Part shown: positions 1 to 64,000 of the stretch, piece after piece
Position numbering within the stretch: the first letter of the stretch is position 1
Layout: each line of letters starts with the position of its first letter
Origin: Tubulanus polymorphus
Taxonomy: Eukaryota; Animalia; Nemertea
DNA length: 64,000 bases
Reading direction: 5' to 3'
NCBI RefSeq assembly: GCF_964204645.1
Contig: NC_134030.1
Location: forward strand, 16,244,110 to 16,308,109
Position numbers and translations under genes: made by a program
Notes under the pieces: model-generated
Told to the model about the DNA's origin: nothing
Seen by the model: the letters and a program-made list of their open reading frames with translations, nothing else
Database searches by the model: none

Positions 1-1180
1 CTCTGTCTATCATTATTGGATCTAATCCTTTTTTATATAAAATATCAATGTATCTCGGTAATATAATTGTAACAGACCGTATCAAGGTCATTCAGAATAA
101 TTCTGATTACTTACTAGATCACGAATTAATCGACTCTAATCCTTTGAATAATGATTGTCCTTATATAGATATGTATGACATAACGTGCTTGTTCAGGAAA
201 TATTTTTAATTGTTCTTCATTTAAATCAAGTAATCCTTTTTAAACAAATATTGCATTCGTTCCATTGATTTGTTCCAGTTTCAGTACCAGGTGTATCTAA
301 TATACTATTCATCTCTTCTTCAAATGAATGAACTGTATCTAACATGCTATCAAAATGTTTTACTACTTGTAATTGACTTGAACCATTATCAATTTGTTGA
401 ATATCTCTTCTCGATGTTTCTGGTGTTGAAGTTCTTAATTCATCTAATCTATCTCCATACTCTTCCATTTCTGGATCAACATATGTAGGATTTAAATTTG
501 GATTTTTGAATGGTGAATATTTGTTAATATCAATACCAACATTTGGTTCTTCTTCATTTATTCTATCGAGTGCATCCCATATAATTCTGAGAAATTCTGT
601 ACCACCTTTTGAACGTTCAATTGCAGATCTCGCTAACATTTCAGGATGGTACAGATCGTCTTGTCTTAGATAATTGAATTGATACAGTTTTGTTATTTAA
701 TTCAACATTATAATACAATGAATCATTTTTAAATTCTAAATTATTCATGAAATGTGGATCATCTTCTCTAATTTGTTCTGAAATATCTTCTGGTTCAATG
801 TTATCTGTTACATTTTTTGGTAATAATTCTTCAATAACGGTATTTGTTACACTATGTTTTATGTGTAATAATTCTTTTTTCAATTTAGGGTTTTCTGTTC
901 TTTCTAATCTATTAATTTAATCTTTTCTTTCTGGTCTAGTTTTTATTATTATCTCATCGTGGGTTCTTAAATAATCTGTTAATTTTTCACTTGTTTCAGT
1001 ATCATCTTTAGATTCATCATAATCATATAATATAGGCCCACTAGAATCATCTTCACCTAAATTAGTATTATATGCTGCTCCATCATCATTATCAATAGTA
1101 GTTTCATTAAAAGCAGGTTGTGGTTCATCACTTATACCAGGGGCGTCACCAAAAGTATCAATTGGAATATCTTCTTCCAT
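1..1180 (-). pseudogene. Large acidic element protein, fragmented and cut by the window edge
   Basis: Abutting ORFs 917-1180, 641-883 and 226-639 of similar composition; ATAAATG start. Confidence 0.45.
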
Positions 1181-1195
1181 TTATATAATGAAAAA

Positions 1196-2520
1196 TTAAA
1201 ATTTAAAATATAATATTCCTCCTATTACAATTCCTTTACAAGTTATAGCTAATTTAGCATTTTCATGTGATTTATTATCATTATTACTCTTAATTATTTC
1301 ATGTTGAATAATATCAGTTTTTATATTTTCTGATGTATTGTAATCTTTTATTTGAGAATCATTATTTAATTTTATATTCTTAGTTTTAGTTTCAGTTGAG
1401 TGAATATGTTTTTTAATTTTTTCACCTTCCATTAGTTTTGGAGCAATATTAATATTAATTTTTTTTATATCATTTAATCCAAATGAATTATTTATTGTTG
1501 CAGTGTTAATTAGATTATTATAACCAATTATATTTCCCATTTTTAGTATTAAATCATCAGAAATAATTAATAAATTGGGTCCTATACAATAATTTAATCT
1601 TACATGAGATTTATCTAAATAATTCTGGTAACTATATTTTCTGGAATTAATCTATTTTTATCATTATGAATAGAATCTTCAAATAAAACTTTAAATTGTT
1701 TCTGCGCATCAAATGTAGTATTATCATTTCCAACTATTGGGGATCTTGTTTCAACTTGCGCACCTAAAATACATATCAAATAAGTTCTAATAGATTGATT
1801 TATTCTCTGTATTCCAGCTTTAGTAAAACCTTCACTATTTTCCAAAATAAAATTAATCCATCCATTATTATTTTGTTGTTGTATATTATTATAATATTTT
1901 GTTAATTCATTCCAATTTAGTGTTCTTATATCTGTATTTGTTATTATTTTTCCTAATTCTTTAGTATATAATATTCCTAATCCACCCATTGTACCAATTT
2001 TTGCTCAAAAATCATTATTTGAATTAATATTAAATTCATTACATATTTTATAAAACTTTGATAAATTAATATTATTAATTAGTTCATTAAAATATCTAGA
2101 TCCTGGTAAAGGACATTCTAATTCATTTAATATTATTTTTATTTGAAAATATGTATGAAATCTAAAAAGTGATAATATCAATGGTTAACTTGGTTTATTC
2201 AAATGATCATTCCAACTTATACCACACCCTATTGTTGCACAATAAACAGCAAAATTTAATTGGTTCTGCCAATACTTCATATTAGATTTTAATAACCATT
2301 GTTTTGCCTCATTTAAATCTTTAAAATTAATTAAATATACATGAAATATATTTTCCACCTTAACATTAAAATTATTTGTTTCAGTATCATAAATATCTAA
2401 ATTAATGAATGAATCTAAAACTTCATTTCTATATGAAATATCTTTATTAAAATCTATTGCTGGAATATTATATTTTATTGATTTATTATATTGAAAATCT
2501 TTTGGAAAACTATCTGCCAT
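1196..2520 (-). pseudogene. Uncharacterised element protein (WQNQLNFAVYCAT motif), split over three ORFs, C-terminal hydrophobic anchor
   Basis: ORFs 2185-2520, 1615-1989 and 1196-1540 are joined by coding-like sequence (FHTYFQIKKILNELECPLPG; LNYCIGPNLLIISDDLILKMG). Confidence 0.6.
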
Positions 2521-2649
2521 TTATATAATAAGAAAATTAATAATTAATTAATTCTTTTAATAATTTATACTGCTCTTGAATTGTTGTATTACCATTTAAA
2601 CTTATTATATAATCTAGTGTATTTTTTAATTTATTAATTTCTTTTAGAT

Positions 2650-2985
2650 TTATATATAGATATTAGATTTTATTTTTTCTTTATTACTTTTTATATTCAA
2701 TTTTGAACTTATTCCGGTTAAAACACTTGATGATAATCCTAGCGCATCAATTGTGATAGCTAAAGGTGTTAATGATGAGAATATTGCTAAAAATGTTATT
2801 ACAGAACTAATTGTAACTGAACCACTAATAATAAAATAATATATAATTTTGCTTTTTAAATATTTTTTCTTTTTAAATTTTAAATCATTTTCAAATTCTA
2901 ATATTTGTTTTTCCAAATATAATTTTAATTTAGTTTTATTTATATCATGAGGAATAATATTAACACCATCAATTTTATCATCCAT
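2650..2985 (-). CDS. Putative two-helix membrane protein of the element
   Basis: Basic stretch followed by two hydrophobic segments; ATAAATG start. Confidence 0.5.
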   Translation of the reverse strand: MDDKIDGVNIIPHDINKTKLKLYLEKQILEFENDLKFKKKKYLKSKIIYYFIISGSVTISSVITFLAIFSSLTPLAITIDALGLSSSVLTGISSKLNIKSNKEKIKSNIYI

Positions 2986-3004
2986 TTATTTAGAAAAGAA
3001 ATTA

Positions 3005-3433
3005 CTAATTTGTAAATTTATAAGCAACAAATAATACAATAACAGTTCCGCCTAAAATCCGTATTATTTCATATTTCTTCTGTTCATTACTTGGGGTATA
3101 ATAATCTGATAATTTAGGTTTATATAGATGTAATTTTTCTTTATTTGTTACTGGATTATATAAACTCATTGCATCATCAACTGACTTAAAATCTCTATTT
3201 GAAATTTTCTGATCATATAATTCTTTATTAATACATGTATAATCCATCTAATTTTGTCTTTTTTCTCTATATTCTTCTGCTGCTTTATTATATTTCTCTA
3301 ATGCTAAGTTATGTCTTCTTGGTTCTGCTAATGAACTATTTTTATCAATATGCTTAAATAAATCACCACCACCTGTAAATGCTCAAGCGTTAATAATTGC
3401 CGATCCTATAATAGTTATAATTGCAGAAGCCAT
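3005..3433 (-). pseudogene. Protein with hydrophobic N-terminus, coiled coil and C-terminal transmembrane segment (2 in-frame stops)
   Basis: MASAIITIIGSAIINA*AFTGGG...RRHNLALEKYNKAAEEYREKRQN* is in frame with ORF 3005..3247, which ends IIRILGGTVIVLFVAYKFTN. Confidence 0.55.
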
Positions 3434-3449
3434 TTATTTGATAAAAAAA

Positions 3450-3678
3450 TTATGTATTTATATAGGAGGAATATATTTTTGTTTTTCCAAATAATCAATA
3501 GTTAAATTAGATAAAGTAACGGCTAACGTTAATTTTAAAATATCATTGATGTAAAATCTATCAACATTAATACTTCCCACTTTAAATACTTTTTTAATAC
3601 CATTGTATATCCAACAGTTCCAACTGATAGTAATGCTCCATTATATAAACCAGTTAATATCCACTTATTATCACTCAT
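3450..3678 (-). pseudogene. Small membrane protein of the element (frameshifted)
   Basis: MSDNKWILTGLYNGALLSVGTVGY ... LTIDYLEKQKIFLPI by hand translation; AAATG start context. Confidence 0.45.
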
Positions 3679-4053
3679 TTGTTAATCAAAAAAATCACCT
3701 TCTTCAAAATATTTAGTTCATTTAGTTATAATTATTTCAAAATTTATTTCATTACTACTTTTATGATTATCCTATAATTCAGTTATTATTTTTCTAATAT
3801 CATCAATAATAAAATCTTCATCTAATTCATAAAATCTTAAAGACTCTCTAATTAAATCAGTAATATTTTCTACATCATAAGTTTATTTATTTATTGTTGT
3901 TTCATATTCAAATGTTGTTTCATTTGAAAATGTAATATTTTTGATATGAGTTATTACATCATTAATGTTAAATTTCATTTCTTTCTCGCGTTTAAAATCA
4001 AATCCAAAACAAAAAACTCGGTCCTGTTATATTCATTTATATAGTGAAAAAAG

Positions 4054-4809
4054 TTATTCTTTACATCTTATAACTAATTCATATATCACAGGAAAGTTAT
4101 TCTAATCAATTTAGTATCCATTATGATTTCTTATTTCTAACTTAAAATTATTAAATTTTGGAATACAAGGTTTTAAATCACACTCAGCTAAATTATAATC
4201 TATTTGTGTTCCTAATTGTTTAACATTATTAAATGGTAAAATATTTAATATACTAGAATTACGAATTGTATCTTTAATTGCTTCGAAAGTTTTTACAGGG
4301 TCAAATAAATTGCAATAAATGTAAAAGTGTGTAAAAGGCATTACGATTGGTGAAGCTTCGGCATTACGTATCCTTACATCTAGGTTAATTCCTAACAGTT
4401 TAGCTATAGGTTTTTTAACTACAAATTGATGTTCATCATTAGCTAACTTTATTCTTACTTTATTATTGATATCACTTTTTATAAATTTAATTCCAAATCC
4501 AACAGACCCACCCATTTTTAAACGAGCTCTTTTATTAATTTCTTGCGCTAATCTTTCTAAATTATATAATCCAGGTTTTAAAAATAGATGATACCATTTA
4601 TGCAAATTTCTAGCATGAACTAAAAAAGCTAAATGATCAAGACTTTTATTCGATATATTGTAAAAAGAGTTACATAAACTTATATCTACTAATTTTAAAT
4701 CTACACAATTTTTATATTCCCTATCTACTTGTACTAGTAAATTATGAGATTTATAATTTGTAAGCCTTCTTGAATCAACATATATTCTATATTCTTTTAA
4801 TTCTACCAT
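4054..4809 (-). pseudogene. Putative minor capsid (penton-like, single jelly-roll) protein
   Basis: IYVDSR...LVDISLCNSFYNI...LKPGLYNLERLA...FYIYCNL...ILNILP pattern resembles Polinton/NCLDV penton-like proteins; frame continues past stops as G..ID.NNFPVIYELVI. Confidence 0.6.
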
Positions 4810-4823
4810 TTATTTAACATATT

Positions 4824-5177
4824 TTATTCAAAATCTATATCATGGTGCCCTTTTTCATTCTTACCTTAATATATGGAATAGAAATCACCAGAACATAATT
4901 CTTCTAAATCTTCACTTGATAATCTATGAAATCTATCTGGTAAATATGTTCTGAATTCATATTTATTTCCTTTTAATCCTTCATATTCTAAGAGGATAAC
5001 TAATTTATCTCCATATTTGTTAGAAACCGTATCAATATTTGTAATTAGATATTTCGTATGAATTGTTAGTTCATCTAATTTTTTAGATTTATAATCTACT
5101 GATTTAGCATTTGTGATATCTTTTATTCTATCTAGAAATGATTTGTTGTTCTCACTGTGTGCTTGTTTACTCACCAT
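4824..5177 (-). pseudogene. Small conserved protein, possible OB-fold ssDNA-binding protein (frameshift near the 3' end)
   Basis: KKLDEL...YLI...VSNKYG.KLVI.L...TYLPDRF; close paralogue at 52033-52386; the function is inferred. Confidence 0.5.
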
Positions 5178-5216
5178 TTATTATACATATTTTTATTAAA
5201 ATTGAATTAAAGCCGA

Positions 5217-8200
5217 TTAACATGTTAGAATCCTTTTCATAATTTCATTCTCTTTTATTCCTTCTCTTTTGAACTTTAAGTATTCATCTAAATTGCAACC
5301 ATAAGCTACTGTATGAATTCCATCATCTAAAATATATTTTTTATCATCGAAAGGATTCAAACTTATCTTCTCTATCTCTTCAATAAACATTTCATGATCT
5401 TCGGATCTTAAACATTTCATCTTATGTTTTCTAACGTCTTCATTGAATATACAATTCATGTAATCTTTGAAATGAATATTCTTTTCTACTACACTTTTGG
5501 TAATTCCTTTCAATTTCTTTGATTCGTGAATTTTAGTTTTATAACTATACGTTTTAGATCGAATACCTATAAATTCAATCATTTCTTCACCTCCTAATTC
5601 ATCTTTGAATTTACCGGGCACCTTTTTATTATCATTGCTAAACAATTCATGAGTTTTAGGATAATTGCTGAAATCAAAATGATGTTTTAATGTTTTTAAA
5701 TCATCTGTTATGTTATTAGTTTTAATCTTTAATATGTAACTGTCAGTATCAAAATATAAGATTTCTATATGCTTTTCTCCAAAATGAGGTTGTACGTTAT
5801 AGTAAAATTCATACATCAGTATTTCTAAAACTGAAGCACCAACATAAATTGGTTTATTAAATTTCATAGAAGTTCTTATCAATTTAACTGCAGCTAAATT
5901 TTCATCAAATATTCTGTTACCAATAAATTTAGGGTATGTTTGTAAATGTGTAATTCTTTTACCATTGCTAACTAACTCAATATCATTTCTATTCCTAATA
6001 TTTTCACAAGTCTTACCATAGAATGCATTATTCATTAGTTTGAAAAAATCTTTCTCGAAATCAGTTTTAACTTTATTTCTCTGTTTGGTGTTAAAATCTA
6101 TATATTTTTCTAACCATTTAGATTGACTGAATGAAATATATCTATGTACTTTTTTTAGAATCATTCCTTGATTCAAATAAAACTTCAACATCCGATAATG
6201 CACTACATAATTATATTCATCTTCCCGAGTTACCATTAACTTTTCTGTATGAATATGATTTTCGGGTTTAATTCTTTTTTGATAATTTGATGATTCTTCA
6301 TGTGTTACAGTTTTATGTTCGGGACAGTATGCTAGATTTCTAGATTTAAATTTAATGTTTTTAGGATATTCCAAGTCTACAACGAAAAAGTAGCCAGTAT
6401 CTGAATCATCTGCAATATCTGGAATTCTTTTCTTCCAATCAAATTTATCATTATTTTCATGTTGTAAAACTTCAGTTATTTGAAATAATCCATAAGGCTG
6501 AGGTTCCATCATTGCCCAACCATATAGATTATTTGCATCTATATATAATAACTTATATCTAGGGTTATCATTTACATTGAAATATCTATCACCTAATACA
6601 CCTGAAACTCTTCCTCTTATAGATTTTTCAAATAATAATGATTATAATAATCTATATTTGTTAACAAATCCATTTTTATATCTGTAAATTGTAATCCACA
6701 ATCCCAAGTTAATCCTGGACTCGAATAACAATGACATGGATCAATATTGAAATATTTTAGATTAACATCTCTAAATCTTTCAAATATATCAGTTAATAAT
6801 AATACATCTGATTTTGAATATAAATCTACCAATTGTCCATGATTTTTCATTCCAAAATGATTCCAAATATTCAATGTTCTATTATATACTTCATCTTTAA
6901 CATATTCATTTTTTAATTCATCATAGAATTGTTCTTTTAATAATTCAGTTATATTGAAATCATTATGATTTTTATAAAATGAATATGGAATTGCTCCTTT
7001 ATATCTCATTAATTGAAAATCATCATTATGTGGATAGTGTTGCTTTAATATTTTTAATTCATCATCAACTAATGATTTTGATAAATTATCTAATGAACTA
7101 CTTAAAAATCTATATGAATCTATAAATCTCAGACATCCAAATTGGTAAGATATATAATTCTCAGATGTAACATCTTTAATTTATATGTAGGTATTTTATC
7201 TTTTGATCTATTTGAATTCAATTTTTCTATTTCATTATTGATTTCTTCTATTTTATGACATAACTGTTTGATAAATAAATGTGCATAATACCCTGATAAA
7301 TTATGAAATATTACTGGAACAAAATTAATTTTCGTAGCTTTTAAATTACAATTCTAATGTCCCGCACCTCTAAACTTTCCATTCAAATGATCAAGATCTC
7401 TAACTTTTTTATCTTTACAATTAAATATCTTTTCATAATAATAACATTTGTCTGAAAACTCAAATTCTTCTTTATCTTCTTCTGTCATTATAATTTCTTT
7501 ATTTTTATTCAACAGTTTATTGAATTGTATTTCATATTCAATTAATAAGTCACAAAAATGATTGATAACATTTTCATTTCTATAATGATCTATATTCACT
7601 TTCGATTAGTTCTGGATAATCAGATTTAATATATAACCCGAAAGCTGCAGCACTTTGATGAATCTTTTTAATAGTATTTGTTATAAGTGGATCTGAATAA
7701 TCAATTACATCATTTTCATTACAATTTAATTTCTTTCTTTTATGATATATTTCCTTTCTATCTTGATCAGTTAATTCCTTATTTAGTGATTCAAAATCTC
7801 CATATATTACAAATGGTACTTTATTTTTTTAATCATATTTTTTGAATTCTAATATCTTATCTTTTTCAATTGGTAAAATCATTTTACAATAATCATGATT
7901 ATCACATAATTGTTTATGATTTAATAATGTACTTCCATTGCTGAATCTATGTACTAAACATTTTCTACATAGATATATTTTATTGTGATTATTTTCTTTT
8001 CTAAAACAGAAATCGATTTGTTTTATCCACATATAATGATTTTCATAATATAATATATTTATAACACCATTTGAATCATAATCCTTTGATAAATACAGTG
8101 GCTCTAATGTAAAATGTTCAATTTTATTGCCTTTTGTACTTGGTAATTTGATTAAATCGAATACATTTATTTTTAGATTATTATCTTTTTCTATTTTTGG

Positions 8201-9205
8201 GATATTTTTAATTCTTACAGGATAATTATCTATCTTATGATTATTTTCAAATTGTTTATAATTTGTTAATCTAAAACTATGTGTAATATCTTCTGTTGGA
8301 TGTAAGCAACTTATAACTGTCCATAGAAAACATTTATCATCTTCATTTTGTACATTTATAACAGCATTAGTTTTAAATGGTAATTTGATATAACTCGACG
8401 CTTCAATATCTGTTTCTTTATAATATGATAAATTATTTTCATCAATTGGTTTCGATTTAGTTAATTTATTATATTTTGTATTGTATACATGCAAAGTCAA
8501 AAATATTATTTCATCAAATATTAAACCTGATCCTTCAAAATATTTCTCTTCTATTTTACTTTTTTATTTCATCAATATGTTGTTTTGAAATAATATGTTG
8601 TGAATGAGAATTTATATTATATATTGGTTTATCTTCAGATTTTATAAATTTAACTTTAACTGATATGCTAATTTTAGGGTATTCAACATCAGTAATTATT
8701 CTTATAATACTTTTCATATTTTCTAAATGTTTTTTTTATTTTCTTCTGATGTTTTGCCTTTATGAAATTTAAATTCAATAGCAGCTGGTCCAATATCACT
8801 TTTGAATGCTTTTGTATTATTTTGGTTATTTCTATTTCTTTTTTATTATCTAATGAATTAATATAATTTCTAACATCTTCCATGTATGGTCTTTTATTGT
8901 TTAATTTATTCTTTATTCTTTTAATTGTCTTCTGTTTCTTATCATTATCTTTATCAAAATAATCTTCACCTAAAATATCATTATTGATATTCCTAATATG
9001 ATTTTTAGATTTTAAATGTTCTTTATAATATCTTTTATCACTGAATGATTGTTTACATGTATCACATTTGTATGTTTCTTTTTCATTCTTTAATTCATCT
9101 AATTTAGTTTCTAATATATCATCTTTATATTCTAACTTTATTATTTATTTATTTATCTATTATTTATTTTTTATAAATTTATTTTCTAAGTGTGTTTTAG
9201 TTTTA
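5217..9205 (-). pseudogene. polB: Protein-primed DNA polymerase B (pPolB), disrupted
   Basis: Fragments across ORFs 5217-8883: C2H2-like finger, NEDDKCFLW...HYMWIK (vOTU-like), KVRDxDHLNGKFRG (endonuclease VII-like), DANNLYGWAM, KLMNNAFYGKT, YFDTDS, KKLKG; several stops and frameshifts; start region deleted. Confidence 0.93.
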
Positions 9206-9272
9206 TTCAAATTTTTTATTAAAATTGATTTTAGAAGTTATTCATATTCATATATATGTATGAATATTTTAA

Positions 9273-9388
9273 GAGTAATAGGGATAATAGGGGTTCATAA
9301 CAAAGGTTGAGGGATCGAAAAATAAATTCGAGTGTGCCAGAATTTACCCTTCGACCTTTGGTATGAACCCCTATTATCCATATTACTC
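9273..9388. repeat. Terminal hairpin of element A (116 bp, internally shortened)
   Basis: GAGTAATAGGGATAATAGGGGTTCATAACAAAGG ... CCTTTGGTATGAACCCCTATTATCCATATTACTC. Confidence 0.95.
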
Positions 9389-9709
9389 GCGTATATCTCC
9401 CGGCTGGGTTGAGCGAACATCAAACGGCCAAAGTCGAACACAGATCAACCTATCTGCTCTCTCACATCAAGATAATATCACATATCGCAGGCTGTATCTT
9501 GCTTAAAAGAAAATGAAGCCGGCCGCCCTTGTAGCCATATGCTCGACGATGACCTACATATTCAGTGGGGGTGTATAACTTATACTCAAATCCTCCAAGC
9601 AAGTTTCCTTAAAATCCTTTAGGCTGTATCGCCCTACCAAGAACTTCGAGATGGCTTCCCTGGTGGCCTGATGCTAAAATCCAAATTAAATGGGATATTT
9701 CCACTTTAC

Positions 9710-9808
9710 CTGATGTAAGGAGTGTTTGCAGGCACGTGGTATTTCGCTCCAGGATCAAAATCCGATTCAGATCGACTAACAGGCGGAGAAATCCCTTGAT
9801 ATTTACAT
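9710..9808 (-). CDS. Ace: ACE-family exon 11 (last one in the window; gene continues past position 1)
   Basis: [33 protein letters not shown]; 99 nt; the next expected exon (YF...QFQF) was not found in 1-9709. Confidence 0.96.
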
Positions 9809-9890
9809 CTATAAAGTGCCGGATGGTCCAAATTAGAGCTCATTGATTAATTCGAATGTTTAATTTTCTACACGACTGTTTACTTTTTAC

Positions 9891-10035
9891 CTTAAATTCC
9901 ACCAGTGTTTGTTGTATTGCTGGGATGTTGTTTGTCCACTAAATACTCTCCATCTCCATTGATCAACAAGATATCCAAACGGTAAGAATGATACTTTTTC
10001 TAACGCTTGTTTGAATAAGAAATTCAAATCTGCTT
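9891..10035 (-). CDS. Ace: ACE-family exon 10
   Basis: [48 protein letters not shown]; 145 nt. Confidence 0.97.
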
Positions 10036-10201
10036 CTATGGAAAAATGCCGATTACATCATATATCAAACAGCTATTTTCATACTTACGCGCTAAATTTT
10101 CACTTGCATGCCCTGGCATATAATATGACAATTCATCATCCATTTGCAGGACATCTTCAGGTGAAGTAGTGGGAAAATGTCTTACTCAATAAAGGGAATA
10201 T

Positions 10202-11556
10202 GAGTAATTGGAAAATGACGTTTTCATACCAGAGAGTGACTCGCCACTACTTTTTTAAAGATACATATTTCACTACATAAATGGCAGGAATATGGTAGAA
10301 GATAAAAACAAATATAATGGTCCAAGTTTTAACATCTTGTCAACCTCATAAAGCTTGCCATGAAAAAATCGAGAAAACAGATGAAATAGATGAAATCAAA
10401 TGTGAGGTTTGTTATGAATTTATACATAAAATGAAGTATGATAGAGATCTTGAAATATCAAAACACAAGCAAAATCTGAGTGAAAATAATACAGGAGAAT
10501 ATTATTGTGATGACAAACCTGTAAAAAATCAATCAAAAACATGATTCTAAAACTAAATCTAATTCGAATAATCCTTATATATGGAAATATTAGAGATTAT
10601 ATCAATTCATTAGAAAGAAAAGATAGAATTGTTATACATGAAAGAAGATTATACTTTTACGAAGATTTTTAGATTCTTTCAAGGTATAACAACAAAAGAA
10701 TATAGAAAATATATTGAAAGAACGGAAAAGATAATACACATCGTAACGCGTAATCATTTAAATATGACATCCTACCATTACGTTGGATGCGATAAAACCA
10801 CAATACACTTTTTCATTAGGATTGAATTTTCTAAATTCATCATCTAAGTTACATTGAGTTCCTATATCATTGAATGATTTTCCATTATCTAATTCACATT
10901 GAATTGCAATATTTGATGAATTTTCATTATAGATAATTTGTTATTATCAAAATTGAAATAATATAATTGTCTTTTTTCAATTCTTAAGTTAATCAAATCA
11001 TTGTAACCTTTCGAAAGTATTAAATCATCATTTCTTTCATTGAAAGGAGTTTGAATAATATTTACTACGTTTTCATCTAAAGTTCCTTTATAATTTAAAA
11101 CTGTATTGAATATTTGAGGATTTTGAGCACCATTATCAAAAGTATCAATTAGTTCAGTAATTAAATATGTTTCATTTGATAATATTTGATTAATTACAGT
11201 AATATTATCAATTTTATAATGCCTCTCATACACTAAATTTGATGCTGAGATATAACTTTTAATGTTAAACTGTGAAAATAATTTAATTTAATTTTTTTTA
11301 ATGTTAAAAATTTATATTTTATCATTCGAAATCTATATTTGATCTTATTTTTCTAGATTATCATGCTAACACTTTACTCTCACTTTTAAAATATGGAAAT
11401 ATTAGAGTAATTGGGAATATGGGGGTTCATAACAAAGGTTGAAGGGGCGTGTGAGTAAAAAATAAAAATATATTCGAGCGTGCGAGAATTTATTTTTATT
11501 TTTTACGAGCTCGACCCTTCGACCTTTTGTATGAACCCCCATATTTCCAATTACTC
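10202..11556. mobile_element. Internally deleted derivative B with both ends, in ACE intron 9
   Basis: Left end GAGTAATTGGAAAATG...TTCATAC is inverted relative to the right end; right end is a 152-bp hairpin (11405-11556); ATAT on both flanks; relic of the pPolB N-terminus at about 10280-10620. Confidence 0.8.
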
Positions 11557-11920
11557 ATATGTTCCCTTTAACCCATTGATGCATCATTGCAATAAATTGT
11601 GGAAAGGTAGGTCAAATTAGAAAATGAATAAATTTGGCTGCACTGAATGGTCCGCCATTGACGTGAATCCATGCATAACCCGGTAATCCCAGTGCATGGA
11701 TTAACATCATCACTCGATTTGGTTCCGCTAATGAAGGCACTATAATTGGATACATCTACCCCAGCAGTTTCAACTGTATCGCAACTGTATCGCCTACTAA
11801 CTATCGCTTCTTAGATATATTTAGATACTTATTTTGGACCAAATGGGCTCTCAGGTTTAAGAGTAAATTACAGATTAGTTTATGTCACAAGAATTAAGAC
11901 TATTTTAAGAGGTCACTCAC

Positions 11921-12019
11921 TCGAGCTATTTGAAATTGTATCGAGTAAACCAATTTCCTTTAGATGTTTGGGTGTTGATACCGATAACGACATTACGTCA
12001 CCAACTGCTTCATGAAATC
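11921..12019 (-). CDS. Ace: ACE-family exon 9 (EXXXD third zinc ligand)
   Basis: [32 protein letters not shown]; GTGAGT donor; 99 nt. Confidence 0.97.
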
Positions 12020-12123
12020 CTTAAATGAAAAAATAAGATAATTTACACACAGCGCTTAATCAAAGTCTTACATTAAAAAAATCAAATTTACATGCTTCAG
12101 GAAGGGCTAAGGTTTTTGAATAC

Positions 12124-12248
12124 CTGGATTTGCGCCTCTGCGAAAAACCTGTGGTTGCGTTCTGTATTGCAGATAATATTCAATGTGACCCATTTCATGA
12201 TGAACTGTTAATAAATCATCCATTGTTATATCCGTACATTGTTTGACC
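12124..12248 (-). CDS. Ace: ACE-family exon 8 (zinc-binding HEXXH)
   Basis: [42 protein letters not shown]; 125 nt; absent from the ORF track. Confidence 0.97.
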
Positions 12249-12920
12249 CTGCATATACAGAAATTGTGGAAAGGTGCCATTAAATTACTTCACATTTCCC
12301 ATGGGGATATTTTTAGATAATAATCCCAATCTTGCTTGTACAATATTTGGCCGGAGCATTCGTTTAAGCTTGCTTTCTGGATCCGGTTTTTCCCGCTATT
12401 CAAGTTAGAACGGCGCAGTTTGGGAATTGTCGTATGCAGTCCGCCCAGCTAAGCGCCGATTTTGTGTTCGGTTAAATCATGGATACTAGAACGTTGGGGT
12501 CCATGGTGAAATGGTAGCCATCAATTTAAACGCTTATGCCATGTTTAAAACATAGTCTTTCTCTTAATCCCTCATTCTGGGATCATACGATTAATTTACT
12601 GAATATCGACTTTCTTGCTGGAAAATATGACCAGAAAACCTTACTGATATCAAATTCCAATATCATGAATATCATATCTGTCCCCCTTTTAGTATTCTGT
12701 TTTACATTAAACTGAGCCACATTTTCAAAAACATATCAACATCTTTATTTTGTTCTATAGTCTCCAACCATGAGCGATACATTCTGTTCAAACGCAAAGA
12801 TAGGCTTTCAACTATAGGTCACCTTTGCAATCAGCACAGAAAGTCTCCCTTCTTTCAAGAAATCCTTTAATTTCCCGACGCTACAAAACTCGTACTCCTC
12901 AGAGCACTTTGTGCTTTTCA

Positions 12921-13093
12921 CAATCAGGATTGTAGACATTGTCGACGAGTAAAATCGGTTGACAATCAGGGTTGTAGACATTGTCGACGAGTACAATCGG
13001 TCGACAATCAGGGCTGTAGACATTGTTGACGAGTAGAATCGGTCGACAATCAGATTGTAGACATTGTCGATGAGTAGAATCGGTCGACAGTCA
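12921..13093. repeat. 42-bp minisatellite, about 4 copies
   Basis: Unit CAATCAGGRTTGTAGACATTGTCGACGAGTARAATCGGTYGA. Confidence 0.9.
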
Positions 13094-15878
13094 GGAACCG
13101 AACCACTCACTTCATTAAAGAAAACCCCCCACGACGGAAATTTATTGTCCTATTCTGGAGTTGAACCCATCGGTCAGTGCTCTTGATTGTTGCGTTCAAA
13201 AAATCCAATTATCACCTGCAAGTACCTGAATTTCATTTCCTTTAAAATGGTGTATTAATCAAGTAAATCAAGCACGGGACTGCAGAGCTATATGATATTC
13301 GATCAAAACTTATGTCAAAACAATGGGACCTTGAGGGATCGCCACAAAATGGCACCTTGAAACTGGAAACGTCTTTCTTTCAGTTGGCCCACTGGAACTT
13401 GAGGAACTGAGCAACGCAGTTGGGTCAACAGATGTTTAACAGTAAACAGGAGTGTTCGTTTACGCCTGCATGCAAACCCCAGGGCCACAACGTTCAGTTT
13501 CGAGTTTCAATAAAATATATACGTATACATATAGTTTCGTAATTATGTTTTGGTCCATTTACCTTGATATTGTATTTGTTAGATAGAATCAGTTGGGTTG
13601 CTTCGAATAAACATGTAAAATCATGTGGTATAGGCCTATGGCGATTCTGCAGCTAAAGCAGCCACTGCGATGCTAGCTTTGCCGAAAGGCACCTTGCGTT
13701 CAGCACCCTATCGTGTTTCTTGCACAGCCCAGAACATTTTTTGGAACTCGCATATATCTAGTAGTCGGAAGGTAGACACACCGGCGTTTGGAGCAATTGA
13801 TTCTGTTGGAACCATAGATAAGTGTCGTTTCCCGTGTTCTAAGCTATGTGGGATTGTGGATTGAAACTGACGTAGTTATTGTTCGAGCAGAGGGTGGCCT
13901 CGAAATTGATAACACCAACGGCCAATTAAGAAGTATATTCGGAGTCAGAATAATAATACCTGTCCCAGGGGCGCTCAAATTTTCACAGGAATTTTCCCAG
14001 TCCCCCTATTTCCAGCTCACTTTTCTCAGCCTGATTTTTGAGCATCGGGAACACGGAACTAGGACCATAATATTCACCCATCAAACTTCCCAGTCCCCAA
14101 CTCACAGACAGTTTTGGTATCGGGAACACGAAATTGCATGAAATCTAGGTTCGGAAAAGGACCACCTGCTCCTTAGATCCTTTCGATATCGACCTTGGCG
14201 AATCTGAACTAATCACCACTCACCACTGTTCACGTTATTGCGAGAACAGATTCGCGAGGGCTGTGTAATTCTTTTCTTTTTGTTCTTCTATTTTCCACAG
14301 CCGTAGGCTTTTACTCACTTTTATCGTTACCAGTGCCAGGTGCCATCTAATTCAAAATGTCCTAGAACCCGTACTTTTTAGTCGACACTCTTTTACGTAC
14401 TGACTCGTCGTCAATTCACCCATTAATCCAGTCTTAATCGGGTTTACGTCACGAATACTTCCCACTGTTATCCCTGTTATCCCCAGAATTGGTACCAGGT
14501 CAATCCATTCCTCGACCTTTTCCTTCGAAACCGTGAGTATGTCGAGGTTATCCGGCGAATGTTCTGCCCCTCCGTTTGATTCTTTCTACAAAAACTAGCC
14601 TATGAATCGAATCAGTTTCACGTTATCGATGAACGTGGGCGAGTCCCCCTGGCTCAATGAATCGTAAACTCTTATCGATAGTGAAATGCGACCTGTCTTA
14701 AAAGTCTGATCCCCGGTCAACTGCACCTGTATGTATTTTGTCTGTGAGCATCGAAGTCGCAACTAATGACATTTTGATGAGACTCCGTTTTCAAAGCGAG
14801 ATCGCACTTTTGTTTCCAACTTTTCACTCCCACAACGTCACTCGGGTTATATCCCAAATCCCATTTCGCCCGCTCTTCTGATATAAGTCCTCTTTCGGTA
14901 ATGATTCCGCAGCTGTACTCAAAAGTAAACTCCGTGCCGTGGTCTTCGCAGTAAGCTACTGTCATCGCATCCTTGTTGTTAGCCCCACACGTGATCTTTG
15001 TACAAGGTCTACCTCCATTTTCGATGGTTTGTATACTGTTATGGCTTCCTCGAAGTGCGCGTCTCTATCTTTTTAATTTGTCTTATGGCTACTTGGGTAA
15101 GTCCTGATCGGACTTATCGGACTCGTTGCTCATTGCCTTGCCCATAGAGTGTCTCTATCTTCGCGCGAACCCGTATTTCACACGAAACGTCAGTTTTTGC
15201 GGCCTAATATTTAACGACTGACGTTTCAAAATCACACTACTTTAAAAGAGGGTTGAGTTCATTCGTCGTATGCGATCGAAATATTTAATTTTTTGCCCTC
15301 TCCTTAATGGTTTTCTACTTTTCTTGTTCCATCTCCCGTTGTTCTTGTTACGTCGACAGAATTCATTTCCGAGCTAACTTCTATCCAAATTCGACGATTT
15401 TTTTTTTTTTGCTACTAAATCCACCTGATATAAGCTCCAATGTTGTGATTAACTTATTTGCTCATTTATCTAATATATTTGTTTCATCTGTCGTATAAAT
15501 TCAATGACCTCTTCTCCACGATATTCTCATTCATGATTCCTACGATTTTGGATTTGGAAACAGGTCATCAACCCTAAAAAAAGGGGTTTAGGTCTCAACG
15601 AAGACAGACATTTAGATCACTTGTTGGCACGCAGAATTAACAACTACGAAGTCAGTATAGAATATGTAAACCAAAAGAAGACTAAATACTTGTTTTATCA
15701 TTTGTCTCGACTAACGTACTGTCAACTGGTATGTAGTAAGAATGAAAACTGCGTCTGGAATATAATGACTGCTCGTACCATAAGTCCGATCGGCACTATC
15801 GTGTATTACGGGTATCTCATCGAAAGAAAAGATGTGTCCCTCGGAATGGATTGGCCCCGAACTGAGGAATTGACCTAC

Positions 15879-16051
15879 CTGAAATCTATACCATTGTAGA
15901 AATCCCAGGCAGACGCATGGCAGACTACAGGTCTACCATCTAATGGTTTTTCAATCATCGATTTATTCCAGAATTCATTTGGCATCCTTTCTAAGCCGAG
16001 TGATGCAAAAAAATCGTCTGATAAATGGAACATTCTCAGAGCGGTGTAATT
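15879..16051 (-). CDS. Ace: ACE-family exon 7
   Basis: [20 protein letters not shown]...[32 protein letters not shown]; 173 nt. Confidence 0.97.
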
Positions 16052-16287
16052 CTGCGTAAATAAAGTAATCTTATGCAACAATCATTATGCAGCTGCCTTG
16101 TGATTCCGACGGTTCACTCGTGAAATGTCGGACTCGTGAACCTTCGTACTTGTGAACCGTCGGACTCTCGGGCTGTTTCCAATGGTGATGGTTAATCAAA
16201 TGTCCCAGGCGTAGGTTCATGCTGAAGTTCATGGACGGATAAATTCACATTGTTATGCGTAAAGAATTTGCATGAATAATCGATTAC

Positions 16288-16385
16288 CTGATAAACCATT
16301 TGTTTTCTAACAGCCAACGAAGGTTCATCCGGAAATGGAGTAACGATATCAAATATGTTCAGCCACGATTGACTCCACATATTTC
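16288..16385 (-). CDS. Ace: ACE-family exon 6
   Basis: GNMWSQSWLNIFDIVTPFPDEPSLAVRKQMVYQ; 98 nt; phase matches exon 5 across a 24-kb intron. Confidence 0.96.
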
Positions 16386-16416
16386 CTAGATAAAGAAATT
16401 CAGTTCATATTGACAT

Positions 16417-16542
16417 AAAAATAATAATAATAATAATAAAAATAAAAATAAAAATAATAATAATAAGAATAAAAATAATAATAATAATAAAAATGATAAT
16501 AAGAATAAAAATAATAATAATAATAAATAATGATAATAATAA
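16417..16542. repeat. (AAT)n/(AAAAAT)n low-complexity microsatellite next to the exon 6 acceptor
   Basis: Directly visible. Confidence 0.9.
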
Positions 16543-18300
16543 CAAGAGGTCCACGGACCTTGAGACTTCGTCGAGATAATCGGAAGTTCCAGTTTGGGAA
16601 AAGGAACAGGTCCCGCCTCGCCGGGCAGGCTGGATCAATGTTTTTAAACGTATCAATACATTTACATTTATAACAAATATATGTGTTACCACTTGTGCTG
16701 AAATGTAATTTAGAATTCAATACTGTCTTGATTTTAAAATATTCTTGTTTTCGGGGCTTATTTTCTCAAAGATCCACATGAGCTGAAGTTTTTCACAAGT
16801 AATTCCTTTTGAGGTTTATGTTTGATGCTCTATCCAACCACTTCAGTCAAACTGCATTATCAGTGAGTGAATACCTCTTAAATGCAGATGAATAACAGCC
16901 ACGGCAATAACTTCACGGAGAAGACGAAAAATAGTTGTCCAACTTATTCGAACTTTACTGAAAACATTTTCAAAAATATTGCAATATAAAATCTCTCAAC
17001 GAAAAGCAATCATTACATAAAGTCCTGATTATAACACATTATTCGTCATTACAAACACACAGCAATTTTACTTAAGGACCTGTTTTAAAGTTAAAAAAAT
17101 CAACAAGACTGCCTTTGCTATTAGGACTTCAAGTATGAATAAAAAAGTATGAATAAGCTTGAACATTTTGACTAACTTGTAAGACAAATTCTATGGTCAC
17201 ACCAAAATAAACATTCTGCATTTGAAGTGAAGATAGGTGGCTGAATGAAACATATGTGATTAGGTCAAAATCGACCTGCTTATCGATATTTTTGAAAACG
17301 CACAACAGTTTAATTGCCGACAAGCTGTTGATGAACAGTGAGTCCATTGAGACTTGAATTGTATTAACTTTTTTTTAATGTGCGGTCTGAGGGAAATTAT
17401 ATGTCCCATCTATCACTACTGCACGTGCTGGTACCACTAGGTTGTTTCAGAGAGGAAATGCCTTTCCTCCGGTGGAGTATCAATTTTGAAGTTCTTCCGA
17501 GGAAAGCGGTGTTTGCTGTAGTATAGACGAATTGAAACCACTGTCTAGTGTATTAGATAGGGATTGTACGTATCATTCAACATCCATTTGACAAATCTGA
17601 AACAATAGAAATGTACCAATTTATTTTCTGCCTAATCAAAACAGAAAATTTGGGCAGACGCTCCCGCCCGGCCAAGCCAATCATTCACCCCCCCCCCCCC
17701 CCCAACACCATGCAAGTCTACGACAACTGTCACAATAACTTGCCCCCGTCCCATATTTAAATGACAGAAATACTGAAAAAACCTCACCTATGCAGGAATC
17801 CTGAAGCAGAGATTGAGAACAATTAATCTGAAAAAAAGGGAAAACATTTTACTCATTTTATGGTTACATAGGCCTATATGCGACTGAGAGCAGATCGTCT
17901 CCCAGGCGGTATTAATTAAGTTGAAATTTGAATTTGATAATTAATAATTATTAGATGGGCACATAAATGCGGTTGAAAATAAATCGCATGCAACTACGCT
18001 GCATACTTTGATATCGATGCAGCGTAGCTCTGTTAATCATTAGCCTAGGTAAATGACGGTTTGTCGCTAGAAATCGACAGAAAACACCAGCTAACTACAC
18101 CACTAGTGTTTTCAGGTGTTTAATTTACTTTTCGAATTTTGCGTGCTTAAGACATTGACGGAATAAATCAAAGTCAGAATTCCATCAACATTGGACCCAC
18201 CCAGCATTGCCATACTTAACTGGATCCTTACATTACATTAGATAATTCTACCATATTCAGCAAAAAACATGAACTCCACTTACCCAGGACGTCAAAATGG

Positions 18301-18600
18301 TACGGAAGCTCCTAGGTGACATACGAGATATTTTTTTCACAATTTCGACTTGTTATCTCGAAATTCGACATAATAAGTCGAAATTCGACCTAATAAGTCG
18401 ATCGCATTTCGACTTAATAAGTCGAATTTCGAGGTAATTATGTCGAGTTATTTTTATGTCATTTCGAGATAATCAGTCTACATGAAAATAACACAAAATT
18501 CGTCGAAATTAAGTCGAAATTCGACATGAAAAGAAAACTCGAAATTCGACTCAATAAGTCGAATTTCGCCATAATAAGTCGAATTTCGAGTTAATAATCG
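18301..18600. repeat. TACGG-starting TIR end with an AAGTCGAAATTCGAC array (IS3EU-like, partner end not found)
   Basis: TACGGAAGCTCC followed by tandem degenerate units. Confidence 0.5.
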
Positions 18601-19577
18601 AGCTGCTGAGGGTATTCCCTGATATTCCCTCAACATCCAATCAGAACGCAGCTTTCTCACAATAACGTCACAAGCGCGAACACGCAGGCCGCGGCCTACC
18701 CCGTTGAAGAGCAGTGATAAGCCGAAAGAGCCCACGTGATCACCGCAGAATGAAGGTATTCATTTTCCGGATGGAACATATATTCGTGACAAAATACCGA
18801 ACTTTGACTGCTAATTACTGCGTAACTGGAACGTTTCGCGGTTTTATCTTCTTAATTACCGTTTTATCTTTGTCAGGTAACGTTTTAAATGGTACTAATC
18901 CCATAACGAAAGTGTACGGCACAAAAGACGAGTTAACATGCAAGCCATTTTGTGAGCAAGTCATTTCCGGAAAAGTCTCCTGACCATTATGAAGACTTCG
19001 TCGATATAGGTCGATGAAGTCAATAATTATAATAATAATGATGACGACGACCGACGACGACGGCAGCGACGACGACGAAAACAATGATCGAGCCTACATA
19101 CAGAGTGTTTAGACCTTGAAAGACTTCGGGATTTTGCGGATGAAGATGCAAGTGAAAGTATGGTGGCTGATTCGGGCCATGTAATAAAAAAATCACAAAC
19201 GTTACAAATTTTTTTTTGCGGACGCTTAAAAGTCGTTTTATTGCGCGATAAAACGAAAATTACCACGTTAAAACGAGAAATTACCGCGATAAAACAAGAA
19301 AAAGTCGTTTTACCGCGCAATAAAACGAGAAAAAGTCGTTTTATCCCGTGATAAAACGAACTTTTTCGTTTTATTGCCACGTTAATACGAAAAATAGCGC
19401 GATAAAACGAAAATTACTGCGTTAAAACGAGAAAAAAGTCGTTTTATTGCGCGATAAAACGAGAAAAGTCGTTTTATCGCGCGATAAAACGAACTTTTTC
19501 GTTTTATTGCCACGTTAAAACGAAAAATTATGGTGGCTGATAAGGGCCATAGCGTAAAATTCCTGGTATGTAAATGA

Positions 19578-20410
19578 GGGCGCCAGAACGCCAGAACGCC
19601 AAAACGAAAAAAAACGTCCAATTTTCTCTAAAAGTTCGTTTTGGCGCGCCAAAACAAAGAAAATTCCGTTTTGGCGCCCCCGCCAAAACGAACTTTCGTT
19701 TTGGCGCCCCCGCCAAAACAACGAAAAACGTCGAAATTTCTCTAAAAGTTCGTTTTGGCGCGCCAAAACAACGAATATTCCGTTTTGGCGCCCCCGCCAA
19801 AACGATCTTTCATTTTGGCGCCCCCGCCAAAACAACGAAAAACGTCCAATTTTCTCTAAAAGTTCGCTTTGGCGCGCCAAAACAACGAATATTCCGTTTT
19901 GGCGCCCCCGCCAAAACGAACTTTCATTTTGGCGCCCTCGACAAAACGAACTTTCGTTTTGGCGCCCCCGCCAAAACAACGAAAAACGTCGAAATTTCTC
20001 TGAAAGTTCGTTTTGGCGCGCCAAAACAAAGAAAAGTTCGTTTTGGCGCGGTTATTTCCGTTTTGGCGCCCCCGCCAAAACAAGCATTCAACCACAGTAA
20101 AATTATTTTTCAAATTGGCGCGTTGATCTTGTGTGTAATTTGTATAAATTTGCATAAATGAAAATATTTTACGTATATATAGAATTATTTTACGTGGTTT
20201 AAAGTTCGTATTGGCGGGGGCGCCAAAACGAAAGTTCGTTTTGGCGGGGGCGCCAAAACGGAATTTTCTCCGTTTTGGCGCGCCAAAACGAACTTTCAGA
20301 GAAAATTGGACGTTTTTCGTTGTTTTGGCGGGGGCGCCAAAACCAAAGTTCGTTTTGGCGGGGGCGCCAAAATGAAAGTTCGTTTTGGCGGGGGCGCCAA
20401 AACGGAATAT
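19578..20410. repeat. Palindromic GC satellite (TTTTGGCGCCCCCGCCAAAA) in two inverted blocks; foldback-type element
   Basis: Array at 19580-20082 and inverted array at 20205-20410 around an AT-rich spacer. Confidence 0.85.
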
Positions 20411-20417
20411 TCTCCTT

Positions 20418-22585
20418 TTCTAACGTGACCCTCTTTATCTGGATATGTGTTCAGTACACGTGCCATAGGCCATAAACTTCGTGAGACTTGATTATCCACA
20501 ATTAAGACTAAGTCTCCTACCGAGAGGTTTTTACGCGACTCAAACCATTTTGAACGTTTCTGGAGTAGCGGCAAATATTCTGCTGACCACCTACGCCAAA
20601 ACACGTCAGCGAGATATTGAATTTGGCGCCAACGTTTTCACGAATAATTATCAATATCCGTAAATTTCCCAGGTGGTAAATCAGGCCCATATCGAAGTAA
20701 GAGCAAATGATTAGGTGATAGTGCGTCTAAATCGTTGGGGTCATCCGATGTTGCAGTAAGTGGACGCCCGTTTACAATACATTCCACTTCGCAGAACAAG
20801 GTACTCAACCTTCATCATCTACGATTTGTTCACTTTATACGCAACTTAAAATTTCGCGCACTGACCTAATCATTCGCTCCCACACACCACCCATGTGTGA
20901 GGCAGTTGGTGGATTAAAAACCCATTCAATTTCACGCTGCAAAAGGAACTCGTGAATTTGATCTTGATTCCATTCGGATACCGCCTTTTTTAACTCCCGT
21001 TGGCCTCCAACAAAGTTTGTACCATTATCACTCCTGATACGTAAGGGGTTACCGCGTCGACTGATAAACCGACGGAGTGCACAAATAAATGAATCGGTAC
21101 TCAAAGAATGGCAAACTTCGATGTGAATAGCCCGACAGGTGAGACACGTAAACAAACAACCGTAACGTTTAACTTGCGCCCGGCCCCGTTTGACGAGAAA
21201 CGGCCCAAAGCAATCGATCCCCACGTTTGTAAATGGGGGTAAATTCGGAGTAACCCTATCTTCTGGTAGGTCAGACATCTTTTGTCCTACAGCCTTAGCC
21301 CTTTGTTTCCTACAAGTAATACAGGCATTTAATCTACGCCTAATAGCCGATTTAGCGTTAATTAGCCAATATTTCTTTCTAATGTTTGATAAGACGTACT
21401 CACACCCCCTATGCGCATACACTCTGTGATAATAATCAATAATTAATGTACATAGGTGACTATTTTTTGGAACTATGATTGGGTGTTTACGTTTATCTGG
21501 TAATGTCGAGCGCCTTAGACGGCCACCTACACAAAGGAGTCCGTCAACCAAGACAGGATCTAACGGGATAAGGGAACTTGTCCTTTTAAGAGAGTGACTG
21601 TATTCGTCAGGGTAGTACCGTTTTTGTACGTAACCTAATATCGCATTCTCTGCACGTCTCAACTCGGAAACTGTTATACGATTGGATTTCACCACAGAGT
21701 CGATTTTGCGAACTCTACTCAATAGTCGAGATTTGAGCCTTAGGATCCAGGCTACACATTTCTTCAGTTTGTACCAAGAAGAAAATTGACTAAATGAGTT
21801 AAGTAGATGGTCTTCGTCCACCTTAACCGTGTTAACCGTCTTTCTTAACTCTTGATCGGAAGGGTCTATATCAAAATTCACGTCATCTGGCTGTTTGGGC
21901 CATTGAGATTCATCTCTCCAAAGACACTCTGGTCCCATTAACCATCTCGACGAGTTAATAAGTTCAGTTGGCTTTAAACCGCGAGAAGCGTCATCAGCTG
22001 GGTTGAGGCAGCCATCGATGAAGCGCCATTGGCATGGTTTAGAGTGTTCTCTTATTGCTGACACCCTGTTTGCTACATAAACTTGAAACCGTTTATCCTC
22101 GTTTCGAATATATTTGAGGACTGCTGTACTGTCCGTCCAGAAATATGAGGTTTCGATAGGTATGTCGATCTCTTTTAGTATCATGCCGTCGAGTCGCGTT
22201 GACAAAACTGCAGCGGCCAACTCAAGTCGTGGAATGCTCACGGTTTTCAGAGGCGTCACTCTAGACTTACCGAGCACGAAACTACAATGCACCGTCGTGC
22301 CATCGAATAACCTCAGAAAACTAACTGCACCGTATCCAATCTCAGCAGCATCAGAAAAATGATGTAACTGAGCGGATATTGGATCATCGAAGCCTGATGG
22401 TTTAAAACATCTACCGATGCGTAAACCTTCTAAACTAGGTAATTCTTTTAGCCATTTCAACCAAAACTCATCGCACCAGGCGGGAATTATGTCATCCCAC
22501 CCTAACTAAATCCTACACATCTCTTGTAACAATGATTTTACGGGTAATGATATAGGTGAAGTAAATACGATAGGGTCATACAAAA
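20418..22585 (-). pseudogene. pol: BEL/Pao LTR retrotransposon pol, 3' part (RNase H, integrase, C-terminal domain)
   Basis: YDP...LGWDD, LHHFSDA, IPRLEL, WTDS, NPADDASRG, H-H-C-C zinc finger, GIDCFGP, SDNGTNF, GGVWERM, FWRRWSAEYL. Confidence 0.95.
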
Positions 22586-22587
22586 CG

Positions 22588-25500
22588 CGTTCTCAAATGT
22601 TTTGATACTTTCTCAGTTTGTATCAAAAATATTGCCGATTTTTGGTCCTTAAGTCCTGAAAAATGATACATTTACAGTGTACAATCGTACAAACGTGTCA
22701 TCTATACCATAAAACACTTTATTTCCTGACCAATTTATGATGTTATGTGTGGGCCATAGACCTCAATATCTGCCTGTGATCTCAACTTTCAATTAAGATT
22801 ACGTAAGCTACTCGTGCCCAAAACGCGGCAGGCGCACAATAGAAAGTTCCGCGCAAGGTACTTTTATTGTCGCCGACGTAGAGGACCGATATTTTGCTAA
22901 TTGGATTCGGGAGGTTTAAACCTCCCAAGGTCAATTTACTAAAATTGTGACCTTCAGGGAGATTCTACGAAAGGCCGATCGTAATCAATTTGGGTTGAAC
23001 TTGATACCATAATGCTCACTGGTTTTAATGTCAAACCATGTAGTCCATATTTGGTAAGTTGTAAATATTACTTAAAACCGAAAGAAAAACCCATTATTGG
23101 ATCGAGTTTTTCCTAATTACACGAATTACTTGAAATATCTACTGAATGAAATGTATACACAATACCAATAAGAACAACCTGATTTGATTCTGTTCGGAAT
23201 TCATTCCTACATTTTCCTCATAAAAATCGGAGGCAGTATTTCTCATTGATTTTTTCAATAGCGTCATTTCAGCCATGGACTGTAAAAAAAACGTTACTGA
23301 TTCCATGGTTAGCTCGTTTTCGAGTAAAATATTGCATTTGATTCATTTCCAGTTGTGGTGTTGTCAAAGCTATATTTTCACAGTCCGATCAGTGATACAA
23401 ATAGCTACTCAGTTACCAACGGTATAGCCAATAATCTACAGAACCACCCGAATAGCGAAAATTAGCAAATTGTACCAGTGATGCCAGTTTTTGTCATGAT
23501 TTTAACGAACATGTCATTCAATAATCGATGTGATCGGGTAAAAACTCGCCCCGTAAAGGTCCCTTTCAGTAAAAATCCCCTAGTTAAATATACCCCAAGG
23601 TAAAGGCCCCTGGTAAAAAACCCGAAGATTTTTCAGTGTCTAGTTGGATGTTCTTTTCTTGTTCCTCTGTATACCTGTATACCTTCTCTATCAGATAGAA
23701 ATGTTGTTAACTGCAACTATCCGTTAATCAAACTGTTGAATTATTTTTGATAATCGGGAGTGATGAAAAGTTAGGAATGAAAATTAACGGTTTAGTTACT
23801 TGTATTTAGTTTAAAATCATGTGTTCTGCTTTAACAAATGCACTGTTTTATCTAAAAATATTATTTGACCCGAGTGCCTCAATCAGGGCTACATCAACAG
23901 TCCATCTCACTGATTACTTAATCACAAATAATCACCAGCCATTGAAATGTTTAATCCTCATACAATACAATACAATTATCTCAAATCTAAATTTCATGAG
24001 ATAAATGCTCCTAGATTTCATAGGTTTTATTCCAACTGTTGCGACAGTCATATCAAAACTGGACTATTCATATCAATAGACGTTAAAATGGACTGTTAAT
24101 ATATGAAAAGTCTTTAAGGCCATATCATATATCTGAAGTGCGCTATGTTTTGCCTTGCAGTAATAATTTGATTTGTCACATGATTACTCCATATCTTCAT
24201 ATAATTTCCAAATAAACGAATACATTTCCATTGTTATGTTAAATGACATCAGCAAAAGCAAATAGACACAAACTACTACACTACTGTGTTTAGATTGGTT
24301 TAAGAGATTGGACGCCGATTGATACGAAAACTAGATTTCATGCAATCATTTTCTTTCTTTAAAATCGTTGCGAATTAACGCCTGAGTGTTCGACTCTGGA
24401 CGAACGGTTAATGGAATTTTATCGGGTTAGTCTTTCTATAGCCGACTAGCTATTGAATACCAGTGATTAAGCCATAAGTAAATAAAGAAGTTACTTGGGA
24501 TGTTTAATTAATTGATGACAATGTACAAGTAAAACCAGGCCTATGAGACACCCTGTAAAATGATATCATGCAAGATATTCATATAAGCGTAGTCCTGATT
24601 TGAATGAATGTACCCACATTTTAGGCAATGAATCGAGACTTGGTTTTATCCCATAGCGTCAGCGCTAGTACATGCTTGAGATGAGATTGTTGGTTTATAT
24701 TTTGAACTCTGTAAAGAAGTTTTGTACATTTAAGCGTGAATGACGCACTGTGATGAACTATTGTACGAAATAACATATTAAATTCAATGAAAGAATCTTA
24801 ATGTTCCAAAAGGAATATAAGTGTAGTTAAGATTAATAGTTGTTTTTTTTCTAAATGAAAACCGATGATATAAAATAATTTAGGTTATATCCCCAAAGTA
24901 AAAATCCCCCGGTAAAATATTCCAAATATTTCATTTAACTAACATAAAATCAACACAATTCATTATGTTCAAAAAAACTCAACTCATAGATTCTAGATTT
25001 TATTGCACTTCTATTAACTGAAGATGATAGTAATGATGTATAGATGTAATATGATGACCGAACGTTTGATGAGGAATAACTACTGTGGTTAGATACAATT
25101 CTCATTCTTAGGATACGAATCGGTTGATTGAATTCGGTCATTTAAACTACTGGCTAATTTACAGTGGTCACTATTGAAACGATTAATTGAAGTGCCCTTG
25201 AAATCAAGATAGATTCCTGTTGCGTAAATTAACTAATTTTCAAGCGACCACCTTCTGTATACCTTTTACGTACTGAACAAAGTTCAAGAACATTCTCTTG
25301 CAATTGACATAGCATTAAAACTTTATGACAGCATGGTTCTATCGATACTTACATTTGGATGTGAGATTTGGGGGATAGAGAACATATCAATTTTGGAGAA
25401 AATACAATTGAAATTTTTTAAATACATTCTCAAACTGAAAAAGTCTACCCCATACATGTTTGTATATGGCGAACTAGGCCGATATCCGTTGGAATTAACG

Positions 25501-26293
25501 GTTAAATGTCGAATAATAAAATTTTGGGCCAAGCTTTTAAACAGCAACAAACTGTCCTCTGACATGTATCATATATTACTCAAATCGCATGAAAATGGCA
25601 ATTCGAACCCCTGGATATCCTTTGTCCGCACAACCTTAGAAACAAATGGTCTTGGGAACTTGTGGCACGACCAGACACCCCCTAATCCTGATTACGCAGC
25701 ACACAGCCTTTCTTTGCGACTGAGGGACCAATACGTTCAAAACTGGGATAACCAATGTAAGATTTCTAATATTGCCGACTCGTATAGAATTTTTAAAACT
25801 GAATGGGGCTCTGAAAACTATTTATCTGAATTACCTGATCATCTAAGGATATCATTTTGTAGATTCCGATGTTGCAACCACCCCCTCTCAATAGAAAAAG
25901 GGAGATATAATCGTATACCCCGAGCAGACAGGCTGTGTACTAAGTGCGATATGGGAGTTGTATGTGATGAATTTCACTTTATATTTATTTGTCCTTTTTT
26001 CAATGACCAGCGCAAGAAGTATGTCAATCAATATTATATAAACAACCCTACATCGCATAAATTTAAAGAGTTATTTTGTACAACTGGCGTGAAATTAAAA
26101 AACCTCATTTTATATATACAGAAATGTTTAAGATACTTTGTTACCTAAGTGCATAAATGCCAGATAATGCACTTTTTGCATACATATGCCCACCAATTGT
26201 ATGTACTGTCAATTTTCATTGTCTGTAATTTGTATAATGTATTTTGTAACTGGCTTTTGCTCTTCGCAAATTTGTAAATTTTGTGAGCAATAA

Positions 26294-26326
<33 letters not shown>

Positions 26327-29300
26327 CCGGTATTCGGTTAGCTCTTGGTTAGCCAGAAGTTTTACCATACAGACTCAGACTAGATGATTTAATTAAATCT
26401 TTGAATCAAAATATTGTCACTGGAGTAAATATATATTCCTTATTACACTTTCAGCAGTAATCATATTTTACATGTAAATTGAAGGTATTACTGTCATCTA
26501 AAGTTAATAAGGTATTAGAATCGCAAAATTTAAGTTGTTCAAAACCAACATGAAAATGAGAAGAAATACACGATATCCGTGTATGGTGAATAACGAGACA
26601 AATCCCACAATGAATTCAGCTAAATATCAAATGTTCTACGAGCAATGTTTCGGCTAATGCTATTAGCCATCATCCGGCCCCCGTCAACATGAAAATATTG
26701 ATACGTAAATCGAATCCATATCATAAGCATACTTATTATTGTACAAATGAATTTAGGAAATACGACAAATTAACAGTTCATTAATACTTAAATAAAGCTT
26801 AAAGTTATCGCACAGTTCACATCGCTCGCAAGCAGCTCGCAAGTTAAAAAGATTTCATCGCCAATTAAAATATATTACAAGCTCGAAGTTAAGATATTCC
26901 AAATTAAGAGTTCTTTATTTCTAATATTTTATCGCACAGCACAGTGAAATATACCACAAGTTAAAAAGAGTTATTTAGTTCGAATTAAAAGATAGTATGA
27001 ATAAAAAGTTCATTAATTTCATTTATTCTATGAATTTATTTAAAGATTTATTTCAACAAAAGAGTTCAATGCACAGTTCAGATATATTGCAGTTGTATTG
27101 TGGATGAATATGTTTGAATAAATATCGTGCTTTCAAATGTTCTTGAAAAATCGCCAAGTGAGGATTTTACCTAGGGGATTTTTACCTACAACCATCTAAA
27201 ATGCCCCAGGCCCTAAATCCAGTAGGTTTATGGCGAATGGTTAAGATTAGGAATGTATAAACAATATAATTGTTGAAACAGTATTTTGTCTCCCGATGAT
27301 TTGATTTGCAGGTCAGACTTATTGTTGACCAAAGTTCTTAAAGTGAATTGCTTTAAAGTAATAAATATCAATGAAACAATATCATAAATTTTGAGGTGAG
27401 TTATTTTGTAATAATCCAATTTAAGTGCACTCCGATGCATGCCAAATTTTTATAAATTCATTTATAAACTTAATTTATACATTTTCCCTCCTCACTTATT
27501 CATTCTATATTAGTTTTACTAATGAACCTAACAGTGGCTTGTGCCTAATATCAATAAGCAGCGATTGGGTGCCGCCTCTCTGTGTTAATCTATCACGAAA
27601 GATTTAACTCGATTAGAGCCGCTGAAAACGTATTTCTTTGCAGCCTAGAGTTTATGCATACATGTTCTAAATCAAGACAATATGCTCTATATCAGAGCCT
27701 ATACTAAAGCATGCACTCATAATTCGTTTAAGAGTCCGAGGCTTAATTGTGAGAGTTGTTATACAATGAGTAATTAAATGGTGGGATTACAATGGGAGAG
27801 ATCATTTCATCAGCCACATCGTTGCCCCAGGGAGTTAGTTATATTCGTTATAGCCAAAATACCTTGACCATGGACTCTAAAACGTTTTAATGTCTAAATC
27901 GTTTTAGAGTCCATGACTCGACAGAATATAAAAATTTGCCCAGAAAAAGTTATGCATATTCCAACAAAAAAGAATCAATAAAGACTTATATTATTTGAAT
28001 TTAAATGAAGAGACGAGTAGTAGTTTAAAGGTTAACCTATTTATTTCGACGCACGAGCTTTCGCTTCTTATGTATAGAAGCTTCAATGAGTGAATTATTA
28101 GAATTGGTGCATTTAGTAAATTTCGGAAACAAAACCTAGTCTTAAGAATTACAAAGTTTCAAAGAATTTTGTTCCCTTATGATATTGAATGGTATGAAAT
28201 TGAAGTGTCCCTAATGAAATATCTTTATGTAAGTTCAACTAACTTACCCAGTTAGTGATGATAGTTGAATAATTAACAAAATAATAGTTGGAATATCGTT
28301 TAGGACAAATTAGGATTTTACCGGGTAAGTTTTTTCCTAATAGGCTACCTTTTTGAAGAGCATACATCCTGAGATACGTATACAAAAATTCGTTTGACGC
28401 TAAATGCAGAGTTTTCACGGTAGAACATATTTGGACATCAATTAATCACGTGAAGGGGATGAAATGACAATTTGTCACTGCTGAGCTTATTTTCCTTCAC
28501 TGAACTTTTTCCAAGTTTTTTTTCAATATTCTCTAATCCGACAGTATATACGCTGCGTACTAACTGTACACAATTTCGGGTTTGGGTTGTTTTTGAAAAA
28601 AAAACAGATTCCCAGAAAATTGTAATTTTTGGGTTCTTGAAAACGGTCAATATGGTATAGTAGGTTAATGTATAAACCGCATAGAATCGCTACAATAAAC
28701 AAAATGTATCAAGGAAAATATATATTTCAGAACACGATCGATTTTACTGAATTTAGCCTCATCGTGTAGGATAAAATGAACTTCTGTTGATATTGCGATT
28801 GTGCTGTCGTTAGCTGTCGCATAGCTTATTCGACTCGCTATCGAAAGTAACAAAACAATTGTCACATGTGTCAATGAACTTATCGCTATTCGAAGTAATG
28901 TGCGTATTGAAAAAATTCTCAAGCACTTCGAATTTCCGATTGCTTAATCGGCAAATTTGCATTCGAAATATTAAGCCGATCTATTCTAATTCATACCTGG
29001 TCGTGTTATAAGCAATTCAAGCGTTTAGATGGTACTTTATAATAAAATGAAATAGATTGATTGATGAAATACAAAACAAGTCAAACAAACTCAACTAACT
29101 GACTACTGCCGAGTTATTTGTACTTGATGAAAGAACATATTCTAGATACTGACATTGGCTCGAACCTTGATTATTGTCTAACTTGTACTATAACTAACAT
29201 GCCAATGGATGTGTACATGCGCCTTTCTGATTGGCTAGAATCCTTGCATTCGATAGAAACTGACGGCATCAGTGAACTAACGGGGAAATTAGAATTGCAT

Positions 29301-30255
29301 GTTTGACCACGGATTCTTCGTTTTTGAGTCCATGGTTTTGGCTCTGGTTTTATCGTGAGTTTGATTAACGTACATTGTAGAGAACAATGGTGGGGATTCC
29401 AATAACGTGCAGCTTTTATTCAGAAAGAGTATCATTACGTATATACATATAGAAATTAATACAATAACTTTAATCAGAATTATCTCATCACGCAGAACCA
29501 GTGAAATAGCCGTTGTAAAGCCGCAAAGTAAATTGAATGAAATTGACATAATGTCAACATCTTACAGTCAACAAATAAAACATATTGTACAATAATGAAC
29601 GAATCAATGAGTAGTGTTCACGCATTTGTTTCCATTTCATAAGAATCAATTCCAAACAGATGAATCAGATTCGAATTTTTGCTTCTTCGTTATGCGAAGT
29701 TTTTTTTTTTATATCAGGGACTCTTTAACGATTAAGGTTTTAGAGTCCATTGTTTTATGAATATCTTATGATTTCTCAACTTACATCAAATACTTAGGAA
29801 TGCCATTGAAAGATTTTCAAACCATTGAACGTTTGGGTAAAAAGTTCTGCTAAATTTGATTACCATCGGCTTTTTAGATAATCTCCACGAAGGTCACAAT
29901 TTTAGTGATTTGACCTTGGGAGGTTTAAACCTCCCGAATCCAATTTGCGAAATATCGGTCCTCTTTGTCGGCGGTAATGAAAGAATACATAGAGCGAAGT
30001 TTCTATTATGCGCCGGCCGCATTTTGTCCACGAATAGCTTACGTAATAAATTGAAAGTCGAGATCACAGGCGGATATAGCGCTCTATGGCCCAGGCTCAA
30101 TTCATAAACTGGTCCGCAAATAAAGTGTTTAGAAGTACAATTGACACGTTTGTACGATTTTGCGCTGTAAATTTATCATTTTTCAGGACTCCAGGACCAG
30201 AAATTGGCAATATTTTTGATACAAACTGAGAAAGATTTCAAAACATTTGGGAACG
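22588..30255. mobile_element. 7.7-kb non-autonomous DNA element with about 400-bp TIRs, splitting BEL pol
   Basis: 22588-22990 is an imperfect reverse complement of 29852-30255 (CGTTCTCAAATGTTTTGA / TCAAAACATTTGGGAACG); BEL coding sequence resumes on both sides. Confidence 0.85.
25254..26342 (+). mobile_element. 5'-truncated non-LTR retrotransposon (RTEX/L2-like 3' end) with (TATC)n tail
   Basis: ORF 25333-26148 with VYGELGRYPL and IEKGRY...RLCTKC...DEFHFIFIC; AATAAA then (TATC)n at 26289-26326. Confidence 0.85.
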
Positions 30256-33200
30256 TCGATTTTAACTCGAATAAGTAAAGAGTCAGACTCCATATCCCAT
30301 AATACGCCAAGAGTACGCTCCATAGGCAGTTGCTCAATATTGAAATCTAAATCTTTTATCGTTTTTGCCCTTTCGGTCTCTGGCACGCTTTCAAGTACCT
30401 GTCGAGAATTCGATGAAATTTGAGTTAACCGAAATCCCCCTTTAGCTAAAATTTCGATCAATTGGCTCAAAAGTCTTACTGCGTCGTGAACAGTCCCGAC
30501 GGATTTCAAACAATCGTCTACATAAAAATTACGCAGAACGGTATCAGTTACAGTAGCATCGAATAATTCTGTGTTGTCCAATGCGCACCTTCGAAGAGCA
30601 AAACTGCTGCAAGAAGGCGAAGATGTTGCACCAAAAAGATGCACGCGCATTTTGTATTCATCTGGATTAGCGTCTAAATTACGATTCGTCCACCATAAAA
30701 ACCGTAAGGCATCGCACAACGACGGCGTCAATCGGACTTGGTGGAACATTCCTTCAATATCCGCAATAAAGGCTATTCTTTCTTGCCTGAATCTTGTCAA
30801 AACTCCAAGCAGGGAGTTCGTCAAGTCCGGGCCTTGAAGAAGATGATCGTTCAACGAGAATTCCAAATATTTCGATGAACAATTAAACACGACTCTGATT
30901 TTCTTTTTTGTAGGGTGATATACATTGTGATGTGGTAGGTACCAGACCATACCGTCGTCTCGATCTAAGTCAATTGTAGGAACTTTCTCACAGAATCCAG
31001 ATTTTATCATGTCATCAAGGAAATCGGCATATTCTTTCAACAACTTGGGGTCGCTGAGAAAACGTTTTTTCAAACTTTTCAAACGATGTAAAGCGATGTT
31101 AGAGTGACGGATGATTCCATAATCTCTAAAGCCCGTTTGTCTTCTTGAGACATGCATTTAGTATCATCCGAAATTCGATCATTGAATTTTAAGTCGCAAT
31201 ATAGCTGAAATTGTCTCGTCAGTTCGCTGTCGCGTCTATCTTCGTTTCTTTTTATGCTAAAGGCCATTTTGTTGGTTACACATGTACTCCCACCAAGAGG
31301 ACCATTGACAGCCCACCCAAATATAGTTTTGACAGCGTGGGGCCCTCCGTTGGTGCTACTTATGACCTCTAAGGGCTCCAACACGTGATGATTGTCATTA
31401 CCTACGATTAGCCCAACGTAAGCATTGACGTCAGCTAAAACAACACCGCTTAAATACGAGTATCCGTTTAAATCGGACTGTCTGGGAATGTCTTTCTCAG
31501 ACATAGGCAAAGAAGGTCTCGAAAATACATTTGTCAATTCCGTATTTCATGTTCCATCTAAGTCCGATACTTTCAAGTCAGTTACGTAAGATTGAGTCAG
31601 ATTGTCAGCCTCTGTCGAAGTTGATAACGATAGGTTAGTTTGACGCAAGTCACTGTAAATAAATCCTAAATCTTTTATCAGATTTTCTTTGCAGAATGTA
31701 GAGGTGCTGCCGGTATCTAACAAGGCGTATGTAATAAATTCGAATCCACCACAACCCTTGATTTTCACTGGCACTATTGGCAAACCTATGCGACGTGTAA
31801 TATTTTGTTTAACGCACTGGTTGGTTGCAGATAAACTTTGCCCATTATCTGTCACATTGCCAGTTGCCGTCGATGGCTGTGGTGAATTACGATTAACGTG
31901 GTGAATCATTCCTCCGTAAGCCGATTCATACAAGGTACAGAACTACTATTGACAACGTTTGGCGACAAAGTGTATCTGTGCAATAGCGTGTTGTGTCGAC
32001 TGTGACATACTTCGCAGAATTCCCTACTTTGACATTGCTGCTCGATATGGTTTTGACCTAAACATAAAAAACATAACCGCTTCTGCTTCAATACCTTAAC
32101 CCTCTGGTCATATGAGTACCCTCTGAATTTGTAGCAGTTTTTACAAACAATGATTACTAACTGAACACAATTGACAAACCGTAGAACTGGGTGTTCTAAC
32201 AGTATCGAGATTAACTCGTTGATTTTGATTACGATTCATACATTGATTATACGAGCTGATAGCAAAATTACGCTGGCCCAACTGACCGACTGGATTATTA
32301 GGTTTTCGATAATCGCCTTTGGATAAAGAGCTTTGACCACTTAAATCGGATATTTTATAACCATCGGAAAGCTTACCGAAAACCGGATGATTTAACACTC
32401 TAGCATCCGATTGAACAAAATTAGAAATATCGTCAAGTCGAATTTCGCGATCATTAAACGTAGTGATATAATCTGCTTTGACATGCCATTTTTTACGCAA
32501 ATCATAAGGGAGTCTAGCTATAATTCGGCGCAGATTATCTGGGTTTTCAACCTTACTTAAGTAGCCTATTTCACCCAAAGTATTCTTACAACTTATAAGT
32601 TTCATAGAGTAATTATGGAGAGCTTGACCATCTTCTGATTTTATCACCGGGCCTTCAATTAAATTATCAACAAGTACTGATGCAATTATATAATTGTTAC
32701 CGTAGTGTTCTTTCAACAAACGCTTCGCCTCTGAGTACCAGATGTCTGGTGGTTGCTCCATGCAGCTTCGCACTAACTCTTTCACCTCACCGCGCGTATA
32801 TTGCATTAGATAATACAGCCTTTGGCTACTGCAATCGGTTTTACTTTCGATTATATTTTCAAAAGCTTTTACGAAATAGCAATATTCAATCGGATCACCG
32901 CCGAAAATTGGCACTTCCTGTTGTGGTAAAGCCATTCGTTTTAGACTTTTTACCATCGCAGCAAGATCACTATCACTATTGCCTGTTGACGCAGCTACGG
33001 AATCCGAAACCACAGGACTTTGAACTTTGGTTGCCTTTTCTAGCAACTCGCGATACTTTTTCTCTTCCCGATCGAAATACATATATGAATTTTCAATGTC
33101 ATCATCTTCGATATACAGACAATGAACGGCGTCGTGCGCGTTTTCGAACTTTTCCCACGATTGTGTAACGTCGTCGATTAATTTCTTTACATCATCATAC

Positions 33201-33334
33201 GGTAGCCCTTCTTTTAACGCCTTCCGAAGGATGTTGCTTCTTTTTGTGACGTTGGCCTTGAAACCCGCTCTCGATTTAACCTTCTCGTCAAGTGATGCCA
33301 TCTCCCACGTCATAAACAGTGTTGCAAATGACAA
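30256..33334 (-). pseudogene. gag-pol: BEL/Pao gag, protease and reverse transcriptase (5' part), with stops and frameshifts
   Basis: FGGDPIEY gag motif, CFLCLGQNHIEQQC and CEVCHSRHNTLLH knuckles, ALLDTGS protease, WYLPHH, LLQGPDL, ADIEGMFHQ, HLFGATSSP, FYVDD. Confidence 0.95.
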
Positions 33335-33443
33335 ACGAAGTCAGTAGATACTTCTCATTGATGCGTTTATTTTCAAATTACGACGACAAAAACAAACGAC
33401 GAATATAACACGTTTCTACAAAAACAAATATTATAAGGGTAGG

Positions 33444-33780
33444 AAATGTTCTAAACAGTTACAATAATCAATCTATATAAATTTGCACAAAACTTACATG
33501 ACGACTGAGGGAGATTCCAATATAGCAAGCACACAGACCAGCACTGATACTCCGAGGAGCTCCAACGACCAAGTGCCAAAAATATTACACAAAATGCGGG
33601 AGTAACCCGGAAACGGATATGCCAATAAACTTTGAGGCGGGAAAATAACAATACCAGACAACAACAACAATACAGCACAATACTACAGAATACTGGAATA
33701 CTGACAAGAGAACGAACAAAAGAACGACCAACTACCGTTACACTTTATACAAACAAATAACTTTACATATAACATATACA
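33444..33780 (-). repeat. Candidate 5' LTR of the BEL/Pao element
   Basis: TGT...AACA-bounded segment just upstream of gag; no second copy in the window to confirm it. Confidence 0.35.
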
Positions 33781-33910
33781 TTGACTTCACAGTTGGGTTG
33801 AATCGTCCATATCATCCGAATCTATATTCTGAATATTCCAAGAAAAACAAAATTTTAGCTTATAGGACAAAGTACAAAATGTCCAAATTGGGCCGGAAAA
33901 TGCAACTTAC

Positions 33911-35545
33911 CTTTGTGTGCAAGTATATTCTAGGCACTTGTGTTAAAGAACAATGCTGACTGATGTAACCATTCACTGTAAACTGCTCTCCTGATGAAAG
34001 CGTATCAGGCAATTCCATACCAGTGAAATTTGCCAAGAAAATATCTAAGTCTTTGAGACGCAACTGCTTAGCTATTGATTTACCAGATGGAAGAAATAGT
34101 TTGCAACAAATTCTATGTAGCTCCGTTTTTGTCAAACACTTATCAACATCGATGGGATGTGACCCGCCACCTTTCGACTGGGGCACAAGTTCAAAGCATT
34201 TCTTGGAACAATTGTAGTGCTTCCAACCAACTTTAATGCGACGAGAATTCTTAAATGCGTTTTTATTCTCTAGTTTCGATTCAGGACCGGTACTTCCTTT
34301 CTTGTTGAGCTTGGATGTAGCTTTTGAATTCTTTTTGAGCGAAGTCCTTAATCTATTGAGTATGCCTGCGCTGCCATTAATACTGCTATTTGTGCTATCC
34401 CATTCTATGAAAAAAAATTGTCATATGTACAGGCAAAAGATACAAATACCGGCGTTTATTCAAATAAGCCATACAAAATTCACTTAACATTTAAAGGTGC
34501 ATGGATGGATCACGCTCCAAAAAGGCCACAGTCCTATATTTTCATAATAATTACCATGTTCCGTACTTCGACACTTATGTCGAAGTCTCAGGCGGTCTCC
34601 CACTGCCGTTACACCTAACCGCGAAAAATCTGCATCAGTCAAGAGAGGGATATCGTTCAATTCAATCTGAAAAAGTAGAAATTTAGAAATCTCTTGAAAT
34701 CACAAGTAATCAGTCTATTTCAACTTATTTTGGCAGACTGGTGGCCTAGCTCAGTCAGTTCTGGTAGTAGGTAGCCTAATACCGGTATCTCAAAAGGACC
34801 AGCACAGATGGAACTAAAGCATCTTTTATGGATATAGTTTTTGTATATATTTTACACTGTATTGGATGATTGCCAAAAAGTCTCATTCAAAAGGGTCATA
34901 AAAAAAGTTTGATTAGAAATGAAAAATGATAATACGAGACTTTTTGGCAATCTACTGACATTCTGGCGCATGACTTCGCGGCGCGAAAATATCTTTGGCT
35001 TTATACGAAGTGAAAAAAAAATTAGGTCATGCAGGGAATTGTCGCCCACGGATGTGCCAAATTAAGAAAAAGGCATTATATTGTCTTAAATAGAGATGTA
35101 CCTCATTTACGTGGATCCAGTTTCACAGATGAGTTTAGATGTGATTCCGAATAAAAACAATGAAAATGCACTGATTTTAACTCAAATTTTACTCTTGTGA
35201 CTCACAACTGTGGAACTGGATCCTGGGCCCAGTTCCACAGTTGTTCATTTTCAATGAGTTAACTCTGAGTCAAATCTTAACCCGGAACTGTGGAACTGGA
35301 CCACCTGGTGTAGCAAGTAAATTGGCATCACCCGTATTTTGAAGACCCTCGGATTTAGAGGACACCTGCGTATTGAAGCACTCCACTCACACGCTCAACT
35401 TCCCTTTCTTCGGAATCAAAAGGGAATCCATATGTACTGCCCCAGCGGGTGCAACTTAGATGGCCTATATCGTACCTTGTTTTCACGAAAAATAGGTATG
35501 AGGGAACCCATACCTAATTCTTCCAGGATTTCATCCAACATATTC
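33911..35545 (-). pseudogene. Relic spliced gene inside the 17-kb transposon (probable accessory protein)
   Basis: MLDEILEELGMGSLIPIF exon-like piece near 35477-35545; RIKVGWKHY...GGGSH...LFLPSGKS...RIYLHTK ending at a GTAAGT donor near 33910. Confidence 0.45.
35112..35304. mobile_element. Two adjacent tiny MITEs with CCAGTTYCACAG / CTGTGGAACTGG ends
   Basis: Two consecutive inverted-repeat pairs. Confidence 0.6.
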
Positions 35546-36578
35546 TAGAAAGAAAGGTTATATTTGCAAGCTTACATCAAGGCTAATGCAGTTCTGTGAC
35601 ACTAAACCAGATCAATAATATATGTATGGGCTATTTGCAGCGAAAGAGCCACATTGCACTTTACCCGATGAAAGTAGAAGTGTGACCTCGTAAGATAAGC
35701 GGGACTTAAATTTCAAAAGTGGGTCAGTTACTAGTCCCGGCCGACCCTCCCCCCCCCCCCACCCGACGTAACACCCCAAATGTGGCACAGCCGTAGGCTT
35801 ATATGGTATGCTTTACTTACTATGGTGCATACATTCCCAGCAAGCGTCGAGTGTAGCGTTCCACATCAGTTACCACAATGAGGACGTACTCAACTTTTTG
35901 TTGAAGAAAAAACGTACTAAAAAGAATTATTTCGTTTTAACGAGGCAATAAAACGAAAAAGTTCATTTTATCGCGCGATAAAACGACTTTTTCTCGTTTT
36001 ATTGGGCAATAAAACGACTTTTTCTTGTATTATCGCGGAAATTTTCGTTTTATCGCGCTATTTTTCGTTTTAACGTGGCAATAAAACGAAAAAGTTCGTT
36101 TTATCGCGCGATAAAACGACTTTTTTTTGTTTTATCGCTGTAATTTCTCGTTTTAACGTGGTAATTTTCGTTTTATCGCGCAATAAAACGACTTTTAAGC
36201 GTCCGCAAAAAAAAATTTGTAACGTTTGTGATTTTTTTATTACATGGCCCGAATCAGCCACCATATGAAAGGCATCATCAATGTCATAGACATTAAATTG
36301 GGACTTGCCTCGAGCCACCGTGGTTGTGAACGGTTTAGTAATATACATACTGATATATCATAATAAAATTTCTCAACAAACAATTATATCATAATTGAAT
36401 CTTTTTTCAGTATACTAACAATTTTAATGGACTTTCAGCTAGCTGTAGGGTGAGGTTAGACTAGAGCGAGTGGACTCTCTTTGTTTTAGTTAATTTATGT
36501 GGATTCCAGCGGCAGTGCGCCGTCCATGTTGGTACCAGTGATTCACTAATGCGCAATCTATGAAGATAAAAGCACGTT

Positions 36579-38033
36579 TATGGGCGGCCATTCCCGCCAA
36601 AAATCAGCGTTTCGTCTATTTGTCTGTACTTTGACAAAATGTCATAGTACACCGCCAAAATGTGTAAGCGTAACGTCAAATTGTGTAATGCGGCTAAATA
36701 ACACAGGGGGGCGACACTGTACGGACAGTATTTTGCGGTATTTTTCTCGCTTTGCGATCATCTCAAGGTCGTCTCATTGAAATAATTTTGCGAGTATCAA
36801 ATCGACAAATCGTATCATATTCCCTAAACCCAATAAAATGAATTTATTATTACTTTATTAGTTAACTCGGAACTCATAAACTCAAGATGTCGTCTCAGGT
36901 ATGGAGGCCATATATGGAAGCCCTGAGACGACACCTTGGGTTCATGAGTTCCCAAGTTCATAACTTCCAGAGTTTATGATATTTCTTCACCCAGCACTGG
37001 CAGTGGTTGTCTCCACCAGTGATGTCCGTCGCTCTACGATCCTAGTGTAACCAACTGTGGTACAACTGTGGTACATCAGACACTAAGATTCTTGGTGAAG
37101 ATATTTCGAGTTTATTTGGGCATGTACAACACTATGAAATTATGCGATAGAATCCTATTATAAGGATGTTAAATCCGATTACGTCATGAATTAACTAAAA
37201 AAATGATGTCCAGCATCAACCAAGACTGGTTGACTGTGCCCAATTCTGCACTGGCAGTCATATGAAGTCGACCGGCAACCAGTCTATCATCAGACATCAG
37301 CTTTCTTAATGGTTTATAGAAAATAAATAGATGTTTAAAAATTTCTCATAACGAGCGTTTGTTATCTTTTTCATCATTAAAACCTGAGCAGATTCATCGA
37401 GAGTCACCGGTTAATCGGAGTCACCCTTCTCTCTAGCCCGCGCACAGAAAATCCGAGCTACCTACCAGAGGAGGAACGGAGGCGCCCTTCAACATACCAT
37501 TAATCGCTGGTTATTCAGTGTCGTCTGAGCCTGAGACCCGGGTCTTTGATAGAGCATCGTGTTTACATTCGACGTTTCGGTATCGCAGGCTTTTTTCATT
37601 AGACGAACTCATGAACTTGAGAACTCAGGAAGTTATGAACTCGGAACTCATGAACTCAAGATGTCGTCTCAGGGCTTCCATGGGTTTACGGCAAAGTATT
37701 TACTTCCGCTATTTTACCGTACATTATTACTATATATTATAGTATTAACAAACTAAAGTAACAATAAAATCATTTTATTGGGTTTGGGGAATATGATACG
37801 ATTTGTCGATTTGATACTCGCAAAATTATTTCAATGAAACGACCTTGAGATGATCGCAATGCGAGAAGATATACCGCAAAATACTGTCCGTACAGTGTCG
37901 CCCTCCTGTGTTATTTAGCCGCATTACACAATTTGACGTTACGCTAACACATTTTGGCGGTGTACTATGACATTTTGTCGAAGTACAGAAAAATAGACGA
38001 AACGCTGATTTTTGGCGGGAATGGCCGCCCATA
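36579..38033. mobile_element. 1.45-kb non-autonomous TIR element with 6-bp TSD CACGTT (IS3EU-like)
   Basis: About 320-bp TIRs starting TATGGGCGGCC; CACGTT at 36573-36578 and 38034-38039. Confidence 0.9.
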
Positions 38034-38635
38034 CACGTTACCCCGTAGTAATTTAGCTTATTTACCGTTATTTCGATGCATAACAAAGGTTCCCATCATC
38101 GATTTGATCCCATTTCAGGTTAACGTTCAAGTTTATTTATTCCAGAAATAAAACATGTGCAACATGATGATGTATACAATTGATTTAAGAACAGTTTGAT
38201 ATTTAAATATTGAATATATATCAAGATGCTAGAAGAGATGATTAGGTAACAATTTACATTTCTATGAGGGCCAAGCAAAGCATATAGAAGCGCCGCTGAA
38301 GCGAGCGCCAAGCAGAGGGACAATGAATTAAAAGATAGGATATTTTTTTGTGTATCATGTGCAGTTAAAACAGGTTGGATTGTTTGAAATGTGATTATCT
38401 GTGTAGAAGGAAATAAGATATGATTTTATTTTGTGTTTCATTGTATGATTATTCATTTGAAGTGAGACTACGGAGTCTTGCCACATGATTGATAGAATGG
38501 AAGCTGTGCAGGAACAAGTATTTAGACTTGGCAATGTTTTGAAGATAACGAGTACTCGATAAAGTTGAATATTACGACATTTTGAATTGTGACGATGTGA
38601 TGATCCCACGCGAGTAGGCTATATGTATTAAAGTC

Positions 38636-39637
38636 GGGTACTTCTTAAGTACTAAACGACGAAATATTAAACGAAATTAAGAAATACGCAACGAAATTAC
38701 AAAATATGAAACGAAATTACGAAATGCTTAAGTACGAAACAAAATACGTAACGAAATGCTCTACGAAACGAAAGGACCATTCTCGCGTCTCCTACTAAAG
38801 TATGAAATGAACGTGCGAAATTGTAATTTTTTCGATAAATAAACCGGACTCGTGGAGCTGGCTTAAACATGCGCACCCAGTCTAGTGTGGCAGGTTTCCG
38901 CGCCGTGGCTGAGTTTAGCGATGTCATCATGTTCGAATCCCCGCGGGAAGAATGATCTGCGCATGCTCATAACGCCCCTCGAGTTGTATATTATACAACT
39001 CGAGGGGACCGATTAATAAATTACGGGTTAGAGAACGAAGTTTGCATTAAAACATATCCTGCCGTGTTAAGGCTAGACAATGATACCTTGTTTCTCCACT
39101 CTGCTGAGCTTAGATGTTGACCCGGCCGCCTAATCATGATCGGACATACAATAACAGACCCGGCAGCTTTAACAATCTTAACTTGTCAAATCCAAAGATT
39201 TCATGACCCGCCCGCTGCGGAGAAACAAGGTATTCATTTTTTAGGCTTCATGTTTGGTTTCCTGGAAACCCTCACTTTGAATTTGCGCTGATCAGGTGAC
39301 TTTCTGGTTCCTTAAAGCGTATCATCCACGATGAATTAGGAAATGAAATAACGACCACACACTTCAGATTTCGATGTATATACATCGTGGGTCTCAAAAT
39401 GTCAATAAGGTAAAAATATTTCAGTTTAAGAATATAGATTCCTTTAAACTTTTAAGATCATTTACATGTGCTCCAAAAATTGTGACAGTCCCTTGGCGTT
39501 ATAGCGAGCTTTAGCTATAGTATGGTCGTATTTGAAATATGACCATTTTGTTTCGTAATTTAGCACTTCTCGCAAAAGAATTAACATTTCGTAATTTCGC
39601 TTCGTAATTTCGTCGTTTTAGTACTTTAGCAGCACCC
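38636..39637. mobile_element. About 1-kb MITE with ACGAAAT subterminal arrays
   Basis: GGGTACTTCTTAAGTACTAAACGACGAAAT versus ATTTCGTCGTTTTAGTACTTTAGCAGCACCC. Confidence 0.7.
39083..39233. mobile_element. 151-bp MITE with perfect 15-bp TIRs
   Basis: ATACCTTGTTTCTCC ... GGAGAAACAAGGTAT. Confidence 0.7.
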
Positions 39638-39644
39638 TGCAAAG

Positions 39645-40250
39645 TGGGTCATATAAGTGTGTAGTAAAGAGTAAGATGTTTTGTGTCAAGAAAAGTTGTC
39701 TTATCTAGGAAACCTGTGATTTGGGAGATCTTTTTATGAATTTTGTTGATGTGTGGATTCCAGTTAAGATCATCGTGTATCGTCAGTCCAAGAAAGCCGG
39801 TTTGTGTGTATCTTTTTCTAGTCAATTTTCTCCCAGCATTATTCGGAGATGGTAAGTGAAGGTAAGGTGTAACTTGATGGTGATGGAATATCATATGTTT
39901 TGGTTATCAAGGTTAGGTGTCAATTTATTTGCAAGAAGTAAGTCATTAAAGATTGTAAGACATTCATTCGTTGATATTTTGAACAAGTAAATTCAGGTTA
40001 GAGTGTGAAGCTAGGAAATTTGTGGCGCCTGCGAACGGTATGTATTCTAAGCATTTGGTAGATTAGTAGATTCATGTAGAGCAAAAATAGAAGGGAACTA
40101 GTAAAGAGCCTTTGGATACGCCTACGTTAAGGAATAGTATCGAGGATAATGTAGAATTGAATTAAGCATAATGCTGCCGATTTGAGTGATATGATGAGAA
40201 CAAATCAAGCGCAGTACCCCTGACTCCATCATGTTCTAGTAGGTCAAGGC
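39645..40250 (-). pseudogene. Degenerate CR1/L2-like reverse transcriptase fragment
   Basis: GVRGTALD, GVSKGSLL and FLGLTIHDDLNWNPHI remnants. Confidence 0.75.
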
Positions 40251-40644
40251 AATGGCCTCACACTGTATGCTTGTAATTTTGTATTCATTTGTGCTGCGAC
40301 GCTTTAACCGGTGATATATTACATACGAGGAGTACTAATCATAACGGACCGGCGAAATAGTGTTGATTAAAGCAAAATGTCGAACTAACCACAGAAATGT
40401 TAATGAAATAACGAAGCTTTAATCCGCTCTCGAAGAAAAGTTAATATTAAGCCAGAATGACGAATTACACGCTGACGATTAAAGTGAGGTCGATTAAGCG
40501 AGACAATCCATCAAAGCGTGATCAAATCCTCCTAATAGGAACGACTAGCGAAACACGAAGGCATTCGCCGTTGCAAGGAAGTTAGTTTTGGCTAGAAATA
40601 CCAGAACGGCTGGAGAAGTTAGCAAATTGGAAAATCATACATAC

Positions 40645-40836
40645 CTAAAAGATGTGCGGGAATCTGACCAGTTTGTGGAAAACTCTCCTCACCGTATTTT
40701 TTTGTGAGTCTATACCGAACGTAAGCATGTAGATTTTTATAAAAAGGTTGAAGTTGCCTGAATAAATTTCCAATGTCAGTTTCAAATGTTTTTGATTCGT
40801 AAGATTGTCTCCATTCATCTCCAGTGTCTTCGAAAC
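40645..40836 (-). CDS. Ace: ACE-family exon 5
   Basis: GFEDTGDEWRQSYE...FYKNLHAYVRYRL...GQIPAHLLG; 192 nt; read in a different frame from the listed ORF 40645..40905. Confidence 0.96.
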   Translation of the reverse strand, partial: VSKTLEMNGDNLTNQKHLKLTLEIYSGNFNLFIKIYMLTFGIDSQKNTVRRVFHKLVRFPHIF

Positions 40837-42129
40837 CTTAAATATAACACAAACTCGTAAATCAAGAATAATTATTTGCTTTGTTTCGATGTAATGAAAT
40901 TCCATGAATTACTACTGAATATACCTTTTAATTGGACAGACTTGTATAGCTGATAAGAAAAATTGCAAAATTTTCCATCAGCAGAGGAACCAAAATAACA
41001 AATATATATATTGTATATATGTTGTAGAGAAGAATTGCATTTACTTTTTTTTATTAAACCCTTGTTATTTGAAGCCATAGTTTTCTTCTTTTTCTATATG
41101 TGCAAATTATACTAATGTTTTACATACCATACAAACAAAATATTCGGCTTATTGAATACATATGCTGATTCGGTCACATAGTGACTTTTTTAGAGTACAT
41201 AAAAAAGCATGTCTTCATGAGATTTGATATTTTTCAATTACAAAATTGATTGTTTCTTTCTTTTGTCAGTGTTGATTTTCATATTTTTAGAAGCCAGATT
41301 TATAATCTTTTACTTCACTTTCAGTAACCGGAGTACAGCTGGCCCATTTTTAATCCGTGTACCGGTTATCGTTTATCTAGTGACGACATGGTAGTTAATA
41401 GTTGATGCTGAGACTATAGACATTGAATCGAATCTAATCAGCTTTCAGGAGGAATTTAATAGACGCATTACCACAATCGACCTGCCTTGAGATATAAACA
41501 AATGCTCTGAGAAGCGGATTTAACTTCTGCAGAAATCGACCTGCCCTGAGAAGCGATTTTAGCTTAATAGGGTCAATATTACAAGATGGAGCTATTTTAA
41601 ACACAAAGCCCTAAACTAGTGACTAAAACGGAGTGGCAAACTAATTGGTAAATACACTAAACCAACCCCAGCCAACATGACCGAAGCCATGACAACGGAC
41701 ACGCGGCCGACGGCAAGAGAAATGAAATACGCAATTAAATAAATAAATGAGGACGCAATTAAGTTACCGACTTTAAGGTTTTAACGGTTTCACAAAAAGA
41801 ATTTTTTATAGTAAAAGTTATCGTGAATAATATTTCTTCTGCTAATTCAAGACATTTTTGATAAAACGAGCGTGTGGATTGTAGCCTACGCGCGACCCGC
41901 TCCGTAACGCGCATTATCTATTACTGATACATACACGGTGATCGCCGCGTATATAAGGCGATATTGCCTACGGGACTGTAATGTTATCGACGCGCGCTCT
42001 CATCACTGTGCCGCAAACTAGATAAACATAATCGGGCTCTAAAAACGGATCGCTGACGCGAAAGTCCAAAAGAATTAATGACGATAAATCATTTTACTAG
42101 TAATAGTAAGATAGTTTTCTGCGTTGCTC

Positions 42130-42264
42130 TATGGGCGGCCATCCCCGCCAAACAGACGCTAAAGTCATCACGTGAAGGATAAACCCATAACGTGAAGTAT
42201 AATGTAGTAACGTGAAGGATAAACTCATAACGTGAAGGATAATGTCATGACGTGAAGGATAACG
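42130..42264. repeat. TATGGGCGGCC terminus plus 20-bp tandem repeat (ACGTGAAGGATAA...), 5 copies
   Basis: Start resembles the terminus at 36579; the repeats are directly visible. Confidence 0.7.
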
Positions 42265-42701
42265 TACAATTTTATGATTTCATTTTAATATTTTATTAAT
42301 TATTATTCTAATATTTAACTTTTATATATTTGAAACATATAATCTAATATTTAAGATTTAGTTTTGATATTTTATTAATCATTTCTAAAATATTGAATTT
42401 TTATACATTTAAAACATACAATTTTATGATTTCATTTTAATTTTTCATTAATTATTTTTAAAATATTTAACTTTAATATATTTGAAATACATAATTTTAT
42501 ATTTAATCTTAATGTTTTATTAATCACTTATAGAATATTAGACTTTTATATTTTTAAAACATACAATTTTATGATTTCATTTTAATATCTTATTAATCAT
42601 TTTTAAAATATTTAACTTTTATATATTTAAAACATATGATTTTATTTTATCAATTTATTATTATGTTTTAGTTTAATATATTTGAGATGAAATATATCTA
42701 T

Positions 42702-43277
42702 TTAGAGTTGAATTATAATTTTTGAGTTATTATATTTTGATTTAAGATGATGCGATTTATTGCTTCGAGTATAATATTTTCCACAATTACATAACGCTTT
42801 TTCATTAGGTTCATATTTAGGTGTTTCGATTTTATTGTCTAAATTACATTGAATTCCAACATCTTTGAATGATTTTTCATTTGGAATGTCAGGGATAAAT
42901 GTTTTTTCTTGTAATCTGAAAAACATTACATTGCATTCTCTGAATGGACAGTAACGTAAGTGTAAAAATAATGTTTTATGTGAATTTTCATTATTAAATA
43001 GTGATCGTATTGCATCTGTAATCATTAAATGTTTAACTATTCCATCAAATGTTGTGAATTTTGGAATTATTGTATTGAATAAGATTTTATCTTTTTCATT
43101 CGATAACTCTATCATTAGATAATGATTCTTAAACATTAATTCAGTAATATTATTCACTTGAAAACGAAAACGTGCAGTTTTAATCAAATCTTTAATAGGA
43201 ATAAAATTTCTAATTGTAAAATATTTTTCTAATTCATTTAAATCGATATCTTTGAATTGTAGTATCTGTTCATTCAT
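42702..43277 (-). CDS. Uncharacterised 191-aa element protein with a C-terminal zinc-finger-like motif
   Basis: Open frame; CNCGKYYTRSNKSHHLKS; preceded by TCAATTTTAATAAAAA...ATAAATG. Confidence 0.6.
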   Translation of the reverse strand: MNEQILQFKDIDLNELEKYFTIRNFIPIKDLIKTARFRFQVNNITELMFKNHYLMIELSNEKDKILFNTIIPKFTTFDGIVKHLMITDAIRSLFNNENSHKTLFLHLRYCPFRECNVMFFRLQEKTFIPDIPNEKSFKDVGIQCNLDNKIETPKYEPNEKALCNCGKYYTRSNKSHHLKSKYNNSKIIIQL

Positions 43278-43670
43278 TTATTAGAATTTTTTTTATTAAA
43301 ATTGATATTTTCATCAACTCGTTAATTAAAATTAAATTTGAGTTAAATTTGATCAATTTACTCGTTAATTACTCGTTAGTTTTTTAATTGATATATATAA
43401 TTATTTCTCTATATTTGGGCTTATTAATCTAAATTATTTTAGTCACACTTTATTCACACTTTTTATGTTAAAAATTGATTTTAATTCTAACAACTCGTTA
43501 ATAACTCGTTATTTTTTATCACACTTTTTATGTTTGCACTTTACTCACACTTTTTATGTTTAAAATTGATTTTTTAATCATTCGAAATCTATATTTATCT
43601 AGATTATTATGCTAACATTTTACTCGCACTTTTAATATATGGAATTATTAGAGTAATTGTATATATAGGG

Positions 43671-44730
43671 TAGAATGATTACCACACTCAAACGTGGTGA
43701 ACGGATTATAAGATAAAATCCCACTATTTACAGATTAAAAGAATTTAAAAACCGGAATTTATTTATTAAATCTAAAATATACAATAGACACGACGTTTCG
43801 ACTTCACCCTAGAGATCATCGTCAGGTGTGAGAAATAGACTAAAAACAGGGGTATATATACAGAGGAGAACAGGTTAATTGAGTAAATTGGTGAGTGAGT
43901 AAATAATTAGTGTTTGGCAAGGCATGAAGTAATATACATTCTTATAATAGTAATATACATAACACTTCTTTTCGTTTACTGCCAAATCAATCATAATCGG
44001 TCTCGCTCAACGCCTCTTTCTCCGTGCACTACGGATCTGCGATGAAACCTTCCTTTCGGCTGAATTTGACCATATATCCAACTCTCTTAGAAAATTGGCT
44101 TACCCTGATCACATTTTGAAAATCGCTATTTCTAAGGCTAAACGTACTTTCTTCAATTCTAAACCTCCAGAAAATAAAAAACACATTTCAGAGTTCATTG
44201 TAGTTCCGTATGTACCTGTTTTGAAAAAGTTTCGTCACTCTCTCCCTTTATTGGATAAACAAATCATTTTCACGTATGAAAACAAAATTAGTAAGACTTT
44301 GGTTAAAAACAATCAATCTAAACCTTTGGACTGCGGAGTTAACAAAATTCCTTGTTTTGGCTGTGATAAAATTTACTTTGGAGAAACTGGTCGTGATTTA
44401 AAAACTCGAATTTCGGAACACAAAAATGATATAATAAATCAAAAACCTGCTAGTGGCGTAGCCAATCACGTTTGGAACACTGGTCATCGTTTTAATTTTG
44501 ATAAAGCCGAAATTATTTATACTTCCAGCAATTACACTAAACGCCACATAGTTGAGTCTGCCCTAATTACTCGTCACTCAGATATTAGTACCAATTTAAA
44601 TAATGGCTTTTCTCCTGACGATGATCTCTAGGGTGAAGTCGAAACGTCGTGTCTTTTATATATTTTAGATTTAATAAATAAATTCTGGGTTTTAAATTCT
44701 TTTAATCTGTAAATAGTTGGATTTTATCTT
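43671..44730 (+). mobile_element. Truncated Penelope-like retroelement (RT tail and GIY-YIG endonuclease) with inverted pseudo-LTRs and 15-bp TSD
   Basis: GVNKIPCFGCDKIYFGETGRDLKTRISEH; 43710-43826 is inverted at 44613-44730; ATTGTATATATAGGG duplicated at 43656-43670 and 44731-44745. Confidence 0.92.
44613..44655 (+). ncRNA. Hammerhead-ribozyme-like core in the Penelope pseudo-LTR (inverted copy at about 43786-43826)
   Basis: CTGACGA...GAAAC core; minimal hammerheads are known from Penelope pseudo-LTRs; fold not verified. Confidence 0.55.
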
Positions 44731-44989
44731 ATTGTATATATAGGGGTTCAGATTAAAGGTTGAAAGGTTGAGTGAGTAAAAATGAAAAATAAATTCGAGC
44801 GTGCGAGAACTTATTTTTCATTTTTTATGAGCTCGACTTTTCGAACTTTGATCTGAACCCCTATATATACAATTCCTAAAGACCACAGGCAAGTACCTAG
44901 GATGATGTAGCGCGTGTATGGAAAGTCATATTGGAAATCACATCAGGGAAGAATGGATGACGCCATCCATTTCAAGATCGTCTCGGAAA

Positions 44990-45440
44990 TGTGATAAAAT
45001 TTATAAAAGTTGTATATATTAGTCTAAACGAAAATGACCAGAAATATAAGGAATATGTCCTACATAGAAATAATCTCAAAAGACGACAAATCTTGGTTAC
45101 TATTCAAATAAATTAAGAAGAATGACACTACAAAAACTCATTCAATAAAAACTCAAGCAATTCATGAAAAACCGCTATTGAGAAAAGCTGGGTAAACTTC
45201 AGTCATTAGTAATAGCTTTTGAATTAATGGCAACGTGACATCAGATCCAACGATGATTTCAAATGGATTCGGAAAGATTTGCGAATGAGATTCCAAAATC
45301 AAATAGAGTCAATGATATTATAGTTAAAGAAGGTTAAACAAAATATTCTCAAACCACTAATTCTAATAATGAATAAATCTCTGGAGGAAGGAGTTTTTCG
45401 TGATGATATGAAAATAGCGTCGTTTTCCCAAAAGAGTTCC
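44990..45440 (+). pseudogene. Highly degenerate LINE ORF2 relic
   Basis: INKSLEEGVFRDDMKIA, the motif just upstream of the RT domain. Confidence 0.55.
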
Positions 45441-46560
45441 TGCCAGTTTTCTCAGAAATCCCAGAGAAACTCCAAACACCAAAAGTGAAGTCAAGTGAAA
45501 TAATCGCTGTTAGACAGCGTCCTCCCGCCAACTCTTCACCCCAAACATTTCTCTGCCTGCGTTCCTGTTGTACTTCATAAACACGCAACCAGTCCATATA
45601 TTATATCTATCGGATGCGATGTTTTTCACAGGCAGATTCATTATATTACCACGCATCTGATTGGCTGGTGTCCGCTGGGCCGTTACATCAGCGAAGGTGT
45701 ATTCTCAATGGCGGGGAAATATGGAATCGGGTTTAGAGGTTGTTCGGAATTTCCGACGTATGCGATATTTTCGTCGTATTCTTTTAAAAAATTTTCCGAG
45801 GTATAGAATTCCAAGCTAGACGATTTATTTGAGAATGAATTATTTTTTCATTTAGTTTTTACAACTTCTGCCCGAGCTAACCGATATTCCGAGCTATGTG
45901 GATCCGAGTTATGCGGGGTCTACTGTAGTTTAGTATTTTCCCATTCTACTGTTCTACCCGGCTATTCTGCTCTCCTTTAGCATAGTAGAATAGTTGAAAA
46001 AATTTTCGGATAGCGACAGAATAGTCACTTTTTCGTTCGTATAGAATTTTCATATAAATGCATTATAGAAAAGATTAAATTGTTATCGATTTATTTTTAA
46101 ATATGGCATATTTGCAACCATTATTTATATATATATTTTTTTTTTCCTTAAAAAGCCCGTTCACATTGGAGTACACCTGCCCATTTTTTCCGTTTACATA
46201 AACATCCAAAACATTCATTATAGTTGCAAACCCACGGCCCTAATGATAGACCAGATATTGGTTCAGTAATTCTATTACATAAACGGTGCATGAAACGCGA
46301 AAGTTCTGTCGTTGATTTTAAGAAATGTATGACTATATCGTGTATTGTGATGTGCTTAATATGACAGAAAGGTCAGAGCGGCGGGCTGACTTTGACCAGG
46401 GCGGTTAAAACACCTGAATGTAGAATGTACATGTTTAACAGATCATGTATCATTTGTATCTATTTTGGCGCCGACGGTGGATTGATATGAAAACGAACGT
46501 AAATTATTCATGACATCAATTCTAACTGAAAAATCAATGTTTTGAATGTGACCTACTTAC

Positions 46561-46704
46561 CGAGGCTTTTAGACGCTTCATTACTCAGTTCAACAAATTC
46601 GCTGTAAATATTACGTAATTTGGGCCCAACTGCATCTCTCCAGCTTTTCCATGCCCACAACAATTCATTATAATCTCTAGATTCAGCCATTGTTCGCGTT
46701 AAAT
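46561..46704 (-). CDS. Ace: ACE-family exon 4
   Basis: DLTRTMAESRDYNELLWAWKSWRDAVGPKLRNIYSEFVELSNEASKSL; GTAAGT donor; 144 nt. Confidence 0.95.
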
Positions 46705-46787
46705 CTACACAAATATTAAGTATATTTGTATCTTAGTATTTAAAAGATGTTACACGTAGGGACCGGTTTAGATGGGTTAATCCTAAC

Positions 46788-46875
46788 CTGGTTCTAATTC
46801 CAAGCACTGATTCTTAGACTTGCACACTTTTCCAGTTGCATAAATTGTCTCCATGTTTGTAACAATTTCAGTATA
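46788..46875 (-). CDS. Ace: ACE-family exon 3
   Basis: YTEIVTNMETIYATGKVCKSKNQCLELEP; AG/GT borders; 88 nt. Confidence 0.93.
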
Positions 46876-47016
46876 CTGGAATGTGAAAGTTGATGGATTA
46901 GGATGATGGATCGATATAGGCCGCAACCTTCGTACCAGTTTCACTGAAACGTGGGATCTACGTAGACAAAGAATCTTTTTAATTCAAAAATACGTAGTTC
47001 TTTGTAATACACTCAC

Positions 47017-47178
47017 CTTTTTTATCTTTGTATTTTCATTTAATGCCGCAAAACCAATGTTCGTAACGAAATGAAACATTCTTTTCAGAGTTGAGTTAGT
47101 AAAATTTTTCCAGTCAAACTCGCTTGCGTTTACATAGGCTGCCAGGGCAAACTCGGCTCCAATACGCTCATATTTTTC
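47017..47178 (-). CDS. Ace: ACE-family exon 2
   Basis: Hand translation EKYERIGAEFALAAYVNASEFDWKNFTNSTLKRMFHFVTNIGFAALNENTKIKK; AG acceptor, GTGAGT donor; 162 nt. Confidence 0.92.
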
Positions 47179-47699
47179 CTAAAAATAAACAAACGGCTGA
47201 ATGCATTTCATCTTAACAATCCCAGCATATCGCACTGGTCCATGATACATGCATGGACCATCCATAAGGCCTCAAGTCAAGATACCATAATAAGTATGTC
47301 TAGTCAATTAAACTTTCTCCAAATAGTCATTTGGCAGGACAGCTTTTAAGTTCACGGCCCCTGAGCAGATTTGGACTTCTGAAATAGATACGACTTACGT
47401 GAAAATACGACTTATAAAGTGCGAGTTATGAGCATAATTTTATAAGTTTAAAGAAGAATAAATTGGGGCTGTAGGCCTACAAAAATATGAAATCTAAAAA
47501 ATATAGCAATCATCTTGGTTACGAATTGCTGACGTGTTTAATACAATTGATCTCAGCGCCCCCCCCCCCCCCTAGAGAGTTGATTTGGAAAACCGCAAAA
47601 AAATCAATTAAAATTCAACAAGAAATAAATATAAGAATTAACAATTCAACTAGCTTGTTAAATCTAGTGTATAACTATTTACGTTCGAGTTGGATTTTA

Positions 47700-48888
47700 G
47701 TTGTAAAAATGCAACCATCTTATCACAACTAAAATCAAAAAACTTTGGATGATTTGGGAAAAAACAGAAACAAAATTAACTCCAAATAATGGAGCTTTAA
47801 ATGATATCACCACAATAATTGAATATCATCTTTAATGTAAACATCAATGAGAAATATTAATAGCATCCAGGAAACGTAAAGATTTCATTGGTAATAACTT
47901 AACTCATAATGAATTAGATAAAATGAAACCAGACCAAATTATTAAATTACTCTAGATTTATGAAACTGCGAGAATTGCGAGAATTAATGACGCGATATCA
48001 GAAAATGTAGTAACAGGTTATTCTAAATTATGCAATTACTTGCTCCCAATTGATGATAAAAATGGATTATATTCCGATTTAAAAAATTATCATAAAGCAA
48101 TGACTGAATTAAATAAATGGATTGGATATTTATAATTTCGATTAGGTGGATTTATGACATTATTATCAACGGGAGTTTACAAACGTTGAAAGTAAAAATT
48201 TTGCTTTAATAGATGATCGAAGTAGAAGTGAAAGAAATCTGTGAGGGAAAAACCGAGAACAGAGAAACAAATCGAATGGTCTCGGCAATTATAAATTAAA
48301 TCTAAAGAGTTTAGAAAAGCAAAAAAGGAAAACATAAGTAAATTAAATAGTGAAAATATCAGAGATGAAACTCGGATAAAAAGCAGCAGTTGTTGAGCGA
48401 TTAAATAAAACAGTAAGAACACGAATGTGGGAATATTCTATTTCATCTTATTTACTGATTTTTTTATATTCATTCAACAATTTCTGAATCATGATGACTA
48501 TCTTCATTTTTAACCATGATAAACTATTTTAAATCCTTCTAAATCTTTTAATTCAACCTTATTCAATATAACCCATTTATCAGGTAGAAGTACCCTAAAT
48601 TCACGTGTTGTGTTTTACACTACAATAACTGAGATGAGCCGTTATTTTTTCACGATATTTAGTTTTTAATATCTATTTTTTTTTCTAATTTCATTATTTT
48701 ATGTTCAATTTTTTGTGAAACATCGACTAATTTTTATATTTTATATTCTTACTTCGATGGTTTTATTCCGTTATTTATCGATGCTAAGAAGGTCTTTCCG
48801 TCTTCCATTTAAAAGGAAAAAAAATTACGGAGTGCGGACGACTTGCCCCCTCGTCCCCTGGTATGAAACCCACATATTTCAGTTACTA
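47700..48888 (+). mobile_element. Derivative D of the virus-like element, in ACE intron 1
   Basis: 47790-48350 is a decayed paralogue of the genes at 63023 and 63612 (ELDKMKPDQII, RINDAIS, YSKLCN, RTEKQIEW); ends in a single arm CTGGTATGAAACCCACATATTTCAGTTACT like the left end of B. Confidence 0.7.
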
Positions 48889-50148
48889 ATATAGGGGAGA
48901 TTAGTTGAGGAGAGAGCTTAGTTTGGGATATGACGTTGAGGTCGGAATTAGGGTCGACAGTTAGTATCTAATGCCTCTACAACTTCGATAAGTTTAGCTT
49001 CGAGGAATCGCATCAATAAGATCGTCTTTGAATCGTGGATTACGAGTTATATGTTACTTTAAACTGGATGACAGTGCGTGAAGTTATCAACGAAACGGGC
49101 CAAACGGATAAGGAAGCAAAGCAGACTTTCAACCACGTCGCCTTTTCCACATACTATCAAACCAATATATCATATATATTCGAGTTTAGTTATTATCGAA
49201 AAAAAATATTCTTTTACAGGTATACGGGTAGGACCTACGAATAAGATAATGATAAGAATTCTTATGAATTGGCTTTGTAGTAAAAGGAGTCTTATATAGG
49301 CTTTTGTGAACATCTTCTCGGAAACAGCAAGGAAACTAACGATAATAATAATACTATCAATAATAATTATGCAGAGGAAATCAAAAGGGTTTTGTGTGAA
49401 AAACAACAGAAGAAACCATCATTAAGGAAAGTACGAAGTCAAATAGAATAACAGCCATAATAATTCGCTGAAATTTTTACCACTTTCGGCGAAATAGTAG
49501 CTGTTTTGCATCCATCGTCGAAAAGCAGGAAGTTTACAACAACATTGATTTCGCTATAGTGAAAGTCCATTAGATGTCTATAAAATTCCATTTTTATTCG
49601 ATGTAACTTGAATAAAGCAACATTTCATTTTGGAAAAAACGTTTTCGAAGTTATGCACGGGCGTCGCACGTATTGTTCGTATGCGTTAATATTACGCATG
49701 CGAGTTTACAAAAAAGCATTACGCGCGCAAACAATGCCCAAACAATACATGACCTCAAATAGCAATGATCGACCTGTTTAGAAATTTATGCTGCATGCGC
49801 TCAGTGCCAATAACGAATAACGCTTTGTTTCTTCACGTTCAATATCCCTCCATTTGAAGGAGTTACTCGACAGTTCATATAACCCTGAGCAAAATTTTCT
49901 AACATTTATGATTTGGCTTCCTCAATATAACTCTACATTTAACTAATAGAAATCGGCAATAAATCCTCGAATAAACGCAGTTCATTCCTCAATACTTCAC
50001 GTAATGTCCATTCAATGTGCGTATGCATATATGAATGATGCAGATAGTAAGTACCGTTTACTAAGTACTATACGAACCCGAAAAGCCAAACGCCGACTCT
50101 TTACGCTAATATCACTGTAATGTCCTTATTCTTATGTTACATACAAAC

Positions 50149-50337
50149 CTTTATTTTGCTATTAGCTTCGGTCAAGTTGGTAGTGTAATTCCAGGCTGCA
50201 TCAACTATATTGAAGTTTATTCTCTCAGCTTGGTCATCGTAACGATTCAGCCAAGTTGAAGCTTTTGTCTCATTATGCATATTCAGCTCCGCCGCCACCG
50301 CAGTTATTGCTGGCAGAATAAGAAAAACAATCATCAT
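50149..50337 (-). CDS. Ace: ACE-family peptidase M2, coding exon 1 (signal peptide and start of catalytic domain)
   Basis: MMIVFLILPAITAVAA signal-like N-terminus followed by ...AAWNYTTNLTEANSKIK; GTTTGT donor; 189 nt, phase 0. Confidence 0.88.
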
Positions 50338-51377
50338 GTTCTTCCGGGCTTGACTGGTAGAAGTAATCTAAAGAAAGTACCTTAATAGACCGATTTAAGA
50401 ATAGAGGTCTAGGGTTACACTGTGACACACATTCTTGTATCAATCGTCTGATAAGCAGAACACTTGGATACGTTATCCACTTATAATGGCCTGCAGAATG
50501 TTAGATAAATATTCAATCCGTACCCTACTGAGCTATTTTCCGTTCGAAAACTGCACTAACTTGAAAGCTAAGGTGGAGTCTCCAACATTTATATCAACTG
50601 AGAAACAGGTATCAAGCAGATGCATCCTAATACCCCAGCTCACGCAGTGAAGTCGATTATTTGTTTCTTATTCTATTACTTATCGAATATGAAGTATTCT
50701 CAGTAAATATGCGTCTATCTTTTCTAAAAACCAGAAGGAATCTTTCTATGTAGTCGGGTTAATATCAGCAATTTCAGCGCAATTAGATGGTCATCAATCG
50801 AGATGCGGACATTTAGACCTAATTCTACTCATAAGTTCGAAATGAATTGTACAGCAGTTCAGAAATATTCGATAATAGTTTGTAACTTCAAAACATCAAT
50901 TCATACAGCATCAGAACAGACACTGATAGTTTGCGCTGAATTCATAGACGAAAGAGGGAGCAGGTCGATCAATTCATTTTAATAGGCGGCACCTAAAAAA
51001 ACTTTTCGCATAATTTTTTTTTGTTTTCAAAAAATTAAGAAAAGTCTTTTTAAAATTTAACATATTTTTATTTTATTTAACTTTTTTTGTAAAAAAAAAC
51101 AAAAAGTGAATGAAATAATTAGCATTAAAAATGCGAAATATGCTCTAAGAGTACGTACTGTACATGACTCGTGCAAAGATTTTTGTCAATATTTGAGTTA
51201 GGAAGTTTCGAGCTATAAAATACAATGAGATGAGCATAAATAGTACAAAATTACATTTAAGACTTTAAGATTAAGAGGTTCAAATAAGTTGTTTATTGCA
51301 AACCTTATGATCTTAGAGAATATTGCAATCATCTATACTGCTTTTTAAATACTGTCAGATGGGTTGACTCTGGCCAG

Positions 51378-51696
51378 CATCCTGTTGGGTAAAATTAACT
51401 CAATTTCAAGCGACCACCTCTTGGTTATCCAGAAGTTTTACTATACAGACTGAGACTAGATGATTGAACTAAATTTTTGAATCAAAATATTGTCACTGGA
51501 GTAAATATCTATTCCTTATTACACTTTCAGCACTAATCATATTTTACATGTAATTGAAGGTATTTCTGTCATTTAAAGTTAATAAGGTATAACCACATTA
51601 AATACCCCGGCCTTAGATAATCCAGTAGGTTTAAAGCGAAAGGATAAAATTAGGAATGTACTAGTGATATAATTTTTTGGAAGAGTATTTTGACCT
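51378..51696 (+). repeat. Dispersed repeat; uninterrupted copy of the sequence split at 25214-27295
   Basis: Matches 25214-25253, 26343-26515 and 27190-27295 in order. Confidence 0.85.
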
Positions 51697-51820
51697 TCAG
51701 ATCTGATATTCAAAGTGTAGTGTTGCGTTTATTAGCACAAAATTGCAATATAGCGATCCTGAAGTTCGATTGACGACAAACAATGAATATGTATTTGATG
51801 TATTTATTTGACGAGAGCAT

Positions 51821-51974
51821 GAGTAATAGGGAATATGTTGTTCTAGATCAAAGGTCGAAAGGTCGAGTGAGTAAAAAATGAAAAATAAATTCTCGCACAC
51901 TCGAATTTATTTTTCATTTTCTACTCACTCAACCTCTCAACCTTTAATCTAGAACAACATATTCCCTATTACTC
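51821..51974. repeat. Terminal hairpin of element E (154 bp)
   Basis: GAGTAATAGGGAATATGTTGTTCTAGAT ... ATCTAGAACAACATATTCCCTATTACTC. Confidence 0.96.
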
Positions 51975-52032
51975 TTAAAATATTAATCTAATATCTTCTA
52001 AAATCAGTTTTAATAAAAAATTTGATATTAAA

Positions 52033-52386
52033 ATGGAGAGTAAACAAGTACACAGTGAGAACAACAAATCATTTCTAGATAGAATTAAAGATATCACTAA
52101 TGTAAAATCTGTAGATTATAAATTCAAAAAGTTAACAGAATTAACAATTCATAAGAAATATCTAATTACAAATATTGATATAGTTACTAACAAATATGGA
52201 GATAAATTAGTTATCCACTTAGAATATGAAGGATTAAAAGGAAATACATATAAATTCATAACATATTTACCAGATAGATTTCATAGATTATCAAGTGAAG
52301 ATTTAGAATAATTATGTTCAGGTGATTTCTATTTCATATATAAAGGTAAGAATGAAAAAGGGCACCATGAAATAGATTTTGAATAG
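52033..52386 (+). pseudogene. SSB-like small protein (one internal stop), paralogue of 4824-5177
   Basis: Near-identical translation to the copy A gene. Confidence 0.55.
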
Positions 52387-52426
52387 AATATGTAAAATCA
52401 ATTTTAATAAAAAATTTAGTATTAAA

Positions 52427-55400
52427 ATGGAAGCAAATAAGTACTACTGTTTAACATGTAAAATTGATATGGATAAATCTCAAAAAGCAAGACACAATAA
52501 AACTAAATCACACTTAGAGAATAAATTGAAATTAGAATATAAAGATGATATATTAGAAACTAAATTAGATGAAGTAAAGAATGAAAAAGAAATATATAAA
52601 TGTGACGCGTGTAATCAATCATTCAGTGATAAAAGATATTCTAAAGAACATTTTAAATCTAAAAGTCATATTAGAAATATCAATAATGATATTTTAGGTG
52701 AAGAATATTTTGATAATGATAATGATAAGAAACAGAAGACGATTAAAAGAATTTAAAAAGAAATAAAATAAACAATAAAAGGCCATACATGGAAGATGTT
52801 AGAAATTATATTAATTCACTGGATAATAAAAAAGAAATAGAGATAAATGAAGCAATTAAAAGTGATATTGGGCCAGCTGCTATAGAGTTTAAATTTCATA
52901 AAGGTAAAAAATTAGAAGAAATTAAAAAAACATTTAGAAAATATGAAAAATATTATAAGAATGATTACTGATGTTGAATACCCTAAAATTAGTATATCTT
53001 CTAAAGTTAAATTTATAAAATCTGAAGATAAACCAATATATAATATAAATTCCCACTCACAACATATTATTTCAAAACAACATATAGATGATAAATCAGA
53101 TAAATGTTATAATGTAATAAAAAGTAAAATAGAAGAGAAATATTTTGAACGGTCTGGTTTAATTGTTGATGAAATAATATTTATGACTTTACATGTTTAT
53201 AACACAAAATATAATAAGTTTACTAAATCAAAACCAATTGATGAAAATAATTTATCATATCATTATAAAGATGATAATATTAATGGATCAAGTTATATCA
53301 AATTACCATTTAAAACTAATGCTGTTATAAATGTACAAAATTCTGATGATAAATGCTTTCTATGGTCAATAATTAGTTGCTTACATCCTGCAACTGGTAA
53401 TATTTGTAGAGTATCAAATTATAAACCATTTGAAAATAATTATAAGATAGACAATTATCCTGTTAGAATTAAAAATATCCCAAAAATAGAAAGAGATAAT
53501 AATATAAAGATAAATGTGTTTGATTTAGTCAAATTGCCAAAAACAAAAGGTAATAATATCAAACATTATACAATCGAACCTCTAAACTTATCAAAAGATT
53601 ATGATTCAAATGATGTTATAGATATATTATATTATGAAAATCATTATATGTGGATAAAACGTATTGATTTATTTTTCAAATCAGAAAATGATTTTAATAA
53701 TAAAATATATCTATGTAGAAAATGTATAACTAAATTCAGAACCGAAAGTGCATTATTAAATCATAAACAATTATGTGAAAATCATGATTATTGTAAAATA
53801 GTTTTACCAAATGAAAGGGATAAAGTATTGGAATTCAAAAAATATGATTACAAGAATAAAGTACCATTTGTTATATATGGAGATTTTGAATCATTAAACA
53901 AAGAATTAACTGATCAAGATAGAAAAGGAATATATCATAAAAGAAAGGAATTAAATTCTAATGAAAATGATATAATTGATTATTCAGATCCTCTAATAAA
54001 AAATACTATTAAAAAGATTCATCAATCAGCTGCAGCTTTCGGGTTATGTATAAAATCTGATTATCCAGAACTAATTAAAAGTGAATATTATAATTATTGA
54101 AATGAAAATGTTATCAATCATTTTTGTGTCCTATTAATTGAGTATGAAATCAAATTTAGTAAACTATTAGATACAAATATAGAAATAATTATGACAGAAG
54201 ATAAAGAAGAATTTGAGTTTGCAGATAAATGTTATTATTGTGAAAAGATATTTAATTATAAAGATAAAAAAGTAAGAGACCATGATCATTTGAATGGAAA
54301 GTTTAGAGGCGCGGCGCATGAGAATTGTAACTTACAAGCTGAGAAAATCAATTTTGTTCCAGTAATATTTCATAATTTATCAGGATATGATGCTCATTTA
54401 TTCATCAAACAGCTATGTCATGAAATAGAAGAAATCAATAATGAAATAGAAAGATTAAATTCAAATAAATCAAAAGATAAAATACCAACTTATAAATTTA
54501 AAATGTTAGCTAAAACATCTGAGAATTATATATCATTCCAATTTGGGTGTCTAAGATTTATAGATTCATATAGATTTTTAAGCAGTTCATTAGATAATTT
54601 ATCAAAATCATTAGTTGATGATGAATTAAAGACATTAAAACAACACTACCCAAATAATGATGATTTTCAATTAATGAGATATAAAGGCGCAATACCATAT
54701 TCATTTTATAAATCGCATAATGATTTCAATATAACTGAATTATTAAAAGAACAATTCTCTGATGAATTAAAAAATGAATATGTTAACGAATATACATGTG
54801 TATATGATAGTATATAATCGAACATTGAATATTTGGAATCATTTTAAAATAACAAATCATGGACAATTAGTAGATTTATATCTAAAATCAGATGTATTAT
54901 TATTAACTGATATATTTGAAAGGTTTAGAGATGTAAACCTAAAATATTTTAATATTGATCCTTGCCATTGTTATTCATCACCAGGATTAACTTGCGACTG
55001 TGGTTTAAAATTTACAGATATAAAAATGGATTTGTTAACAAATATAGATCAATTATTATTATTTGAAAAATCTATAAAAGGAGGAGTTTCAGGTGTATTA
55101 GGTGATAGATATTTCAATGTAAATGATAATCCTGGATATAAGTTATTATATATAGATGCAAATAATCTTTATGGATGGGCAATGATGGAACCACAACCTT
55201 ATGGAGTATTTGAAATAAGTGAAGTTCTACAACATGAAAATTGATGGGAAGAAAATAATTCTAGATATTGCAGATGATTCAGAGACTGGTTACTTCTTTG
55301 TTGTAGACTTGGAATATCCTGAAGATAAAAAATTTAAATCTAGAAATCTAGCATACTGTCCAGAACATAAAACTGTAAAGCATGAAGAATTATCAAATTA

Positions 55401-56462
55401 TCCAGAAAGAATTAAACCCGAAAATCATATTCATAAAGAAAAGTTAATGGTAACTATAATGATAAATATAATTATGTAGTACATTATAGAATGTTGAAGT
55501 TTTATTTGAATCAAGGATGATTCTAAAAAAGTACATAGATATATTTCATTCAGTCAATCTAAATGGTTAGAAAAATATATAGATTTTAACACCAAACAGA
55601 GAACTAAAGCTAAAATTGATTTTGAGAAAGATTTCTTCAAACTAATGAATAATGCATTCTATGGTAAGACTTGTGAAAATATTAGAAATAGAAATGATAT
55701 TGAGTTAGTTAGTAATGGTAAAAGAATTATACATTTACATACATATCCTAAGTTCATAGGTAACAGAATATTTGATGAAAATTTAGCTGCAGTTAAAATG
55801 AGGAGAACATCTATGAAATTTAATAAACCAATTTATGTTGGAGCTACAGTTTTAGAAATATCAAAGTTATTAATGTATGAATTCTATTATAACGTATTAC
55901 AACCTCATTTTTGGAGAAAAGCATATTTTGATACTGACAGTTACATATTAAAGATAAAAACTAATAACATAACTGATGATTTAAAAACATTAAAGCATCA
56001 TTTCGATTTTAGTAATTATCCTAAAGATCATGAATTGTTTAACGATGATAATAAAAAGGTGCCTGGTTAATTCAAAGATGAATTTGTGGTGAAGAAATGA
56101 TTGAATTCATTGGTATTAGATCTAAAATGTATAGTTATAAAACTAAAACTCATGAATCAAAGAAATTGAAAGGAATTACTAAAAGTGTAGTAGAAAAAAA
56201 TATTCATTTCAAAGATTACATCAATTGTATATTCAATGAAGAAGTTAGAAAACATAAGATGAGATGTTTAAGATCTGAGTACCACGAGATGTTTATTGAA
56301 GAGATAGAAAAGGTTAGTTTGAACCCATTTGATGATAAAAGATATATTTTAGATGACGGAATTCATACAGTCGCGTATGGTTGCAATTTAGATGAATACT
56401 TAAAATTCAAAAGAGAAGAAACAAAAGAGAATGACATTTTAAAAAGGATTCTAGCGTGTTAA
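52427..56462 (+). pseudogene. polB: Protein-primed DNA polymerase B, disrupted
   Basis: Two C2H2-like fingers, vOTU-like segment, YGDFE and HNLSGYD exonuclease motifs, RDHDHLNGKFRGAAHENCN, DANNLYGWAM, KLMNNAFYGKT, YFDTDS, FDDKRY. Confidence 0.95.
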
Positions 56463-56515
56463 TCAAATTTTAGTAAAAATATGAGTATATAATTTAGTAA
56501 AAATATGTATAATAA

Positions 56516-59500
56516 ATGGAGCCCGAACAATCACAAACTATCAATATTACAAATAACACTGGTGTTATAAATATTATACTACAAGAAATGTTCTAAATGT
56601 GAATTAGATAAATTAGCTATAACAGAATTTAGTAAGCGTAAGATTAGCAAAGATGGTTTTCAATATTGCTGCAAAACTTGTATTAAACTATATACTAAGC
56701 AATATCGAGCAGATAATAGAGAACATTATAATGATTATATGACAGAATATATGAGAGGAAGATATAAAACAGATCTTAATTTTAAAATGAAACAATGTTA
56801 AAGGTCTAGATTAACACAATTATTCAAAAAAGAAACGCATTCAGAAACACTATCTAATTTGTTGGGTTGTACAGAGGAATTTCTCAAATCATGGATAATA
56901 TATCAATTCGACGATAAAATGAATATAGATAATTATGGTGAATACTTTCATATTGATCATGTGTTGCCGATTTCTAAATTCAAAATTTTATTCATTCTTT
57001 ATTACATATATTAGCAGGGTGAACCTGTTAAAAGTTTTCACTTGTAGCAACAGGTACCCAAATACACACTTCACTCTCACCCACACATTCATACTTTCGC
57101 ATTCACACATGATTTTCTACAGCTACATGCATACAAAAATAGGTATATAATAGTAAGATGATATAGGTACAGTTACATTGTTTGATTAATTCATTGGGGT
57201 TTTTTTCTTAATAATGATTAATAATTACTAATTATGAATTTCTTATAAGCTGACTTAAAGATCTCTAGGGAAGGTGATGATTTGAAAATATTACTCATTT
57301 CATTCCAAAGTTTTGGGCCATTGTAACTAAGGAAATTTCGGCTAAAGTTATTTCGGCATAAGGGTAGTACAAAATAGTTTGTGTGGCGGGTTCTGCGATT
57401 TCTGTTTAACTCGAAGAAGCCATTGAATACATCTGGTAAAAGGTTTGATGCATACATGTACATAAATTGGGCAACTTGTAATTTGTTAACGTCATCTGCT
57501 TTTAGAATATTTGAATCTTTAAATAATGGGCTAGTATATGCTAAGTAGTGGGTTTTAATTATAGTTCTGATTACCTTTTGTTGAAGAAGAACAATCCTAT
57601 TTAAGTTAGTGTGGTGGTTTCCCCACACAATATTACAATAGTATATATGTGGATAAATCATAGTATAGTATAGTTCAATAAGAATCTTCGTGGGCAAGTA
57701 TGTTGCCAGTCTGCGGATGATACCAACATGTTTCGAGATTTTTTGAGAAGTTTGCTGGATATGTGGTTTCCAATTGAGATCCTCGTCAATATATACACCT
57801 TGAAATTTGGAGTAAGGCAGTTTTTTTAAGATGTTACCATTTAAAGAAACATGTAAGTCAGGTTTTTTTTCTAGCTCTGCTGAATATAAGATAATGTGTT
57901 TTTACTAGATTAAGTGATAATTTGTTTGCACAGAACCAGATGAATAGCTTTCCTAATTCTTGATTCACAATATTTTCAAGGATATCAGGGTTTCTACGAC
58001 TAGCAAAAATGTTGGTATCATTCGCAAACATGATAAATCTAAAAATTTCTGAAGCATTTGTACAATCATTTATATAAAGAATGAATAATAAGGGTCCTAG
58101 TATAGAGCCCTGTGGTATTCCACAGCTTATAGTTCTTGGGGTAGAAATACAATCTTTATATTTTACAGACTGCTGCCTATTAGTTAAGTAGTTTTGAAAC
58201 CATAATAGAGCACTTCCTCTAATGCCATAATGTTCTTGTTTGGATAACATAATTTTGTGGTCAATCGTATCAAACGCTTTAGATAAATCTAGAAATAACC
58301 AACTGTTGTTTCTCCTCTAACTAGCGTTTCGATAATCTTATTAGTTATAAAAGTTAATGCCATTGCCGTTGAATGGTTTCGGCGAAATCCAAATTGAGAA
58401 TCACTTAACACTTTGTGTCGATGTAGAAAACGATTGATACGGTTGTACATTATTTTTTCCAGGATTTTTGAAATACAGGGTAGTATAGATATGGGCCTAT
58501 AATTGTTGAATAGTTCTTTATCATCTTTTTTATGTATAGGGATGATAACAGACATTTTCATACTCTCCGGTATTTTTCCGGAGTTTAAGCTACAGTTAAA
58601 AATATGCATTAGAGGAGTTGATATAAGATCAATTACGTTTTTAACGATTTTCTGACTAATATCATCAATTCCGCAGCTATGTTTGGATTTGAAGTTCTTC
58701 ACAATCATTTCGATTTCTTTCGTAGTTACTGGAACTAAAAATGCACTCTCGAAAATTCTGTTGGTTAAAAAAGAATCAAATTTTGTTTCCGTGAAAGGTA
58801 TTTCATTGGCCAAGCATGGACCAACATTTATAAAAAAATTATTAAATCGTTCAGCGATTTCTTGATTATTTGTTAAGAACCCGTCTACATCTTTGAATTT
58901 CTCAGGATATTCATTTTTGGTATTTTGTTTATTCACACAAGAGTTAAAAGTTTTCCAAGTTTGCTTATGATCATTTGCCGATTCCTCGAACTTTCGAATA
59001 TAGTATATTTTTTTTGCTTCTTTCAGACAATTATTGAATTTATTACGGTAATTTTTGTAAAGATAACTAGATGCAGGGGTCTTATTATGGATATATTTCC
59101 TGTACAAATAGTTTTTTTGTTTTAAAGATGCTAGGAGACCTTTAGTCATCCATGGATTTTTCCTGTCTTTATACATATTGAATTTTCTATGCTTAATATT
59201 AAAACAGTCATCATATAGCCGTTTTCAATAAAATTGGTATATGCTAGGTCAGTGTCATTTTGGAGTAATATCCCATGCTAATTTTCTGTCATAAGCCGCC
59301 TTCTAAATAAGTTTGTATTTCTGTCACAATAATTCCTATAGCTGATAAATTTGGGTTTCACATGGGTGATTTTCATATCAATAGTAGTGAATATTGGCAT
59401 GTGATCAGAAATGTCCGACATCAATATGCCTGATTTGCTAGTACAATTAAAGTTTATAAAAATATTATCTAACAGAGTGGAAGACGTACTCGTAATACGA

Positions 59501-61913
59501 GTTGGTTTATCTATAAGGGGACACAATTTTCACTGGAGAGACAAGAAGTAAAATTATTAGCCGGTATATACTTGTCGTTCAAAATGTTTATATTAAAGTC
59601 TCCCATGAGAATCACTCTATCAAAGTTAGATAATTTATCTAAAATGGTAGAAAATTCCTCTACGAACTTATTGATATTCAGATTTGGCGGTCTGTAGAAT
59701 AAACCAATTAGGAAATTTCCTTTTGATCCTGGGCTATATATTTCAATCACGTGAAACTCCATGGACCCAGACTCAATGACTAAATCAGATCTAATTTGAT
59801 AATTAAAGTTGTTCTTCATATAGAAAACTAATCCACCTCCTCTACTATTTTTTCTGCTTTTGAAAAGTGACTTATAACCCTCAAGATAAAACATGCTATC
59901 ATTATCTTATTCTCCACTGGTCCAAGTTTCTGTTAATCCGATTAGGTCGAAACTTGAGTCACAGGCTTTTAATAATAATTGTAATTGGTCAAAATTTTTG
60001 TTAATGCTACTAATATTTGCATGGAATAATTTTAGTCCCTTTCGGGGAACAGTTGAGAAATTAGTAATAGAATAGTAGTTACAGTCGGACTGATTCATGA
60101 AACCAGTTGAAATTTTCTATTTGTAAAGTAACCTCCAGATCATTGTAGCTGTATATACCATTCACATAGCTTATCGAACAAATACATGTATACAGTTGAA
60201 TTGAGATTAAATACAGGATCATAAGATCCTATAATTGTGTTGGTAGCTTAATCTATCTATGCAAGTTGCTAGCTACAAATAAATGCTATTTTGATTAATT
60301 ATATACAAGACTTACTACGTAAATTCGATTTTATAAAAGGACAATTTGAAACGGTATGCAGAGTTGAAGTTTCTCTTTCTTCTGATTTCCCGGCCTAACC
60401 GCATAAACATTACCATTTACAGTCCATACATTAGAAAAAAGTTTACTTTTCACGGCGCAATTTACTAACTGGGAGATTTCGGGGGCTAGGTCTTCTTTTA
60501 TCGTTATTCCTGTGTCTTTGAAAAGTTTTTTGTTGAAGTAGACGTTGTTTCGGATTTCACGGTTGGTGAATCTTATAACCATGCTATCAGCTGATGTTGA
60601 TTTTTGCCTGCTAGGCGCACGATGTGCTATATCGATATCTGCGCATTTGATTTGTACGTCTAAGTTTTTCTCTCTGAATTTATTGTTGATCGTTGACATG
60701 GAGGTTTCCTTACAATTTTCGTTTTCTTTCTGTTCTACTCCAAATAGTCTCAAGTTGTTTCTTCTCGAGTATTGCTAGTTTTACGTTTAATATCCAAGAT
60801 TTCGCGTCTTATTTGTTTTTCGAATTCATCACTTTAGGTTTTCGCGTTTCTAAACGATTCAATTTCCTTCTTTAATATCTTGTTTTCATGTTCGAGATCG
60901 TATAGTCTGGTTTCAGTTTGATGAATCATATTTTCGATTTTTCGATCATGTGCTGCGATTTTCTTATCTATTTTGTCAATCATCTCGTTTTTAAATTCCT
61001 CCAAAGACTTAGTTGTAACCATTTCAGACTTAATGTTAGAGACGACTTGCAAAATCTTTTGTAGGCTTGCTTCATCGGAGATTTCCTCTTCGTCGTCGGT
61101 AGCTGTTGATGTTCGTGGTCGGAATTTTTTAACTCTCGGCTGTGTAGTTTTATTTTTTTCAATCAGTTGCGCAGTTTTTCTACTGTTATCGCTTTCGTTT
61201 CCGTCCATTTGGTTACCGGTAGTTCCATTTTCAGAGATAGTTTGTAAATCCGGTGATTTTTCAGCAAACTGTTTAATCGTAGTTTGGCTCATATTTACTG
61301 ATTAAAAACGGAAATTTGAATCGTTGTAAACCAATATATAATACCGAACATTGAACACAAACCAGTGAGTGGCTGACTTTAGATCATAGCTTATTTCAGT
61401 TGAATTTCAGTTGAATTCAAGATTTGTGATTAGTCTATTCATACACACGGTTCACTTCACAGAAACTGATGGCAGTTTTCTATTCATATTAAAATATCCA
61501 CACAAGTCATGAAGTACACCAAGCCTTGAAGCTATGACTATATATATGAGTATATATATGAGTTTATAACTCTATCATCGAATTTCATACATCTATATCC
61601 AGAACAATCTGACCAACAGTTAGCCAAAAATCACTCGGAAACATTAATCTCGCGACTGGTACAGAAATTAGTTAGGCACAAATTTAGTTGACAGCAAATT
61701 TTGCAGCTTTTGCAGAGATCTATGTAAGGCAACTTGCACCGTCGGCCATGTTAGTTCATGAACATGAATGATGAACACAATCAGAAATTAATCTGGAATT
61801 GGAGAAACTTAAGACCTCTTGAAAAGAAGGAAAATATAAGGAAAGGGGACAAACTTGATACGCAGTTATATTTAGATCAACTGGTTAAAGCAAAGACATT
61901 TGTTGAATTATGA
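56516..61913 (+). pseudogene. HNH endonuclease (large-DNA-virus type) split by a LINE
   Basis: CSKC...CKTC...LLGCTEEFLKSWI.YQF...NYGEYFHIDHVLPISKF (to 56981) joins in frame to NMNDEHNQKLIWNWRNLRPLEKKENIRKG (from 61761). Confidence 0.85.
56984..61760 (-). mobile_element. Near full-length CR1/L2-group LINE (ORF1 and APE-RT ORF2), disrupted
   Basis: ORF1 61292-60331 (coiled coil, DIDIAHR, VIRF, IKEDL); ORF2 about 60180-57218 with [37 protein letters not shown]; AATAAA at the 3' end. Confidence 0.93.
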
Positions 61914-63022
61914 AATTCAACACAGAATGAAAAATACGTTGAATCTTAAGCGTTTATAATAAGAACTCTACTCGAGTCGCTCGTGTATGTGTGTATATAG
62001 CTCTCTATTATAACTGCCTATTGCAATTATACTAGTAGCATCTGTGCCACATTTTATATTCAGTTGAATGAGGAGTACCTCATTTGAATATTGATCGAAC
62101 GTGCTCTTTCAGTTGAAAAGGATTGATCAATTTCATCACAAAAGAACATCTGTTGCAAAAGGTGGAATATAGACCGCATAGGACTTCTCACTAGAAACAC
62201 AATTAGGAGTTTATAGTTATAAATGTAAGTACTGTTTTTGTTGTTATTAAGACGCCGGGAAACGTTAAACATGTTTCAGTGTATTAATCTATATTTGAAA
62301 ACTACAACTTCAAGTTAGTTTTATTCTACGCTAGATATTTATCTTTTAGATAACAAAATGCTACGCGTAACAAGAAGACCATTGCTACTTGAACCAAGAA
62401 AGTGAAGATAGGAGGATGTGGAATCAGAAATTATGGATATTTCAACTCATGAGACTGTAGCAGTTTAGCCATACTGTATAGACTTTCAATGCATTACGTT
62501 TGCCGGAATTTCAATTGCGTCATTCAGCTGTTGTTAATGTTGCAGTGACAGATGTTGTATTATACTTTATTGATTTCTGCATTCCGCGCATACCTTACCG
62601 CTCGGCTCCCGAGCGGCTTGGAATGTGGAAATCGATACTGACTGTATAAAATATATGTGTTTATATAATAGTAATTCCATCAGTCGTTTGTTTGAATTGA
62701 TTTTCAGTATGAGGATTTATTATCGAGGATCCGAAATGACTTATCTGGACAATTAATTGCTCCTATAGATAGACTATAGTAGTGAGATAATCTAAAGCCT
62801 AATTTAAATGAAATATATTAGAAATCACATACCTTCAACTAGCCATTATTTCTATTTTAATATTTTTCAAAATCTAATATTTCTTTTCAAAAAGAGAATA
62901 CTTTATATTTTGATAAGATTCGAATAGAATTTCTTTAACTTAACTAAGCTAGTATTTAAAATTCATTAACTTAACTAGCTAGTATTAAAATATATTTTTC
63001 TTGCTTTTTCTCTCTATTATAA

Positions 63023-63619
63023 ATGTCAAAGAAATCTAATAAGAATAGTATTGATATTGAAAAAACCTTAGATGATTTTGGCATTAGTGATAATAAAGAT
63101 ACAGTTGTTTCTAATTGTATTCAAAATGATAATATTGATTATGAATACTATTTGATGTGTAAGCATCATCTTGAATTACTAATTGCTGGCGGGAAATCTA
63201 AAGAATTCTTGGGAAAAATTGTAACTTATCAAGAACTAGATGCTATGAAGCCAGATAAAGTAATAAAACATTTCAAAATATATGAAGAAGCTAGATTGGC
63301 CCGAATAAATGATTCTATTTCTGATGGTATTATAAAATGTTATTCTAAATTATGTAACCGGATAATACCAATTGAAGATGAAAATAAATTATATAGTGAT
63401 TTGAAAAATGACTATTTAGTTATGACAGAATTACAGAAATGGGTTGGATACGCTTCATTTCAATTAGGTGGAATAATGACATTAATTTCTGCTGGAGCTA
63501 TAACATTTTCTAACATTAAACCTTTAGTATGTAAAGATAATAAATCAGAAGATGGTGCCGTATGGCACCCACACTGTGATATTGAATCAGAACAAAAATT
63601 AACTAAAATAAATGAGTGA
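63023..63619 (+). CDS. Uncharacterised 198-aa element protein with a C-terminal hydrophobic segment
   Basis: Open frame, ATAAATG start, decayed paralogue at about 47790-48180. Confidence 0.7.
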   Translation: MSKKSNKNSIDIEKTLDDFGISDNKDTVVSNCIQNDNIDYEYYLMCKHHLELLIAGGKSKEFLGKIVTYQELDAMKPDKVIKHFKIYEEARLARINDSISDGIIKCYSKLCNRIIPIEDENKLYSDLKNDYLVMTELQKWVGYASFQLGGIMTLISAGAITFSNIKPLVCKDNKSEDGAVWHPHCDIESEQKLTKINE

Positions 63620-63962
63620 TGATATTAAGAAAAAGGCTAGATCTGAGAAACAAATTAAATGGGCTAGGGAATTAGGTAAAAGATCTGCAGAATTAAAAAA
63701 AGCTAAGAAAAAGTAATTAACTGATATAAATGAATCACCTGATATTAATTCAAATAACAATCCATCTGATTCTTCTAATAGTGGAAGAAATAATTACTTA
63801 TATATTACAATTGGGTTAATCGCAGTTATTGTATACTCCGGTGTAATATATAAATCAAAATTTAATAACAATAATGATTCCGATGATAAACCTATTATAC
63901 CAGAAAATAAGTCAAATGATAAAATCATTGAAACTAAATCTGAATTATTATTAATGAATTAA
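63612..63962 (+). pseudogene. Basic N-terminus plus single transmembrane protein (one in-frame stop at 63714)
   Basis: MSDDIKKKARSEKQIKWARELGKRS...*...YLYITIGLIAVIVYSGVIY. Confidence 0.55.
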
Positions 63963-64000
63963 AATAAAATTAAATGAAAAAAAGAACAATATTTAAGAGA

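Follow-up and report, generated by a model that had tools for sequence, protein, structure and literature searches.

Polintons or Mavericks (Polintoviricetes; adintoviruses) provide the closest described framework for the elements considered here, and the available text on Mavericks reports AGT...ACT ends together with 6-bp TSDs (PMC8097293). Virophages of the Mavirus/EMALE type likewise combine a pPolB with an rve integrase and occur as endogenous copies, and the accessible account describes their promoters as copies of the late promoters of the helper, matching its late motif (PMC8547959). The entomopoxvirus-associated PLVs, small elements with a DJR capsid that occur in entomopoxvirus occlusion bodies, have been proposed as poxvirus hyperparasites, one of them being integrated in an insect genome; their genomes carry a protease gene of the adenovirus type, and no integrase was detected in those with a PolB (Barth et al. 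2024, PMC11296320). Neither TAAATG nor the word 'promoter' occurs in that main text. Vaccinia late promoters consist of TAAATG preceded by a conserved T at position -10, and intermediate promoters of TAAA with an A-rich upstream region and without the T at -10 (PMC11980589). Among the papers listed in a literature search that covered mainly open-access main texts, none connected TAAATG, promoters of the pox type or a hairpin end with Polintons of animals.

The whole stretch of DNA analysed here (the window, 64 kb from Tubulanus polymorphus) holds five pieces of one element family (copies A to E, Table 1), which is a Polinton-type endogenous virus with a copy number of about 50-150 as estimated from read depth. 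The original prediction had overlooked the fifth piece, copy D, and also a second, short, non-hairpin end type that forms the left end of B and the right end of D. Copies A and E lie in inverted orientation and share 87% identity across 4,076 nt. Copy A had been taken to end at 9388; 468 raw reads from another sample leave the element exactly behind 9387, at the sequence ...ACT-3', and their agreement beyond this true terminus is only 0.35, which implies many different flanks. The ends read 5'-AGT...ACT-3', and a 4-bp TSD with G/C inside the element is ruled out by the 9387 terminus. Copy B, which is non-autonomous, is the only copy with both ends, and no full-length copy with both was seen; it combines AGT...ACT ends with a six-base target duplication matching at 5/6 positions (chance ~0.007), the sole TSD available and one with a mismatch. 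A search for element ends within the window located neither the left end of copy C nor the hairpin end of copy D.

Table 1. Features of the element copies in the window.
Feature	Position	Strand	Remarks
Copy A	1..9387	-	All genes on - strand, many broken; left window edge cuts inside 485-aa-like gene
Broken 450-485-aa gene homologue	226..1180	-	Assigned by position and weak similarity; counterpart precedes MCP in L005 and L006
440-aa family gene, C-terminal membrane anchor	1196..2520	-	Broken by two stops and one frameshift; no Pfam or fold match
SLATT-like membrane gene	2540..2985	-	L005 homologue: SLATT_fungal E 0.0013
Three small broken genes (126-, 75-, 139-aa families)	3005..4036	-	L005 version of the 139-aa family: two hydrophobic helices
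Penton-like gene	4111..4809	-	Conserved family; putative identity from motif pattern and position
103-aa gene, no assigned function	4866..5177	-	Starts with TAAATG (A class); L005 and copies D and E have homologues
Protein-primed PolB	5217..8735	-	Several ORF pieces, split by stops and frameshifts
C2H2 zinc-finger ORF piece, upstream of polymerase	8689..9144	-	zf-met E 5e-4
Terminal hairpin of copy A	9274..9387	.	114 nt, shorter than other copies' hairpins; outer end 5'-AGT
Left target-site hexamer of copy B	10197..10202	+	5/6 match to 11556-11561
Copy B	10203..11555	-	1.35-kb non-autonomous element, both ends present: short end 10203-10232, hairpin 11406-11555
Copy C	42160..44877	-	Deleted derivative: 191-aa ORF 42702-43277, hairpin 44731-44877; insertion 43708-44732 splits copy
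Copy D	47740..48887 (start approximate)	+	Rearranged fragment: gene X remnant, integrase remnant 48380-48436, inverted 103-aa-family remnant, short end 48858-48887
Copy E	51822..64000	+	Hairpin 51822-51973, 103-aa gene, zinc finger, broken pPolB 52943-56462; right window edge cuts copy
Copy E, right part	Gene X 63023-63619, membrane gene 63612-63962	+	HNH-like gene split by LINE

The expectation that A and E encode a Polinton-type pPolB was borne out: the broken genes match DNA_pol_B_2 and Endonuclease_7, an insert resembling Endonuclease VII being visible in copy E, and share 34-43% identity with the pPolBs of loci L001-L003. The DNA_pol_B_2 match (E 2e-5) falls under the curated cut-off because the polymerase gene is in pieces. 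The ORF described as penton-like in copy A is likewise present, and it is one that we take to be penton-like from a motif pattern and from its position; its identity found no library support, with a weak DUF5901 match (E 0.025), no match among PDB sequences and a negative profile comparison between its family and an ORF of L002. The HNH-like gene of copy E resumes past the LINE insertion at ~61737.

Integrase, ATPase, protease and capsid genes had all been considered unrecognisable, a statement that is not wholly correct. A 19-aa rve remnant in copy D is 74% identical to the integrase of a close relative, L005 (E 8.7e-5), and L005 itself, which matches part of A at 81% DNA identity and keeps the same gene order, runs on past A's cut point into a double jelly-roll capsid gene, an rve integrase (E 1.5e-10) with a chromodomain (Chromo, 1.2e-6) and an A32 ATPase (Pox_A32, 4.6e-11). 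Among the 18 family loci of at least 7 kb, MCP and ATPase occur in 18/18 and integrase in 13/18. Capsid, ATPase and a complete integrase have been demonstrated in relatives and not in T. polymorphus itself. Both large copies had been described as cut by the window edges; no capsid/integrase/ATPase block was found inside copy E, which spans 12 kb and is taken to have lost it, and this internal lack means that the window edge alone cannot account for the absence there. Replicases have been swapped within the family, with an SF1 helicase in L028 and L083. The maturation-protease motif, which detects 3/3 control loci where Pfam overlooked both controls, was found in 0/80 family loci, all of them partial elements, and nowhere in the window.

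The predicted structure of the MCP (pLDDT 80.9) resembles double jelly-roll capsids, with a best BFVD match at E 6.9e-19 and matches to SGIV and PBCV-1 at E ~1e-15; in the fold search the Mavirus/EMALE MCP ranks below the iridovirus and PBCV-1 capsids, and in BFVD a single Adintovirus entry, 12% identical, takes rank 19. No named references appear among 98 MCP matches, the MCP profile has no match among PDB sequences, and the MCP has no tblastn match in the phage collection. Homolog searches with the capsid, the ATPase and the 440-aa protein returned relatives without an informative name, neither the alignments of the 440-aa protein and the MCP nor the L005 integrase retrieved a confirmed relative from IMG/VR, and the pPolB scan there yielded three loci, all of other types.

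Several ORFs of copy A have intact relatives with hydrophobic helices, in agreement with the membrane-protein genes predicted there. One of the membrane-anchored proteins, of 440 aa, belongs to a large family comprising 3,201 clusters at 50% identity, and its confident predicted model has no fold match (0 BFVD matches at E 0.001, a best Z of 4.5 in VIA, no usable match in Atlas), although such failed matches do not establish a new fold. This protein provides a marker for finding the lineage. Membrane-anchored proteins of this kind might build a membrane-containing virion with no need for a maturation protease.

Bidnaviruses and parvoviruses possess a terminal hairpin of ~150 nt that is potentially self-priming, and Bidnaviridae combine a pPolB with a ssDNA genome, a parvovirus-type capsid and no integrase. 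The window element shares the ~150-nt terminal hairpin with both groups and the pPolB with bidnaviruses, whereas its syntenic relative L005 encodes a double jelly-roll MCP, ATPase and integrase and the element itself is genomic with TSD-type flanks, a combination that argues against membership in Bidnaviridae. As originally described, the hairpin is self-contained, present in A and E and recurring in B and C (z scores from -13.9 to -17.9 relative to 100 dinucleotide-shuffled sequences). Hairpins measure 114-152 nt, have the same orientation in 4/4 copies and fold 4.8-9.0 kcal/mol better on the strand bearing the hairpin at its 3' end; their arms are alike at 30-31/34 positions within a copy versus 23-27/34 between copies. 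Copy B has a ~30-bp imperfect terminal repeat and lacks long TIRs, as seen in a non-autonomous element. No window-type hairpin was found in the 83 loci collected, mostly short contigs. The short end may be a protein-primed origin, and the displaced strand could then self-prime from its own 3' hairpin, replacing the panhandle of long TIRs. Such a one-sided hairpin suggests a mode of replication intermediate between the adenovirus type and the parvovirus type.

These features place the element beside Polintons and Mavericks, with which it shares pPolB, a putative penton-like gene, AGT...ACT ends and a 6-bp-type TSD in the window, together with the chromodomain-bearing rve integrase, A32 ATPase and double jelly-roll MCP of L005. 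It appears to be unlike them in its ~30-bp imperfect repeat and one-sided hairpin in place of long TIRs, its several membrane-anchored proteins, its poxvirus-type start signals and the lack of a protease motif in 80 partial loci. The outcome named beforehand as refuting a distinct lineage is borne out by about half: three of the four genes and the TSD are standard; long TIRs and the protease were not found. The proposal of a distinct lineage is upheld in part. An endogenous linear DNA virus lineage is supported that departs from canonical Polintons in how its ends are built, in its set of membrane proteins and, as it seems, in having no protease; the absence of integrase, ATPase and capsid and an integration route of its own are not supported.

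Among the 14 window gene starts that could be placed, 11 read TAAATG and two TAAAATG, against a background of TAAATG at 20/242 ATGs on A's coding strand. Stop-start coupling was rejected as the source, the TAA being the upstream gene's stop in only 5/100 cases. Two upstream classes are apparent, a T-run before membrane and structural genes and an A-run before the penton, 103-aa, zinc finger/polymerase and HNH-like genes. In L004-L007, a T lies 10 nt upstream of TAAAT in 25/26 genes versus 20/53 other TAAATG sites, the 26 genes stemming from four related loci and hence not being independent; in the more distantly related TAA loci, 16 in all, the T peaks at -11 (92%), with only 62% at -10, and just 4/6 T-class genes of the window have T at -10. 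The share of TAAATG is bimodal (at least 60% in 19/42 loci, at most 10% in 21/42), and TAAATG-rich loci, where background TAA-ATG is 2-14%, are also AT-rich (GC 20-44% vs 37-59%). The trait is retained between loci whose MCPs share ~33% identity; they fall on a single branch with strong support, together with two non-TAA loci, the only ones with a VLTF3-like gene. The motif also occurs beyond this lineage, since 5/5 starts are TAAATG in L003, a protease-motif-bearing Polinton-like locus that came to light by a route other than this capsid family. In sequence, the two start classes correspond to the late and intermediate promoters of vaccinia, and the element appears to share with virophages putative promoters that match a helper's late motif; Mavirus and EMALE differ in their protist host, mimivirid helper, TCTA motif and possession of a protease.

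The reading we tentatively prefer, as plausible if still short of probable, is that the window holds decayed copies of an integrating Polinton-type DNA virus, likely a virophage-like parasite of a poxvirus-type helper. The element's own integrase likely pasted the virus into the host genome, as indicated by the 9387 terminus, the flanks of B, the integrase remnant in D and the Maverick end motifs and TSDs. Transcription of the element genes would likely fall to the RNA polymerase of a poxvirus-like helper infecting the same cell, with the T-run and A-run classes acting as late and intermediate promoters in the helper's cytoplasmic factory. Against this reading, an integrase requires access to the nucleus, and no helper virus, transcript or virion was seen. 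It is possible, though rather doubtful, that the virus was instead autonomous, replicating in the nucleus with host Pol II transcription, and that TAAATG and the T/A runs serve as an initiator or a translation context particular to the element or its host, whose pox likeness reflects convergence or old inheritance. The encoded polymerase and integrase, the amplification in a nuclear genome, the association of TAAATG with low GC and its occurrence in L003 are compatible with autonomy, as is the finding that half of the family has the same morphogenetic genes but not the motif; however, the motif abuts the ATG, where Pol II TATA-to-start spacing would not fit, background TAA-ATG is low in TAAATG-rich loci, and the T position and two-class split fit the vaccinia promoters.

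A helper other than a poxvirus, whether a different cytoplasmic member of the Nucleocytoviricota (asfarvirus-like or not) or a polymerase of the linear-plasmid type, seems unlikely. Many starts read TATATAAATG, which also contains the ASFV late initiator TATA as given in the available text (PMC7458399), and a TAAAN initiator is described, in the part consulted, for yeast cytoplasmic linear elements (PMC6211774), but it is the vaccinia late promoter that is described as TAAATG overlapping the start codon with T at -10, and TAAAT is absent from the main text of the ASFV review (PMC7458399). Least credible, and in our judgement highly improbable, is the initial view of an element devoid of integrase, ATPase and capsid that integrates by its own hairpin-dependent route. 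Although neither A nor the 12-kb E retains an intact capsid, integrase or ATPase gene and the host's MCP and ATPase genes were not directly seen, the synteny and gene content of L005, the integrase remnant in D, MCP and ATPase in every long family locus, and AGT...ACT ends with a near-perfect 6-bp duplication all speak against it.

The lineage may equal a known cnidarian lineage with PLV-like capsids: Polinton-3_NV/Polinton-N1A_NV, and the octocoral, hydrozoan and bivalve ATPases that group with Aquintoviruses, are possibly the same; the passages describing them give neither gene content nor end structure nor a promoter motif. A broader and more speculative proposal, which we regard as possible though rather doubtful, is that of a widespread, unnamed group of Polinton viruses whose virions contain a membrane and need no protease. 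It would include the first endogenous animal virophages tuned to poxvirus transcription, with two promoter classes copying the intermediate/late cascade, a genome replicated from one protein-primed end and one self-priming hairpin, and about a hundred integrated copies from which an invertebrate host could mobilise a defence against poxviruses, as an inducible reservoir. For animal Polintons, which may be autonomous viruses or parasites of larger ones, the vaccinia-like promoter signature names a candidate helper class. If the poxvirus-type helper reading is true, undescribed poxvirus-like viruses would exist in such invertebrate hosts.

Five pieces (A-E) of one AT-rich element family are present in the 64-kb window, set in animal DNA that contains exons of an ACE-like gene together with LTR and LINE remains; B, C and D are located between these exons, and A lies directly past the last one detected. 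The exons mark the host as an animal, presumably an invertebrate. The PolB region common to A and E is 87% identical over 4,076 nt. In raw reads from another sample labelled as the same species (~12% of the run, 82% likeness), depth over the bins of A from 1252 to 9174 is ~300-950x, compared with ~6x in two flanking host bins, which corresponds to roughly 50-150 related copies in the genome, provided that the two host bins are single-copy. Left of 1250 in A, depth drops to 60-140x.

Element copies and neighbouring features in the window
Feature	Position	Strand	Description
Copy A	1-9387		broken protein-primed PolB (pPolB)
Copy B	10203-11555		1.35 kb, both ends kept
Copy C	runs to 44877		deleted or rearranged piece
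Copy D	runs to 48887		deleted or rearranged piece
Copy E	51822 to right window edge		broken protein-primed PolB
ACE-like (angiotensin-converting-enzyme-like) host gene exons	9890-10057, 46987-47178, 50140-50367	-	Peptidase_M2
Insertion in C	43708-44732		1 kb, 119-bp inverted ends; divides inner arm of C hairpin; looks Penelope-like by eye
LTR retrotransposon remains	20835-22184 and 30183-33313		integrase, reverse transcriptase, aspartic protease, DUF1759
LINE remnant	~57000-61400		RVT_1 E 1.2e-9; inside HNH-like gene of E
Palindromic, tandemly structured repeats (several)	18300-20420 and 35925-38040		probably MITE- or foldback-like

The original prediction recognised no integrase, packaging ATPase, protease or capsid genes in the elements. 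Copies A and E as present in the window do not show the capsid/ATPase block, but the lack is not family-wide, as both genes occur in L005, a close relative of A, and in 18 long loci. The translation of the A gene at 1618-2520, with two stops read through as X, matched 156 relatives, whose alignment led to metagenome loci, the best 80 of 219 confirmed being used. Over 1,834 nt, the 11.5-kb locus L005 shares 81% identity with A, and its genes follow one another as they do in A (103-aa, penton-like, three small genes, SLATT-like, 440-aa, 485-aa), the 485-aa gene being equated through its place in the order and a weak similarity. Next in L005 come a 415-aa protein, an integrase of the rve type with a chromodomain, a Pox_A32 ATPase, gene X and a membrane gene. 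The 415-aa model (pLDDT 80.9) resembles capsid proteins of the double jelly-roll type, with 117 matches in BFVD at E 0.001 (best 6.9e-19) and further matches to the capsids of SGIV and PBCV-1. The window edge cuts A immediately ahead of the position of this capsid gene, and E crosses the LINE into gene X, the capsid/integrase/ATPase block being absent there. Among the 18 family loci of at least 7 kb (within the best 80 of 219), MCP and ATPase are each present in 18/18 and integrase in 13/18; capsid and ATPase are known from these relatives' loci, not from the host's own sequence. An integrase remnant of 19 aa in D, together with the integrases of the relatives, removes the integrase-free novelty and makes such an element highly improbable. 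L005 also carries a deoxynucleoside kinase gene (10340-10981, E 1.7e-31). Elsewhere the same capsid module is joined to varied replicases, either SF1 helicase or differing pPolB types (L028:9279-11516, L083:9970-12552, L035, L047, L071).

Hydrophobic helices occur in 5/16 L005 ORFs (Kyte-Doolittle scan). The 440-aa protein has no Pfam match; its model is confident (pLDDT 84.7) and chiefly helical, with an anchor at the C-terminus. Its family comprises 3,201 clusters at E 0.001, and the constant position of the gene within the capsid module suggests that the protein takes part in a membrane-containing virion. A protease motif matched 3/3 control loci, 0/80 family loci (best 80 of 219) and nothing in the window. 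Because Pfam failed on both protease controls and all family loci are incomplete, a maturation protease is no more than likely to be absent from the lineage.

The predicted hairpin end stands: an imperfect palindrome of 114-152 nt terminates A, B, C and E (z -13.9 to -17.9), with identical orientation in 4/4 copies. Its coordinate in A shifts from 9388 to 9387, where 468 raw reads exit the window (agreement 0.35), defining a terminus of the form 5'-AGT...ACT-3'. The second end of B and the end of D form a short type (~30 bp, without hairpin), scoring 23-24 against each other versus 17-22 against three hairpin ends as queries; this asymmetry is based on one complete non-autonomous copy (B) and one additional short end (D). 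Hexamers flanking B agree at 5/6 positions (chance ~0.007). Vertebrate Maverick ends are given as (AGT)2...(ACT)2 with 6-bp TSDs in the relevant part of PMC8097293, so that the AGT...ACT ends and hexamer match constitute an ordinary integrase signature, contradicting the separate integration route originally proposed. The data show or strongly imply insertions made by integrase, spread to many copies and decayed to deleted or shuffled derivatives that keep their ends. Hairpin arms are more alike within than between copies, and folding is better on the strand carrying the hairpin at its 3' end, consistent with one arm being copied from the other and with 3' self-priming.

A promoter signature absent from the original prediction marks the gene starts. 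Among 14 placed in the window (genes with lost starts excluded), 11 have TAAATG, 2 TAAAATG and 1 CAAATG, compared with TAAATG at 20/242 ATGs on the A coding strand. Thirteen form two classes. A T-run lies upstream of six (gene X plus five membrane/structural genes; T class), and an A-run upstream of seven (penton, both 103-aa genes, the zinc finger/polymerase 5' gene, the HNH-like gene, the ORF of C and a 130-aa gene; A class). In L004-L007, T occupies -10 in 25/26 TAAATG genes versus 20/53 other TAAATG sites (Fisher p 4e-7, with non-independent orthologues), and in 16 distant loci (64 genes) T peaks at -11 (92%). According to the sections of PMC11980589 cited here, vaccinia late promoters have TAAATG across the start codon and a conserved T at -10, and intermediate promoters have TAAA, A-rich upstream sequence and no T at -10. 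The TAA doubles as the upstream gene's stop in 5/100 cases. Among 42 loci with at least 3 family genes, 19 have at least 60% TAAATG starts, 21 none and 2 lie between. On the 21-row MCP tree, 8 TAAATG rows fall with L009 and L011 on one 100/100 branch; the trait requires 2 changes and may have a single origin. L009 and L011, both non-TAAATG, are the only loci with a VLTF3-like gene (L009:3239-3748, L011:3782-4279). L009:7430-7843 encodes a Bcl-2 homologue (E 2e-18). In the raw reads, 77 connect window 5194 to 9222, and further reads part at 9209. Element copies vary in the gene adjoining the hairpin, as between A and E, and the A-class upstream motif common to these genes may be a recombination joint.

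The reading favoured here, still tentatively, combines poxvirus-type helper transcription, pPolB priming at the short end, hairpin self-priming and a protease-free membrane capsid. Once a poxvirus-type virus has infected the cell, its polymerase would act as helper and transcribe A-class genes first and T-class genes late; pPolB would prime from the short end, the strand displaced in this way would self-prime on the hairpin, and the ATPase would fill a double jelly-roll capsid bearing membrane proteins, without a maturation protease. Helper-matched promoters are an accepted basis for virophage activation in the cited part of PMC8547959. Against a poxvirus-type helper, the TAAATG trait goes with low GC and also appears in L003, a locus not reached through this capsid family. 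An autonomous virus of the nucleus whose motif merely resembles poxvirus promoters is the less probable account. Still more doubtful is another cytoplasmic helper, for which alternative matches are offered by ASFV late initiators (TATA; PMC7458399, in part) and yeast linear elements (TAAAN; PMC6211774, in part). L003 itself is Polinton-like, with a protease motif and integrase; its long ORFs start with TAAATG in 5/5 cases, and it contains an internal palindrome of 184 nt. Animal Polintons beyond this lineage may also carry the signature.

The element resembles a Polinton/Maverick in its mode of action. Compared with Polintons/Mavericks (gene frequencies in part of PMC4028283), pPolB, integrase, MCP, ATPase, end motif and TSD are all found, MCP and ATPase in relatives; long TIRs and a protease are missing or unproven here, and the element is therefore kept out of canonical group 1. 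PLVs are without the protease and, for the most part, also without the rve integrase, as outlined in PMC4642659. The cited portions of the Polinton/PLV literature, including PMC11071296, PMC8502044, PMC11161782 and bioRxiv 10.1101/2023.10.06.561300, describe neither a one-sided hairpin end nor a TAAATG promoter. Parts of PMC10120064, PMC11296320, bioRxiv 10.64898/2026.06.19.733378 and bioRxiv 10.64898/2026.10.13.758929 report cnidarian and bivalve elements whose capsids fall outside the main groups, and the window element may belong to that lineage. Overall, it represents a Polinton-type lineage that is under-described and combines a hairpin on one side with a putative, testable promoter code of poxvirus type.

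Follow-up and report, generated by a model that had tools for sequence, protein, structure and literature searches.

The window analyzed here, a 64,000-nt stretch of Tubulanus polymorphus DNA, contains four long hairpins, found by a repeat scan and by direct reading at 9273–9388 (copy A), 11405–11556 (copy B), 44731–44875 (copy C), and 51821–51974 (copy E). The hairpins range from 114 to 152 nt, the upper stem being shorter in A, and the stretches adjoining them are AT-rich (21–29% GC). In each copy, the genes point away from the hairpin. The tip is carried by the plus strand in A, B, and C and by the minus strand in E, that is, by the non-coding strand in all four. The first-pass annotation had described this tip as conserved, and the tip pattern matched four times in the window and not once in 100 shuffles. 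It had no match in viral_contigs, and its single match in metagenome_contigs (L025) was set aside as a chance hit inside a bacterial gene.

Copy E starts with the hairpin (51822–51973 inside the terminus, minus strand), a 71-bp stem with a 10-nt tip at 51893–51902, where the non-coding strand has its 3' end. The outer arm (51822–51849, plus strand) is the terminal inverted repeat, beginning with 5'-AGTAAT, and the inner arm (51946–51973, minus strand) is an inverted internal copy of that repeat. Further along the plus strand lie a small ORF cassette (51979–52311, no Pfam match), decayed zinc-finger ORF pieces (52376–52971, weak C2H2 matches below cut-off), a decayed pPolB (52916–56462; Endonuclease_7, E = 1.4e-5; DNA_pol_B_2, E = 4.2e-5; motifs aligned to relatives), and a broken ORF (56571–57014, no Pfam match), which from its motif we take to be HNH-like. 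E is truncated near 56990. The cassette is an approximately 400-bp, one-gene unit that is found between the hairpin and the zinc-finger gene in E (51984–52393) and after pPolB in A (4808–5208); it is absent from the former position in other copies, and 112 reads skip it there (joint 51984–52393). A similar AT-rich motif ends just before the ATG of each gene and may mediate cassette shuffling.

Copy A (hairpin 9274–9387, plus strand) shares 4 kb with E at 87% DNA identity, a segment that encodes a family B polymerase that is decayed and contains an Endo VII insertion (pPolB of A, 5217–8563, minus strand). A second ORF of A (4111–4809, minus strand) resembles a minor capsid (penton) gene. Its look-alikes in the ESM Atlas scored 0.96–0.98, and in one look-alike cluster 26% of the members carried PF21507 (Sputnik minor capsid), with a recognition score of 2184, below the mark of 2300. 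No sequence homologue was found at E 0.01, and we treat the assignment as a lead. The third gene of A (1196–2520, minus strand) is a broken member of a 440-aa family that comprises 1727 clusters at E 0.001 and has a C-terminal hydrophobic segment (P0060). The family had no Atlas, PDB, or useful Pfam match, and the gene had no relative in viral_contigs and none in genome_contigs with a narrow alignment; a single-sequence structure model of the protein reached a pLDDT of 32. A homologue of this gene on contig L026 adjoins a major-capsid-like gene (Capsid_N-like, E 0.005, below cut-off), which itself had no match in the window. L026 and another Polinton-like contig, L027, lie within bacterial metagenome-assembled genomes, likely as binning contamination. 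An ENA contig of 16,883 bp carries a homologue of pPolB, and one of equal length, probably identical to it, carries a homologue of the 440-aa gene.

Folding of the E minus strand yielded a single 72-bp stem (−65.3 kcal/mol, z −23), versus −56.3 kcal/mol and five open positions for the plus strand. Where E departs from Watson-Crick pairing, the minus strand has G-T in all five cases. It had been proposed that the better-pairing strand is the one whose 3' end is the hairpin, and that this is the non-coding strand in A, C, and E; both points were supported, and the strand is non-coding in B as well. The claim that pairing is kept across copies while the sequence changes was examined by a four-copy alignment, into which the right-hand piece alone of C was entered. 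Two-sided changes were found at 14 of the 72 stem pairs, versus one to four in slid controls. Ninety-four percent of 257 cells were paired, a level reached by none of 500 shuffles, although for a covariation set of four related copies this shuffle result is not a probability. The TTGA/TCGA mismatch said to be common to all copies is a G-T pair at column 36 in four of four. Tip orientation is likewise identical in the four copies, which are too few to decide on flip/flop. We also noted 169 reads with opposite-strand joints that link 51850 to 51963–51964; these could be flop molecules or subfamily variants whose inner arm resembles the outer arm of E.

Two details of the earlier description needed revision. 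The hairpin of C is present (44731–44873, plus strand, outer end clipped), but its inner arm is not contiguous: the start of the arm (43652–43670, plus strand) is severed by an insertion at 43671–44730 (plus strand), which is Penelope-like, with a 15-nt duplication, inverted 119-nt ends, and a GIY-YIG match below cut-off (E 0.011), and the last bases of the outer end are missing. The hairpin coordinates otherwise stood, but reads place the terminus after 9387 in A, one base further in, so that the outermost G-C pair is no constant feature of the element terminus.

Upon alignment of the four copies, the stem was seen to fall into two zones. Within pairs 2–27, a span as long as the terminal repeat, Watson-Crick pairing holds in 98 of the 100 cells that have letters; of the 14 two-sided changes, 13 lie within pairs 8–26. 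The single lower-stem mismatch of A is private to that copy, since 640 of 653 reads differ from A at that position. By contrast, pairs 28–56 contain 15 G-T cells, one A-C cell, and 10 other mismatches, the shared column-36 wobble included. Counted by column on the non-coding strand, which has the hairpin at its 3' end, G-T pairs occur in nine and A-C pairs in two (p = 0.033 one-sided, 0.065 two-sided, for columns that are not independent of descent). This strand bias is modest, and we regard it as weak evidence. The arms were also compared with each other and with the far ends. Within one copy, inner and outer arms are 25–27/28 identical (27/28 in E), whereas outer arms of different copies are 20–24/29 identical, and the outer arm of B is 23/29 identical to B's own far end. 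The inner-arm versus far-end comparison rests on one element, B.

Two far ends are visible in the window, one belonging to the short copy B (10203–10234, plus strand) and the other, D, to another fragment (48860–48887, minus strand). Each consists of a single terminal repeat, and the outer arm of the hairpins is thus a short terminal inverted repeat of ~28 bp common to both. From 10203 and 48887, respectively, the far ends match the first ~28 bp of the B outer arm at 23/29 and 24/29 positions, better than the best match in each of 100 shuffled windows; their identity to the E outer arm is 19–20/29. Neither far end has a hairpin: in B the inward 160 nt fold at −11 kcal/mol, and D folds at −16 kcal/mol, versus −54 to −65 kcal/mol at the hairpins. 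B, whose hairpin lies at 11406–11555 (plus strand), is the sole copy with both ends seen, and the six-base words that flank it (10197–10202 and 11556–11561) are identical at five of six positions, a likely target duplication. The single-copy flanks of B are mutual inverted images over about 9 bp, as expected if one insertion had entered a small host palindrome. An alternative 4-bp duplication with G-A-G ends was dropped in view of the read termini. A second terminal-repeat-like stretch (10164–10202) lies ~39 bp upstream of the B far end and may be a relic of an older end or reflect a target preference.

To place the ends and gauge copy number, we used raw reads (X5, about 12% of the run) of a second sample that bears the same species label. 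Around E, read depth was about 4–6 in the unique flank, about 730–830 in the body, and about 2500 at the tip; body depth relative to unique-flank depth therefore indicates roughly 100–200 body copies. The depth at the tip is the sum of several subfamilies with different first genes. The host junction of E is spanned by an X1 contig with no differences, and across 51817–51847 the depth rises from about 6 to more than 600. At A, depth was 746 on the body side, 701 in the hairpin, and 1–17 in the host DNA beyond. Here 441 of about 650 reads leave after 9387 (...ACT) into mixed flanks (agreement 0.34), and thus 5'-AGT is the family terminus at many host sites, and hairpin and body move together. 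The far end of B is multi-copy as well, with a depth peak over 10203–10234.

The polymerase points to the identity of the element. A structure model was made on P0002, a natural relative 49% identical to the E piece (36 rows, mean pLDDT 69). Residues 48–174 resemble the Y-family little-finger fold (Z 7.2, rmsd 2.8, 91 aligned), residues 186–299 a viral OTU (Z 8.4, rmsd 2.8, 98 aligned), and the polymerase part phi29 polymerase in its exonuclease (Z 12.1, rmsd 3.4, 158 aligned); Foldseek alone gave no PDB match for the model at E 0.001. This order matches the Polinton pPolB layout of terminal protein, vOTU, and polymerase given in the accessible part of PMC11071308. A candidate linking Ser motif is present in 20 of the 31 rows with letters, the E piece included, and in the alignment with relatives the E piece retains the OTU Cys and His. 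The terminal-protein and vOTU domains of this pPolB thus look intact. The top viral fold match of the polymerase was Drosophila-associated adintovirus 2. Several PolBs filed as bird-associated densovirus/parvoviridae sequences rank just below adintovirus on fold.

Other features agree with a Polinton/Maverick. Kapitonov and Jurka are said to have described Polinton termini as 5'-AG in 2006, and the family end read here is 5'-AGT. Terminal inverted repeats are present (about 30 bp, 23/29 identical in B), as is, in one case (B), a likely target duplication at five of six bases, within the Polinton range of 5–8 bp; terminal repeats of Polintons are 100–1500 bp in the text available for 10.1101/2023.08.22.554363. 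The DNA_pol_B_2 and Endonuclease_7 matches in E are those of a Polinton polymerase. In the visible parts we found no retroviral-like integrase, ATPase, protease, or major capsid gene; A runs off the window with 9.3 kb visible (Polintons, 13–25 kb), and E is truncated. Among 22 frames of the incomplete element, there was also no Pfam match to a parvovirus-type HUH/SF3 Rep/NS1 or single jelly-roll capsid gene. We conclude that the element behaves like a Polinton/Maverick and, judged from its sequence, is probably a member. Helentrons combine a subterminal repeat with a hairpin; a Helentron-like reading was dropped, as no Rep/helicase was seen and pPolB is present.

The pPolB has 24 relatives in IMG/VR at 25–43% polymerase identity, and when their 275 ORFs were compared with the window, pPolB alone was matched. 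When 32 loci were scanned for hairpins, drawn from 26 IMG/VR contigs that carry related pPolBs, none lay at a locus end, a result that says little because most contig ends are not true termini; internal inverted repeats occur in seven of the 26. One distant relative, L003, has a 184-nt palindrome with inner mini-hairpins (4657–4840, z −15), flanked by pPolB and a divergent gene; it may represent an origin or an end-to-end junction.

What, then, does the hairpin do? By its sequence layout, it is the upstream end of the element, where the ~28-bp terminal repeat and a spacer are followed by an internal copy of the two in inverted orientation. The standing model of Polinton replication needs long matching terminal repeats that pair end to end. 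The short imperfect repeats of this family could hardly form a long end-to-end panhandle, and therefore the hairpin may stand in for it. Our favored, still tentative reading, to which we would give somewhat less than an even chance, is that fold-back of the 3' end of the non-coding strand re-makes the element end and primes a second strand that is extended by the element polymerase. Protein-primed synthesis from the far end, or single-strand excision from the chromosome, would free the non-coding strand. Its 3' end would then anneal to the inner arm via the upper stem, where G-T wobbles would be tolerated, the outermost ~27 nt would be re-synthesized on the inner arm as template, and synthesis would continue into the body as the second strand. 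A nick where the arm ends, perhaps made by the Endo VII/HNH domain, might open the closed end.

Fold-back priming would account for the zoned stem, with its nearly pure Watson-Crick outer 27 bp and its wobbles lying higher up: only the outer zone would be copied near-perfectly, because only the outer ~27 nt would be re-synthesized, and upper mismatches and tip orientation would be inherited. It is also consistent with the nine-to-two excess of G-T columns on the strand whose 3' end is the hairpin, the lack of a fold at the far ends of B and D, the single tip orientation in four of four, the closer match of arms within one copy than of the B outer arm to its far end, the private nature of the lower-stem mismatch of A, and terminal repeats of about 30 bp rather than 100–1500 bp. 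Priming from a 3' hairpin at the left end of heterotelomeric parvoviruses is a precedent (PMC8242256, in its accessible portion). Several observations weigh on the other side. The pPolB keeps its protein-priming parts (little-finger and OTU folds, Ser, Cys, and His), and therefore another priming route is at hand and self-priming would not be needed. As for the wobble bias, it is weak, and a strand that lies exposed would acquire it through C-to-T decay without selection. The inner versus far comparison comes from B, and no complete element lies in the window. Gene conversion or template switching in a genomic palindrome also homogenizes arms, and neither a fold-back molecule nor a nicking activity has been observed.

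The retained priming domains lend themselves to a second explanation, credible if unlikely, in which the hairpin substitutes locally for the panhandle as a duplex origin for terminal-protein priming, its 3'-OH is not extended, and pairing is kept by selection with occasional repair. The candidate Ser and the OTU Cys/His, by the criteria in the accessible part of PMC11071308, are just what such priming would use; the same strand and the same end would be involved, and no nicking step would be required. Against it, copying accounts more easily than stepwise selection for the 13 two-sided changes of the outer zone, and a general stem repair would be expected to erase the column-36 wobble, yet the wobble is kept in four of four copies.

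Slightly less probable is a double-stranded recognition site, that is, a cruciform or symmetric site for an integrase, a resolvase, or a packaging motor, with template switching or conversion keeping its arms alike. The integration end recurs exactly, in inverted form, as the inner arm, the element ends and the 5/6 six-base duplication point to integrase action, and pPolB contains an Endo VII-type domain. Such a site would leave the lack of a hairpin at the far ends unexplained, and it fails to predict the bias of G-T over A-C because a cruciform extrudes on both strands. A role within a transcript, or as a promoter structure of the first gene, we hold very improbable: in E the hairpin sits no more than about 60 bp from the first ORF, but the coding strand folds worse, with A-C mismatches, and Rfam had no match in the window at gathering scores. 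That an independent MITE landed beside the elements is largely refuted, for although perfect inverted copies of the terminus delimit the hairpin and tip depth (about 2500) exceeds that of any one body, none of the four copies is solo, all four adjoin a body on the inner side with the same polarity, reads join the inner arm to the body, and depth at the A boundary is unbroken (746 versus 701); a minority of solo copies may exist elsewhere.

If fold-back priming holds, a more specific picture, which we consider doubtful, would be an animal Polinton with unlike ends, where protein priming operates at the far end and parvovirus-style self-priming at the gene-proximal end, the stem mismatch distinguishes the arms, and one orientation is resolved. 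Compared with Polinton/Maverick elements (polintoviruses and adintoviruses) that have an HNH-bearing pPolB, the family is alike in its terminal-protein-like D1, vOTU D2, Endo VII/HNH insertion, minor-capsid-like gene, terminal inverted repeats, and likely 6-bp target duplication; it differs in that its repeats are about 30 bp and imperfect and that a 114–152-nt hairpin occurs at the upstream end alone. At the left end of heterotelomeric parvoviruses, in the available text of PMC8242256, the negative strand folds at its 3' end into a 140-nt hairpin that contains a mismatch bubble. The likeness to this end (MVM, HBoV1), as far as that text goes, extends to the length (about 140–150 nt), the 3' end of the non-coding strand, the position upstream of the replication gene, the stem mismatch, and the often single form. 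Unlike parvoviruses, which have hairpins at both termini, the element has a simple stem that lacks Y-shaped ears, shows neither a Rep/NS1 nor a parvoviral capsid gene in its visible parts, is integrated with terminal repeats and a target duplication, and has a hairpin-less far end (−11 to −16 kcal/mol).

Terminal palindromes have been described in Halocafeteria seosinensis virophages and one PLV subtype (subtype 4), for which hairpin-primed replication after excision was proposed; in the part of that preprint available, the palindromes flank long TIRs at the extremities, measure 52 nt in subtype 5, and occur preferentially with non-pPolB replicases (bioRxiv 10.64898/2026.07.28.741278). On this partial account, those elements share with ours a palindrome beside the target duplication of an integrated Polinton-like element, whereas here the host is an animal, pPolB is present, the TIRs are short, the hairpin is at one end among the ends seen, and covariation comes with strand bias. 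Bidnaviruses resemble the element in having a Polinton-derived pPolB, together with a single-stranded DNA stage. Their terminal repeats form no parvovirus-like hairpins in the accessible sections of PMC4061559, and their vOTU is inactivated according to those of PMC11071308, whereas our element has a hairpin and intact Cys/His. The portions available of PMC8502044 (adintovirus), PMC6431247 (giant transposons), PMC2836005 (Ginger), and 10.64898/2026.10.13.758929 (mosaicism) contain no such hairpin end. Overall, our search of open-access literature yielded no account of an animal pPolB Polinton with a hairpin at one end. New here is the one-ended hairpin beside intact-looking protein-priming domains.

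To our knowledge, Polinton replication has been inferred and never observed. A family that is present in many copies and combines short imperfect repeats with a co-evolving hairpin at one end would offer a direct handle on it, for the zoned mismatches predict which strand is single-stranded, which bases are re-made in each cycle, and which intermediates are to be expected. The idea of terminal palindromes, proposed for protist elements mostly without pPolB, would reach an animal element that keeps its protein-priming domains. Dual priming, if true, would make the element a hybrid of two strategies for replicating linear DNA and a model for the passage of pPolB between Polintons and single-stranded DNA viruses. 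Even as a recognition site alone, the hairpin would be a useful end marker for annotating the family.

Several other features of the window were noted. Exon-like frames at 40619–40837 and 50137–50367, which from their motifs we take to resemble angiotensin-converting enzyme, mean that C and D may lie in host introns. Two more element fragments (47700–48400 and 63023–63962) contain homologous genes with 70% DNA identity and no Pfam match. Decayed LTR-retrotransposon-like and LINE-like reading frames occur at 20835–33340 and 57218–61301, the LTR-retrotransposon-like ones being presumably BEL/Pao by their motifs. Lastly, short palindromic units in inverted blocks (19159–20420, 35930–36265, and 18321–18597) are probably the ends of other non-autonomous DNA transposons.
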